DNA of 63,443 nt, counting the filler, from Folioceros fuciformis (lineage: Eukaryota), in assembly GCA_049999805.1 (NCBI GenBank). It is 5 parts of 5 records of this genome, joined end to end, with 100 filler letters (N's around TTAATTAATTAA, not from the genome) between each part and the next. Parts side by side here need not be neighbours in the genome. Positions count along the whole stretch, not along the records: positions 18,150 to 45,159 come from JBNGIO010004006.1; 4 more parts are not named here. One strand, written 5' to 3'. Below the pieces are notes generated by a model that had not been told where the DNA came from, did no database searches, and saw nothing but the letters and a program-made list of their open reading frames with translations. Both the position numbers and the translations under genes were made by a program. Positions 1-63,443 of the stretch are shown here, in pieces; position 1 is the stretch's first letter, and every line of letters starts with the position of its first letter.

Positions 1-3000
1 CACATATCTCATGATTCTTCTAACTGCATCCAAGTGCGGTTTCCTTGGGTTCTGCATGAATTGACTAATCAGTCCCACTGCATAACTTAAGTCAGGACAT
101 GTGACAGTCAAGTAGATCAAACTTCCGACCATCTGTCGATACATAGTCACATTTTCCAGCTCAGATCCTACATCCATTTGCAGCTTGACGTTCTGCTCAA
201 ATGGTGTATCCATCGCTTTGCAATCTGCAATGCCATACTTTTGCAACATATCCTTAGCATATTTTTTTTGGAATAGCCAGATTCCTTGAGGTGTAGACAC
301 AACCTCAATTCCTAAGAAGTATCTGAGTTCACCAAGAACCTTCACCTTGAACTCTTTTTGCATATTCGCCTTGACATCTACAATACCATGTGCATCATCT
401 CCTATGATGATCAGGTCGTCAACATAAACGACAAGACACACTTGTCCTACCTTGGTCTATTTTTCAAACAGACTGTGATCTGCGTCTCCAATCACAAACC
501 CTTGCTCCTTCAAATAACTTGTGATACGAGCATTCCATGCTGTAGGGGCCTATTTGAGTCCATACAATGCCTTCTTCAGTTTGCATACATATGTTGGAAA
601 CTTAGGATGAACATAGCCTTTAGGCTGTTCCACGTACACTTCCTCCTGCAACTCACCATTCAAGAAGGCATTCTTGACATCCATTTGCCATAACTTCCAT
701 CCTTTAGCTGCTGCTAATGCTATGACTATCCTTACAGTTGTCATCTTGGCTACTGGACTAAAGGTTTCCTCATAATCAAGACCATACTATTGTGCATATC
801 CCTTTGCAACCAACCTGGCCTTGTAACGCTCCAGCGTTCCATCTGACTTGAACTTCAGCTTGTACACCCACTTAGAACCAATAGGAACCTTGCCATCAGG
901 CAATTGAACCAAATCCCACGCTCCGTACTCAACTAATATGGAGTATTCTTCATCCATGTCTTGACACCACTTATCATCTGTCACTGCCTCAGCAAACTTG
1001 GTTGGCTCTTTACAAGCTGTGACCCTTGTCATATACGTATAATGTTGCGCATTGTAGCTTGTATAGGTGTACTTGTCAATGGGTTTCCTAACCCTCTCCG
1101 ATCTCCTTGGACTTGGTTCATTTTGAACCTACCTTGCATATTGTTGCTCCTTAGCACCTGGCGTTTCCACATACGGAATGCCAAACTCACTATCAATGCT
1201 CTCACTACTTGAGGATTAATATCCCTCATTTCCAGTTTTGCTGCTTTCTACTCTCCCCCTCACTGACATATCCGGGTCAGTGGTCTTCGGTTTACCATTC
1301 TGCAGTCTTCCAGACCATGGATTCACCGTTGGTGATCCACCATTGGTCACATCCTCACTCTTTGCTAGAGTACTCTTAACAGTACTTCCCTGTGGGTTCG
1401 TCATAGGGTAGTGCAACTGAGTTGCTATACTAGGAGGCTAACTCATCAAATACCACATCCCTGCTTATGAGGATCTCATGTGTGGATGGCACATAACACT
1501 TATATGCCTTCCTATTTCGTGCATACCCTAGAAAAACACTCTTCACTGCTTTAGGATAAAGCTTCCTACGCTTCTCATCAGGTACATGCACATATGCAAT
1601 GCACCCAAACACTTTCAAGTGCCTAATATCCGGCTTATAGCCATACAGTCTCTCAATTGGTGTAGCATCAAGAATTCCTGCTGTAGGAGTTCGATTCAGT
1701 ACATACACTGCTGTCATCACTGCTTCTGCCCAATAATCATTAGGTAAGCACTTCTCATTCAGCATTGCCCTTGCTGTTTCCATGACTACCCTGTTCTTCC
1801 TTTCTACAACACCATTCTGCTGTGGTGTGTATCTGCAAGTCAGCTATCTTCGTATACCATGATCTACAAGATACTTGTCAGACTCATTTGAGACATATTC
1901 TCCCCCTCCATCTGATCTTAGACAAGAGATGGAGCAGCTGAATTCATTTTCAGCATGCTTTTTGAAGTCACTGAACTCGAACACTTCATCCTTATGCTTC
2001 AGTATGTATAGCCACGTGTACCTGCTGAAATCATCAATGAAGGAGACATAGTAGTGGGCTCCTCCAAACGATGCATTCTGCGAAGGACCCCATACATCAG
2101 AGTGTATCAACTGCAAAGGTCTCGAGCTATTCTGCACGTGTCGCACAAATGGAACCTTGACTGTTTTCCAAATTGACATGCAGAACACACATGACCAAGA
2201 TCAGCATACTTGAACTTGGGCAATCCTTCCACCACGCTTTTCTGTTGCATAGATTTCAGCTTCTCTATGTTCACATGCCCAATCTTCTTATGCCATATTT
2301 CAACATCACGTATGGCACCTGCATCATTTACAAACATTGCTGCATTTAGCTCTGGAATGGATGCATCTAGAGTGAACATCCGTCCATTCCTACTACCTTT
2401 AGCAATCAGTTTGCGCCCTCTGTCATATTCTTCAATAAAGGATCCATCTTTATTGAATCAAACCTGCAGATTTTGTTCAGCCATCTGTCCAACACACAAC
2501 AGGTTCTTCGTAATGGTTGGAACATGCAACACATCTTGCAGACTCTTCTGCTCACCATTCGGCATCCTAAGAGGAACAATTCCTCTGTGCTTTATGTCAT
2601 GTTGTGTGTCATCTCCTGTACACACATGACCATGGGGACCTGCATCCATCTTGTTAAACCACTCGCCATGCGGAGTCATTGGTTTGATGCTCTTGAATCA
2701 ATGTACCATCTCTCATCATTCTGCCCATCCTGTTCAGAGAGATGTTGCATGGCAAACAACCTATCTTGGTCATTTCCAGCATTACTAGAGGAGGCATAGT
2801 TCCCATGTTGCCTTCCTTTTCCTCTCATGTCTGCTTGCTGCTTATAGCAGTCCTCAGCAATATGACCAACCTTACTACAGTAGTAACACTCCTTGTCTCT
2901 ATTGGAATGGTCATAGGATTGAAAAGAACCATCTCTTCCTCGTGTGGCTCTACCTGTGCCTCTAAAACTTCTAGATCCTCTTTGGCCTTGCGCATTTCCT

Positions 3001-4204
3001 CCACGCCAATTGTCTTGCTGATTCTGCGTGTTCCGAGCATCACCCCGTCCTCGGAATGAACCACAACCTCTGTGGCCTCTCCCACGCTGGTTAGAAAACA
3101 AAACAGTCTCTCCTTTGAGATATACCTGAACCTGTGTTCAGACCAAAGCTTAACTTCCTCATGCAGCAACAAAGCAACCAATTCATCCCAACTTGGGAAC
3201 TCAACTCTCACAGAGATTGATGTGTCAAAGGACTTGTACTCCTTGCCAAGTCCGTTCAGAGTAATTGCAACCATGTCATCTTCCATCACACTTGCACCAA
3301 TTGTAGCAAGCTGATCAGCTATGGTCTTCACCTCTGTTGTATACACGAGTATGGATCTGCTACCTCGTGACAAGTTGTTGAACTGCTATTTCAATTGGAT
3401 TTTCCTAGCATGTGTGACATTTCCATAGTTCCTCATGATTATGTCCCATGCATCCTTCAGAGACTCACATCCCGTGATCTATATGACCATAGCATCTGAA
3501 ATGCTTAAGGAGAGCCAGTGTAACACTTTACATGCTCTCTCAGTCCAATGCTTGTGAGCAGTCTTTTGCTCCTGTGATGGAGTACGATCCATCTCTAGTT
3601 CACTCTCATCACCTGTGCAGAGGTCCCAATAGCCTCTACCTACCAAGAAGTTCTTCATTCTGAACTTCCACAAAGCAAAATTCTTGTTATCCAACTTCTC
3701 TCCCACGACCTGAGAGATATTGTCTGATCCCTGCACATTAGCCATAATTCAGGCTCTTTTATGCACCAACACTTTTCCTGCAACTCCCTACACTGTTGTA
3801 GAGCTTCAACACTCCACAAGCCTCAATCAAATCTCAAAAATTCCTGAATGTGCAGCTGACTCTTTGCTAAGCAAAAACAGCTTTTGCTCATGCTTTCAAA
3901 AAAAAAAAAAACAAAAAAACAAAACACTGTTTGCTAAGTTCAGGCCTTCCTCCTCGCAAATCCTGGGCCTGTTGTGGCTTCCACGGCCTGGTTGCCACCA
4001 GTAGTTGCTGCTCCTCCTGAGTCTCTCTCCCTCTCGCGCCTCTCGCGCGCTCTTGCGCTTGTAGCGCCTGTTGCGGCTTCCTACGCTGCCTACGCCGCTG
4101 CGTCTCCTGCGCCTCTCAATGGCTTGCATTGCCAGCCACCTTCACACTCACGGCCATAGCTTCAAACCCCCGCCATAGCTGCAATGGCCGCCAACGCTCT
4201 CTCT

Positions 4205-4217
4205 GGCTCTGATACCA
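4205..4217 (-). promoter_or_regulatory. Primer-binding site (tRNA-iMet) of copia A
   Basis: Minus strand reads TGGTATCAGAGCC immediately after the LTR end ...CAACA. Confidence 0.92.
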
Positions 4218-4478
4218 TGTTGAAATAGCACCACAGGCGTAGAAGGACTCCACTATTCCTTACTTATGGTGCACAGGATGCTACATATATAGCCTTCAGG
4301 CGGGGCAACCCTCGATAAGGTAAGCCTTAGTCTCGAGGGTGCAATATCCTAGTATGTCATGATATATCCTGATAACACTTAGGTGATAGATAACTACGAG
4401 TTCAATATGGGATAATCTACACTATCCTAAGTGTTGTATGCTCTTAATAACAATTCAGTTAGAGCTTGATTTCTAACA
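4218..4478 (-). repeat. 5' LTR of copia A (261 bp)
   Basis: TGTTG...TAACA termini, adjacent to the PBS, followed by GCTTA. A ~97% identical copy lies at 17514-17742. Confidence 0.92.
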
Positions 4479-5640
4479 GCTTACTCACTTGATTGGCTTG
4501 AGAGGCTTTCTCCTTCTTCGACTCGTCTGCCAACCTAGTTTTACATTCTTTGGCATGATAACCTGGCTTCCTGCACTAATAGCAAGATCCTTTCATTGTA
4601 TGGCTCATACCATGGTTTTACATTCTTTGGCATGATGACTTGGCTTCCTACAATAATAGCAAGAGCCTTTCATTGTACGGCTCATACCATCCTTCTTCAT
4701 CTCGTTTGTAGACTTGGACTTGGACTCACTCTTAGACTTGAACTTCGTCTTTGCCTTGCCTTTCTTGGTGAAAAGGACGGTGTCATCAGTCTTCTCTTTC
4801 TTGGTTGAAAACTCCAATTCTTCCTGCAAAAGCAATTCGACCACCTCATCCAATGACGGCGGTTTGTCGCTTGAACGCATCGCGACCGTTGTCCCGAAGG
4901 ACGACACAAATGGCTTGTAGATTGATAGTAAGCTACACAACAACACCACAAGGATCCTTTCGTCGCTCAATTTGATGTCCATCGCCTCCATCTGGTCCAC
5001 TAAGTGTAGGGTTAATAAAGCCTAATGTGCTTAGACTAATGTGTTTATTCTAAGATTAGTGTCTACTTAAGTACCATTAGTTTAGATTAGCTTAAGCTCA
5101 TCTGTAGGAAGCTTCCTATGGAGCTTTTCTAGAGGGTATAAATACCCCCTTGAGGTCCCTTACAATCTGAGACTCTATGTGAGAGTGTGACCTCTCTTTC
5201 TCCTCTCCTCCTTCTCGATGTGGCTCCTCTAGTGATCCTTCACTAAGGTCTTTAATTTGTTGACTTGTTGCTGGATGGTGTTGCCTGCAGCCATCATGAA
5301 GTTCGCAATTAGTTGTTCCAACAACATCGAACTTACCATGTTTTTCTTTTCATATGTATTGCAGAGGGTCATCCAAGCTTCTTGTGACGTTACGCATTCG
5401 CTCAATTGAGAGAGAACGTCATCTAAGACATTCAACAAAATTGTTGCTAGCGCTCGTTCATCTTTGTCGAGGTCTTTCTCTGTGGGTGCAACATCAAGAC
5501 TTGTTAGTGAACTTCCACACTCACTCCTTAATAAAAAGCATCTTCATCTTTAGCTTCCATAAGATGAGGTTCTTCCCCCCAAACATCTCCACCACACGAG
5601 TTTTGAGAAGACATGTCTTCATATTACTATTCTTTGCGGC
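4479..5640 (-). mobile_element. gag half of copia element B (host of copia A), interrupted by a solo LTR
   Basis: Gag start EMFGGKNLILWKLKMKML and UBN2-like segments (ORFs 5229-5438, 4605-5000). The zinc knuckle CYYCRKPSHHAKEC is tandemly duplicated (~77 bp x2 at 4538-4690). Confidence 0.85.
5005..5242. mobile_element. Solo LTR (238 bp) with 5-bp TSD CTAAG
   Basis: TG...CA ends, CTAAG at 5000-5004 and 5243-5247, internal TATAAATA. A related LTR lies at 18150-18415. Confidence 0.9.
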
Positions 5641-5644
5641 CTAA

Positions 5645-6212
5645 CAGGATGACCATGTTACTGTCCTTTGCGGCCGAACAGGATGACCATGTTACTATCC
5701 TTTGCGGCCAAACTGGATGACCATGTTACTATCCTTTACATGGATCCTTTGCAGGGATGACCATGTTACTGTCTTTGCGGCCAAACAGGATGACCATGTT
5801 ATTGTCCTTTGCAAGGATCCTTTGCAGGGATGACCATGTTACTGTCTTTGTGGCCAAACAGGATGACCATGTTACTATCCTTTATAGGGATGACCATGTT
5901 TACTGTCCTTTGCAGCCTGGGGGGATGACCATGTTACTGTCGTTTGCGGCCGGGGATGACCATGTTACTGTCCTTTGCGGCCGGGGATGACCATGTTACT
6001 GTCGTTTGCGGCCGGGGATGACCATGTTACTGTCGTTTGCGGCTGGGGATGACCATGTTACTGACGTTTGTGGCCGGGGATGACCATGTTACTGTCGTTT
6101 GCGGCCGAACACCATGTTACTGTCCTTTGCAGGGATGAATGACCATGTTACTGTCCTNNNNNNNNNNGGATGAATGACCATGTTACTGTCCTTTGCAGGG
6201 ATGAATGACCAT
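5645..6212. repeat. Minisatellite, about 18 units of ~27-41 bp (core GGATGACCATGTTACTGTCCTTTGCGGCC)
   Basis: Directly visible tandem array with a 10-N gap inside. It is continuous with the sequence upstream of copia B gag. Confidence 0.93.
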
Positions 6213-6213
6213 G

Positions 6214-6752
6214 TGACAGCCTCACCTGCATCCTTACCGGAGTCTGAATACCCGATCACACCTCCTGCCGCCCGTCGATCCATGCCAGGTACCAGTCGAT
6301 GGAGAAGAGCCGCTCGCATGACGTAGGCGTTGACTCCAAGTCCACCAATTTCTCCAACAACGACACCGCTTGCGGCGGTCTAGGCACCCCGTACTCCCGC
6401 TATAGCAGCTCCACCACTAGTACGTCGGACGGGGCCATAGCCATGGAAATTGCGTATGCCTCGAAAGAATCGCTAAGAAGCTTGGCCACTGTCCGAATGT
6501 TGTCCAGCACGTCCTTGATCGCTTCTGTCACAGGGAGATCCGCTCCAAACAACGGCCAATTCCCTTGCATCTCCGCTAGTAGCCATTCCTGCCGTTGCTC
6601 CTCGCTCCACTCCCAGTACGAGCCCAGCTCTAAGTGAAGCGTGATGGCGTCCATGACATCCATGTGCCTATCTGACTCCTGCCAGATGTCCAACTTAACC
6701 AACGACAGCCTGAATCAGGACACCAGCCGGATGGAATCTAGGAGGCTCCCGT
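6214..6752 (-). pseudogene. PPC: Phosphoenolpyruvate carboxylase gene fragment
   Basis: Translation [63 protein letters not shown] contains the PEPC signature motif. It has stops (e.g. 6400-6402) and a frameshift near 6258. Confidence 0.92.
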
Positions 6753-7600
6753 TTCTGCTGCCGCCGCGGTGAGTGAGAAACCTCAGCCTGTTGGATTCCT
6801 ACTCCTGCTGCTTTGATGGCACCACTGAAAACGGAGACATATACCCTTTGCGAGGCCGCGGCTCATCGGAACATCGAAAGCTCTCCTTCTAACTCCCGGC
6901 CCTGGTCGCTGTCATGAGTCCGCTGTCGGACGCCGGGATTTTGTGCCTGCCCACCCTCCAGCACCGTGGGCCCTTGCGCGATATTACAAGCCACCGGACG
7001 TATTTCGTGGCCCCGAACCGCGCCGAGCAGGATACCAACGACATCCTTCCCAGGCTCCGTGTCCTCCTCCTACACCATGGTGCCTGGTCAGTCGGACTCG
7101 CAGGTTTCCACGCAGGCACACTATCGTCTCTGGGGGAATTGCGGAAGTCCTATGCACAACGGACTAGAAGTCCGATTTACACCGGGGTCCCTGAGTTGTA
7201 GGCCGGGGTCTTCCATACGCAGGGTCAAGCCCGGGATCGTCCCGGGCTGCGCGGCATTTTGGGCTATTAGAACTTTGGTTCACAAGATCTTTTGTCATTG
7301 TTGTATGCTGTCATCTCTCTGAGCTCTTGGTTTCTTGAGTTTTTGGCTATGGATGAAACTAAGGTTTTTTTAAAGGGCTTGACGCTCTTAGTTTCTTGAG
7401 TTTTTGGCTATGGATGAAACTAGGGCTTTTTTTGAAAGGCCTTTCAGTCAGAGATATTCTCAGTACATGCAAGCATGGCAAATGCTTTCACCTTTATATT
7501 TTGCCATGCTTGCACCGTTAGTATGGGATGAGAAGTAGTGGTGGTAATATGGTATGACTTACACAACTTTCATGGTTTTGGTTGAGCAACTTCGGTCCTT

Positions 7601-7866
7601 TGTTGTTCGCAGTTTAGGATTTAGGGTGTTGTTCACAGTTTAGAGTTTAGGGTGTTGTTTGCAGTTTAGGGTTTAGGAGTGTTGTTCGCAGTTTAGGGTT
7701 TAGGGATGTTGTTCGCAGTTTAGGGTTTAGGGGTGTTATTTGCAGTTTAGGGTTTAGGGGTGTTATTCGTAGTTTAGGGTTTAGGGGTGTTGTTTGCAGT
7801 TTAGGGTTTAGGGATTTTGTTTGCAGTTTAGGGTTTATGGTTTAGGGTGCTTTGAGGTTTAGGGTG
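7601..7866 (+). repeat. 26-27-bp minisatellite carrying plant telomere heptamers (TGTTGTTCGCAG-TTTAGGG-TTTAGGG-G)
   Basis: About 9-10 visible units, each with two TTTAGGG-like motifs. Confidence 0.9.
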
Positions 7867-9515
7867 CTTTGAGAGCTCCAATTGAACTTGAGAAAGCTGT
7901 TGCATTGTATTGTTCTACGGGTTCTATGTAACCATCAAATGAAATGTGACCATCAATATCTGTTTTTAGATATATGTGTGAATAGTCCGGGCAGATGACC
8001 TCTTGTGAAAAAGCCTTTCCTACATAAAAGCTTATTCTACAAAAAAACAAGAGAATACGAGCTTATGGCTCTAGTGGACACCACTAAGCTAGGCTTTTAT
8101 GCTTGCTACTTGAGACCACATCCACACATCTAATTGTGTGTCTATGTGGTTGACTTTATATTATATTATATTTCTAATGATCTTAACTATATATTTTATT
8201 AAATACCACTAATGTTATTTATTAATCTAATTTAATTAATAACTAGTTACTATTTGCATACACCTAAACAATAACAGCACACATCATACTTGACACTTTG
8301 TATTATCTTAGCAAAAAACTAAAAAAAGTGGAACGATGAATGGATTCATTCATTCACTATTTGCGTACATCTAAACAATAACATACACAATCATGCTTGA
8401 CACTTGTATTATCCTAACAATATTTGCATACATCTAAACGATAAGAGCACACGATCATGCTTGATACTTATATTATCCTAACAAAGAGACATCTTTGTGT
8501 TAGCTTGATAAAAAAACAAAATAAAAATAAAAACAAAAAATTCATTCTCTTTATCATTTTATGAATATATACAACCATTAATATTATACCAAAGTAATTC
8601 TAAAGGAAAAATATAAATTAAAAGATCAAAACTATTAAAAATATTTTGAAAAGAAAAACATTTATTTTTTTTTAAAGATAAAATTCCTAAGATACATAAC
8701 CTCTTTAACCTCTTGTGCATTCTATAGTTGGTCTATCTTGAAACTTATATACCCGAGAAATTTACTACAATTTTTGACAAAACTCAAACTTAAGAGAGAA
8801 AAGTTGATGTAAAATTCACTTTTTTTTAATAATTATTATTACAATAATCATAATATGCTAAATAATTTTAAACTTTTGATTATATTATATGCATATACAT
8901 ATCATTCTGATCTCTAGCATTTATTGGATGGCGATAAGCAACGTGGTCCCATGGCAAGCACATGATTGAAGTATGAACTGCTTTGCGTAGATGGAATTCA
9001 ACGTGATTTCTCGCAGATTTCAGATTCATGTTGGCCGTACATACAATATGAAATGTCATTCTGGACAGCTGTGTTTCGGACAGGAGGAGCAGGCTGGTGG
9101 AACCTGATAGAATGCCCGTTTAGAATAACACTAACTGGCGACGTTCACGTGCGAACCGACGTGACCGTCTGTGCTGCGCCACACCTTACATTCCCTCTCC
9201 CGGTCCAATCCATATATACTCTTTCTGTCTGATTATGCGATCCTGTTTTTCCTGTGCATGCACGATCGCCAGTGCCGTGCCTGTATTTTAAGACAGAACC
9301 GGGCCCCAGGGAGCGTCTGACATCCTTCTCCTCATAGGCTGGCTGCTGCACCAAGTCAGCTGTGTTTCGTTGAAGAGGAGGCAGGCTGATTCGGACAGGT
9401 GCGTCCAGGGGGGTTCCCGCCTGTGCTTCTCCCCAGGAGCTGGAAGACGAAGTCAAGACGACGTTCTTGTGGGCTAGACAAGGCTGGGGATGATGTTCAA
9501 TAATACACACTGACC

Positions 9516-12500
9516 ATGGCCTTCTCCCAGTTCCAGACGATGAAATCGGTATCCTGCACTGGAATCGGGAGGCCTAGGCCTAATGCGAGCATGTTCCAGC
9601 TGCTGTGGGTTGGCGTTGTGGGGATGGTGCTCGTGCAGAGCGTACACCGGACTATTATTGCGCATGCCCAGTACGACACAGGTGCGTTCGCACTCCAACT
9701 GCTGCCTGGAACTTTGTCTCCAAATCACATGGTAAACACCACCTGGATGCTGGAATGCGCATGATTGTGTGCAGATTTCATCAACATCGACTGCGGCGCG
9801 CCCGCAGGATACTCGTACTTCGATCCCACCACTAGTCTCAGGCTCCAGAGCGACGCCTACCTCATCTCCACGGGCGTGGCCGCGAACACCCAACGACCTG
9901 CCCCTTGGTATGATCTCGCCACGCTCCGCTACTTCCCTGTGGCATCATCGCCCACAAAAAATTGCTACGACATCCCCGCCATTCCCAACACGCAGTACGT
10001 GGTGCGGGCCTGGTTCTACTTCGGGGGATACACTATGGTGCCCGCAACCGGTATCAACTTCCAGGTAGTTATTTCCACTTCTGCGCGTTTCCCTCAACTT
10101 CGGCTTTGGATTCCGCTGCATTGCTGGTAATTTTGACAGACAGGGAACCGTATGCATGCACGTGGTACGATGGCGGCAGCTTGCTGTTCAGGAGACGTTC
10201 TGGACGAATATCACCATTAACACCACTGACGATGCTCCCTTCACGTACTACGAGGTCCTGGTCATGAACAAAGCCAAGATCAGCGTCTGCTTGATCCGGA
10301 CAGACAGCAGCGACCCCTTCATCAACACCCTGGAGCTCAGGCCCATCAATAACACCGCGTACATCGGTAGATTGGAGGACAAGAGCACAATCATGCCTCT
10401 GCTGAAGCGCGAAAACTTTGGTGAGAGGCAGACCACGTACAGGTTGGCTATGATTCTTATCTGTCTATCTCTCTATCCACGAATTCAATGCCAGCAATGT
10501 GCACCTCAATTCATCGGCCCCGGCTTGACATGGAGCTCGTCTTTGCATGATGTAGATATCCTGACGATCCCTTTGATCGGATATGGTCGCCCTTCACAGG
10601 GAGTGTTGGAAACGCTTCCACCTTCAGCATTTTTGCAGATGGGTATCCAAACTCTCCTATCCACATGAACGCTGAGGTTTCTGTACAAGACAGCCCTCCC
10701 CCCATTGTTATGCAGTCAGCTATCACGAATCCCAATTTTCTCAACTACTCCGTCACTGTGGAGACCTACAACAAGCCCTCTCTTCCATTGCAAGTTTATG
10801 CCAACGTTTTCTTTGCCAACCTCAACAATACCCTCTACACAGTAGATCTCAGGTGACTTCAACTCCGACCCTTCGTTGTTTTGTTTGGTTCGTCACCTCT
10901 CCATATATTACCAATATTGCTGAACACGCATGCCTGGGATGGAGGGGGAGGTTGCAGCACGGACATATCGTCGAATTTCATATCGGACCCTAATTTCAGT
11001 TATTACTCCCTTCTCGAGCTCCCACCTTCTCCGCCTCTCACAGTGGTCGACTATGGAGAGCCCAATTACACGCTTTCTTTGACTGAGCCCCTTCCAGCAG
11101 TATTATTCTTCGAATTAGATGCTGCTTACGATTACTCGACGGTGTATCCGTTTATGAACGCAATCGAGATTTATCAGATCCTCCCACTGGAATCACCTAC
11201 AAACGCGAATGATGGTGAGTCCCCCAACGAAGGTCCTCGGTTTGCTCGTTTGCATGGCTTGGTCTGCTAATGATGCGGGCGTTTCATTGCAGTCACTGCG
11301 CTGGCTGACTTAAAGCAAGCCTTGAACTACAGTCGGTGGACGGGGGATCCGTGTAATCCTGTGCCTTGGGACGAAGTCCACTGTGCCCAAAATGCTGTGA
11401 CAGCCTTGTGAAGTTCTACGTACCCAGCACATGTTGATTCAGGCATGTCAGTGGTGTACACAAGACACCAAATTGACTGTGTGCTTGTTGCCAATGGATT
11501 GCAGGTATCTCTCAGGCAAGGGGTTCCGCGGCCCCATTCCATCAGCCATTTCCGGCCTGACAGCTCTTCAAAACCTGTAATTTGTGCTGCTGTGTCTCTG
11601 GAACCTCACTTTGCATGACAGCAGTCACTTTGAGTGGCCCAACTGATGTTGGACCGTGGCCGGTGTTGCGACGCGCAGGAACCTATCTGACAACCAATTC
11701 TCTGGTCCTCTGCCTACTTGGGTCGGAAACTTGTTGTCTTTGACAGCTTTGTAAGTGCGATATGGACTTGGTGCGCTCGATCTGGATTGCCTACTAGTAC
11801 TTGTGATGTATAAGTTTGGCATGTTGACCTAGAAACGAGCTTCCGCCGTGGTCCAGGGATGTGAGTAACAACAACTTGTCTGGCACCTTCCCTGCCTCCT
11901 ACATCATCCAGATCAAGGAGTTCAGGTGCAGGCTAACGATCTTAACAATTTCAAGCCCTGAGGAGTTCTATTCCAACAGTTTTTGCACTTTGTGAGACAT
12001 GAAACCCCAGCTCATTTTCAGGTTGGCTCTTGTGTGTTGTAGGTATTCTGGTAACCTTCAGCTTGAGTGTGTTCCTACCGAACATGAAAATTGCATACCA
12101 CCCGATGGAACAACGAGCCTCCCACCAGTTGGAACAAGAAGATCACCCACAGGAGGGAGCGGAAGTTCAATTGGGCCGGTTATTGGTGGCGTTGTGGGAG
12201 GTGTCTTGGTCCTCCTTTTCATAAATGCCCTTGTTCTTTGGTTGTGCTGCCAGAAGAAACCGGTCGGGTCGACCCATCATCCTGCTAGAAGAAGTCACCA
12301 ATATACTCTCAGCATTGTAAGGGCAGCTACAAACAACTTTGCAAGGAAAATTGGGGAGGGCGGCTTTGGGCCAGTGTATTATGGACAGCTCGAGGGTCGT
12401 GAAGTTGCCGTAAAAGTCATATCCGAAAAGTCTCGGCAAGGGTTGTCCGAGTTCTCTAATGAGGTAGGTATGTCAGGCTCGTGATTCGTTCATTCCAGAT

Positions 12501-13898
12501 GTTGCACGCATCCCGGAGACTCAGACTTGAGCTTGACTTTCTTTCAAGATCCGTTTCCGTGACGGCGTTCATGCACGTCTGACAGTCTTGTCTTTATTGT
12601 TCCTAGATCGATCTTCTGTCAACGATACACCACAGGAAACTGGTGTCATTTGTCGGGTACTGCCAGGAAGAAAGGGAACTCGTTCTTCTGCATGACTACA
12701 TGTCTGGAGGAGATCTTCGAGCCCGGTTGTATGGTAGCTCCCAGTTTTGGCCCTCAACCATTGTTTGACTTACCCTCCCCAACTGTCTTTCCAACTATCT
12801 CCTTTCCTTCTGGTTCCAATTTCCCACAGCAACAATCTCCCAACTCAGTGCCTGGAATGTTGTGAGCTCATCGTTGTTGTGAGTTGTGCACTGAACGGCT
12901 TGCAGGTAGCAAATACGCACAAGACTCTCCACTGAACTGGACACAGAGACTTCGAATAGCCCTGGACGTTGCTTTTGGTAAATCCAGATGGCTACCCAAA
13001 TATTCCGTCCAGTTGGACTTCCCTTGCATCCTAGTGGAAGAGGTATAGTCTGACTCCCTGTGGGTGGGCAGGTCTGGAATATTTGCACCGTGGTTGCAGC
13101 CCAGCCATCTTGCATAGAGACGTCAAGAGCAGCAACATCCTTCTGAATAGCAAACTAGAAGCAAAGGTGGCGGACTTCGGGTTGTCCAAGCTCACAGTGG
13201 ATGATGACATTCCTGTTCAGACGACAGTGAAGGGCACGCTAGGATACCTGGATCCTGAGTGAGTTGTTTTCTCACCTAGCTCAACGAGCATGGAAGTTGC
13301 GCAAGTCCAGGAAACCCTCTGCAGCTGGTAATTTGTGGGAGTGTTCACAGGTACTACTTAACTGGCATGCTCACTGACAAGAGTGATATATATAGTTTTG
13401 GAGTGGTGTTATTGGAAACCTTGTGTGGACATCCGCCCATTTCAAAGGGAGAACACGTCATTGAAAGGGTGAGAGTCCTACCTTTCGTTTTGTCTGCATT
13501 TTGAAGATGTCCAGCAGGCAGTGATGGCTGTGCGTGCCAAGTTGATTTGGCAGGTGAGAGCCGCTATGAACCTTGGAGACTTGTCACCGGTGGTGGATCC
13601 GACTCTGCCAGGAAACAGCAAGTCGGAGTCGTTGTGGAAGTTTGCAGAACTGGCCATGCGCTGCGTGCTAGCTACTCGTTCTGAAAGACCTAGCATTGCC
13701 AGCGTGGTGAGCGAGCTTACTCACATTCAGGAACTGGAGTCCGCAGAACGACGAGGAAAATCGGTCCAGTCTCGGAGTCAGACGTGCAAGAACCTCCCTT
13801 CTAATCCCATTTCCGCCGTCATGCCCGGCTCCTCCTCCTACGTCGCTGGTCAGCCTTCCCAAATTTTCTGTGGGGATATAAAGCCGCAGCTCGTATGA
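9516..13898 (+). CDS. Malectin-like domain / GDPC / 3-LRR receptor-like Ser/Thr kinase (LRR-I type), 15 exons: 9516(or 9591)-9681, 9775-10064, 10180-10442, 10556-10852, 10958-11214, 11293-11407, 11505-11576, 11679-11750, 11857-11925, 12043-12463, 12607-12733, 12906-12977, 13072-13258, 13351-13468, 13554-13898
   Basis: All introns are GT-AG and phase-consistent. Motifs in order: signal peptide, [25 protein letters not shown], two 72-bp and one 69-bp LRR exons, TM helix, [46 protein letters not shown]. No stops found. Confidence 0.93.
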
Positions 13899-14215
13899 GC
13901 TTCTTGTGGCGGGGGCAGGTGCGTTTCAAGATTCTGTAGCGGCGCATTGTGGACCGTCTCTTGCACCTTGGATGCACATGCTCAGGGTAGGCAACCATTC
14001 AGTGAATCTGGAGATGAAAGAGCCCACCAAGCAGAGGGCACCAAGGCCTATGAAGAGCCTTTGAGGTTCGGCCCATGAAGCCTTTGAGGTCCAGCCCAGG
14101 AAAGGCCTCTGAGGTCCGGCCCAGGCTGAACGTACGTAAGTAATCATAGGCCTTATGCTCATTTATATAGTCCTAAATGTGGTGCACACAAACTCTAAAT
14201 ATGGATATTTTAACA

Positions 14216-17200
14216 TTCCTACTCAACACATCTTATCACTTATCCTATACATGCCGTATTTGGTTAATCCTAGCATCTTGTTAAACTTCACATGCTTTAC
14301 TCGGTTAACCCTAGCATCTTGTTAAACTTCACATGCTTTACTCGTTAACCCTAGCATCTTGTTAAACTTCATATGCTTTACTCGGGTAACCCTAGCATCT
14401 TGCTAAACTTCACTTGCTTCTCTAAAGTTAAACCTTTCGTAAGAATATCGGCAGGCATGTCCTCTATAGGATAATAAACTAAAACTACTTCCTTTGACTG
14501 GACTTTCTCATGGTCTGAGCCATATAGCTTCCATAGTTGCGGCAGAGGCTACCATATACTCAACCTCTATAGAGCATAACGCCACTGTAGGTTGATGCTT
14601 GCTACTCCATGTAATGACTCCCCCAAATAGTACAAAGGCAGACCCTGTGGTAGACATACGAGTATTGACATCTCCTGCCCTATCTGCGTTGCAAAATCCC
14701 ACAATACTGGCTTCTTCATCCTCCTTCTTTCGATAAGTCAACGTCCAATGTTTTGTGCCCTGCACATATCTGAGTATTCTCTTGATGGCTTGATAATGTT
14801 GTGGTTGGGGTTTGACCAAGAATTGGCTCGCAACTCCCGCTGCTTCTTCAGTGTCGGGCCTAGTGCTTGTCGCCAAATAAGTAAGGCAACCAACAATACA
14901 CTAGTAGAGATGCTTATCTACCTGTTCCTTCATATTGGGATCCGCCACTTGTGATAACTTCTTATTGCGGATCATTGGCGTTTGCGTTACTTTACAATCT
15001 AGCATCCCAAATTGTTCTAGTATACTCTTGCATATACGTCTGCTAACTTAGAGAGATTGCCCTATTGGTCCTATCTCTATTAACCTTTATCCCTAGAAAA
15101 TGATGTAGCTCCCCAAGGTCTCGTACAGCAAAGCTTTCGTTGAGCCCTCGCTTTGCAGAGGCCAGAAGCTCCTGATCATCGCTGACAATGACTAAATCAT
15201 CCACATACACGGCAATGATGATAACAGAAGCTCCCACTCCCTTCATATAAATGTTCCAATCTGCATTAGTCTTCTTGAAACCTCTAGACTGGAAATGATC
15301 AATTTTATGATACCAGGTAAGGGCGGATTCCTTTTGTAACTTACATACGTCGCCCTCACATCCACGTACTATTTAGCCCTCAGGTTGCTCCATGCAGATC
15401 TCTTTGTTCAGATCCTCATTCAAAAAGGCCATTGGCACATCTATATGATGTACCTCCATATCCAAGGCAGCGGCGATAGCAAGGAGGGCTCGGATAGAGG
15501 CTATCTTCACAAGAGGTGAGAAGGTATCGGTTTTATCCACGCCTAGAATTTGCGTATACCCTTTCCCTACTAGCCTCGCCTTGTAGAGCTCTATGCTGCC
15601 GTCAGCCTTCCGCTTAATCTTGAAAGTCCACCTTGATCTTATGCATTTTCTTCCAGGAGGTAGGGGAGTAATAATCCACGTTTTGTTGGTGATGAGGGAG
15701 TTGTATTCACTGTCCACAACTGCTCTCCATTCTTTTGCCTCTAGGCCTTCGAATGCCTCCTTCAAGCTGTGGGGTTCTCCAACATTTGCAAAACACACCT
15801 TCTCACATCCATTGATAGAGTCGATAAGTCTCTAAGAAGGCTTACGCAACCTGGTGGATCTACGTAATTCCGATTGTGGTGGTATAACATGATAGTCTGC
15901 TACTTCTTCAGAAACATTGGAAGTTTCACTCTTGCCCCCCTCGATGACACAATCTATATCTACAGCTAAGGGTAAGGCTTCAACAGCGTCTTCAACCATA
16001 GGGACATTAGGAGTGGCTCCCCCTTTCCCCCCTTATGTCACAAGGGTGAGAAGAGTTGTCAGACATTGGATCAGGCGGGTCAAGGTGGCAGCTAGTTGGA
16101 GAAGGCACACTGCTATCTTGGGCAGATTGAACATCTGAAGAGCCCACTCCAGGCATCATCTCGACAACCTCCTGAAAAACAACATCCCTGCTAAAAAAGA
16201 CCTTCAGCATAGTAAGATTGTATAACCTATAGCCTTTCATTGCATCTGAATAGCCAAGCACGAGACACTTCGTTCCATAAGCATCCCATTTGGTCTGGCT
16301 CTCCTTTGGGATATGAGTGTAGATCATGGAACCAAAAATCCTCAAATGTTGGATATCAGGTTTTATACCAAACCAAGCTTCCTCTAGAGTCATACTAGGT
16401 ACGGCCTTTGTCGGAACTTTGTTCAACACATAGGTTGCTGTCATGACAGCCTCTCTCCAAAAGGTGACCTGCAAGCCGCTGTGAAACAACATACACTTGG
16501 CTGCTTCTACAAGGCTCCGTATCTTCCACTCCGTGACTCCATTTTGCTGCGGGGTGTGCGGAATCGTGAGTTGCCGTTTGATGCAGTTCTCCTTACAAAA
16601 ACTCTAGAACTGAGAAGAAACGTATTCTCCTCCATTGTCGCTCCAAAGCATCTTAAGGCATTCACCACATTCAGTCTCGACCAGAGTCTTCCACTCCTTA
16701 AAAGTCTGGAACACCTGAGATTTCTCTTTCAAAAGGTAAGTCCATGTCTTCCGTATAAAATCATCAACAAAGATGAGCATGTAGCGATTCCTACCCTAGG
16801 TAGGGTTCCGCATGGGCCCGCTTGCGTTAGTGTGGACTAATTCCAGCGCCTTCTGTGCACTATGTGTTGCAGCTTTAGGAAACGTTGTGCGATTTAGCTT
16901 CTCCATCTGACATCCTGGACACAACTATGTTGCAGTAATCTCCGTCAAATCCAATCTTGTCACCATGTCATGAGTCATCACCAGCTTGAGTTTGTCCACT
17001 CCGATGTGGCCCAAACGATGATGCCATAAATCGACAGATCCAATGTGGTTGTGTGAACTGGCCAAGAATGTACAAGCTTGCTTTCTCATTGAAGCACAAA
17101 GTTTGTATAGAATTCCCAGAAGAACACCATGAGCAACCACATGTGATGGCTCCGCCTGTACAGGTTGAATGCGACAGCCTGCGAAGGTGAAGACGATTTC

Positions 17201-17513
17201 ATGACCTACATCTGCAATCTGCGCAACAGAGAGAAGATACCTTGCGAGATTGGATACATGATGCACATTCTCAATACATACGGGGTTACCGCCCTGCAAT
17301 TGAACGTGTAAGACTCCTTCCCCCTCGATATCATGTGACGTATTGTCACCGAGTGCCACTATATGGCCCTTTGACAGTCTAGTGTAGCCAGTGAATCCTA
17401 GAAGGTTGTAATTGAAGTGCTGAGATGCACCAGAGTCAAGATAAAGACTCTCATCCTTCGATGAAGTAACTCCATCGATAACCACGAAAGATTGTTCCTG
17501 TTGAGGTTGCTTA
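14216..17513 (-). mobile_element. pol half of copia element B (protease-integrase-RT-RNase H, decayed)
   Basis: YLDSGASQH, LWHHRLGH, RSDNGGEY, YKARLVGKGY, VYVDDL and RNase H ADRAGD...SSKHQ. A degenerate PPT followed by TGTTA at 14215 marks the 3' LTR start. A ~41-bp unit is repeated about 4 times at 14262-14415. Confidence 0.92.
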
Positions 17514-17742
17514 TGTTGAAATAGCACCACAGGCGTAGAAGGACTCCACTATTCCTTACTTATGGTGCACAGGATGCTACATATATTAGCCTTCAGATGG
17601 GGCAACCCTCGATAAGGTCAGCCTTAGTCTCGAGGGTGCAATATCCTAGTATATCCTGATATATCCTGATAACACTTAGGTGATGGATAACTACGAGTTC
17701 AATATGGGATAATCTACACTATCCTAAGTGTTGTATGCTCTT
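17514..17742 (-). repeat. Second LTR of copia A, preceded by TSD GCTTA and truncated by a further insertion
   Basis: Six substitutions and one indel relative to 4218-4445. GCTTA lies at 17509-17513. Confidence 0.9.
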
Positions 17743-18049
17743 GTGGAGGCAAAACCCCGGGCACTGATTGCCGACGGGTTCCACCTTTAGTGGCCACACT
17801 TATCCCACTGTCGTTGAGACATTGGGTTTCGTTCCCACGAAGAAGCGATGGGGTTCCTTGCTGCTGTGGATGGAGGGTCGGACTTGATCGACTCGATGAT
17901 GGATTCGAGGGCTCCCCTCTAGCTCCGATCAGGTGTAGGACAGGCCTCGCTGTCCGGCGGTCAGCTGCACCTCTCTTGGTGCCCACAAACTCACTCCAGT
18001 CTCTACAACGACCCTAACCTCTTAGATTTGCGACTTCCCTCACTCACTT
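17742..18049. mobile_element. Probable end of another LTR element inserted into the copia A LTR
   Basis: LTR homology stops abruptly and new sequence begins with TG (TGTGGAGG). It runs into the scaffold end. Confidence 0.4.
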
Positions 18050-18149
18050 NNNNNNNNNNNNNNNNNNNNNNNNNNNNNNNNNNNNNNNNNNNNTTAATTA
18101 ATTAANNNNNNNNNNNNNNNNNNNNNNNNNNNNNNNNNNNNNNNNNNNN
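18050..18149. other. Artificial scaffold spacer (44N-TTAATTAATTAA-44N)
   Basis: The same 100-bp linker, with stops in all frames, recurs at 45160, 56943 and 62106. Confidence 0.97.
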
Positions 18150-18415
18150 GATTAGACTAATGTGATTAGTCTGATTAGACTAATGTGATTAGTCTGATTA
18201 GACTAATGTGATTAGTCTGATTAGACTAATGTGATTAGTTTAACTAGACTAATGTAATTAGTCTAAGATTAGTGTCTAATTAAGTATCATTAGTTTAGAT
18301 TAGCTTAAGCTAATCTTCAGGAAGCTATGAGAGACACTGTGAGACCTCTCTTTCTCCTCTCCTCCTTGCCTCCTCCTCTCCTCTCCTTCACCATGTAGCT
18401 CCTAGCGATCCTTCA
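18150..18415. repeat. LTR fragment of the same family as solo LTR 5005-5242, with a 23-bp hairpin tandem repeat
   Basis: Shares TAAGATTAGTGTC..TAGTTTAGATTAGCTTAAGCT..GATCCTTCA. The unit GATTAGACTAATGTGATTAGTCT occurs about 5 times. Confidence 0.82.
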
Positions 18416-21400
18416 TGCTGCCGTCCACCTAGTCTGCACCTGGCAGAGAAATCTCAAGCTGTTCAAGCACAGCTGTGGCACGCAAGGCTTGGCCATGTTA
18501 ATCAATAGAAGCTGGTCAAGATGTCTACTATGGACTGCTACCGTGAACCCTTGCCCAAATGCTTCAAAGAACTCCCTGTGTGCGATGCTTGTGTGGTTGC
18601 TAAGCAAAAGGAGTTGCCCTTCTTGACTGCTCTTGCCTATCGCACTATGAACGTCTTGGACCTGGTGCATCCTGACATTTTGGTCAAGATACATGTTTCC
18701 TCTCTGGGAGGAGCGTTTTATTACCTTACGCTTACCGATGACTATAGTTGCTATTCCTTGACTTACCCTATGAAGGCAAAGTCTGATACTTTCCCCATAT
18801 TCCAGGAATGGGTGACTATGATTCATCGGCAAATTGGTCAACTTTTGTGCTGCTTGAGATCTGACAATGGCACTGAGTTTGTTCATGCTCCTTTTGAATA
18901 GTTCCTTACAGCACAAGGGATAGTCAGACAGCTCATTGTTTCGTATACCCAGCAATAAAACGGGGTAGCAGAACGACGTAATCAGACTCTCTTGGGCATG
19001 ACACGAAGTATGCTACCTTGGTCGGGGTTAAGTAAATCTTACTGGGCGGAGGCCGTTGTCACTGCCACGTATATCCTTAATCGGCTGATTACCTCTACCA
19101 TTATTGGGAAGACTCCATACAAGCTCATCTGGGGATGCAAGCCGAGTATCTTGCATCTTCGTGTTTTTGGTTCCCCTACCTACGCCTATGTTCCTTTTGA
19201 GCTGCGTAAGAAGCTGCATGATCGGGCCAAGCCTATGGTTTTTGTTGGTTATGGTGAGGAAGCTAAAGCTTATAAGCTCTATGATCCTCCCTCTCACCGA
19301 TCCATCCTTGCTCGAAGTGTCACGTTCAAGGAACTATGGCAGCCGGCTCAGCCTCATTTTCTGGAAGCTGTTCCCTCCTCTTCGACTGCCCCTACTAGCT
19401 CCTATACCCCTGCAGAGTTACCCGATGCCGCGGACTATTATGTCTTCTTAGTTTATCCTCAGGATTCGCCTGTTGCAACTTCAGGGGGTGACCTTGATGA
19501 ATTTGCTCCTGTCGAAGTTGTTGCGGTTGATCCTACAGAACCAGCTCCTGTCGAGGCTGCTGAGGTCGATTTTGGTGAGGACGAAGAGACCGATTCTGAT
19601 GTTGTTTGAGACCAGGATGTTGTTGATTCTGATCCAGTCGTTTCAGCTGATGAGGCTCTTCAATCTGCTGATGAGATACCTCCAGCATTAGTTTCTACTG
19701 AGCCTGAACGACGCTGTCCGTCTACAAATGGACCTTCTCGGGATCAGTGGCATGAAGGAAGTACCTTATGCAGCCCCTGACTGGCGAGCTCCACGAATTT
19801 CTTCAGTTCGTCGCAACCCTGTTGATTTTGGTACTGGTTATCCTCAAGAGCCTCGTACATATCAGGAGGTAATTACAGGCAAAGACAAGGATCAGTGGAT
19901 TCCTTCTATCAAAGACGAATATGATTCTCTAATAAAAAACAAGACATGGGAGCTGTGTCCCTTACCTGCTGAGAGGAAAGCTGTGAGCTGCAAGTGGGTG
20001 TTTAAGCACAAGCTTAATGCACAAGGCCAAATAGCTAGATACAAGTCTAGACTTGTGGCTCATGGTTTTTCTCAGGTTGCAGGTGTCGATTACTCAGAAA
20101 CCTTCAGCCCTGTAGTCAAAACTTAGTCTATTAGGCTCATACTGGCACTTGCATCTGCTCGAAATTGGGACTTAGAGCAGATGGATGTGTCTACAACTTT
20201 TTTGTACGGGGAGCTTGAAGAAGATATCTTTATGGAGCAGCCTGAAGGTTTTGTTGACCCTGAACATCCAACATGGGCATGTAAGCTGAAGAAGACTATC
20301 TACGGCCTAAAGCAAAGTGCACGTGAGTGGTATAAAACCATCGACGCTTACCTGAAGTCTATTGGTTTTCTCCAGAACCTCGCAGATGCCAACGTATACG
20401 TCTACTTTATGGATGGGAAAATGGTGCTGTTAGCTCTCTATGTCAACGATGCGATTCTAGCATCAGACAGTCGTAAGTTGCTAATATGGGTTAAGGAAAT
20501 GCTCCATAGACTGTATGATATGAAGGACATAGGAACACTTACTTTCGTGCTGGGAGTTCAGTTGTTGAGAGACAGATAGAATAAGCTCCTGGTCCTGCAT
20601 TAGACAAAATATGTGAATGAAACCCTCCAGCGTTTTCATTTAGACAATGCACGACCTGTAAACACTCCTGGCACCATTGGTTTCAAGCTTACCTCTGAGC
20701 AGTCACCCAAGGACGAAGACGAGACTGAAGCTATGTCCTTTGTCCCGTATTGGCACGCAGTAGGATGTCTGAATTATATTGCTTGATGGACACGCACGGA
20801 TATACAACATGCTGTAAGCTCTGTTGCTCAGTTTCTGGAACGACCTGGCAAGGAGCATTGGGGCGCTGTCAAACGCATCATGCGTTATCTCAAGGGCACT
20901 GCAACATATGGACTGTGTTACAGAGGGGGCGCACCTGATGGTTCTACACTTGTAGGTTACGCTGATGCCGATTGGGCCTCAGACCTTGAAAGTAGACGCA
21001 GCCTGTCCGCCTACAGCTTCTTCCTCTCAGGCGCAGCTGTAAATTGGAGTTCAAAGAAGCAGGCCTCTGTAGCTCTGTCCTCTACTGAGGTTGAGTACAA
21101 AGCTCTTACAGATGCGGCTAAAGAAGCCGAATGGGAGAGGAGTTTCCTGGCCGGTCTTTGTGTCTCATAGCCCCAACCCACTACAGTCTTTTGTGACAAC
21201 CAGTCCACCATAGCCCTTGTTGGGAATCCGCGCTTTCACGCACGCACGAAACACATAGAAATCTAGCACCATTTCGTGCGCCACTCTGTTGAAAGGAAAA
21301 TAGTCAGAATTGAGCATGTATCAACTGACCTTAATGTCGCTGATCTGCTCACGAAGACATTGCTTGGTCCTAAGCATACTTTTCATTTAGGACAGATGGG

Positions 21401-21915
21401 ATTGGTAGATCACACCAGTGTCTTCTCATCTCCAACCCTCACACGTTAGGGTTCTTCGAGTCTGGAGATTTTCCTTTCAGCTCTGACAACAGGTTGCCGC
21501 AGTTGAAGCTTCAACTTGATATCAAATCGCTGCACAGTTGCACTGATTTTATGCTGGCGAGAGGATATGCAATACCTCTGTCACCCAGCCTTAGGTGCTT
21601 TGTCACTCGCCCTGCTTCAACTACACGTCGTCCAGTTCCACTGACAACTTGCAGGTCGATCCTCAACCGCGAACTGTGGACGCTGAAGTGCACAAGTATT
21701 ACGAAACAGCTATGTCCTTAAGGGGGTGTGTTAGGATAAATAATCGTTGATTATTTATATGCTAAGTACATAGTCTTTCATATTTTAGATACACTTATAA
21801 AGTGAAGGGGCACGAAGCCCAATTGACATATACAACATACATTTTTGTTAATTATTTTATTATTCAGTCTACTTGCTGTGTTGCTAGGACTACACCTCTG
21901 CTACGTCCACAGCAC
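18416..21915 (+). mobile_element. Ty1/copia element C (integrase-RT-RNase H-3' LTR, decayed)
   Basis: LWHARLGH, LRSDNGTEF, WVFKHKLN..RYKSRLVA, YGLKQS and ADADWASD, with in-frame stops. PPT AAGGGGGTG is followed by TGTTAGG at 21729. The right LTR end is approximate. Confidence 0.92.
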
Positions 21916-21918
21916 TAA

Positions 21919-24900
21919 ATGAAGACTCTTGTCACATCTCATGTCACCAAGTTCCGCCACCTGCGAGCTCAAATAGTTTCCCTTGGCTGCAAGATGGACG
22001 AGGTAGAGGTCGTTGCTCAACTGTTGAGCAGCCTCCCTTCTTCCTATCAAAATTCATCTACACATAGAATGGACCCATCCGGACTGCTCATCAGGCATCC
22101 NNNNNNNNNNNNNNNNNNNNNNNNNNNNNNNNNNNNNNNNNNNNNNNNNNNNNNNNNNNNNNNNNNNNNNNNNNNNNNNNNNNNNNNNNNNNNNNNNNNN
22201 CCTCTAGCAGCGCCCAAGTGGACAGGGAACTGTAACTGGTGTGGTGCCGCTGGGCATGTGAGTGCCGCAAGAAGAAAGATGACGAACCACAGCGATCACA
22301 GCCCACAAGACCGTCAACGAACGTTGTTGTCAAGGAGAAAGGAGAGAACTCTAAGGCTACAGTGAAGATACTCATAGTCTGTATGAGGACTTCATCGCAT
22401 GGCAAAGATGACTGGTTCCTAGACTCAGAAGCTACTGCACATATCTGCAACAACTGATTTATTCTCTAGTTTGACAATGTATCGAATGGAGGATAAAGTC
22501 TTGCTTGGCAATGAAAGGAGTGACACTAGCCTCTAAGTCAAAGGACATGGGGAATGTACCTTCATTCTCGATGACAACACAGTTCTGAAGGTCGCCGGAG
22601 TTCTATTTGTACCTAAGATGGCCAAGAATCTTCTGTCAATGAGCAAGATCATGTAGCTTTGGACGTATAAGATACGTGTCGCTGATGATGCCTGCTGCCT
22701 TTACAGGAAGAATTCCTCTAGTGCATGTGCAGTTAGAGGCATCCTCGACCATGACTCGTACAGGCTAGAGTTGAGGTGTTCCCCTCACCCTGTAAGTCAC
22801 TCCTCCTTTACTATCAACATGAAAACAACTAGGTTAGCATCCCTGTGGCACGCACGTCTAGGTCATGCTAAGCGACACAAACTCATTGACATGGCACGGA
22901 TAGGTTGTCACAGAGAACCCCTACCTGCTTGTTTTAGAGACCTCCCCATCTGCGAATCATGCATTCTCGCCAAACAGAAGGAGTTATCATTCCCCAAAGC
23001 TGCACACAGAGCAAAGACTCTCCTTGCCCTTGTACATCCTGATATCTCAGGCAAGATCCACGAGCGGCTGTCTTTGGGTGGAGCCTTGTACTACTTAACC
23101 CTTACAGACGACTTCAATCGGTATTCTTGGACTATACGCATGCAACTGAAAAGTGATACCCTTTTGCACTTCAATCAGTGGCTTCCAATTGCACAAAGAC
23201 AATCTGGATGCCTCCTTAAAGTCCTGCGCAGCGACAATGGGACAGAGTTCGTCAATAATGCATTTTACGACTATCTCCAAGAACAAGGCATACAGAGGCA
23301 GCTTATCGTCCCATATACCCAACAGTAGAACGACATTGCCGAAAGCAAAAAACCAGACACTATTAGGGATGACGAGGAGCATGCTACTCTATGCTAGCTT
23401 ACCTCAAGAGTATAAGGCGGAAGGTGTAGTTACAACCACGTATATACTTAACAGGATACTCACCAACTTTGTCCCTGGACAAACCCCGTATGAGGTATTC
23501 TGGCATAGGAAACCGAGCTTGCTCCATCTCCGAGTATTTGGATCAAAGGCCTTCGCCTATATCCCTGCAGAAAAATGCAAGAAGTTAGAAGACCGAGCTC
23601 AAAGTCTCCTTTTTGTGGGATACAGCAAACATGTGAAGGTCTATAAACTCTATAATCCTAACACCCGATCACTGGTCCTAACACGCAGTGTCACCCTTAT
23701 AGAACCATTACACCCAATGACTACCAACCTCACATCTCCCAACCCTTCAGAGGGAGTAGCTGGAGAGGACAGTCCTGACACTGTCACCTTCCCTATAGAT
23801 GAGGAAGAAGACCTCTCCAACTTCCCATCTGAGGAAGTAGATGACACTGTCGAGGTTCCCCCTGCCATTGGTCCTAACCGTATAGTAGACATAGGTGAAC
23901 CAGTAGAAGACCTTGTAGATGACAAAACAACTCGGCTGATGAGGAGGATGCTGTACCCGACCCTGACCAGCACCTCGAACCAGACCCTGCTCCAGAACCG
24001 TTCCTAAGACGTTCCACACGCCATAGGCCACCCCTAGACCAGTGGTTAGAACCTTATTACTAGTCAGTTGATTTTCGCACTTCTTCAGCAGTCTTTGGTG
24101 CTACTCAAAACATCCTTCCTGCTGAGGAACCCTCATCCTACAAGGAAGCCCTTCAAGGCCCGGATTGCTCCAAGTGGTAGGCAGCAATGGAGGAAGAATA
24201 CTAGTCTCTGCTCAAGAACAAGACCTGGCAAATCGCTGACCTCCCACTTGGACGCAAAGCTATCTCCTGTAAGTGGGTTTTTAAACTTAAACTCAATGCT
24301 AAAGGGGAGATTGCCAGATACAAAGCTAGGTTAGTGGCAAGAGGCTTCACCCAGGTTGAGGGCCTGGATTACCAGGAAACATTCTCACCTGTCGTTCGAG
24401 CACAGTCCATTCGCATCCTGCTGGCACTTGCAGCAGAGTAGGACCTCGACCTACAGCAAATGGACATATGCACTGCTTACCTTTATGGGGACCTAGATGA
24501 AGATTTGTATATGGCACAGTCTGAAGGAAAAGAAGATCTTGAACAAACCCTAAAGTACTTCAACCGCTTAAATGCACATATGGTATATCACCATGCATAT
24601 TTACCAACTGAGTATCTCCTTCGTTCAAAGCACAGCAGACTCCAACGTCTACCGGCTCAACCGAGGAAGCAGCTTCGTTATATTGGCTTTATACGTCGAC
24701 GATGTTATCCTCGTCACAAACAGTAACACTCTGTTAGTTGAGGTTAAGCAAAAACTCAGCACTAAGTTTGAGACGAAAGACATCGGAGAACTTAAATACT
24801 GTTTGGGAGTACAGTTTTTAAGAGTACGAGAAGAAGGTTTGCTAATAGTTCATCAGCACAAATACATCAGTGATATTCTGCGCAAGTTTAAACTTGACGA

Positions 24901-26669
24901 AGCCAGACCCTCAACTACCCCCCTATGCTATGGGTGTGAAGCTTACCAGTCTCTAGTGCCCCCAATCTCAGGAAGAAGTCGAGGACATGAAAGGTGTCCC
25001 CTACAAGCATGCAGTCGGCAGCCTGATCTTCTTAGCCAACTGGACAAGGCCAGATATCCAGTACTCGGTAAGTACAGTATCTCAGTTCTTGGAAAATCCA
25101 GGAACAGCCCACTGGGCCGCTGTCAAGCGTATTTTCCGCTATCTCAAAGGAACCCACAAGTATGGTCTTTTCTATTGAAGGACTGGACAACTGAAACTTA
25201 CCCTTAGGGGATTCACAGATGCTGACTGGGCATCGGACAGTGATTCTAGGAAAAGCCTTTCCTCATATTGCTTCCTGTTGACATCTGCTGTCGTGAGCTG
25301 GTCGTGTAAGAAGCAATCTTCTATAGCCCTGTCATCCACAGAAGCAGAATACAAATCATTGATAGATGCTTCAAAGGAGGCTGAATGGAAAAGGACTTTC
25401 CTCCATGATCTTGACCAGACCCAGCACACCAACCCCTATCATGTGTGATAACATATAAGCTTTAGCCCTTGTTGCCAACCCACGTTTCCTGGCCCGCACT
25501 AAACACATAGAAATACAACATCACTATGTTAGAGACGTGGTGGAGCGCGGGGTTGTGAAAGTAGGTTATGTGCATACAAATTCTAGTGTCGCAAATGTGC
25601 TAACAAAAGGATTGGCAAAGCACAAACACTACCAGCACCTTGTAGGGCTAGGCCTGGATGATTACACAAAATACTTTGGATGACTTATCTGGGGTTGTGG
25701 GGGTGGGGCGGGAACTTGAAGGTTCCTTAGGAATTGGTGTTGTGCCTTCGGTCTTCTTCGAAGGCGCATAGGAGCTACAAACGCCACACAAATTTCCTGT
25801 CCCTGCAACAACAGAGGGAGATGGATAGCCTTGCAAAGGAGGATGAAGCTAACCTTAAGACCTAATCTCCTAGCAATGCGATGCCTCTCCTATGAAGCAG
25901 GTTTCTCCTCTTGCTCTCGTCACCGGGCGGCGGTACCCTGTCACCAGCCAACATAAGCTCAAGCTCCGTTATCCTCTCCATGGCAGCTTTGAGCTTTGCA
26001 GCGAGGACTGGGGCCGCATACAGAGAGTAGTGCATCCTTGCTGGACGCTTTGGTTCTCATGTCCTCTCTACCCTCCTAGTTCCTGAAAAGGGCCCATGGT
26101 TGGAGACGGCGAAGCTGTTGATACTGGCCGCCAATTGTTCCAGTGTGGAACATAGCGTCCCTGACGGTGACTTCGAATCAGCAGCCGCATCTCCCGCGTG
26201 GATGCTCCTCCCCCTTTGCCTTCTCTAATATGTTAAGGGGCATTCGTAGCTCGCTCCCCCTCGCGTCTTCATGCCTCCAGCTGCCTGCGCAAAGTGATGT
26301 CCCAAGACGACGGGGCAAGCAAGGTCGAAAATAGAGATTGTGAGGGCAATGCTTCAGGAAATGTTTGCGGCGGCGAGAGACCAAGGCTGACCCAAGAGCA
26401 CCAATACAGTGATAGCGCAAAATCGAGCGTAACGAATTCGCAATGGTGTGAACATGTTTAGTCTAACTAAGCCTACCTTTAAAGGGAGTGTTAAATATGA
26501 AAGGATAAGGCTAGTTAGGGTGAGAAGTATGAACCGACACCTAGAGTCACATATATAGTGATCCAAATGTGAACTTCTTTTTAATGTTCTGTTTACAATG
26601 CAATTTATCTTTTCCGCTCCTTGCAAAATAAACACAATGGCCTAAAACTTTGTGTACAAATAGGTTACA
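21919..26669 (+). mobile_element. Ty1/copia element D (gag 3' part to 3' LTR, decayed), inserted into the MULE-like pseudogene
   Basis: CNWCGAAGH knuckle, WFLDSEATAH, LRSDNGTEF, LYVDD and TDADWASD. PPT AAAGGGAG is followed by an LTR 26489-26669 (TGTTAA...TTACA). Confidence 0.88.
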
Positions 26670-28105
26670 GCAGCTCATCCTTCTTGTATGTTGCTGTTAG
26701 CATACATAATATCTGAGAAAGCCTTATATAGTCGTTTCCTCACTTCTGCATCACGTACCTTTTGCAAAAGATGTATATGCTAGCATCTGCGAATGTGCCA
26801 CAAACATAAATACACGGGCATACTCTAGCCAAAGGCTATTCAAATAGCATTTATTTCAGCTTAGCAATCATCAACAAGAAAGGAGGAAGGAGTCCATGTA
26901 GGGTGCTTCGATAACATGCAGATTCGAAGTGCATGTAACCACTTTACTATCTCTTCACTAGCTCTTGAGTCTGTGAGTACCCAAGCAACGGGAATTCCAT
27001 TGAAATGATCATCGAAAACTAAGATGGAAAAAAGTTGTTTCTGCAAAATGAAGAGAACATCAAAGTTAACAAGCTTCTACATTATGACTCTAAACTTAGA
27101 TATCACATGCCATGTACTCACTTTCCATTTGTTGGTCCCAAAGCTTACATCCATAGACTATACATTATTTGTCTTCCATTTGATAAGCATCTCCTCTTGG
27201 AAAGGTGTCTATATCCCTAAGGAAAAAATAGGATGTTCTCCTAAGAAGTGAGATACAATGTCCTTGTGCATAACAATCCACAAACGGACACTATCCTCAT
27301 CACGAGCAGCCAAGGCATAGAAGTGAGCACATGGTTCTCTTGCAATATTGTCAACATCCTTTCCAGAAACACAATCTTCTCGTGAAGGAGTGAGTGTAGC
27401 TGATTTGCTGCCCATGAATCGAATAGCCATCACCTTTCATAGTCTGTAAGAATTTGGGCTCATGGAACCTTGCGAAACACCCTATGCTTCACCCAATTCC
27501 AAATATGCTTCCATAGGTGAGGAGACAAGTGAGTTGGGTTCTCATATGGTCGATTGTGACAAAATTGGCCATTACTATCCACGTAAGAGCCCACAAAAAC
27601 CTTAATCTCAGCAACATTAGGCCACACCAAGAGCTGTCGTACCTCAAAATTATATTAGCAGCCCCTTTTGATGGTGTCCCCATATTTCACCTTTGACCGT
27701 CTGCTGCCCATGCCAGTCTTTGGTTTGTTGGTGAGCTTTGTAAACACTTCTATCCCTGTTAGACGCTTGTCTTGGAGGCCATGTGCACAAAAATGCTTAT
27801 GCAAGCTCACATAATAGTGGTGACGCGTGTGTTGGGCACGACAAAATAGCGCTGATCTGTTCACAAGGGTGTGAGGAGTGTGACGTTGAATGTGCAAATT
27901 TGTTAGAAAGCCTTCCAAGGTTTCCTCCCCTTTCACAAAATCAGCAACTCTCTCACAAGGAATGAAAGCAACTCGCACATTCCTACAACGACTACCATAT
28001 CTCTGCAACTCAAGCATCCATGTGAGTTCTTATTGTGTGAGGGGCCCAACTGAGGTTGTGAGAGTGCCTAAATGGTAGGCCAGGGAATTGTTTGAGAGGA
28101 TGCCA
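26670..28105 (-). pseudogene. Decayed MULE-transposase-related (SWIM-finger family) gene
   Basis: Blocks IPCERVADFVKGE, IKRGC, DEDSVRLW, FSLGI*TPFQ..SMDVSFGTNK, an intron, LFSILVFDDHFNGIPVAW..FLVDD and LCLWHIRR (CxxH) match the plant MULE-domain/SWIM family. Multiple stops. Confidence 0.75.
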
Positions 28106-28107
28106 TA

Positions 28108-28597
28108 TTAGAACTGCAGAACACAGGAACAAGCAATATAAGTAAATGGCATGCAAGGGTCAAAGATGAGTGCGAGGAAATGTGGAGGGGGAGAATTCTT
28201 GATTGCAGGCGCACCTTGAATTCTCTACCATTCTAAGGAAGTGGAATTTCATGCAAAATTCCACTGCAAACAAATCAACAAGTATTCAGGTGCTTTCCAT
28301 GGGCACGTTTCCATCTTCAGCACACACTTGCTCTTTGAATAACTCTCATGCCACAATAGAACTATAGAACATAGGAACATGCAATACAAGTGAGTGGCAT
28401 GCAAGGGTCAAAGATGAGTGCGATAAAATGTAGAGGGGGAGAATTCATGGATTGCAGGAGCACCTTAAATTCGAGGCCATTCTCAGGAAGTGGAATTTCA
28501 TGTAGAATTCCACTACAAACACATCAACAAGTATTCAGGTGCTTTTCATTAGCACGCTTTCTATCTTCAGCACACACCTACTCTTTGAATAGCTCTC
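28108..28597. repeat. Diverged tandem duplication, period ~249 bp
   Basis: GGCATGCAAGGGTCAAAGATGAGTGCGA...TCTTCAGCACACAC..CTCTTTGAATA occurs twice. Confidence 0.88.
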
Positions 28598-29083
28598 CAA
28601 TGAGTCTCCATGCTGTGCATCCTTATTCAATTTCACTATTTGCTCTCATTTGTAAATGCTCCATGCATTCCTCAATATCCATTTAGCAGGTATATTATCG
28701 TTTGTCGTGAGAACATGTTCAACTGCTCATGATCACGTTCAATTAACTTAGGGCAGGGTTCATTCTAGGTGCCATTAACTTAGGGCACGTTTCTGTATTC
28801 CGTATAAGTCATTACAAATTGGTGACCTATATGAGAGAAATTAACAGGTTCCCGGTGACTTGTACCCATTTGCGCCTCCTTTGTCCAACCGCACGACTTT
28901 TGTTAGCTCATTAAAACTTGAAGTATTTAGGAAGGGGGATGGAAGCATATGATGTATGGATGTAATGATGACCGCGTGGGAGGCTCCCAAGATCTTTTTG
29001 GTATAACCTCGGTCATTATGCAAATGCCTCGACATCGCATGCTGTTTATGGATGTCATGATGGCCGCATAGGCAGTACCCAAC

Positions 29084-29202
29084 GTCTACTTTGGTATAAG
29101 CTTAGTCAATATTCCTACACATCGTCTATTTTGGTATAACCTCAGTCAATATTCCTACACATTGTCTATTTCGGTATAAACTCAATTAATGTTCCTACAC
29201 AT
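29084..29202. repeat. Three ~40-bp tandem units
   Basis: GTCTATTTTGGTATAACCTCAGTCAATATTCCTACACAT-like unit x3. Confidence 0.8.
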
Positions 29203-30979
29203 GGCATGCCATTTATGGCTGTGCAAATGATTACTTCCATAGATGAGGCATGGAGTCCACATTAGCTACCAAGTCACATTCCAAAGCAAACATGTTACAA
29301 AAATTCTTTAATCGTAAAGCATTGGGAGACATCATTCCACTCCATTATGGTGTCTCTAATTGCATAATTCAATGATTTCATTTTGGTGTCTCTAATAGCA
29401 TCAATCCATTCTAGTGTCTCTAATATAGTTATTGAAAGCTTGCACTACATTCTAGACAATGCATGCAAGAATATCAAGTTTGTTGTAAGGGCAATGGCGA
29501 GGGCAAGGGTCCTCAAAGGACAAGGACATTGAACTCAAACACCACTTCATAAGTTTAGTTTAGGTTAGGTTAGGTTAGGTTAGCTCAACTTAGGGAGAAG
29601 GTGATATCAAAGGAAGTAAAGCTAGATTGAGTATTGTCCAATAGAAGATATGCCAACAAATATTTTCACTAAAGGGTTGGGTTGAGTCTAGATAGGACAG
29701 AAGGCATTCTAGGATTGCTAGGTTTAGTGAAATGCTTGGCTTGGCCTAGCTTGATGGATTATTTTTGATATATTGAGTGAGAGTGTTAGAAGTGGTTTAA
29801 TACAAGTGTACCAAGATACTTAAGTTGTGAAGAGTGTCATAAGTAAAGTAAAGTGGATTGTGTGAAGAGTACCAAAAAAAATGGTTTTCTATATGTTATC
29901 CTTTCTTCAGTAAATTACACAAAGGATAACCTAAAAATAGATTCTTTTGGTAGGTTGTAAAGGAACATTTGTGTAGAAGGTTCAAAAGAGTGTGCTGGAA
30001 GGCAAGTGAAGATAGAATTATCAAGAGTGTCGTGTCATGATGAAGTACATAGATAGATATATGATGTATGTGCATACGTGTTGTACTAAGGGTACTCTAG
30101 AAATAGTTTGTCTGCTTTGAATATGTTATGCAGATTGTCCCATAAAAAGTGCTGTCAAATAGATTATGTGACCAATACTCTAAACATAGCTTTTCTTATA
30201 TGTATATACATGCTCATTCTAGAGAGAGAATATCCTAAAGTATTTTATGCTCTAGAGAGATAGACTTCTCCAAGGTATTATAGATCACCTAAAAATAGAT
30301 TCTTTTGGTGGATTGTAAAGGAACATTGGGGGGAGAAAGTCTTATCTACTCTAATCTTTAGAGTAGATGGGATTTTCATCTTTTTTTTTCAATATTAAAA
30401 AAATCCTTATAGATTACAAAAGAAGGCTATCCTTGAAATAGATAATAAAAAATACTTTTCTTATAAATTACAGGGCGGTTATCTAGAAATAGATTTTGTG
30501 TATAGTGTTCTTAAGTAGATTATATGAAAGATATCCTAAGAACAACTTGGAGTCTACAACTTGAAAAACAAGCACAATGACAAAGTTGAAGATGTCCTAG
30601 TTTACAAGTGAGAATCTTGGACACTATTGCAGGATAGAATTTTTAAGGCAAGACTTAGGATTGAAGGCTTGACAACTGAGAATCAGTCAGCAGTTTTGAA
30701 TCGATTGAAAGACAAAATATACAAAGCAATTGAAAGAAAGATTATACAAAGCAAGGCTTGGGATTGAAGGCTTGTCCGGTTGAGAACCGGTCAGCCAGCT
30801 TAGCGTGCGTTTATTATGTTATGTTCTGTCAGAGTTGCTACATATAGTGTGTGTATGTGTGCGTGTATATGAGTGTGTGTGTGTGTGTGTATGTGTGTTG
30901 AAGTGTTACATCTTGTGCCGGCCCAAGAGGAGAGTGTTGCTCAGCTATGCGGGGTATCACAGGAGAGTGTTGCTCAGCT

Positions 30980-31831
30980 ATGCGGGGTATCACCAACCGT
31001 ATCGGTCTCACGCATTACATCGATGAGCAGGATGTCACGCCGGGCCTTCACATCTATGTATACCGCACACTCCACGCCTACTCGCACCACGGTGAGTTCG
31101 CCACACTTTCCACCTCCAGCTCAAGCTTTAGCTCCACGGCCTCCTGCCCTGCCTTGGCCAGTTTGGGAAGAATTAGCTAGCCGACAACTCATGTGATTCA
31201 TGTTTGTATACGACTTGATCGGTGTGGTATGGCTGACAGGAATTGCTGGTGGCTACGAGTCCGACCCGGAGCGCACCCTCTGGGTCTCTACCATTTCCGG
31301 GGCGACGTCCAAGAGTTCTGCAGCAGGCCGTGTCCAAAACGGCAGGACGGCCAAAGCTGCGGCCGGTTCATCAGCAACCGGAGATACCCCGACAGCGCCG
31401 TCGTTCGATCTTGCGTTCAATGCTTCAGCAAGGGCCACAGCCTGCACCTTCACCACTACGGCGTAGCCATAGACGACTACGACAGCAGGCGCAAAGGTAA
31501 CGAACGCCCTTTGCATCCACAGCACTCCCTTCGCATCCGAAGCTCCCTGGCCTAAGCCAAAATGTCCTACCCTGGCAGGCCCTCCCCTCCCCTGCCCTTC
31601 CCTGTCCTTGTAACGTTCTGCCGCACTGCAGGCTCTTGCCACATGGGACCTTGTGGTGACGTACAGAGCGTCCTCCAACGAGCTGAAACTGCGTTCCTCG
31701 GTGGCTTCGGCGAGTACAAACTGTTGGGGAAAAACTGCGAGCAGTTTGCCCTCTATTGCTCCACAGGCGAGATGCTCCCAAGCAAGCAGGTCGAGGCGAT
31801 AGAGAGCGTGGCGCTCAAATTTCATGGGTAG
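30980..31831 (+). pseudogene. LRAT/NC-domain (permuted NlpC/P60) gene with an apparent 2-bp frameshift; exons 30980-31091, 31240-31496, 31632-31831
   Basis: PGLHIYVYRTLHAYSHHG, YHF, SCVQCF..HYGV and GFGEYKLLGKNCEQFALYCSTG (NCExF), with GT-AG introns. An extra TC at 31287-31288 shifts the frame. An in-frame 33-bp duplication (30928-30993) covers the ATG. Confidence 0.8.
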
Positions 31832-32343
31832 TAGTTACCAACGCCTCACCTCTTCCCCTGCTCTCTCACCTGCTCACACATTTGTCTGCAAAGGACACCT
31901 CCTCGTGGACGTGTACATCCTCAGCTTCAGCTTCAGCTTCATCCTCGTCCTCATCCTTATCCTGTGATGAGAACCCAACCCAAACTTTGTTCCTGTCCTG
32001 GACCAACCAATGCTGCCGCTCCCAGGGGTGCGTCCAGGGGGCTGCACTTCTCAACACTCAAACCACTGGTGCCTTCAGAGTGTTTCACAATCTATTTCTT
32101 GTGTTTAATGCGAGTTTCGTGAACTGGATCCATTCATCCATGCTTGCCCAAGTGTTAGGTTCAAGTGAGCATGATTGGGCCACAATGTCCACGCCCGCAT
32201 TCCATTCCTTCTTCTGTCTGTCTGTCCGTCCGTCTCCAATTTCGGAAACTAGTACTGTACTACCGCCGTGAGCTGCATAACAATCCACACACTGGTACCA
32301 CCGGGTGGCCCTTGCATGATGTTCAACCAACCACCCCCAAAAC

Positions 32344-34995
32344 TCAAGCTTTTAGCCTCTCGTCACCAACCACAAAACTATGCACCCGTTCATCCTCGTC
32401 CGTCCACCAGCTCTGCCCCGGCTGCTTCCATGCTCGGATTCTCTTCCTCCTCGCCTGCATCTCCCGTGCCAGCTCCCACATCTGAGCACCTGTGTACATA
32501 TTGGACATGAGAACGTATGCCGTGGAGTCTTTCTTGTCCAGCTTCACCGCTTCGCTGAAGGCCAGGAGTCCGACCTCCATGCACCTCCACTTCCGGCATG
32601 CTCCCAGCAGAGTGTGCCAAATTGCAGCATTAGGCACCAAAGGCATCCCCCTTACCAAAGCTAGTGCCTCATCCAATTGTCCTGCACGGCCCAGCAGATC
32701 CACCATGCATGTGTAGTGGTCCAGAGTGGGAGTGATGCCGTAGTGTCTACTCATAGCCTCGAAGTACTCCCACCCCTCATTCACAAGACCCACGTGGCTA
32801 CATACTGTGAGCACACTGAGGAAGGTGATGCCGTCTGGCCATGTCCCTTCCTCTCTCATTCTCCGGACCAACTCGAACACCACTTCACTCTCTCCTCGCC
32901 AGGAGTAGCCTGCAATGAGTGAAGTCCACACCACAATGTCCCTTGGGTCTGATGTATCAAACACCCGCTGCGCATCTGCCATGCTCCCACACTTTCCATA
33001 CATGTTGATCAAACTGGCAGCCACACCCACATCACCTTCCAGTCCTTGCTCTACAATCTGCCCATGAAGCTGCCTTCCCAGGGACAGGGCTGCCACATGC
33101 GCGCATGCCTGCAAAAGGCACACAAAAGTCACGCAATCGGCCACGGCCATACCTTCTTGTTGCATGGCTTTGTACAGAGCGAGGGCTTCCTGCGCCAGTC
33201 CCTCCTGGCTATACCCTGCTATCAACGCAGTCCACGTCACCACGTTTTTCCGACCGAGGCCATCGAACAGCCTCCGAGCGTCTTCCAAGCTCCCACACTT
33301 TGCATACATGTTCACCAAACCACTGGCTACAAACACATCAGCTTCATGTCCGCCTTTTCTCACCTGCGTGTGTAGCTGCTTCCCCGTCTCCAAGGCCGCA
33401 CACCCCACACTCGCACAAGCCTGCAGGAGGCAAACAAATGTCACAACATTGGCTACAGCCGTGCCCTCTTCTTGCATAGCACAGTACAGGCCAAGAGCTT
33501 TCTGGCCCATGCCATGCTGGGAATACCCCGCCATTAAAGCGTTCCATGTCCCTACGCCTTTCTCACCAAGCGTGTCAAACACTCTCTGGGCTTCCTCCAA
33601 ACTGCCGCACTTTGCATACATGTTCACCAAACTGCTGGCCACATATGCTTCAGCTCCATATCCTGCTTCTCTAATTTGGGCGTGGAGTTGCTTCCCCTCG
33701 ACTAAAGCTGCAGGCCCCACACTTGCACATGCCTGCAGGAGGCACACAAACGTCACAGAGTCGGGTGCGACCATGCCCTCATCTTGCATGGCTGTGTACA
33801 GGCCGAGCGCTTTCTCACCCATGCCGTGCTGGGAATAGCCCCCTATCATGGCATTCCATACCACCACATTCTTCTCTTTCAGTCCGTTGAACACGTCCAG
33901 CGCATCCTCCAAGCTGCCACACTTTGCGTACATGTCCACCAAGCCACTGCAAACGAACAGGTCAGGCTCCACCCCACTTGCTAACACATCAGCATGAACC
34001 TGCTGCCCTGTTTTCAAGTCTAATGCCCTTGCACAAGCCTGAAGGGCGGCCACAAACACGTGCCCATCTGGCTTCACACCGGTCCTGCGCATCCGATGAT
34101 AGAGTTGCATGGCCTGCCTGTCATGGCCTTGTCTAACGTTGGCAGAGATTATGGCAGACCACGTGAAGGCATCCGGTCTGCCAACATTCTCAAACACATC
34201 CATCGCCTCTTGCAACCTGCCATGACAAGCATACATACGAAGCATGTGGAAGCCCAGGAACGTGTCTGACTGGTACCCCATCTTCACCGTGCAAGCCTGC
34301 ACGCGGGTACCCAGCGCAAGGTCTCTCCTCGCCGCACATTTCTTCAGGACTGTGTAAATGAGGGCCTTGGGAACACAGCCATCTCCTGTCACCACCAGAG
34401 ATTCCAACGCCGCCACAGCCTCTGTGACATGACCTTCCATACAAAACTGGCGCACCCTTTCTGCAATCAAATGCCTATCGTCCCCTGCAGGCCTGCTAGC
34501 GCCAGGGGGCCCTAGTATCTGCCTCCGTTCCACACCCACAATGTCCAGAGCAGCAAGCTGCGCATCCACCCAAGCTGGTTTGCGCAGGTTGTTCAACCAG
34601 AGGACCTCCTGGGACTTCCTGTGCCGGAAGTCAGGTGCTCCAAGGCTCTTCTTGCTTACCCTATTATCCCACCAACGTGTTGGGTCCCGGAAAAACTCTC
34701 GCCACAACTTCTTCTGCTGGTGGTCCACCAGACATCCCCATACATGGACTGGCTTTCTCGTTTCGTAGGGGATGCACCTCTCAGATTGCCTGTGCACCAA
34801 GCGTTGCTTCCCAGAGTTCGCGAGCAGAGCGGCAGCTCTAGCTCTGCCTGTACTACCCCTTGTCAACCCGCCATTTTGAGGACACCATGAAAACTGTCCT
34901 CTCAATACGCCCTCTTGCCCATTGCATGACTCGCACACAACCATCGGTGCTATCTGTAGCTCTGACTTCACAGAGTGGGAAAACGCCACGCCCAC
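32344..34995 (-). CDS. PLS-class PPR protein with N-terminal OSB-type PDF motif and E domain, truncated after a WW-type PG box
   Basis: 883-aa ORF with repeated MYAKCGSLEDA/WNAMI/VTFVCLLQAC motifs and C-terminal KQPGQSWWTD..VHSFVVGD. First ATG is at 34944; the true start is uncertain. Confidence 0.93.
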   Translation of the reverse strand: MGVAFSHSVKSELQIAPMVVCESCNGQEGVLRGQFSWCPQNGGLTRGSTGRARAAALLANSGKQRLVHRQSERCIPYETRKPVHVWGCLVDHQQKKLWREFFRDPTRWWDNRVSKKSLGAPDFRHRKSQEVLWLNNLRKPAWVDAQLAALDIVGVERRQILGPPGASRPAGDDRHLIAERVRQFCMEGHVTEAVAALESLVVTGDGCVPKALIYTVLKKCAARRDLALGTRVQACTVKMGYQSDTFLGFHMLRMYACHGRLQEAMDVFENVGRPDAFTWSAIISANVRQGHDRQAMQLYHRMRRTGVKPDGHVFVAALQACARALDLKTGQQVHADVLASGVEPDLFVCSGLVDMYAKCGSLEDALDVFNGLKEKNVVVWNAMIGGYSQHGMGEKALGLYTAMQDEGMVAPDSVTFVCLLQACASVGPAALVEGKQLHAQIREAGYGAEAYVASSLVNMYAKCGSLEEAQRVFDTLGEKGVGTWNALMAGYSQHGMGQKALGLYCAMQEEGTAVANVVTFVCLLQACASVGCAALETGKQLHTQVRKGGHEADVFVASGLVNMYAKCGSLEDARRLFDGLGRKNVVTWTALIAGYSQEGLAQEALALYKAMQQEGMAVADCVTFVCLLQACAHVAALSLGRQLHGQIVEQGLEGDVGVAASLINMYGKCGSMADAQRVFDTSDPRDIVVWTSLIAGYSWRGESEVVFELVRRMREEGTWPDGITFLSVLTVCSHVGLVNEGWEYFEAMSRHYGITPTLDHYTCMVDLLGRAGQLDEALALVRGMPLVPNAAIWHTLLGACRKWRCMEVGLLAFSEAVKLDKKDSTAYVLMSNMYTGAQMWELAREMQARRKRIRAWKQPGQSWWTDEDERVHSFVVGDERLKA

Positions 34996-35214
34996 ACCTT
35001 CCTTCCTACTATCTCATGTGTGCCAATGCCAGAATGTTTGGGCGGTGCGGGTGTCTACCTTCGCCTGTCGCTTGCCACGAGATTGCAAGCTTCCACTTTT
35101 CGGCTGTGCATTGATGAAGACCCACAGAGACGCGGCCATTGCCAGGCCACCTCGCGACGGGCCGACGGCACACGACACATGTACACGTACGTGTACATTG
35201 CACGTTGACTACCG

Positions 35215-38028
35215 TCAACGCAGGTCTCCGCATGAGCAAAAACCGTCCACAAAGTGGTGGACGCGGTGTGCGTCACGCACTATGATCTCTCGTTTTTCAA
35301 TCCGCGACAGCCTCTTCGTGGCACTGTGACAGTGATTGCACATACGCAGGTTTTTTGTGACGAGCAAAGTTGTACCATGCGGAGTGTTCAGGAGACCGTA
35401 GGCCACAGCCAGTTTCTCAGCATGTCCGCACAGAGTATCGCCATCACCTCCCTCTGTGCCTTCACACGGCAGCACGTGGCGGTCCTCCTCCAACCCCTCC
35501 CTCGCGCTCCTGAGCCTGTAGGAAACGTCGGCCCTTTCTTCTCCAACGCAGAACATGTGAACCCCGTCGCTCACCTCAATCCAAGCCCTTGCGGGCTCTT
35601 TACATGCACCTGCAGACTTCCTTAAGCCTTCTACTCTATCTACGTCCTGCCACCTACCGGCATGTGCGTATGTGTTGGCTAGCATCACATATGCGGCTGA
35701 GTTCTGAGGTTGCAGACTGACAAGTTGGTGGAAGCACCGCTTGGCAAGGTCCACATTGTTATGGCTTTGGCAGGCACGCAGAAGGGAAGTCCATCCCACA
35801 GCATCAGGCTCAAATGGCATGGCCTGCAACATGCTCAGTGCCTCATCTAGGCGGCCCGACCGGCCGAGCAGATCAACCATGCAAGTAAAGTGATGAACCG
35901 AGGGGGTGATGCCGTACCCTTCAACCATGAGACTGAACAAGTGCTTACCTTCTTGTACCAGACCACTGTGACTGCATGCCACAAGAAGAGACGTGAAAGC
36001 AGCAGCATCGGGCGTCACCCCATCCTGCTGCATTTCACGGAAGCACTGAAAGGCCATTTGGCTGTTGCTGTGCAGGCTATAGCCATTCAACAAAGCAGTC
36101 CACGTCACAACATCTCTTGTGGGCAGTCCGTCAAGCACTGCCCTAGCATCCTCCATGCGCCCACACTTTGCGTACATGTCCACCAGACTGTTGGCAGTCA
36201 CAATATCAGCTTCAAGTCCCCTTTCTCGGATCCGAGAGTGAATCTTTTTCCCCAGATGTATGGCTCCAATCCGGGCACATGCTTTCAATAGGCACGCAAA
36301 CAAGGTTGGACTGGCTGGAACGATGCTCTCCTGTTCCATGCTCCCATACAGTGTAAGAGCTTTTTGACAGTGCCCCTGCTCTGTGTAAGCCGTGATCAGA
36401 GCAGTCCATGTCACTACGTCTTTGCAAGGTAATCTATCGAACACGTTACGAGCCTCCTCTACGCTCCCACATTTTGCGTACATTTCAATCAGACTGCTGC
36501 CAACTACCACATCACATTCAACTCCGCTCTCCCGAATCAGGTAGTGGAGCCTCTTGCCCTCACTTAATGCTCCCACATTGGCACATGCCTTCAGGAGGCA
36601 CGCAACTGTGACATCATCTGGTCGTGTGATGCCTGCCCGTTGCATGCTTGCATACAAAGCGAGGCCTTCTTGATCAAGGCCGTGACGAACATATCCTGCA
36701 AGCATGGCATTCCAGGTCACCACATCTTTCACTGGCAATGCTGCAAACACCTGGTGAGCGTCATCGACGCTGCCGCATTTTGAATACATGTCCACCAGGC
36801 TACTGCCGATTGAGGCATTAGCCTCTAGTCCTTTGTCCTGAATCTCACGATGGACTTGCTTCCCTTGAAGTAAATCTCCAACAAGAGCACAAGCCTTTAG
36901 AAGACATAGAAAAGTAACTTCGTTCTTCCCAGCCGTGCCCTCCTGCTGCATGGCTTCGCAGAGAGCGAGGGCCTCTTCCCCAAGCCCATGCTGCACGTAT
37001 GCTGCAATCATAGCATTCCACGTTCCCACGTCTTTGCTGCACAAACCAGCAAACACTGTGCGAGCATCTTCCAGGCTCCCGCACTTCGCATACATATCGA
37101 TCAGGCTGTTCCCCACCACGACATCAGCTTCCAGACCTCGTTCCTGAATCTGCGAATGAAGCTCCTTTCCCCTGTGCAAGGCACCGATGCTGGCACAAGC
37201 ATTCAACAGGCATATGAAGGTGACACGACTGGATTGGGTAATGCCCTCCAATTGCATGGTGGTGCAAAGTGCCAGAGCTTCATGACCGAGCCCATGCTGG
37301 GCGTACCCTCCGATCATGGCATTCCATGTCACCACATCCTTCAAGGGCAATTTGTCAAACACTCTGCGAGCATCTTCCAAGCTCCCACACTTTGCATACA
37401 TGTCCACGAGGGCATTGCCAATAAACACATTGGGCTCCAACGTGCTTGACAGAATGTCGGCATGGATCTGCTTGCCAGCTGTCAAGTCGGCAGCAGAGGC
37501 ACATCCTTTCAGGGCCGCAACAAATAGGTGACTGTCCGGCATCACCGTCGACTGCACTTGCGCCTGTCGGTACAGTTTCACAGCCTGCACAGGTTGTCCA
37601 TGCTCGGCATATGCAAGAATCATGGAAGCCCACATGAAGGCGTTCGGTGCAGCTTGGCTGCTGAATACTTGTCGTGCCTCCGCCAGCAGTCCATGAGAAG
37701 CGAACATGCGAATGAAGTGGTTTGACAAGAAGGCGTTGGAACCGTGCCCACCTGCTTGCGCAAGATCGTGAACCCGCCTGCCTACCGCCAGATCGCCCCG
37801 TTCTATGCAACCCTTAAGGACGATGTATATCACTGTTGACGGAACATACCACCCTCGCTGGACCAAGAGGTCCAAGGCTGTGACAACAGAGGCCAGAACC
37901 ACTTCTTCCTCCCCTTGCCTGTTCCACCATTTACCGATCGAGACGCCTTCACACCCTGTCAACCCGCCAGGTTCAGGGCGAATGAGTCCACCTATCCTGG
38001 CAGCAGACCTGCCCAAAGACGAGATCAT
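35215..38028 (-). CDS. PLS-class PPR protein with DYW:KP-type deaminase-like domain (candidate U-to-C editing factor)
   Basis: Intronless ORF. C-terminus KEPARAWIEV..HMFCVGEERAD..LCGHAEKLAVAYGLLNTP..KNLRMCNHCH..RDAHRVHHFVDGFCSCGDLR. Confidence 0.93.
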   Translation of the reverse strand: MISSLGRSAARIGGLIRPEPGGLTGCEGVSIGKWWNRQGEEEVVLASVVTALDLLVQRGWYVPSTVIYIVLKGCIERGDLAVGRRVHDLAQAGGHGSNAFLSNHFIRMFASHGLLAEARQVFSSQAAPNAFMWASMILAYAEHGQPVQAVKLYRQAQVQSTVMPDSHLFVAALKGCASAADLTAGKQIHADILSSTLEPNVFIGNALVDMYAKCGSLEDARRVFDKLPLKDVVTWNAMIGGYAQHGLGHEALALCTTMQLEGITQSSRVTFICLLNACASIGALHRGKELHSQIQERGLEADVVVGNSLIDMYAKCGSLEDARTVFAGLCSKDVGTWNAMIAAYVQHGLGEEALALCEAMQQEGTAGKNEVTFLCLLKACALVGDLLQGKQVHREIQDKGLEANASIGSSLVDMYSKCGSVDDAHQVFAALPVKDVVTWNAMLAGYVRHGLDQEGLALYASMQRAGITRPDDVTVACLLKACANVGALSEGKRLHYLIRESGVECDVVVGSSLIEMYAKCGSVEEARNVFDRLPCKDVVTWTALITAYTEQGHCQKALTLYGSMEQESIVPASPTLFACLLKACARIGAIHLGKKIHSRIRERGLEADIVTANSLVDMYAKCGRMEDARAVLDGLPTRDVVTWTALLNGYSLHSNSQMAFQCFREMQQDGVTPDAAAFTSLLVACSHSGLVQEGKHLFSLMVEGYGITPSVHHFTCMVDLLGRSGRLDEALSMLQAMPFEPDAVGWTSLLRACQSHNNVDLAKRCFHQLVSLQPQNSAAYVMLANTYAHAGRWQDVDRVEGLRKSAGACKEPARAWIEVSDGVHMFCVGEERADVSYRLRSAREGLEEDRHVLPCEGTEGGDGDTLCGHAEKLAVAYGLLNTPHGTTLLVTKNLRMCNHCHSATKRLSRIEKREIIVRDAHRVHHFVDGFCSCGDLR

Positions 38029-39260
38029 TACCACCAGTGCTCCTGAAGGAAGGAAGCTTAGTGAAAATGACGAATTTCGAAGTTTAGAATTTCAAGTCGT
38101 GTTTCGAGCGCGGTGAAAGGAGGCACAGAGGGTTTGCTGCATCTGCGGTTGGAACAGCCTCCCGTTCCAGACAGAAATCTCTTCCGTTTCGTGCAGTCTG
38201 CGAGCACACAACACGAAGTGCGCAGATGATTTGTTGACGATCCCCGCTGAATACTGAATCAAGGGTTCCCAGATTCTTTTCCTCTCTAGGAACCGCTCCA
38301 CTGTATGCCTTCACTGACTGGGTTCACACACAGGCCTGGCAGCCCGGGTCTGACAGACAACCCAAAGTGGTGGGACAACAACGTAACGCTCATGGAGGCA
38401 TGACAACATCGCGTTAGTGCCATTGACGCAAATGCCTGTTGATGGCACGCTCGACAGCTTCAGTCTGTGTGGCAGAGGAGAAAAGTCGAGAAGGTGGAAC
38501 TCCATGGGGAGCTAGGGCTCTGCACCAGAGACTGGTGGTGGATGTGCAGCACGCCCCCAGGTCGGATGGCACCCCACAGCTGCGGCGACAGGTCCGGACT
38601 GCACTCGCAATTGCACCTCCAATCTGTCCGATGGAGGTGCTTTCGTGCTGGCTCATGGCTCCAGTCAGCCTTTCTTGGAGGTGAAGAAACCTTGGACCCT
38701 CTGATGCAGGAGGGGACTGGACAGGACAGCCTAGATGGTGGCAAGCAAACATTGAAAGACTATCATCGACCTGGCCGTCAGCTGATGGGCAGAAGTAATC
38801 CTCTTGAAGAAGAATCCGCGCTCTGCCGTTGCGCATACCTGGGCTGCCAGGTCCTTCATCTCTCCTTCTGCACCTTCTTTCCACGTTCTCGAGAAGTACT
38901 GTATGCTCGTAGCACAGGACGATCCGGTTTCCAGCAGGCGTGCTCACGGGGGTCATGCCCTCGCAATCAAGTGTGATACCGACTCCCGAGGCAAACATAA
39001 TGCAATGCTTCTGGTGGATCACATAATCCGCACGAATTCAAGCCTTTTGGTTGGCCCGGCGGCCAACCTGCCTGGACCTGGGAAAGGCCAGCCTACTCTA
39101 CTGTACAGTATGTATTGTATTACACATATTACAGATTACCTCCGTCAGGTGACGTGCTCGAAGCAAAAAAAAGCTCGCGGCGAACTCATACTCTGGATCT
39201 CTCCCTCTACTTTATCGACATATGTATCCTTCTTGTGAAAGGACGCTGTGGGATAGTGCC

Positions 39261-40106
39261 ATGGCGGTGGCGTCTGCTCTGGCCATGAGCTCCTTGGTTT
39301 CCAGCAGCTGCCGCCTGCGACCGTTGGCAGGGGCAGGTCTGTTTCCAGGCCGACTGGTAGAAGCAAAATTTTTCTCCATTCACCCCGTTGAGAGGAGACG
39401 TCGCAGCCGACGTCCGGCCCGTGCCCTCTTCGGTACGACGAGCCATGGAGTGGCACTCGTTTTGTTGCTTACCGTTCTCCAACATCCCTTCTGCTATAAA
39501 GCTTGTGTGGCTTGCTTCCGTAGGTGGAGAGGGTGGTGGGAGCGGGAAGGAAGATAAGAAAAAGTTCATCAGCAAGGAGGAAGAACCGGAGCAGTAAGCA
39601 AGCATCGTGTGCCTATCTCTCTGCGCTGCTTGCGTGCCTGCCTCGTGGCCAGATGATCTACGAGGGCCGGAGCATACATACGTTCCGTTGTGTTCCTCAG
39701 CGTATGCAGGTGGAGAATGGGATGCTGTGCTTTCTCTTCTCTGCCTGCCCGCGGCCTCGGCCTCGGCCTTGGCCTTGGCCTCGGCCTGGGCCTTGGCCTC
39801 GGCCTCGGCCTTGGCCTTGGCCTTGGCCTTGGCCTTGGCCTTGGCCTTGGCATTGGCCTTGGCATTGGCCTCGGCCTCGGCCTCGGCCTTGGCCTTGCCC
39901 GCCCTCTTCACTGCTTTATCTCGATCCCACTCACCCGTCTGCTCCGTTTCCCCCGCTGCAGGTACTGGCAGACTGCAGATGAGAAGGCCGGCAAGGGACC
40001 TATGTCGTCCCCCCTGCCCTACATTGCGATTCTAGGACTTCTGTTCCCGTTTATTATTCTTGGAATCGCCTTCGCCAATGACTGGATCAAGATCCCAGTC
40101 CGTTAG
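39261..40106 (+). CDS. Small conserved plastid-targeted membrane protein of unknown function, 128 aa; exons 39261-39432, 39524-39593, 39962-40106
   Basis: Ser/Arg-rich transit-peptide-like N-terminus and phase-consistent GT-AG introns. The C-terminus KKKFISKEEEPEQYWQTA..PLPYIAILGLLFPFIILGIAFANDWIKIPVR is recalled as conserved in plants. Confidence 0.85.
39752..39897. repeat. Intronic hexamer microsatellite (GGCCTY)n, ~24 units
   Basis: Directly visible in intron 2 of the 39261 gene. Confidence 0.95.
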
Positions 40107-41650
40107 TCTGAGCATCCACGCGAAAGGGAAAATGTGCTCTGCGCTGCATTTTGAGAACAGTTTAGGGCTAGACTGTCTCCTGTCGGAGTGTACTTCTCTC
40201 ACGGGCCCAGCTATACGTGAGGCCTCGGAAAGTTGTGAAAGCCAACTTGTGAGGCGAGAGTGGAGTGTACATTATACGAAGCAGTCGCCAGTAATGGCAG
40301 CATCGCTTTGCACATGTCTGAAGGCCTTTCAGCCGATGCCGCTGCGGTGGTCCGAGTATGCCCCTGTCCTGGTCGAACAGATGGAGGTGTCTGTGTAGAA
40401 GTACATGTATCCAGTAGTTGCCCCGGGCATTTAATGATTTCACTTCATGCAGACCGCTGAGCGCTTGAATCGAAGCAATACGAGTGTGCCAGGCGGAGCG
40501 AAAGTTCTGGAAGAATCGCTGGATGTCAGCTGCGTTGAATGATGCTTATGAGTGGGTGCGCAGACACCGGCTTGGCTCTGAGGAAGAGGTTCAGCCGGCA
40601 TGACCATCCATGCGGGCTGCTTCGCGGCCTCTAAAGTTTGTGAAAGGATTGCTCTCAAGGTTGCTACAGAACGGGAAGGTGACAGCAGCAAGCCGCCTGT
40701 CTCCCGCTGCTGGCTTCTTGATAGCAGATGGGAATAGGAGGCAATCAAGACTTTTCCGCAGAAAGAGGTCCCAACTCCGAGAAGGAAACCTAGGGCCAGA
40801 TAACTATACATCCCCTCCTGAAGTGACGGCCACCACGAGTTAGCACACAGGGCGCACTGTATCTATTCATCGGACGAGGACAACAAGCTCGATGGAATCT
40901 GGCCATGAAGGCCTCGAATGCAGTTGCTTTGCGTTTTACCCCACACCGTTCTGATGGATGGGTGCAGTCAAATCGTTTGAGCTGCACGCACAGCGCAGTT
41001 GTCTTCTAGCTTGTCCCTCCCGCCGAAACTCACGCAAGCAAGGTTGATCATGACAAGCACAGATTCCAACCATAATCAAGAGGCATAATCAATCCTGCAG
41101 CAGATGCAGATTCATGCCATTGGTTGCCGTGTCGATCATGTCTCTGCCTATATGTTCTTCAGCTAGGTGGAGCTGGCGTCTCTGTTTGCTCCATCTTGAA
41201 GCTCTCACACGCACTATGCTCCTCTTTGTCTGATTTTCGCAACTCGCTGGTGGATGTATCGAGAAACTTTCCCGCACGGGATTACATGTTTTGCCGACTT
41301 GTTTTACTATATATGCATGGATGTGATAGTGTTCCCACTCGTTCAATCCCGACTTCTGCTTTCCAACAGTCTGCTTGATTGCGGTGGATCAGGCACGTCT
41401 CGTCTCGTCTCATCTCGTCGTGTGGCTGATTTTTAGCCGGCAAGCTATTTCATTGAGGCGGGGCTCTGCAGCATTGCAGGATCGACTCGCAGTTTCTAGC
41501 ATTCGGGTCTGGATACTATTGTATTCCAGGTATGGAGGGGATGGATTGGATTTGTCTTCGGTTTTGGTCCATCTTGTCCGTTTCGTGGCCTCACTGTCGG
41601 CTTCATTTTCTGTGTGTATCCCCGCAGTTTGGAATTGACGCAGCTGCAAG

Positions 41651-42201
41651 ATGTCCGGCCGAGGTTTCTTCGCTAGGGTCATGCAGTATGTGGTGAATGA
41701 GATGCTGGTGGATCGTCTTGCTAACAAGTAAGGCTTCCTGCGAAAGCTTTTGCGAATCTGTTGCTGGTACCCTTTTTGCTAGGATATTTTGCTGAAGGAT
41801 TGCCTTTCAAGGGTGACAGTGAAATAAATTTGAGTGGTTGGTGGGACGTGCAGTCCTTGGTTTCAACGGTTTGCTGTGCGATCCTCGAAGAAGCTCGACG
41901 AGCTTGCACTGAAAGGTTAGGTCGGGTTGGGTTATGTTAGGCTAGGCTAGCTTCACAGGCAAAATTTTGGAGTTTTCTGGCTCGTAGTAGCTGGGTGGCT
42001 AACCGGGATGTCCTATGTGACAGGCCAAGAAACTAAAGCGGAAGTGGCCGAGCAAGTGAGGCGGTTCTCCGAAAGCTTCAGGGCAGAGGTTTGCGTGTTC
42101 GCAATTGTGACCTCAGATGCGGTTCCACGTCTCAGACTCTTAACTTTGTGCTTTCACTGAACGTGCAGGTCTCTCGAAGCTTTAGAGATTTGGACAGGTG
42201 A
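41651..42201 (+). CDS. 78-aa small protein, NCBP2AS2/Mrx7-like; exons 41651-41727, 41854-41915, 42024-42088, 42169-42201
   Basis: The spliced product is MSGRGFFARVMQYVVNEMLVDRLANNPWFQRFAVRSSKKLDELALKGQETKAEVAEQVRRFSESFRAEVSRSFRDLDR. All three introns are GT-AG and in phase. It is absent from the ORF track. Confidence 0.82.
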
Positions 42202-42480
42202 GATGCGGCTCTAGCAGTCCCTTCGAATTCAGAGGGCACACCCCTGAACCCGAAGGGAGTGTAAGGTTTTCGAAGGGAGTTTGATCACAGCACACCTGAC
42301 GAACCTTGATGAGATTGAAGCTCCACGCATACGCGGGTGGCCCTTCACATCATATCAAGCGATGCTTCGTGGAGGAGCGAAGTCTGGGAAGAAAGATGGT
42401 AGAGCACATGGGTGCCATAAACCCTAAACCCACGGAGCTAGAAACCCATGTCTGGTAACCAGGTCTGCTGATCTCCCGCC

Positions 42481-44925
42481 TCAACATCCAGCATCTGTGA
42501 GGCCACCATTGTACCCCACCTGCTTCAGATGTGTACTTAAATGATCCAGCACAGCGTACACCATTGGCTCATGTTCATGCCTGCGATCGCCCACGAGGAA
42601 TGTGTGCAAATGCTGTTCATGCTGGATCCAGCTCTGGCCAGGGGTCTTGCATGCACCTGCACAAAGTCTCAGAGTATTCACTTCCTGCGCGCAGTCCCAA
42701 AATCCAGCATTCGTATAGATGTTTGCCATGAGCACATAAGCCGCCGAGTGCTGCGGTTCCAGACCCACAGCACCGTGGAAGGCACGCTTCCCAAGCAACA
42801 CGTTACCATGCTTTTGACAGGCACCCAGCAAACACAACCACAGCGTCAAATCGGGTTCCATGGGCATCTGCGAAAGCATAACGTCTGTGAGGCTGAAGAG
42901 CCCAGCACGGCTGACCATATCGATGACGCAAGCATAATGCTCCAGCTCCACACAAATTCCATGCTCCCTGCTCATGTGTCCGAACAACTCCAGTCCTTTC
43001 TCCACCATGCCGGCATGAGCACATGCCAATAGCAACGAGACGAATGTGACTCCGTTTGGTTTCACTCCTCTCCCACACATTCTGTCGTAGCACTCCACAC
43101 TCAACCCAAAGCTTCCTTGGCGAGCGTAACCAGCAATCAGCGCAGTCCACGATATGACATCAGGCTGGGGCAATGAGTCAAACACGTTCTGAGCATCCTG
43201 CATGCTCCCACACTCGCTGTATGCATGAATGAGACTGTTTGCCACACAAAGACGCTGCTCCAACCCACTCTCTCGTATCCTCCCATGGATCTGCGCACAG
43301 GTGCTTAAGGCCCCTGCACGACTGCACGCTTCCAAGATACACACAAACGTGCCCTCATCTAGAATCATGCCCGTTGCCTCCAACTGGCCATAAAGTTGCA
43401 AGGCTTTTTCTCCTTGTTCCTGCTGGGCATATGCCGAAATCATGGCAGTCCAAGACACCAAATCATGCTTGGACAAAGAGTGGAACACCCGCTCTGCATC
43501 CTTGATGCTCCCACACTTTGAATACATACATATGGCTGCACTGTTGACAAAATCATCTGATCCAAATCCCATTCTCATAGCCTCCGAATGGACTTCCTTG
43601 CCCTGCCGCAGTGAGTCTACCTTCACTAACCTACCATCCACAAGAACTCCTTTCTCCTTGTCTGCAATCATGCCACAACCCTGGAGACTGCTGACAAAGG
43701 CCCATACATCTAGACTCAAACCCTCGTCCCTCATTTGCCGATACATCTGCACGGCCTCTCTTCCTAGGCCCTGCTGGCAAAATGCTGTCAACATGGCAGT
43801 CCACGACACCACATCTCGCTTTGCACTCGAATTGAACACCTGTCGTGCATCCATGACACTCCCGCACTTCGCATACACGGTTACCAAGATGCTAGTCACA
43901 AACGCATCCGCCTGGAAACCCATTGGAGCAGCTGCAGCATGCAGTTCCTTTCCGGTGTGCATTGACTTCAGCTTCACATTCAGCCCATCCACAACTGTGC
44001 TTTCCTCCTCTGCCGCAAGACTCCCACATGCTCGAAGGGCACTCACAAACGTTCGCGCATCTGGGCTGACCCCTTCCCTCTGCATCTGCGAGTACGTCTG
44101 CAAGGCCATTTCAGCATCCCCCTGATGATTGTATCCTGCGAGCATCGCATTCCAGGTCACCATAGTCCGCACAGATAACCTATCGAACACTTGCTGTGCA
44201 TCCACAATGCTGCCACACTTAGCATACATACTAACCAAACTGCTGCCAACAAAAGCATCCGACTCACATCCATACCTTGCAACCGCAGCGTGAATGCGCC
44301 TGCCCTGCTCCAGATCCCTGGCCCTGCTGCATGCTTTCAGTAAGCTGACAAACGTGTAGTTGTTGGGCTGCACGCCTTCCTGTTGCATGTGCTGGAAACA
44401 TGACAGAGCCTCCCGACACTGGCCCCTGTCGCTGTACCCTGACACAAGGGCCGTCCAAGAGAAGGAGGTTCGCTGTGGCAAGCTCCAGAACAGCTGGACT
44501 CCCTCTGCAAAGCTCCCAGCGCCAACAAGCGCGGCGACCAGAAGCTCTCCCACGCAGGCGTTGCAATCCAAGCCGTACTTTGCCAGATGAGCATGTATGC
44601 ACCTGACCTGGGCCTGGGCCTGGGCTCGGGCTTGGGCAAAGCCTTTCTTTTTCTGTTGCAAGCACACCTGCAACAAGCTCTTACACACGTGCACGGAAGG
44701 GGTACTCCCCTGCTGTTCCATACAAGCCAGCACAGCCAATGCCTCCGTCATCTTTCCAGCCTTGCACAAATTCTCAACTTGCCGTGCATGATCCGCACAC
44801 CGAGGTTGGTCTCTGTTACCAATCAAGAGACAATATGTCAGCGGCGTGGAGGAGGCGGTGAGGAGCCATGAAATGCGTATGTATACACACAAAAACAGAG
44901 ACATTAAAGGCAACAACAAGCACAC
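42481..44925 (-). CDS. PLS-class PPR protein, E/E+ type (PG box, no catalytic DYW part)
   Basis: 814-aa ORF ending KTPGQSWIQHEQHLHTFLVGD..LKQVGY. Two L motifs carry ~17-aa insertions. The start is uncertain. Confidence 0.92.
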   Translation of the reverse strand: MCLLLPLMSLFLCVYIRISWLLTASSTPLTYCLLIGNRDQPRCADHARQVENLCKAGKMTEALAVLACMEQQGSTPSVHVCKSLLQVCLQQKKKGFAQARAQAQAQVRCIHAHLAKYGLDCNACVGELLVAALVGAGSFAEGVQLFWSLPQRTSFSWTALVSGYSDRGQCREALSCFQHMQQEGVQPNNYTFVSLLKACSRARDLEQGRRIHAAVARYGCESDAFVGSSLVSMYAKCGSIVDAQQVFDRLSVRTMVTWNAMLAGYNHQGDAEMALQTYSQMQREGVSPDARTFVSALRACGSLAAEEESTVVDGLNVKLKSMHTGKELHAAAAPMGFQADAFVTSILVTVYAKCGSVMDARQVFNSSAKRDVVSWTAMLTAFCQQGLGREAVQMYRQMRDEGLSLDVWAFVSSLQGCGMIADKEKGVLVDGRLVKVDSLRQGKEVHSEAMRMGFGSDDFVNSAAICMYSKCGSIKDAERVFHSLSKHDLVSWTAMISAYAQQEQGEKALQLYGQLEATGMILDEGTFVCILEACSRAGALSTCAQIHGRIRESGLEQRLCVANSLIHAYSECGSMQDAQNVFDSLPQPDVISWTALIAGYARQGSFGLSVECYDRMCGRGVKPNGVTFVSLLLACAHAGMVEKGLELFGHMSREHGICVELEHYACVIDMVSRAGLFSLTDVMLSQMPMEPDLTLWLCLLGACQKHGNVLLGKRAFHGAVGLEPQHSAAYVLMANIYTNAGFWDCAQEVNTLRLCAGACKTPGQSWIQHEQHLHTFLVGDRRHEHEPMVYAVLDHLSTHLKQVGYNGGLTDAGC

Positions 44926-45259
44926 ATCACCTGGAAGGAAGAGGAATCTCCCGCAGTAACTGAGCTTGCAGCATCGTGAGCAAGCATTCGCGAAGTGGCT
45001 AATTGTTCTGAGACACTAACAACAGCCTCTGTGGAACCCTTCACAATGCAGACCTCTGCAATTCAAGACAGGCCATGCCTTCTTGATTGTCCCATTTCGT
45101 CTGTTGCTCTTACACTGCTGACTGCTATGCATTGGGAAAATGACAACCAGTACATCTTTNNNNNNNNNNNNNNNNNNNNNNNNNNNNNNNNNNNNNNNNN
45201 NNNTTAATTAATTAANNNNNNNNNNNNNNNNNNNNNNNNNNNNNNNNNNNNNNNNNNNN

Positions 45260-47710
45260 GGAGAAGCGAGTGACCGAGTGATGAGTAAGGGCGAATGTGA
45301 AAGGACACCAAAAGGAGTGGAAGCCGGAAGTGAAGCGGAGTGTATGTGAATCGAGGATTGCTGAGATGGGGGGGGGAAAATGTATACAGAGGACTGATGA
45401 GTGGAGTAAGAGAGAGCAAAGCGGGTGAGATCCTGGGGCAAGGTGAGTAATGTGTCTGGGGTATAATGAGGTGTGGCAGGTGACTGATCGCGGTGAGCCT
45501 GGAGAGGTCGTGAAGAAGTTGAATTGAGACCGCAGAGGGTGTATCTATGGTGTGAGATCCCTCGGGTGGAAGGCGATTGCTGTTCATGTGTGCGTGCGTT
45601 TGATCCTGAGGTGTGAGGGGCAAAGGAAGGGAAGCGCAAAGGGAATGCGCGAAAAAAAACGGTCGGAAAGGGACGACTCGGAGAGAGAAAACTCTAGAGA
45701 GAGAGAAAGAGAGAGGGGGACCCACGAGTGGTAGCCCGAAAGACAACGGTAGTAGTCCACTGGGGAATGGAGGGTAGCCCAGTGGGCAACCAAGAGTAGT
45801 CCAGGGGGAGGTAGTCCCTGGAGCGACCGAGTGGTAGGGGAGTCGCCTGGAGGAAGAAGTAAGGGGGCTTGGTAAGGTCCGAGCACTGGACGCGTGTGTG
45901 TGAGTTAGTCGAGTTTAAGGTGTTGGCTGACTTTAGAAGCTAACCTGTGTAGTTTAACACAAATCATTCCCTTGGGATCGAATCCCAGAGCTACAACGAC
46001 ATAGAGGGCTTGTGTGGACCTCGCGGTACCCCCGGGTACCATATTTTAACCCCACACCCGCACTTGTGATGTTGTGGCTAGGAACTCGTGTGGGATTCAT
46101 ACAATGGGGCGCCTTCAGTTGCTGACGTTGTATCACTCCCTTGATCCTTCAAGTCCTGTAGCCACAATGCAGTGTCACGTGGTGCACAGAAAACCAAACA
46201 CACACCTCGTTGAGTCGACGAGACACAAGGCTGCTAGACTAACTCCAAAGCACAATCCATAGATGGAGATTACAGCTGATGGTACGACAGGATCTAGAAG
46301 CAGAGACAGGCGTATAGGCCCTCTGCTTGGCCATGGCTACAAAGTCCAAGGCTTTACACCACATCTCGCTGCTCTAGATATTCCACTGTAAAGCTCTGGA
46401 AACCCCTCTCCTCCTCTCAATACAAATATCTTACTGTCTACTCTTTGTGGCTCCTAAGGTCTTCCTTCCTGATCGCCCCTTGCATCGCTGAATGGGCATC
46501 TAGCGTCCTTCTCTTGGTGGCTTTTCCTTCAGCTGGCACACCCACGGCCGTGCGCCAGGCCTCGCTATCCCCTTGATCTGTTGCTAAGGTTGGATGGCCG
46601 TCTTCCATATTGTGGTGTCTTGGATCTTCAGTGGAAGAATCATATCTCTCTATCTTCCGATCATTTCCCCTACCGACAATCACTTCAAACAAGCTAGCAA
46701 AGGATTTTACTAGCTTGTTTGTCTCACCATCATCCTCACCACTCTCCTGCTCTTCACGAATGTCCTGCTCAGATTGCCTTAAGACCTGCCATGATGTTTC
46801 ACACTCATTGGTCCATCTCCAGAAAGGAAGATCCTTTCGTAGCATGGTGAGGAAGGGCGACACTAGCTCCCACCACTTCCCATACTCTTGACTTCGACCT
46901 GAGTTCCTCAAAGATGCTAGCAATACAATCAACTCACCATGATTAGTAGTCCGAGTATCTAGACAAGGGCTATTACTAACCAACCCTAGGGCCTCTAACC
47001 CTGCAGAGATTTGATGGAGCCACAGGTGGTTCCTCATTGCGTCCAAGCTCTCATTGCAAGCCTTCGTCCATTCGAAGCTGCAAGACTGGGCTAAGGATAT
47101 CAAAGGTGGCCTAAGTTCCTCCAAGCTTTCTATACGACACCAACAGTGGTGCCTTTCACAATAACGAAACCACAGATCCACCTCCTTCCTAGTTCTAGGT
47201 CTTTGCAGGGCTTGTGGGTCATAAGGGATCCACAGCACGCCTGAAGTCATCATTCAGCCTCACCGCGTCTCTTCTATGAGGATCCCTCAATGTGGCCGCC
47301 TTCTGTATGCTCTCACCAACAACATAAATAGTAGCCCTATTCTAAAAATACCAAACGCTCACAACCACACAGTCCTACCTAACTTATCCTATCATAATAA
47401 CGTAGACAACCTCAAGGTTAGATGCACTCGCCCTCCCTCTAGTCACAGACTTCATAACCTTCTTCCCTCCCTCTCCTGCATATAAACTCAAAGCCTTATC
47501 TGGTTAGATGGGAGCATCCACCTACTTAACTCAGGCAAAGAACTTCTTCAAGTAGCTAAGACTCACTACCTCCTCCTGAGTCGTGAAATCTGGTAGTAGG
47601 AGTATCTTGACAGCACCTAGTAAGAAGGGTCCTTCCCATTATGGCTTCAGTTTATACCCTGGCTCCTTCTTCATGTAACGCCAGATGTTAAGCTTCAGGA
47701 CCCAATCTCG
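45260..47710 (-). mobile_element. 3' end of a Ty3/gypsy element: integrase tail, extra ORF, PPT and 3' LTR (45260-46135, cut by scaffold end)
   Basis: DWVLKL..KLKP*WEGPF (GPF motif) at 47531-47710. Minus-strand PPT TTGAAGGATCAAGGGAG is followed by TGATAC at 46135. Confidence 0.72.
46438..47253 (-). CDS. Extra 271-aa ORF of the gypsy element, unknown function
   Basis: Open ATG-initiated ORF between pol and the PPT. It contains LRKDLPFWRWTNECETSWQVLR, which resembles the gypsy RT-RNase H connection segment. Confidence 0.5.
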   Translation of the reverse strand: MMTSGVLWIPYDPQALQRPRTRKEVDLWFRYCERHHCWCRIESLEELRPPLISLAQSCSFEWTKACNESLDAMRNHLWLHQISAGLEALGLVSNSPCLDTRTTNHGELIVLLASLRNSGRSQEYGKWWELVSPFLTMLRKDLPFWRWTNECETSWQVLRQSEQDIREEQESGEDDGETNKLVKSFASLFEVIVGRGNDRKIERYDSSTEDPRHHNMEDGHPTLATDQGDSEAWRTAVGVPAEGKATKRRTLDAHSAMQGAIRKEDLRSHKE

Positions 47711-47815
47711 CTTCAGGACCTCTTTTCGTCTCTTCTTACCTTCCCTTGGTGGCTTTTCCTTCGGGACGCACCCCGTTCACCCTGACAACATACCCCCCAT
47801 GCTGGGCCTGCTGCC

Positions 47816-47947
47816 CTCTTTGACAACCGCTTGGGGGGAAGCGTTCCTGCGGAGCTAGGTTTTCTGACGGACCATCTTTCCCTCCCGTATCTGGACGGGA
47901 ACCTGCTCAATGGCAGCATTCCGGACTCGCTGAGTAATTGCAGTCTT
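47816..47947 (+). pseudogene. Isolated plant LRR gene fragment (two repeats)
   Basis: LFDNRLGGSVPAELGFLTDHLSLPYLDGNLLNGSIPDSLSNCS matches the plant extracellular LRR consensus. Confidence 0.75.
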
Positions 47948-49846
47948 TATAATCACACTTGTGCTCTCACTTTGATGATTTCTTTTTCACTTCTTTTCTT
48001 TTTTGTTTTCCTAGCCATCATCCTATTCCAATAGCCTACGAGTCTGGCCTGTCAAGTGAGGAGAACAACAATAACTTGGGCTGGCTTCAGATGCGTGCAA
48101 CAATGCAACTTCTCTCCGAGAGCGCACACGTGGTACCACTGACGGGAATAGCCAACATGGTGCGACATCGCAGCCACGCTGAGCTGAATGTCCGTGTTAC
48201 TGCTCGCATTGAGGAGCAGGAGTGGTAGGTTCCGATCGGCAGCCTGGATCTAAAGGGCTGTAAGATGAACGAAGTGCTCGAGCTGAAGTCGAGTCGCAGC
48301 CTGGAGCGACCAAGGACTGCAGGGAATCCGCACGCTGAGGCGGGACCCCGAATCGGAGAAAACATGCCGGTTGGAGAGGCCGCGGTGCAGGAGATGGGCA
48401 CCGTCCAGGAGAGAAAATCAGCGGGAGCAAGGGGTCCGCGCTGATCCGCGGAGGATAAAGGAGAAAGGGCTTTAAACTGGCGCGCGATTTCGACATGAGG
48501 GTCCCACTCTGCCCCTTTTCTGTTCAATAAACTGCAGTATCTTCCGCCCCTAAGAGCCGAGAAGGCTGGTAAGGTAGGGGCGCTGGCATCCCTCCACACA
48601 CCGGCCGTGGATAGGCGCCCCACGTGGTGTGGCGTGGACAGGGGATCGGCATGCCGGCACCCGGTGCCCCTTCGCGCTTGGAGATGTGGGGCGGGANNNN
48701 NNNNNNTTCGCGCTTGGAGATGTGGGGCGGGAAGGGCGCCACCATGCCGGCACACTCCCTCCCGTTGGAATCGGCGATCCCAACAGAGTGCTGGGTCTCG
48801 TCCGTGGGTTTAGTCCCAGGAAACTCCGGCACCGATACCTCTTGTGAACTCATCTGGAGGTGTAGAACCTGGCGACTAGCACGTGTACTGAGGCAGGACG
48901 CTGGCATGCCGGCGGTCCGCGAAGGGCTATGGCATCCTCAGAAGAAAACGTGTCGGTGGCCGGCTTCCCCAGTCTACAGTTGGAGTCAATATTCTTGCAA
49001 GCCGGCACAACTCGGCGTACCTGCATTCAGAGAGACACAAGAAGCACCTTCTCTACGTCCTCCAGAAGCCGGTTCCGGAGCATGACAGGAACCTCGGACA
49101 GATCCCCGATTAGTCCTTCTGCCAGCATCGCATTATACACATCCTGTACACCTATGCAAACGCAACTTCAATCTCTTGCCTCACAATTATGCACTGCTTG
49201 ACGCCACAATCCTAAAATAAAGAACCTCGCAGCTGCTGAAATTTTCACTCGGATCCTCCGTAGAGGCCACTCGCGCTCCTAAATGCAAAGGGAGCAGAAG
49301 CTGAGCCCCACATCACGACGACCAATGCAACAGAGCCCTGCACCAATTCCGCGCCCCGGTAACAAGCAGGAGATCGAAGCCAGCAGGTTCATGTGTTCTC
49401 ACCATGTGCCCCGACTCCATGCCCTGGAAAGCGGTCCCCACAGCTTGAGCAAACAGGCCAAACTTGACCGCGGACCATAATCCGTTCAGAGCCTTGGTGG
49501 AGCAGCTAAGCTGGCTGAGAACAGCCCGGTAGTGAGGCGCAGGCGCTCCCAGAGGATCTGGCGTAGCCGTTCTAGAGAGCAATATCCTCAGAATCAGACG
49601 GCAAGGGCAGGCAGTGATATCCGGCCGAAGTTCCGAAGATTCAGCCGTACCTCTAAGGGATACGTAACTGTTGCGTCCAGTCTAGCACAAAACCATGCTC
49701 CCGCTTCAGCTCCTCCATATCTAGGAGCCTGGCCAACCTTTTAGCCCGCACTAAACCCTAAGTGAAGGGATGACTGATTGTCTGATTCTCTGTCTAGTCA
49801 TATGGTGCATAAGGCAGTCGGACGCGACATCTGCAAGGGTACATAC

Positions 49847-49924
49847 GGAAGCCGGCCCACAGGCCGCAGCCCAGATGGAGTCGTTGTGGGCATTCGGTAG
49901 TTTCTTCAATCTCAACAGCTTCAT
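49847..49924 (-). pseudogene. VIP3: Orphan N-terminal fragment of a VIP3/SKI8-like WD40 gene
   Basis: MKLLRLKKLPNAHNDSIWAAACGPAS resembles the VIP3/SKI8 N-terminus (NAHxDSxWAA) and ends at a GTATGT donor. No further WD40 exons were recognised. Confidence 0.6.
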
Positions 49925-52900
49925 TGCGGGTAGGCTCAACCGAGGTCAGCAAGGCCCTTCACTAAAACCCTAAAGCAAGGCAACCCCCTAGATTTTTCTA
50001 TTCAAGACGCCGGTCAGGCTGCCCCGGGGGACATTGATCCCAGGAGATCAATGTCTCAAAGTACAGAGAGTAAAAGGTCACTGTCTCAAAGTAGAGAGTA
50101 GCAGATCGAAGTCTTAAAATAGAGAGTAGTCGATCAATGTCTTAAAGTAGACGTGGTGATTGGAAATCTGCTGGGCAAAGCTCTACCTTGAAGAAATTAC
50201 GGAAGATCAGAGCCATAAAACTGCGGAAGAAGTAACGGCTTGACCAGTGTAAAGCATCTTACCATTTCTAGAAAACATATACACTGTTCCCACGCATTAT
50301 GAGATATACACATCAGTGCCACGCACACTCCTAAAACAAGATGGCACTCACACCGACAACCTTACCTTGGTAGGCAAGGCTTTATATAAGGTCGTTGGCT
50401 TTCTATGCTATGCTATTGGTCCTTGACTTGCCCGCTCCCTGATTCGCTTGACATAGGTTGCCCCTTCACGAAGATACACCCTTTTCCAGTCTGCCCCTTC
50501 AGGAAGATACACCCTTTTCCAGTCCAGGAAATACTCACTTGTCCTTATCAAACATGCTCTCTAGCCCTTTTGTCTACAAAAATTACTTTTAGGGTACTTT
50601 TTATAGCTGTTTAAAATATTTTAAAATAATATAAACCTGATCACTTTAAAATATTTAAAATAATAAAAAGAACTAAAATACTTATTTTAAAATATTATAA
50701 TATGCCACTTGTAACGGGCTCTCCCGTCACCCCAAGTGTGCATGGGCCCAGCTGCTTATGGAGGCCCACCAGCTCTGCACAACTCACCTACGCCGCAACA
50801 CAAGGGCAAGGCTGCCAATGGGGGGAACCCGACGTCCTTTCTGCCTCCAGGTCTTCCAGACCTTTCACCACACAGCGGCAGCGGAAGATGCCTAACACGG
50901 ACATGGGAGCACCGCACTGGGTCCGGTAGGATGTGCCGGGTTCGACGGTAAAGCAGCGCCTTGTGCATAAAAAACGCAGGGTTTTCTCGGCACTAATGAA
51001 TTATTGCTTCATAGTTGTCGGGATGGGCCAGCTTCTGATATCGTTTTCATGGCAAAAATAACAAAGTTATGTCCAACCTTTTAGAGAGGGTTATCAGCAA
51101 AAACACTGCTCCTGCAATAAACAAATCATACGATGCGGAGTACAAAGTACTTGGCAGTATGCATAAGGGATTGGCATGGAGCATCCCAGCATTTTTTTCT
51201 ACAAATTTTCATTGTTCTAGACGACTCATGGACGGCTACTCCAGCCCAAAATGAAGATTATGAGATGATTTCAAAGTGCAATGAACCTATACTCTCCACC
51301 AATATTGTTGAAACTTTTCCCTCCTAAGAACAACCAGTTGAGATGGTGGATTGAATTTAAAGCAAAAGCCCATTTCCATGGAATCTGCAGGTCAAGCGCA
51401 AACCTTGCTAAATTGATCAACAATGAGCTTCAATGGAAAATCTCACATTAGGGGCATGTTGAGAGCTGAATTGATCAACAATGAGCTTCAATGGAGAAGC
51501 TCACATTAAGGCCATGTTGAGAGGATGACATTAAGTTGAACTCATGTTCAACTTGTCTTACACACAAATTGGTGATGAATCTTGTCATGGCTTCAAGGAG
51601 GTAACCTCTCCATACTTTTAGAGTGACATCTTTCCAAAGATATCTCATAGCAGCCAGCATGTACTCGAGCATTCTTGAGAGCTTATCTCTTCATGCCAGT
51701 AATGCAACAGCATTAGTATGATAGCCTTTGCCCTCACCCTAGTTAGTTCAAGTTGAAGGTGTCTTTTTCAAGTTATTGTAATGATCTGATACAACATCTC
51801 TAAATAACTAGCTAAGAGTATTTTTAGTCAAGCATCTTGAGCAAAGGTTTGTGCTCAAGCAGTATAAACAAACTTTAAGGATGATAAGGAAACATGTGAC
51901 AAAGCACTTGAAAATATGGCACTTCTTGATAACGATCATGAAGTGGGAGATTAGGATGGGGTGACCAATACTTGTGCATGAACAACTTGTCATCAAAGTA
52001 CATAGTGATAAAATGCATGATTATCTAGGGAACTATTTGCTAGCCCACCAATAAATCCTCAAAATGAATCATTTAATTAATTCTAGGACTAGAAATAATT
52101 TTTGAAGAAATTACTTAAGTAGTTAGTGGTTATATTGATTACAGATACTTATAATGTTTGTGGTAAGAAAAACACATGCTCCTAACAATATAATAAATGC
52201 TAAGCATATCTTTGAACAAGCTACTATTTTCATGATGGTATTAGTGCATATTGCTCTCAATTCTTGAGCATTCAACTTGCTACCTACAAAGTCTTCAATT
52301 CTTCTATGTCTTTTCTATTCTTGCATCTTTTACTTGCTAGATATATAGTGAGTAGGCTTCACATTTGGCATCAACTTTATTATGCTCAAATTTTCATAAT
52401 GCACAATTTGTATATCCAGTTCTCTTCAAATGATAATGAATTCTTCATGTCCATCTAACATAAACTTTGAAGAGCACATTTGGCTGCAAAAAGAAAGAAA
52501 ATTATAAAACCCTCGAATTGTGATATCCAAGGAAGGAAAAAGTTTAATTATTGACTCAATTGGTTATCTTGCTGTAAAGATCATTAATTGTATTGGTTCA
52601 ATTTTAATTAATTCTCATAATCAAGAACATAAAATCAAAATTGCTGAAAGTAGTCTACTCAAAATCTTTAGTCTTATTTAAGTTAAGTCAATTGAATTAG
52701 CATTGCAACATATTCCTAATTTTTGTGCTTATCCTTCTACTTTTATAACTAATTTTATTTTCTCAAATAATTTATTATTTAGTTCAGATATAATAGGCTT
52801 AGAATATCGAATTCAAGATAGATTAGGCTTGTTAACAAATAAAATTTATGAACTTAGTAACAGACTTGAAAATCTTGATAACCAATTTTCTTCTCTTCAT

Positions 52901-53654
52901 CTTGAAGATAGTCCACTACATCATTATTATGTAGATTATGATTTTGACAAAATTGTAGCCAAAATTTCACATATAAATCCATTAACTTCAACACAACACA
53001 ACTTATACCCTCTAATTGCATCTACAATGTCTTATCTAGATAAAGAAGAACCATTTGCGGAGGAAATAATAAATAGCATCAATAAGAAGGACTCACATGA
53101 TTCGAAGCCAATAGTAGTCAATAAATATGCTAATGGCTTCAAAGAAAGAGATAGATTCAATAACAAGGGTTATAATATCTAGCACCTCCGAATGCGTGGA
53201 GTCCCTCGTAATCAAGATCTTTGAGAGGTTGTTAATGGAAGTTTTAAACATCCTAGTATGGGCTAATGTAATAAAACAAGGTCTAACCAAAACGATTGGA
53301 TTCCACAAAGCCCATTTGATGCACTATGAAATAAGTTTAATCCGTGCTGTCTATCCATTTTTTTCCAATTTTTTCAAACCATGGTGACCCCTGACATGTC
53401 TTCAATATTATCATGTTTAACTCGAACGAAGAAAACAAAAACCTATTGAGTTCTTCATATGTGGGTTTGATTTGAAACATGATTTTTCCATAACTAAAAT
53501 TGTGACCGACGTACTCACATCTACAAGAGAGACCTTTGTGTTCATCGCCATAAATGCTTTGTGACACAACATGAAGTCCAAACAGGTGGATGCAAGTTTC
53601 TATCAATAACAACAAGCTCATGTCAAAATGGCAACGAAGTGTATCATAAACTAC

Positions 53655-54930
53655 TTAGAAAAAAACCGGGTCATCCTGATTGGCTTCAGAATTAACTACG
53701 ACGTCTAACTCTCTCGTCTGTTGAGCATCCGCATCGCCGAAGTCGTTGCCATCCACCTTGAGCACGGAAAAGTTCAGGTCGTCCACAGTTTGGGGGGGTA
53801 TAGTTCCATTTTCATCCCATACCGTGATGGCATACAAGTCCTCCGTTGGCCTGTCATCACTTTGGGAGAAGACCTCCCTTTCTTCTCCAATAGACTATAA
53901 ACTTGCATTCTTTGTTCAACGCTGCCATCCCCACATACTTCTTTAGCCCAAAACTTGGATTGTCCACGCGTGAACGGTTCAGTGGTTATCTCTTCAACAG
54001 AGTCAGGCAAGGAACCTATACCAATAACCTGCTGCATAATGTAAGTAGTGCGCCTGAGGTCGACATCAATTGCAACGCCATGCCTTTCATTCTAAACCGC
54101 ACTCTAAAGAAGAGTGCCAGATCCTACACATGCATCCACCACCTAGTCGCCCTCCGAGGAAAACATGTTCACAAGCATACTCATCAACCTCAAGGGTTTC
54201 TGATACGGGGAGATGACTCGAGCATCTGTAGAATGAAAAGGTGCTTATTCACCACTGCTCCATGCCTTATAACTCGAGACAGAAGAAACCCTTGATTTGC
54301 AAATAATGCTGCTTTGGACTCGTGAGCATCGGTATGCACTACACTACCCATGGGTAAATATTCCACAGTTTCAACTGCACCCACGTTCGGGGGTATATTT
54401 ATCTTTTCCCATATCAAAGTTTGGATACTCCCCTTCTTGCACCATGGTCAGATCGCCTCTCTTGCTTCTGATATGAGATCAACTCCATGCATCAGGAAAA
54501 CCCTAAAAATGGTACTTAAAGTGCATGCGCTAAATCCCCAAATAATTTTATCCAACTCGGAGATGTTCATCTGCTTATGAAACTCATGTCGCTGAAGCCT
54601 GCGGGGCAAGTCTACACATAACAGCGTATATGGCTGTTTAACCAGAGATGCCTTCATTTCCAGAACATTCCGTTCAATAAACTGATATTTAACCTTCGTG
54701 TTACTCGAAGTTACCCTGAAGTCCGATAACCTTGTGTCCATATCTGCGTCCGCCAACTTTTGTTTCTCCTCTTCCATTCTTTTCCAATTCTTCACAGAGT
54801 ATACTAAATCTTGAAAAGGTTTTGGTATGGACTCTAAGTCCGAAATGTTTGCGGGTTTCTACATTCCGAAAGGAACTTGTTAGTCTATGTTCATAAACGT
54901 CACAAATCTGCATAAACAATTCACTTCTAT
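53655..54930 (-). pseudogene. Decayed beta-class N4-cytosine/N6-adenine DNA methyltransferase-like ORF
   Basis: Order on the minus strand: FIERNVLE..YTLLCVDLPR (motif IV-like, 54612-54601), TLIWEK..VEYL, then after a 1-nt frameshift near 54236 ISPYQKPLRLMSMLVNMFSSEGD*VVDACVGSGTLL*SAV*NERHGVAIDVD (motifs X, I, II). Confidence 0.78.
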
Positions 54931-54933
54931 GAC

Positions 54934-55047
54934 CTCGAGTGTGCCGATCTATCGGCGCACTCCGGTCACCATGAGCTCGAGTGCGCTGGTAGACCGACGC
55001 ACTCCAGCCGCTATGATCTCGAGTGCGTCAGTAGACCGGCACACTCC
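54934..55047. repeat. Three 42-bp tandem units, each an imperfect hairpin
   Basis: CTCGAG at 54934, 54976 and 55018. Stems such as GAGTGTGCCGAT-CT-ATCGGCGCACTC. Confidence 0.85.
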
Positions 55048-55099
55048 TACCGGCTTATGCCAAGTATGCTTATTAAGCATACTTGGGATGCCAAGGATG

Positions 55100-55985
55100 A
55101 GAAGGCATAAGACATTCTTATTAGTAGTTTTTCACAACAAATGATGAGACATATAAGTGAAGCAGGATCATCTAAAAAAATGTGGAACCATTTCGCCCAA
55201 TTATATTTCTCTATAGATGTCATAAGCTAAAGGATAGCTACTCACAACTTCAACAACCTCAAGATCAAGGAGTTAGACCTTATCAAACATCATGTTAATG
55301 CTTTTCGCATGATAAGATCACAACTTGAGGTTGCATCCAAAACAAAGCTCTGAGAATTGAATTGCTTCATGGTTTTCTTATCCTCCTTGCACCTTTTTAC
55401 AAATCATCTATTACAACTCAAAATTTTGAGAAATTCTCACAAAAATATGAGGATATATGATTCACAAGGTTGTTGCAGAGGAACCTACCAACGCTCTACA
55501 ACTCCTACACAGCATGGTTTTATTGGAGATATCGCATCTCTTTCCACACTTGCAAAAGGTATTAAGAAGAGTGGTATGATATGTAAATGGTGTAGAATTC
55601 TTAACCACATGGAGAAGGACTATAGAAAGAAAAAAAATGGTGAGCCTAGGAAAGAGGCATCCCTTAGAGCACATCTTGCTGTTAAGCGACAACCTACGGC
55701 AACACCATTAGCTCTTATTGCAAGTTAGGCTTCATCCAAGCCTTCTAACCCTGGTTGGTACCTTGACAGTGGAGCTACCTCACACATCAGCTGCAACAAA
55801 ATCTTTTTGAGTCTTATTCCCCAACCAAAAGGTCACAAGTTTGTCCTCTTGGGTGATGACCACAACCTGTCCATATCTAGGGTAGGTCATGTACTTATCA
55901 TATGTGATTTAAGTGACAACTTCTTTTGAATAACGTCCTTCACGTACCATTCATGTATGAAAATCTTTTATTGAATGCTAGTCTA
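55100..55985 (+). mobile_element. Highly decayed copia gag-protease remnant
   Basis: CKWCRILNHMEKD knuckle remnant and WYLDSGATSHISC, with many stops. Confidence 0.75.
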
Positions 55986-57042
55986 TATTAAGCACATACT
56001 ATGTGCGAACCTCCAAAGTTTGGGGTAGTGGTTTGGGGTAGTGGTTTCTTTTGGTTGAAAAAGGGTTGACAGCGGTATGGTTTGGTTTACTTTTTCAACT
56101 TATTCTCCCTAATTTTCCTTTATTTTCTAGTCATTTTTCCTATTTTTTTAATACTAATTAGGTTAATTGACCGGTAAATAATTAGTTTGGTTATCAGATG
56201 GGTATAGGTTTGGTCCCAGACCTAGAAAAGTTAAGGTATGGTACCGGACCATAGGGTCGAGAAAGTTTGAATTCAGGTTTGGTGATTGGTGCAATATTAA
56301 TTAAAGGTAGATAATATTAAATATTTAAATATTAATTAAATAATGAAATAATTAAATAACTATTTGAACCTAGGAGCAGGAATATGTCAGGTGGTCAGGC
56401 TGGCTGTCAGGGTTGCATTATTGAGAAAACAGCCGTGAGAGTTGTGCCCTAGCTAGGGCATGACTGCAGCCATTCCCATCCCCATTCCTCTCCCTCCCTT
56501 TTCCCACATTCTTCTTCCCTACCTCTTTTCTCCCTTCCTTCTCAATCTCTTTGTCCTGTCCTTCCCTTGAATTCAAGCTGCAGCTAGAAGGATCCATCCT
56601 CGAGAGTTGGGATTGAATGTGCTGTAGGAGTGGTATGAGCTGGGAAGCAAGGAGTGGCACACCGTCTAGGGAACCAGGCTGCATACTTGAAGGAATCAAC
56701 TCACCACCGTGATATAGGAAGCCAACCGCTGCGGAATTTGGCCAGGCTGATGGGATTGGGGTGCACACCGCGGATTTCAGGAGCCCAAGCTGCTGATGAG
56801 CTGGATGCACTGTAGGCTGTAGACTGGGGGAAGTGCGCTACAAAGATCTTCAAGCCGGATTACAGAAGATTGAGACGTCTTACCTCGGCAATTCCAACCT
56901 CCTGTCCGCCCATCAGCACTGTCCCCATCCTCGCTGCTGTCTNNNNNNNNNNNNNNNNNNNNNNNNNNNNNNNNNNNNNNNNNNNNTTAATTAATTAANN
57001 NNNNNNNNNNNNNNNNNNNNNNNNNNNNNNNNNNNNNNNNNN

Positions 57043-59625
57043 TGCTGCTCAACATACTCCACCAGGCAATCCAGTTGCTCCCGTCGAGGATCCTGCAGCA
57101 CCTTTCCTTCCAGATTTCGCTGAGAATGCTCCAAATCCGACCAATGTCCCTGCTCCTGTACCAGTACCAGCACAATATGAGCAAGAGCATCAAGGCATTC
57201 TAGACGATGTTTCACAAACTTCAAATGCTTCAGCCGACGCCGATCCGTTACCAGATTTTGCAGTGCAGGCTGATGATGATATCCCTATACCAGCTCCACC
57301 AGCTGAGCGCAGATATCCCGTCCGAGAAAGGTTACCACCAGCTCAGTGGAAAGAACCTCCATACTAGTCAGTCGATTTCCGGCGGCCTAGGGCAAGCCTC
57401 TCTCTGAAGGATACCGCTGATGAACGTCCTGTTTTCAAGCCCGAGCCACGCACCTACTCTGAGGCTATCACTGGAGCTGATAAAGCTCATTGGATACCCT
57501 CCATCCAAGATGAATATGATTCACTTATTAAGAACGACACATGGGAACTTTGCCCTCTACCTGCAGGACGTAAAGTGGTCAGCTGTAAGTGGGTATTCAA
57601 GCACAAACTTAATGAAAAAGGCGAGATTGCTAGATATAAATCCCGTCTTGTTGCTCGGGGCTTCACTCAAATTCCGGGTGTTGATTTTCAAGACATCTTC
57701 AGCCCTGTCGTTAAAACACAATCCATCAGAATCATACTTGCCCTTGCAGCTGCTAATGCCTGGGATTTGCAACAGATGAATGTCTGTATAGCATTTTTGT
57801 ATGGCAAGCTCGAAGAGGATATATACATGCAACAACCAGAGGGTTTTGTTGATTCAGAACATCCTACTTGGGCTTGTCGTTTGAAGAAAACCATTTACGG
57901 TCTCAAGCAGTCTGCCCGTAAATGGTACAAAACCATAGATAAATACCTTAAGTTCATTGGTTTTGTGCAGAATCCTGGCGATGCCAACGTGTATATGTAC
58001 TCTAAGGGTGGCCATCTCGTCATCTTGGCCCTTTATGTTGATGACGCCATTTTGGCATCCAACAATCCGGAGTCACTCTCTTGGGTTAAGAGTATGCTGC
58101 ATAAGCAATTTGACATGAAAGATATCGGTTCTCTCACCTTTATGCTTGGAGTTCAGTTGGTTAGTAACGTGGATGAGCAAACTCTTATTCTTCACCAGCG
58201 CAAGTATATCGTTGAGACTCTTCACCGATTCCATCTGGCTTCTTCCAATCCTGTGTCTACTCCAGGTGTCCCTAGCCTCAAACTTTCCACTGACGATTGC
58301 CCTACTGATGATGCTGAGCGTCAGGCCATGTTCTAGTATCCGTATCGTCATGCCGTTGGATGTTTAAATTACATCAGCTGTTGGACTCGCCCAGATATCC
58401 AGTATGCTGTCAGCTCGGTTTCACAATTTCTCGACAATCCTGGCCAAGCCCACTGGAGTGCGGTTAAGCGCATCTTGCAGTATCTTAAAGGAACTATGAC
58501 TTGCGGCTTATGCTTCAGGGGGCAAGAAAGCACACCTACTGTGTATGGATTTGCTGATGCCGATTGGGCCACCAATCCAGATGCCAGGCGAAGCATATCA
58601 GCCTACTGTTTCATCCTTTCTAATGCCGTTGTCTAGTGGAGCTCTAAGAAGCAAGCTTCTGTGTCTCTGTCCTCTACCGAGGCAGAGTACAAAGCCCTAA
58701 CTGAAGTTGCCAAGGAGGCTGTCTGGGAGCGTGCTTTCCTGCAGGGCCTTGGGTTTCCACAGCAGCAGCCGACGCTCCTTCATTTCGACAACATTTCTAC
58801 CATCCATATGACAACTAATCCCCATTTTCACGCACGTACCAAGCACATCGAAGTGCAACATCACTTTATTCGCTAACAAGTGGAGGAGAAGGTGGTCAGG
58901 CTCCAGCATGTCTCCACAGATCTTAACACGGCAGATTTGTTGACCAAGTATCTGCCCGCCAACAAACACTATCAGTTCATGGAGGCTCTAGGTGTGGGGC
59001 CATGTCCGGCTCCTTAGCATCTTTGTCTTATAGCTACAGGTGGTGCGGATGAAGCTCCACGTTTCAGTCCTAATCGCACACTGCAGCTGGAAGGTGACAG
59101 CAGTCACTTATCAGGAGGAAGGGGACATGCGGCAGCATTTTTCAGTTGTTCTACTAGCATTTCTTCTTCTATTATCAGGTATTGTGGTTCGGGGACCTTC
59201 ACAGCCGAGAAAGCGATCCACAGCCGGCANNNNNNNNNNNNNNNNNNNNNNNNNNNNNNNNNNNNNNNNNNNNNNNNNNNNNNNNNNNNNNNNNNNNNNN
59301 NNNNNNNNNNNNNNNNNNNNNNNNNNNNNGATCACGAACGCGCATCCTGCCAGATACTCTGTGAAGGATCCCGCCATATCTGCCACCTTTGCGTTGCTAA
59401 CAGAACGCTCCGTTTAAGGGGGCGTGTTAAGATATATAACCCCTACGTTTAGGGTTATGTATATATAAGTAAACGTAGCTATTGTTAGCAGCCTAGACTT
59501 TAGGGTTATGAATAGTCATGACTCTTAAAATTTGTATATAATTTATATCTGTGCTTAATTTATCATCTTCTGCTTTTGGTAATTGTGTGTGCACACTGCT
59601 CTTAGAAAATTATCACTTGTGGACA
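57043..59625 (+). mobile_element. Ty1/copia element E (RT-RNase H-3' LTR), related to elements C and D
   Basis: [35 protein letters not shown] and ADADWA. PPT AAGGGGGCG is followed by TGTTAAG at 59425. The right LTR end is approximate. Confidence 0.9.
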
Positions 59626-59741
59626 GTTGATTCGGAATGAGATTGAGGGTAACATAATCTACATTTTATTCCGACCGCTTTCTAACTAGCCTTTTGGTTG
59701 ATTTGCATCGATTTTGAATCATAACATCCTCAGAAAATGCC

Positions 59742-62105
59742 ATGTTCAATATCAAGAAGTTAGATGGTACTAACTTTCCGTTCTGGAAAGAACAAGTGTA
59801 TAATGTTCTAGTACAGAAGAAGCAGATCAAGCCTATGAAGCTGCTAGGAGTGAAACCCATTAGCATGACTCAGGATGAGTGGCAAGATCTAGATGAGCTT
59901 GCTAGGTCTACCATCATGCTAACATTGTCAAAGTCGGTCTACTTCAATGTGAAAGACAAGACCACAAGTCACGAGCTATGGCAGAAGTTGTGTGACCTGT
60001 ACAAGAAGCAAAGTATGGCTTCTCAGGTGCACTAGTTGAAACAACTGGTGGACTTGAAGATGAAGGAAGGGACAAGGATGTCCGATCATCTAATTGAGTT
60101 CAATACCATTTTCAGCCAACTCTCATCTCAAGGTATCTCGTTCCCAGATTCCGTGAGAGCTATGTTTCTGTTGGTCACATTACCAGAGAGCTGGGACACT
60201 CTTCGTACAGCTCTGAGTAATTCCGCTCTTGCCAGTGGTCTTACCGTTGTAAATGTAGAAGGTAGCCTATAAACAGAGGAGGTGAATAGGAAGAATATGG
60301 AACCTTTGAAAGGTTCCAATGCCCTCATGGTGAGAGGAAGGTCCCCTTCAAAGGGGAAGTACAAGGAGCGAAGTATTTCCCGTAGTAAGTCTCGTAGTCG
60401 TAACAATGTTGAGTGTTACCATTGTCACAAGAAGGGTCACATTAGAAGGGACTGCGAGAAGTTAAAGAAGGACAAAGGAAAGGAGAAGAAGCAGAGCGAC
60501 AACAAGGCAAGTTCGAGTATCAAGTGTGACGAGGTGAACTCTGTTGATGATGGCGATGTTCTTATCTCTTCTTCCTTCGATTCTACACAACTAACAGCCG
60601 TGGAGAGTCACTTATTCTCTAATTGGATAATTGACTCTGGAGTATCTTTCCATGTTACTCCGCATAGGGAGTGGTTTAGCACTTATGATGCTACTAGGAA
60701 AGGATGTGTTCGGCTTGGAAATAACTACGCATGCGAGATTGCAGGCGTTGGTGATGTGCAGCTGAAGTTCGACAACGGATCTTCATTCGTACTGAAGGAT
60801 GTTAGGCATGTTCCGAAGTTGACCAAAAGCATGATTAGCACAGGGCAGTTGGATGACGCTGGCTACCATTGTTGGTTTGGAGATCGTCCTTGGAAGATCT
60901 CCAAAGGTTCTCTTGTGTTAGCTCGTGGATTGAAGTGTAGCACTTTGTACTCACTTCAGGTAACCACTATTAAGGATCATGTGATTTGTGTAACGGAACA
61001 GCCAAGTGTTTCCTTATGGCATAGTCGGTTAGGACATATGTCTCAAAAAGGAATGAAGATCCTATCTCGTTTTGGTTACGTCCCTGCTTTTGACTTCTCC
61101 GATTTCTCCATGTGTAAGCATTGTTTGTATGGGAAACAAACGAAGTCACCACATGGAGCAAGAGGTAACCACAAAAGTAAACCTCTTGAGTTGGTTCACA
61201 GTGATGTTTGTGGACCTATGCCCACTGTATCATTAGGCGGTGCATCTATTTTGTTACTTTCATTGATGATTTCTCATACAAGGTGTGGGTTTATCCTTTA
61301 AGGAAAAAGGATGATGTTCTGACAGTGTTTCAGAAATTCGTCACCCTTATGGAGAATCAGTCTGGCCTCCGACTGAAGTGTCTAAGGACAGACAATGGGG
61401 GAGAGTATGTTTCGAAGGCTTTCCAGTCATTCTGTGATTCCAAGGGAATCAAGAGAGAATTGACTGCGCCGTATACTTCTCCCCAGAATGGTGTGGCCAA
61501 ACCGATGAATAAGACCATCTAGGAGAGGATGCGTAGTTGTTGTCAAACTCTGGATTGCCCAAGGGATTTTGGGCAGTGTCTACGGCAGTGCATCTTATTA
61601 ACAAATCTCTTAATAGGGCTGTGGATGAACAGGTTCCAAAAGAGATGTGGTCTGGGAAGAAGCCGTCTTACAAGCATATACGAGTGTTTGGCTGCGAGGC
61701 ATACTACCATGTTCCGAAGGAGTTTCGGGACAAGTTGGCACCCAAGTCCAAGAAATGAATTTTTCTTGGCTATGGTGAATCTGGTTAGATGGGATATTAT
61801 CTGTGGGATCCAAAGGCCAAGAGGGTGGTTGGCAGCAATGATGTGTTCTTCAATGAGACCAAGATACACAAGAAGCCTACTCCAATTGTGGAGGTGCGAT
61901 GGGTGGTCTTCCAAGAAGAGAGATTTAACCGTCCCGTGCAGGTTGAACGTTGTGCTGTGCAAGAACAAGTCCCTCCACTTGTAGAAGAGGAGAGAGTGCA
62001 ACCAGCTCTGGTCGAGGCGCTAGTGCTTCGTAGGTCAGGAAGGATCTCACGTCCTCCTAACAGGTATGTTGCATCTCTTGATTATGTCATGCTAACGGAT
62101 TGTGG
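59742..62105 (+). mobile_element. Tnt1-like Ty1/copia element F (gag-protease-integrase, decayed)
   Basis: IKKLDGTNFPFWK, CYHCHKKGHIRRDC, WIIDSG, LWHSRLGH, VHSDVCGP and LRTDNGGEY, with stops and frameshifts. Confidence 0.93.
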
Positions 62106-62205
62106 NNNNNNNNNNNNNNNNNNNNNNNNNNNNNNNNNNNNNNNNNNNNTTAATTAATTAANNNNNNNNNNNNNNNNNNNNNNNNNNNNNNNNNNNNNNN
62201 NNNNN

Positions 62206-63443
62206 AACTTAACTTATAATTCTCTAAATTATAAATTTTACTACTATAATATATATAAAACCTATTACTAGGCTAAGTAAAATAGTAGTTACTTTCTAAC
62301 GTTTAAGAGAAGGTATAAATAGTAATAGTATAACTATTATAATAATAGGTATAGATAGTACCTATAGAATAAAAGAAGTATAGACTTTTTTCTAGAATAA
62401 ACGTCTAAATAAGATATATATTAGTACGTTATAGTTAATAGAAACTACTAGAACTTTAATTAGTAAGTATATATATACTAGCTATATATAAAATATCTAG
62501 ACTAGAAGATTAAAAATAGATTTAATAATAAGACTTTTTTAAAGTAAATTATATAGTTAAATAAACTAAGCTCTATAAGACTAGAAACTAATAGTAAGCT
62601 AAAAAACTTAAAAGAATATACTTTAGTACTTAAAAACTCTATAATATTAAAATAAAAAGGCTTATTAAGCTTTTAGTAAAAATTTAAGAATATAGCTTTT
62701 AAGTCTTAGTAAATTTAGAAGTAGAATTAAATTATATTATAAAGAATATAGTATAATAAGTAGACTTTATTCTATAAAAGAAATATAACCTCTATAATAC
62801 TATTATAGCTAATAGAAAGNNNNNNNNNNAACTTAACTTATAATTCTCTAAATTATAAATTTTACTACTATAATATATATAAAACCTATTACTAGGCTAA
62901 GTAAAATAGTAGTTACTTTCTAACGTTTAAGAGAAGGTATAAATAGTAATAGTATAACTATTATAATAATAGGTATAGATAGTACCTATAGAATAAAAGA
63001 AGTATAGACTTTTTTCTAGAATAAACGTCTAAATAAGATATATATTAGTACGTTATAGTTAATAGAAACTACTAGAACTTTAATTAGTAAGTATATATAT
63101 ACTAGCTATATATAAAATATCTAGACTAGAAGATTAAAAATAGATTTAATAATAAGACTTTTTTAAAGTAAATTATATAGTTAAATAAACTAAGCTCTAT
63201 AAGACTAGAAACTAATAGTAAGCTAAAAAACTTAAAAGAATATACTTTAGTACTTAAAAACTCTATAATATTAAAATAAAAAGGCTTATTAAGCTTTTAG
63301 TAAAAATTTAAGAATATAGCTTTTAAGTCTTAGTAAATTTAGAAGTAGAATTAAATTATATTATAAAGAATATAGTATAATAAGTAGACTTTATTCTATA
63401 AAAGAAATATAACCTCTATAATACTATTATAGCTAATAGAAAG
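62206..63443. repeat. 614-bp AT-rich sequence with RIP-like dinucleotide bias, present twice around a 10-N gap
   Basis: 62206-62819 appears identical to 62830-63443. No CpA or TpG was found on reading, and TpA is very abundant. Confidence 0.9.

What the first reader, a model, noticed from the sequence alone, without database searches (positions are those of the whole stretch)
34543..34707. PPR editing factor fused to an OSB-type PDF ssDNA-binding motif
Seen: upstream of the PLS array the ORF encodes LWREFFRDPTRWWDNRVSKKSLGAPDFRHRKSQEVLWL..PAWVDAQL in frame, without an intron. Known: this matches the ~50-aa PDF motif (WWDNR..K..PDFKH..LWL) of plant Organellar Single-stranded DNA Binding proteins (OSB1-4/pTAC9), which binds ssDNA. 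Inference: a PDF-PPR-E chimera could tether RNA editing to the organellar nucleoid or to R-loops for co-transcriptional editing. I know of no functional description of such a fusion.
Basis: partly seen in the sequence, partly recalled or inferred. Interest (0 to 1): 0.72.

Follow-up and report, generated by a model that had tools for sequence, protein, structure and literature searches.

The report
OSB-type PDF motif fused to PPR
A plant RNA-editing-type PPR gene really does carry, at its front end, the small single-stranded-DNA-binding "PDF" module otherwise known from organellar OSB proteins, and the same fusion recurs in liverwort, peat-moss, clubmoss and fern genes without, as far as I could find, ever having been described.

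Summary
The minus-strand ORF 32344-34995 encodes one uninterrupted protein: a presequence, a PDF motif (aa 92-151, nt 34543-34722), a short linker, a PLS-type PPR array and an E motif. It ends just after a PG-box-like stretch and has no DYW deaminase.

The motif scores 67.6 bits against an HMM built only from eight verified OSB-type proteins; the best of 1000 shuffles scored 7.5. It keeps 17 of 17 invariant or near-invariant positions. It hits proteins named OSB1 and OSB3 at E about 1e-19 to 1e-20.

This is not a one-off chimera. 15 of the 150 best PDF hits also carry PPR arrays, and 28 of the 120 best PPR homologues carry N-terminal PDF hits. Named cases come from Calypogeia, Sphagnum, Diphasiastrum, Adiantum and a Pteridium transcript; 0 of 24 named seed-plant homologues have one.

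AlphaFold models the motif as a compact helix-strands-helix module on a flexible linker. No solved relative was found.

Function is inferred: a sequence-independent single-strand nucleic-acid grip at the 5'-facing end of the PPR tract. Expression of this particular gene could not be tested. Five literature searches found no description of the fusion.

The parts
32344..34995 (-). Whole ORF, stop codon included: 883 codons from the upstream in-frame stop. The first ATG is codon 18, which gives an 866-aa protein.
   Evidence: first ATG and the upstream stop were read
34723..34944 (-). Presequence, aa 18-91: a putative organelle-targeting region with 10 R+K against 5 D+E. It evolves fast (15% identity to P0325) and its GC content is flat across codon positions.
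   Evidence: Targeting was not tested because no predictor was available.
34543..34722 (-). PDF motif, aa 92-151: HQQKKLWREFFRDPTRWWDNRVSKKSLGAPDFRHRKSQEVLWLNNLRKPAWVDAQLAALD
   Evidence: AF2 core pLDDT is above 90.
34399..34542 (-). Linker, aa 152-199. About aa 154-164 are modelled as disordered. Helices resume at about aa 173, so the first PPR-like hairpin starts before the Pfam-detected repeats.
   Evidence: pLDDT below 50 at segment residues 85-95; 27% identity to P0325
32581..34398 (-). PLS-class PPR array, aa 200-805
   Evidence: PPR 220 bits in 10 stretches, PPR_2 236 bits, PPR_1 134 bits
32407..32580 (-). E motif, aa 806-863
   Evidence: PF20431, 34.0 bits against a cut-off of 27.3
32347..32406 (-). 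C-terminal tail, aa 864-883, continuing the PG-box-like stretch (..KQPGQSWWTDEDERVHSFVVGDERLKA) and followed by the stop. No DYW deaminase follows.
   Evidence: The same DYW-less end is seen in the closest relative P0246. The 'PG box' label is recalled, not from a call.

Best explanation
SHOWN. The locus is an intact, intronless nuclear-type gene for a modular protein: presequence, one PDF motif, a flexible linker of about 10-20 residues, a PLS-class PPR array, an E motif and a PG-box-like end, with no DYW deaminase. It belongs to a recurrent PDF(1-3 copies)-PPR-E(-DYW) subfamily found in liverwort, Sphagnum, lycophyte and fern. It is not an OSB protein, because it has no OB fold.

INFERRED MECHANISM. 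The PPR array reads a specific organellar RNA sequence, and the E/E+ end recruits a deaminase supplied in trans, as DYW-less PLS proteins do. By established PPR polarity the N-terminal repeats face the 5' side of the RNA footprint. The PDF module hangs from that end and adds a sequence-independent grip on single-stranded nucleic acid.

By homology with OSB proteins, whose PDF motif suffices for ssDNA binding and which prefer ssDNA to RNA, the most likely partner is single-stranded DNA at the organellar nucleoid or transcription bubble. That would concentrate the editing factor where nascent transcripts emerge. The anatomy and family membership are about 0.9 likely. The ssDNA/nucleoid-tether mechanism is about 0.45 likely, and that is the confidence given.
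For: Motif identity:
- 67.6 bits against an HMM from eight verified OSB-type proteins; the best of 1000 shuffles scored 7.5. 72.4 bits against a 302-copy HMM.
- 17 of 17 invariant or near-invariant columns are kept (checked by eye against the segment).
- Hits include 'protein OSB1, mitochondrial-like [Populus nigra]' (E 1.3e-19) and 'organellar single-stranded DNA binding protein 3 [Euphorbia peplus]' (E 1.5e-20).
- 49 of the 135 hits left after removing the 15 PPR-positive ones carry Pfam SSB at E<=0.01.

Real fusion rather than artefact:
- The ORF is continuous: 0 stops in frame against 8 and 8 in the other frames.
- The PDF region has the same GC-by-codon-position pattern as the PPR part (0.58/0.42/0.68 against 0.61/0.43/0.62).
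- No ATG lies between codon 18 and codon 196. Codon 196 sits inside the first conserved helical hairpin.

Recurrence:
- 15 of the 150 best PDF hits have PPR arrays, always C-terminal to the PDF.
- 28 of the 120 best PPR homologues have an N-terminal PDF hit: 21 full-length, 6 that begin inside the motif, and 1 decayed.
- One case is an ORF from an assembled Pteridium transcript (P0104).

Constraint:
- Against relative P0325 the PDF is the best-conserved region: 62% identity, against 48% for PPR-E, 27% for the linker and 15% for the presequence.
- P0246 and P0325 align collinearly from the PDF to the end, and are closer (55% and 48%) than the window's own neighbouring PPR genes (43% and 38%).

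Fold: two AF2 runs give the same helix, two short strands, helix module with core pLDDT above 90, separated from the PPR solenoid by a stretch with pLDDT below 50.

Function by homology, from passages read:
- The PDF motif of AtOSB1 is sufficient for ssDNA binding (PMC6963530; PMC6451138).
- OSB1 and OSB2 prefer ssDNA to dsDNA or RNA (PMC4166229).
- Many PPR proteins associate with nucleoids and the site of transcription (PMC10226603).
Against: - There is no expression, splicing or localisation evidence for this gene.
- The presequence has a flat, non-coding-like GC pattern (0.54/0.54/0.55). Only 219 nt separate this ORF from the upstream neighbour's stop.
- The closest relative, P0246, has a decayed PDF core (37% identity, PDF(K/R)H lost), so the module is dispensable in at least one lineage.
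- Diphasiastrum gene models include isoforms with 2, 1 or 0 PDF copies.
- In about ten fusion models the PDF starts within 25 residues of the annotated Met, leaving no room for a transit peptide. This may reflect truncated gene models, or it may argue against organellar targeting.
- Nucleic-acid binding by a PPR-linked PDF has never been measured. The primary OSB paper (Zaegel et al. 2006) was not held, so the OSB biochemistry comes from secondary sources.
- No solved structure resembles the model (best Z 5.1), so the fold gives no independent functional hint.
Confidence: 0.45

Rival explanations
1. RNA clamp or helper. The PDF module binds single-stranded RNA rather than DNA, immediately 5' of the PPR footprint. 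It raises affinity or keeps the target unfolded, acting as a built-in helper for PLS-type editing factors in plants outside the seed plants.
For: The PDF is tethered by a short flexible linker to the N-terminal, 5'-facing end of the PPR tract. It is basic and aromatic-rich: 13 R+K and 8 W/F/Y in 60 residues. In the named sample the fusions are confined to non-seed plants, with 0 of 24 seed-plant PPR homologues carrying a PDF. Seed-plant PLS proteins rely on separate MORF/RIP helpers that raise RNA binding (passage in PMC10226603). That MORF/RIP proteins are limited to seed plants is recalled and not checked here.
Against: OSB1 and OSB2 are reported to prefer ssDNA over RNA (PMC4166229 passage). 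No RNA-binding data exist for any PDF motif. The taxon sample is small and limited to the best-scoring rows of two searches.
Confidence: 0.3
2. Protein-interaction or oligomerisation module. In the PPR context the PDF serves mainly to contact other proteins, such as OSB/SSB-coated DNA, a trans-acting DYW deaminase or another copy of itself, rather than nucleic acid.
For: The protein lacks its own deaminase and must recruit one. AtOSB2 is reported to form tetramers (PMC6963530 passage). The conserved aromatic residues could equally form an interaction surface.
Against: Fusions that carry their own DYW domain also keep the PDF, for example P0103 and P0325 (Pfam list). Which part of OSB2 mediates tetramerisation is not stated in the passages read. 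No interaction was tested here.
Confidence: 0.1
3. The motif is not part of the working protein in this species. Either translation or transcription starts downstream, or this copy is an unexpressed or decaying paralogue in a retrotransposon-rich region and the PDF is a relic.
For: There is no RNA evidence for this gene. The presequence has a flat GC pattern. The spacer to the upstream gene is only 219 nt. Copia fragments lie in the window. The closest relative P0246 has a decayed PDF.
Against: The reading frame is intact over 883 codons. All 17 conserved PDF positions are kept. The PDF region has a coding-like GC3 pattern. The next in-frame ATG, codon 196, would remove both the presequence and part of the first conserved helical hairpin. 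The PDF is the most conserved segment against P0325.
Confidence: 0.1

Closest known systems
OSB proteins (Organellar Single-stranded DNA Binding; Arabidopsis OSB1-4)
   Same: It shares the PDF motif itself, with the same roughly 60-residue signature W..FF..P..WWDNR..K..PDF(K/R)H..LWL..P.WV. The window motif aligns end to end with PDF copies of proteins named OSB1 (Populus) and OSB3 (Euphorbia).
   Different: The window protein has no OB-fold/SSB-like domain. The PDF sits N-terminal to the partner domain instead of C-terminal, and the partner is a PPR array. It shares a module with OSBs but is not a member of the OSB family. The 2026 OSB survey required both OB-fold and PDF and so would not have counted such proteins (PMC13393729, methods passage).
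PLS-class PPR RNA-editing factors of the E/E+ subgroup (DYW-less, deaminase supplied in trans)
   Same: It has a tandem PLS-type PPR array, an E motif above Pfam's cut-off, and an end just after a PG-box-like stretch without a deaminase.
   Different: It carries an extra folded N-terminal PDF module between the presequence and the first repeat. The architecture passages found in a 2024 PPR review list no such domain for PLS-class proteins (PMC11897456).
PDF-PPR gene models in Diphasiastrum complanatum, Sphagnum spp., Calypogeia fissa, Adiantum spp. and Pteridium aquilinum (annotated only as hypothetical or PPR proteins)
   Same: They share the order presequence, PDF, linker, PLS-PPR, E. The closest are the unnamed P0246 (55% identity) and P0325 (48%), both collinear from the PDF onward.
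   Different: PDF copy number varies from 1 to 3. Some keep a full DYW domain (P0103; P0325). Some have a PPR motif directly after the PDF, with almost no linker (Sphagnum-type fragments).

Membership tests
PDF motif (the ssDNA-binding module of OSB proteins) | A conserved sequence signature of about 50-60 aa that scores against PDF copies taken from bona fide OSB proteins | tested here: met
   67.6 bits over HMM positions 2-61 of a model built from 29 copies in eight verified OSB-type proteins; the best of 1000 shuffles scored 7.5 bits. 17 of 17 invariant or near-invariant columns are kept.
PDF motif (the ssDNA-binding module of OSB proteins) | Binds single-stranded DNA | not testable with these tools
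   Known for AtOSB1 only, from review passages.
OSB protein family | An OB-fold-like (SSB-like) domain N-terminal to the PDF motif(s) | tested here: not met
   Pfam finds no SSB or OB family in P0001 or in its first 165 residues at E<=1. The PDF is preceded only by a 74-residue presequence.
PLS-class PPR editing factor, E/E+ subgroup | Tandem PPR (P/L/S) motifs | tested here: met
   PF01535 220 bits in 10 stretches; PF13041 236 bits.
PLS-class PPR editing factor, E/E+ subgroup | A C-terminal E motif | tested here: met
   PF20431 at aa 806-863, 34.0 bits against a cut-off of 27.3.
PPR-DYW editing factor | A DYW cytidine deaminase domain | tested here: not met
   No PF14432 hit in P0001. No DYW-like frame lies downstream of the stop. 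tblastn with the C-terminus of P0325 hits only the neighbouring gene, at 35227-35613.
PLS-class PPR editing factor, E/E+ subgroup | Organelle targeting and site-specific C-to-U editing | not testable with these tools
   No targeting predictor, organelle genome or transcriptome of the species was available. Only composition could be examined.

The most novel reading that the evidence does not exclude
PDF-PPR proteins are an ancient, unrecognised class of organellar editing and RNA-processing factors in bryophytes, lycophytes and ferns. A built-in ssDNA/ssRNA-binding PDF module docks them on the nucleoid or on the nascent transcript, making editing co-transcriptional. In this reading the module does the job that separate helper proteins such as MORF/RIP took over in seed plants, which would explain why the fusion is missing from the seed-plant homologues sampled here.
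Probability: 0.2. Interest if true: 0.8.

Novelty: new variant of a known kind. Interest (0 to 1): 0.62.

Why it matters
PPR editing factors are normally described as a PPR tract plus E/DYW domains. The PDF motif is described as a hallmark of OSB genome-maintenance proteins. A recurrent, conserved fusion of the two in at least four major non-seed plant lineages links organellar RNA editing physically to a module known to bind single-stranded DNA.

This gives a concrete handle on an open question: where in the organelle, and when relative to transcription, editing factors meet their targets. It also shows that the PDF motif has an evolutionary life outside OSBs, which OSB surveys that require an OB fold will miss. 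And it offers a small, confidently folded and structurally uncharacterised nucleic-acid-binding module that could be added to designer PPR proteins.

Tried and rejected
- Word-indexed protein searches with the 55-aa motif ('longer' lengths) and with residues 60-165 of the protein found nothing. The exhaustive HMMER search then found 597 hits, so those blanks were a sensitivity limit.
- Pfam has no model for the motif.
- The ESM Atlas gave no usable hit.
- A PDB sequence search gave only chance matches at E 0.2-0.6 to N-termini of light-harvesting-complex proteins.
- Fold searches with the 96-residue model gave nothing at Foldseek E<=0.001 (best E 6.2). The best VIA-align Z was 5.1, a generic helical match. 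So no solved relative was identified; this does not show the fold is new.
- Expression: the look-up of sequencing runs listed no holder on record as RNA.
- No whole genome is held for the window.
- The search of earlier findings returned nothing in three look-ups.
- The primary OSB paper (Zaegel et al. 2006) is not held, so the OSB biochemistry is quoted from secondary passages. Supplementary tables of the 2026 OSB paper were not seen; they might list PDF-only proteins.
- Chance similarity is rejected.
- Recent loss of the DYW domain by a nonsense mutation is rejected: there is no remnant downstream, and relative P0246 has the same end.
- A tree of 218 PDF copies over 55 columns (FastTree) shows the PPR-linked copies strongly clustered: 9 label changes against a shuffled mean of 43, with 0 of 500 shuffles as low. 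It cannot decide between one and two origins; only 3 of 215 inner branches are starred. For that tree, OSB copies were thinned to under 62% mutual identity (171 of 336 kept) and PPR-linked copies to under 90% (47 of 50 kept).
- My first tally of '38' PDF-positive PPR homologues counted domain rows. The correct number is 28 of 120 proteins.
Full report
**1. What is in the sequence**

The finding lies on the minus strand. It sits inside one uninterrupted ORF, 32344-34995(-), which is 883 codons counted from the upstream in-frame stop. The first ATG is codon 18 (nt 34942-34944). The next in-frame ATG is codon 196, which is already inside the first conserved helical hairpin.

Pfam finds ten PPR stretches (PF01535 220 bits, PF13041 236 bits) and an E motif at aa 806-863 (34.0 bits against a cut-off of 27.3). 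It finds no DYW deaminase, and nothing at all in the first 165 residues. The protein ends ..KQPGQSWWTDEDERVHSFVVGDERLKA*, just after what I recall is called the PG box.

No DYW-like frame follows the stop. A tblastn search with the DYW end of relative P0325 hits only the neighbouring gene. The closest relative, P0246, ends in the same way, so the DYW-less end is inherited and not a fresh nonsense mutation.

**2. Is the N-terminal region coding?**

The 199 codons ahead of the PPR array have no stop in frame and eight in each of the other frames. None of 20000 base shuffles stayed open. GC by codon position in the PDF part (0.58/0.42/0.68) resembles that of the PPR-E part (0.61/0.43/0.62). The 74-residue presequence is flat (0.54/0.54/0.55). 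That fits a fast-evolving targeting peptide, but it is also what non-coding DNA would show. Only 219 nt separate the ORF from the stop of the upstream PPR-DYW gene.

**3. Is it a PDF motif?**

Yes.
- An exhaustive phmmer search of 1.84 billion representatives with aa 70-165 returned 597 proteins at E<=1e-3 and 158 at E<=1e-10. Many hold several copies of the motif, up to 13 stretches.
- Among them are 'protein OSB1, mitochondrial-like [Populus nigra]' (E 1.3e-19) and 'organellar single-stranded DNA binding protein 3 [Euphorbia peplus]' (E 1.5e-20).
- Of the 135 listed hits in which my phmmer screen saw no PPR, 49 carry Pfam SSB at E<=0.01. In the ones inspected, the OB fold precedes the motif copies, which is the OSB architecture.
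- An HMM built from 302 copies in those 135 proteins scores the window protein 72.4 bits at aa 92-151.
- That training set could contain fragments of PPR fusions, so I rebuilt the model from 29 copies in eight verified OSB-type proteins (six with a Pfam SSB hit, two named OSB). The score was 67.6 bits over HMM positions 2-61. The best of 1000 shuffles scored 7.5 bits, and the two neighbouring PPR proteins gave no hit.
- In a 38-sequence alignment the window keeps all 17 invariant or near-invariant residues.
- The motif occurs once in the window.

**4. It is a family, not a one-off**

A phmmer screen with the window's PPR part found PPR arrays in 15 of the 150 best PDF hits. In all 15 the PDF lies N-terminal to the array, in one to three copies. 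At least four more short hits run from the PDF straight into a PPR-like motif.

In the reverse direction, 28 of the 120 best PLS-PPR homologues of the whole protein have an N-terminal PDF hit. Of these, 21 are full-length, 6 are models that begin inside the motif, and 1 is decayed.

Named sources are:
- Diphasiastrum complanatum: 15 of 24 named homologues, plus P0144, P0108 and P0126.
- Calypogeia fissa: 3 of 4.
- Sphagnum species: 2 of 2, plus P0142, P0103 and P0116.
- Adiantum capillus-veneris (P0077, P0028) and A. nelumboides (P0122).
- An ORF from an assembled Pteridium aquilinum transcript (P0104).

None of 24 named seed-plant homologues has a PDF, and neither do the few Selaginella, Ceratopteris and Ceratodon rows. 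The sample is limited to the best-scoring rows of two searches. P0103 (Sphagnum compactum) is PDF-PPR-E-E+-DYW, so the fusion also occurs with a complete editing domain.

**5. Relationship to its neighbours**

The window holds three tandem minus-strand PLS genes: this one, a PPR-E-DYW gene at 35215-38034 and a PPR-E gene at 42481-44925. The window protein is closer to the unnamed PDF-PPR proteins P0246 (55%) and P0325 (48%) than to its own neighbours (43% and 38%). Both alignments are collinear from the first residue of the PDF to the end.

Against P0325 the PDF is the best-conserved segment: 62% identity, against 48% for PPR-E, 27% for the linker and 15% for the presequence. In P0246 the PDF core has decayed to 37%, with PDF(K/R)H lost. 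The module is therefore under constraint in some lineages and dispensable in at least one.

A FastTree of 218 PDF copies over 55 columns shows the PPR-linked copies strongly clustered: 9 label changes against a shuffled mean of 43, with 0 of 500 shuffles as low. The window's copy is sister to that of P0325, in a group with the fern copies. With so few columns the tree cannot separate one origin from two.

**6. Structure**

AlphaFold2 on aa 70-165 with a 38-row alignment gives mean pLDDT 81.9, with the core blocks above 90. The elements are a helix, two short strands and a helix. A second run on aa 70-430 with 26 PDF-PPR rows reproduces these elements. It shows a stretch with pLDDT below 50 at protein aa 154-164 and places the first helical hairpins from about aa 173. 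The PDF is thus modelled as an independent folded module on a short flexible tether at the N-terminal end of the PPR solenoid. Foldseek and VIA-align found no convincing solved relative.

**7. How it probably works**

Shown: the domain order, the identity of each module, the absence of a deaminase, and the recurrence and partial conservation of the fusion.

Inferred: PPR tracts bind RNA with their N-terminal repeats towards the 5' side, and DYW-less E/E+ proteins need a deaminase in trans. Both points are established knowledge of the family and were not tested here. The PDF would therefore sit 5' of the footprint.

Review passages state that the PDF motif of AtOSB1 suffices for ssDNA binding (PMC6963530; PMC6451138). 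They also state that OSB1 and OSB2 prefer ssDNA to dsDNA or RNA (PMC4166229). Another review passage notes that many PPR proteins associate with nucleoids and the site of transcription (PMC10226603).

I therefore rank the mechanisms as follows:
- A nucleoid or ssDNA tether that places the factor next to nascent RNA, about 0.45.
- A 5' RNA clamp or helper role, about 0.3.
- A protein-interaction role, about 0.1.
- The motif not being part of the working protein in this species, about 0.1.

**8. Comparison with what is known, and novelty**

The protein shares a module with OSBs but fails the defining OB-fold feature, so it is not an OSB. It meets the tested features of a PLS-class E/E+ PPR protein.

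Five full-text searches found no paper describing a PDF motif in a PPR protein. The 2026 OSB phylogeny paper has no occurrence of 'PPR' or 'pentatricopeptide', and it selected proteins holding both OB-fold and PDF (passages). The passages of a 2024 PPR review returned by my term search on architecture list no such N-terminal domain for PLS proteins. The primary OSB paper and all supplements could not be read. The large PPR survey by Gutmann et al. 2020 was not looked up, so I cannot exclude a mention there.

I rate the finding a new variant of a known kind: two known modules in an undescribed, widespread combination.

**9. What remains open**

- Expression and the true 5' end of this gene.
- Subcellular targeting.
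- Nucleic-acid specificity of PPR-linked PDFs.
- The number of origins of the fusion.
- Whether its absence from seed plants holds in complete proteomes.

Noticed in passing
window 35215-38034 (-) and 42481-44925 (-): Two further intronless PLS-PPR ORFs lie in tandem on the same strand: a 939-aa PPR-E-DYW protein whose C-terminus reads ..CSCGDLR, and an 814-aa PPR-E protein. Neither has a PDF motif. They are 43% and 38% identical to the PDF-PPR protein, which is less than its relatives from other sources.
   Followed up: partly
window 23153-24007 (+), 57575-58336 (+), 60282-61301 (+): ORFs with retroelement domains (SH3_retrovirus; RVT_2; Pol_BBD plus gag_pre-integrs) flank the PPR cluster. 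They look like pieces of Ty1/copia-type retrotransposons.
   Followed up: no
window 18050-18149, 45160-45259, 56943-57042, 62106-62205; 22101-22200, 59230-59329; 6158-6167, 48697-48706, 62820-62829: The window holds 582 N in a regular pattern: four places with two 44-N blocks 12 bases apart, two 100-N gaps and three 10-N gaps. These are presumably masking and assembly gaps.
   Followed up: no
relatives P0144/P0153-P0155 and P0108/P0156-P0167 (Diphasiastrum complanatum gene models): Annotated isoforms of single genes differ at the N-terminus and carry 2, 1 or 0 PDF copies. For one gene, 7 of 13 isoforms have a PDF hit. This suggests the PDF copies lie on separate exons there and may be alternatively included.
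   Followed up: partly
relative P0246 (unnamed, 797 aa): The closest homologue (55% identity) keeps the flanks of the PDF motif (LW.EFF.DP..WWD.R and AWVD) but has lost the central K..PDF(K/R)H..LWL part. This is a decaying PDF within an otherwise intact PPR-E+ protein.
   Followed up: partly
hits P0041 (Coptis chinensis, 1526 aa) and P0021 (Striga hermonthica, 1063 aa): PDF copies also appear in a kinesin-motor gene model and in a model named 'Interactor of constitutive active ROPs 2'. The latter also has an SSB fold. Both look like OSB genes merged with neighbouring genes by annotation rather than real fusions.
   Followed up: no
window 34543-34600 (-), aa ~132-151: The end of the motif (LWLNNLRKPAWVDAQL) weakly resembles the N-terminal LWLP..ERPAWLDG stretch of solved light-harvesting-complex proteins (E 0.2-0.6). 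I take this to be chance.
   Followed up: no
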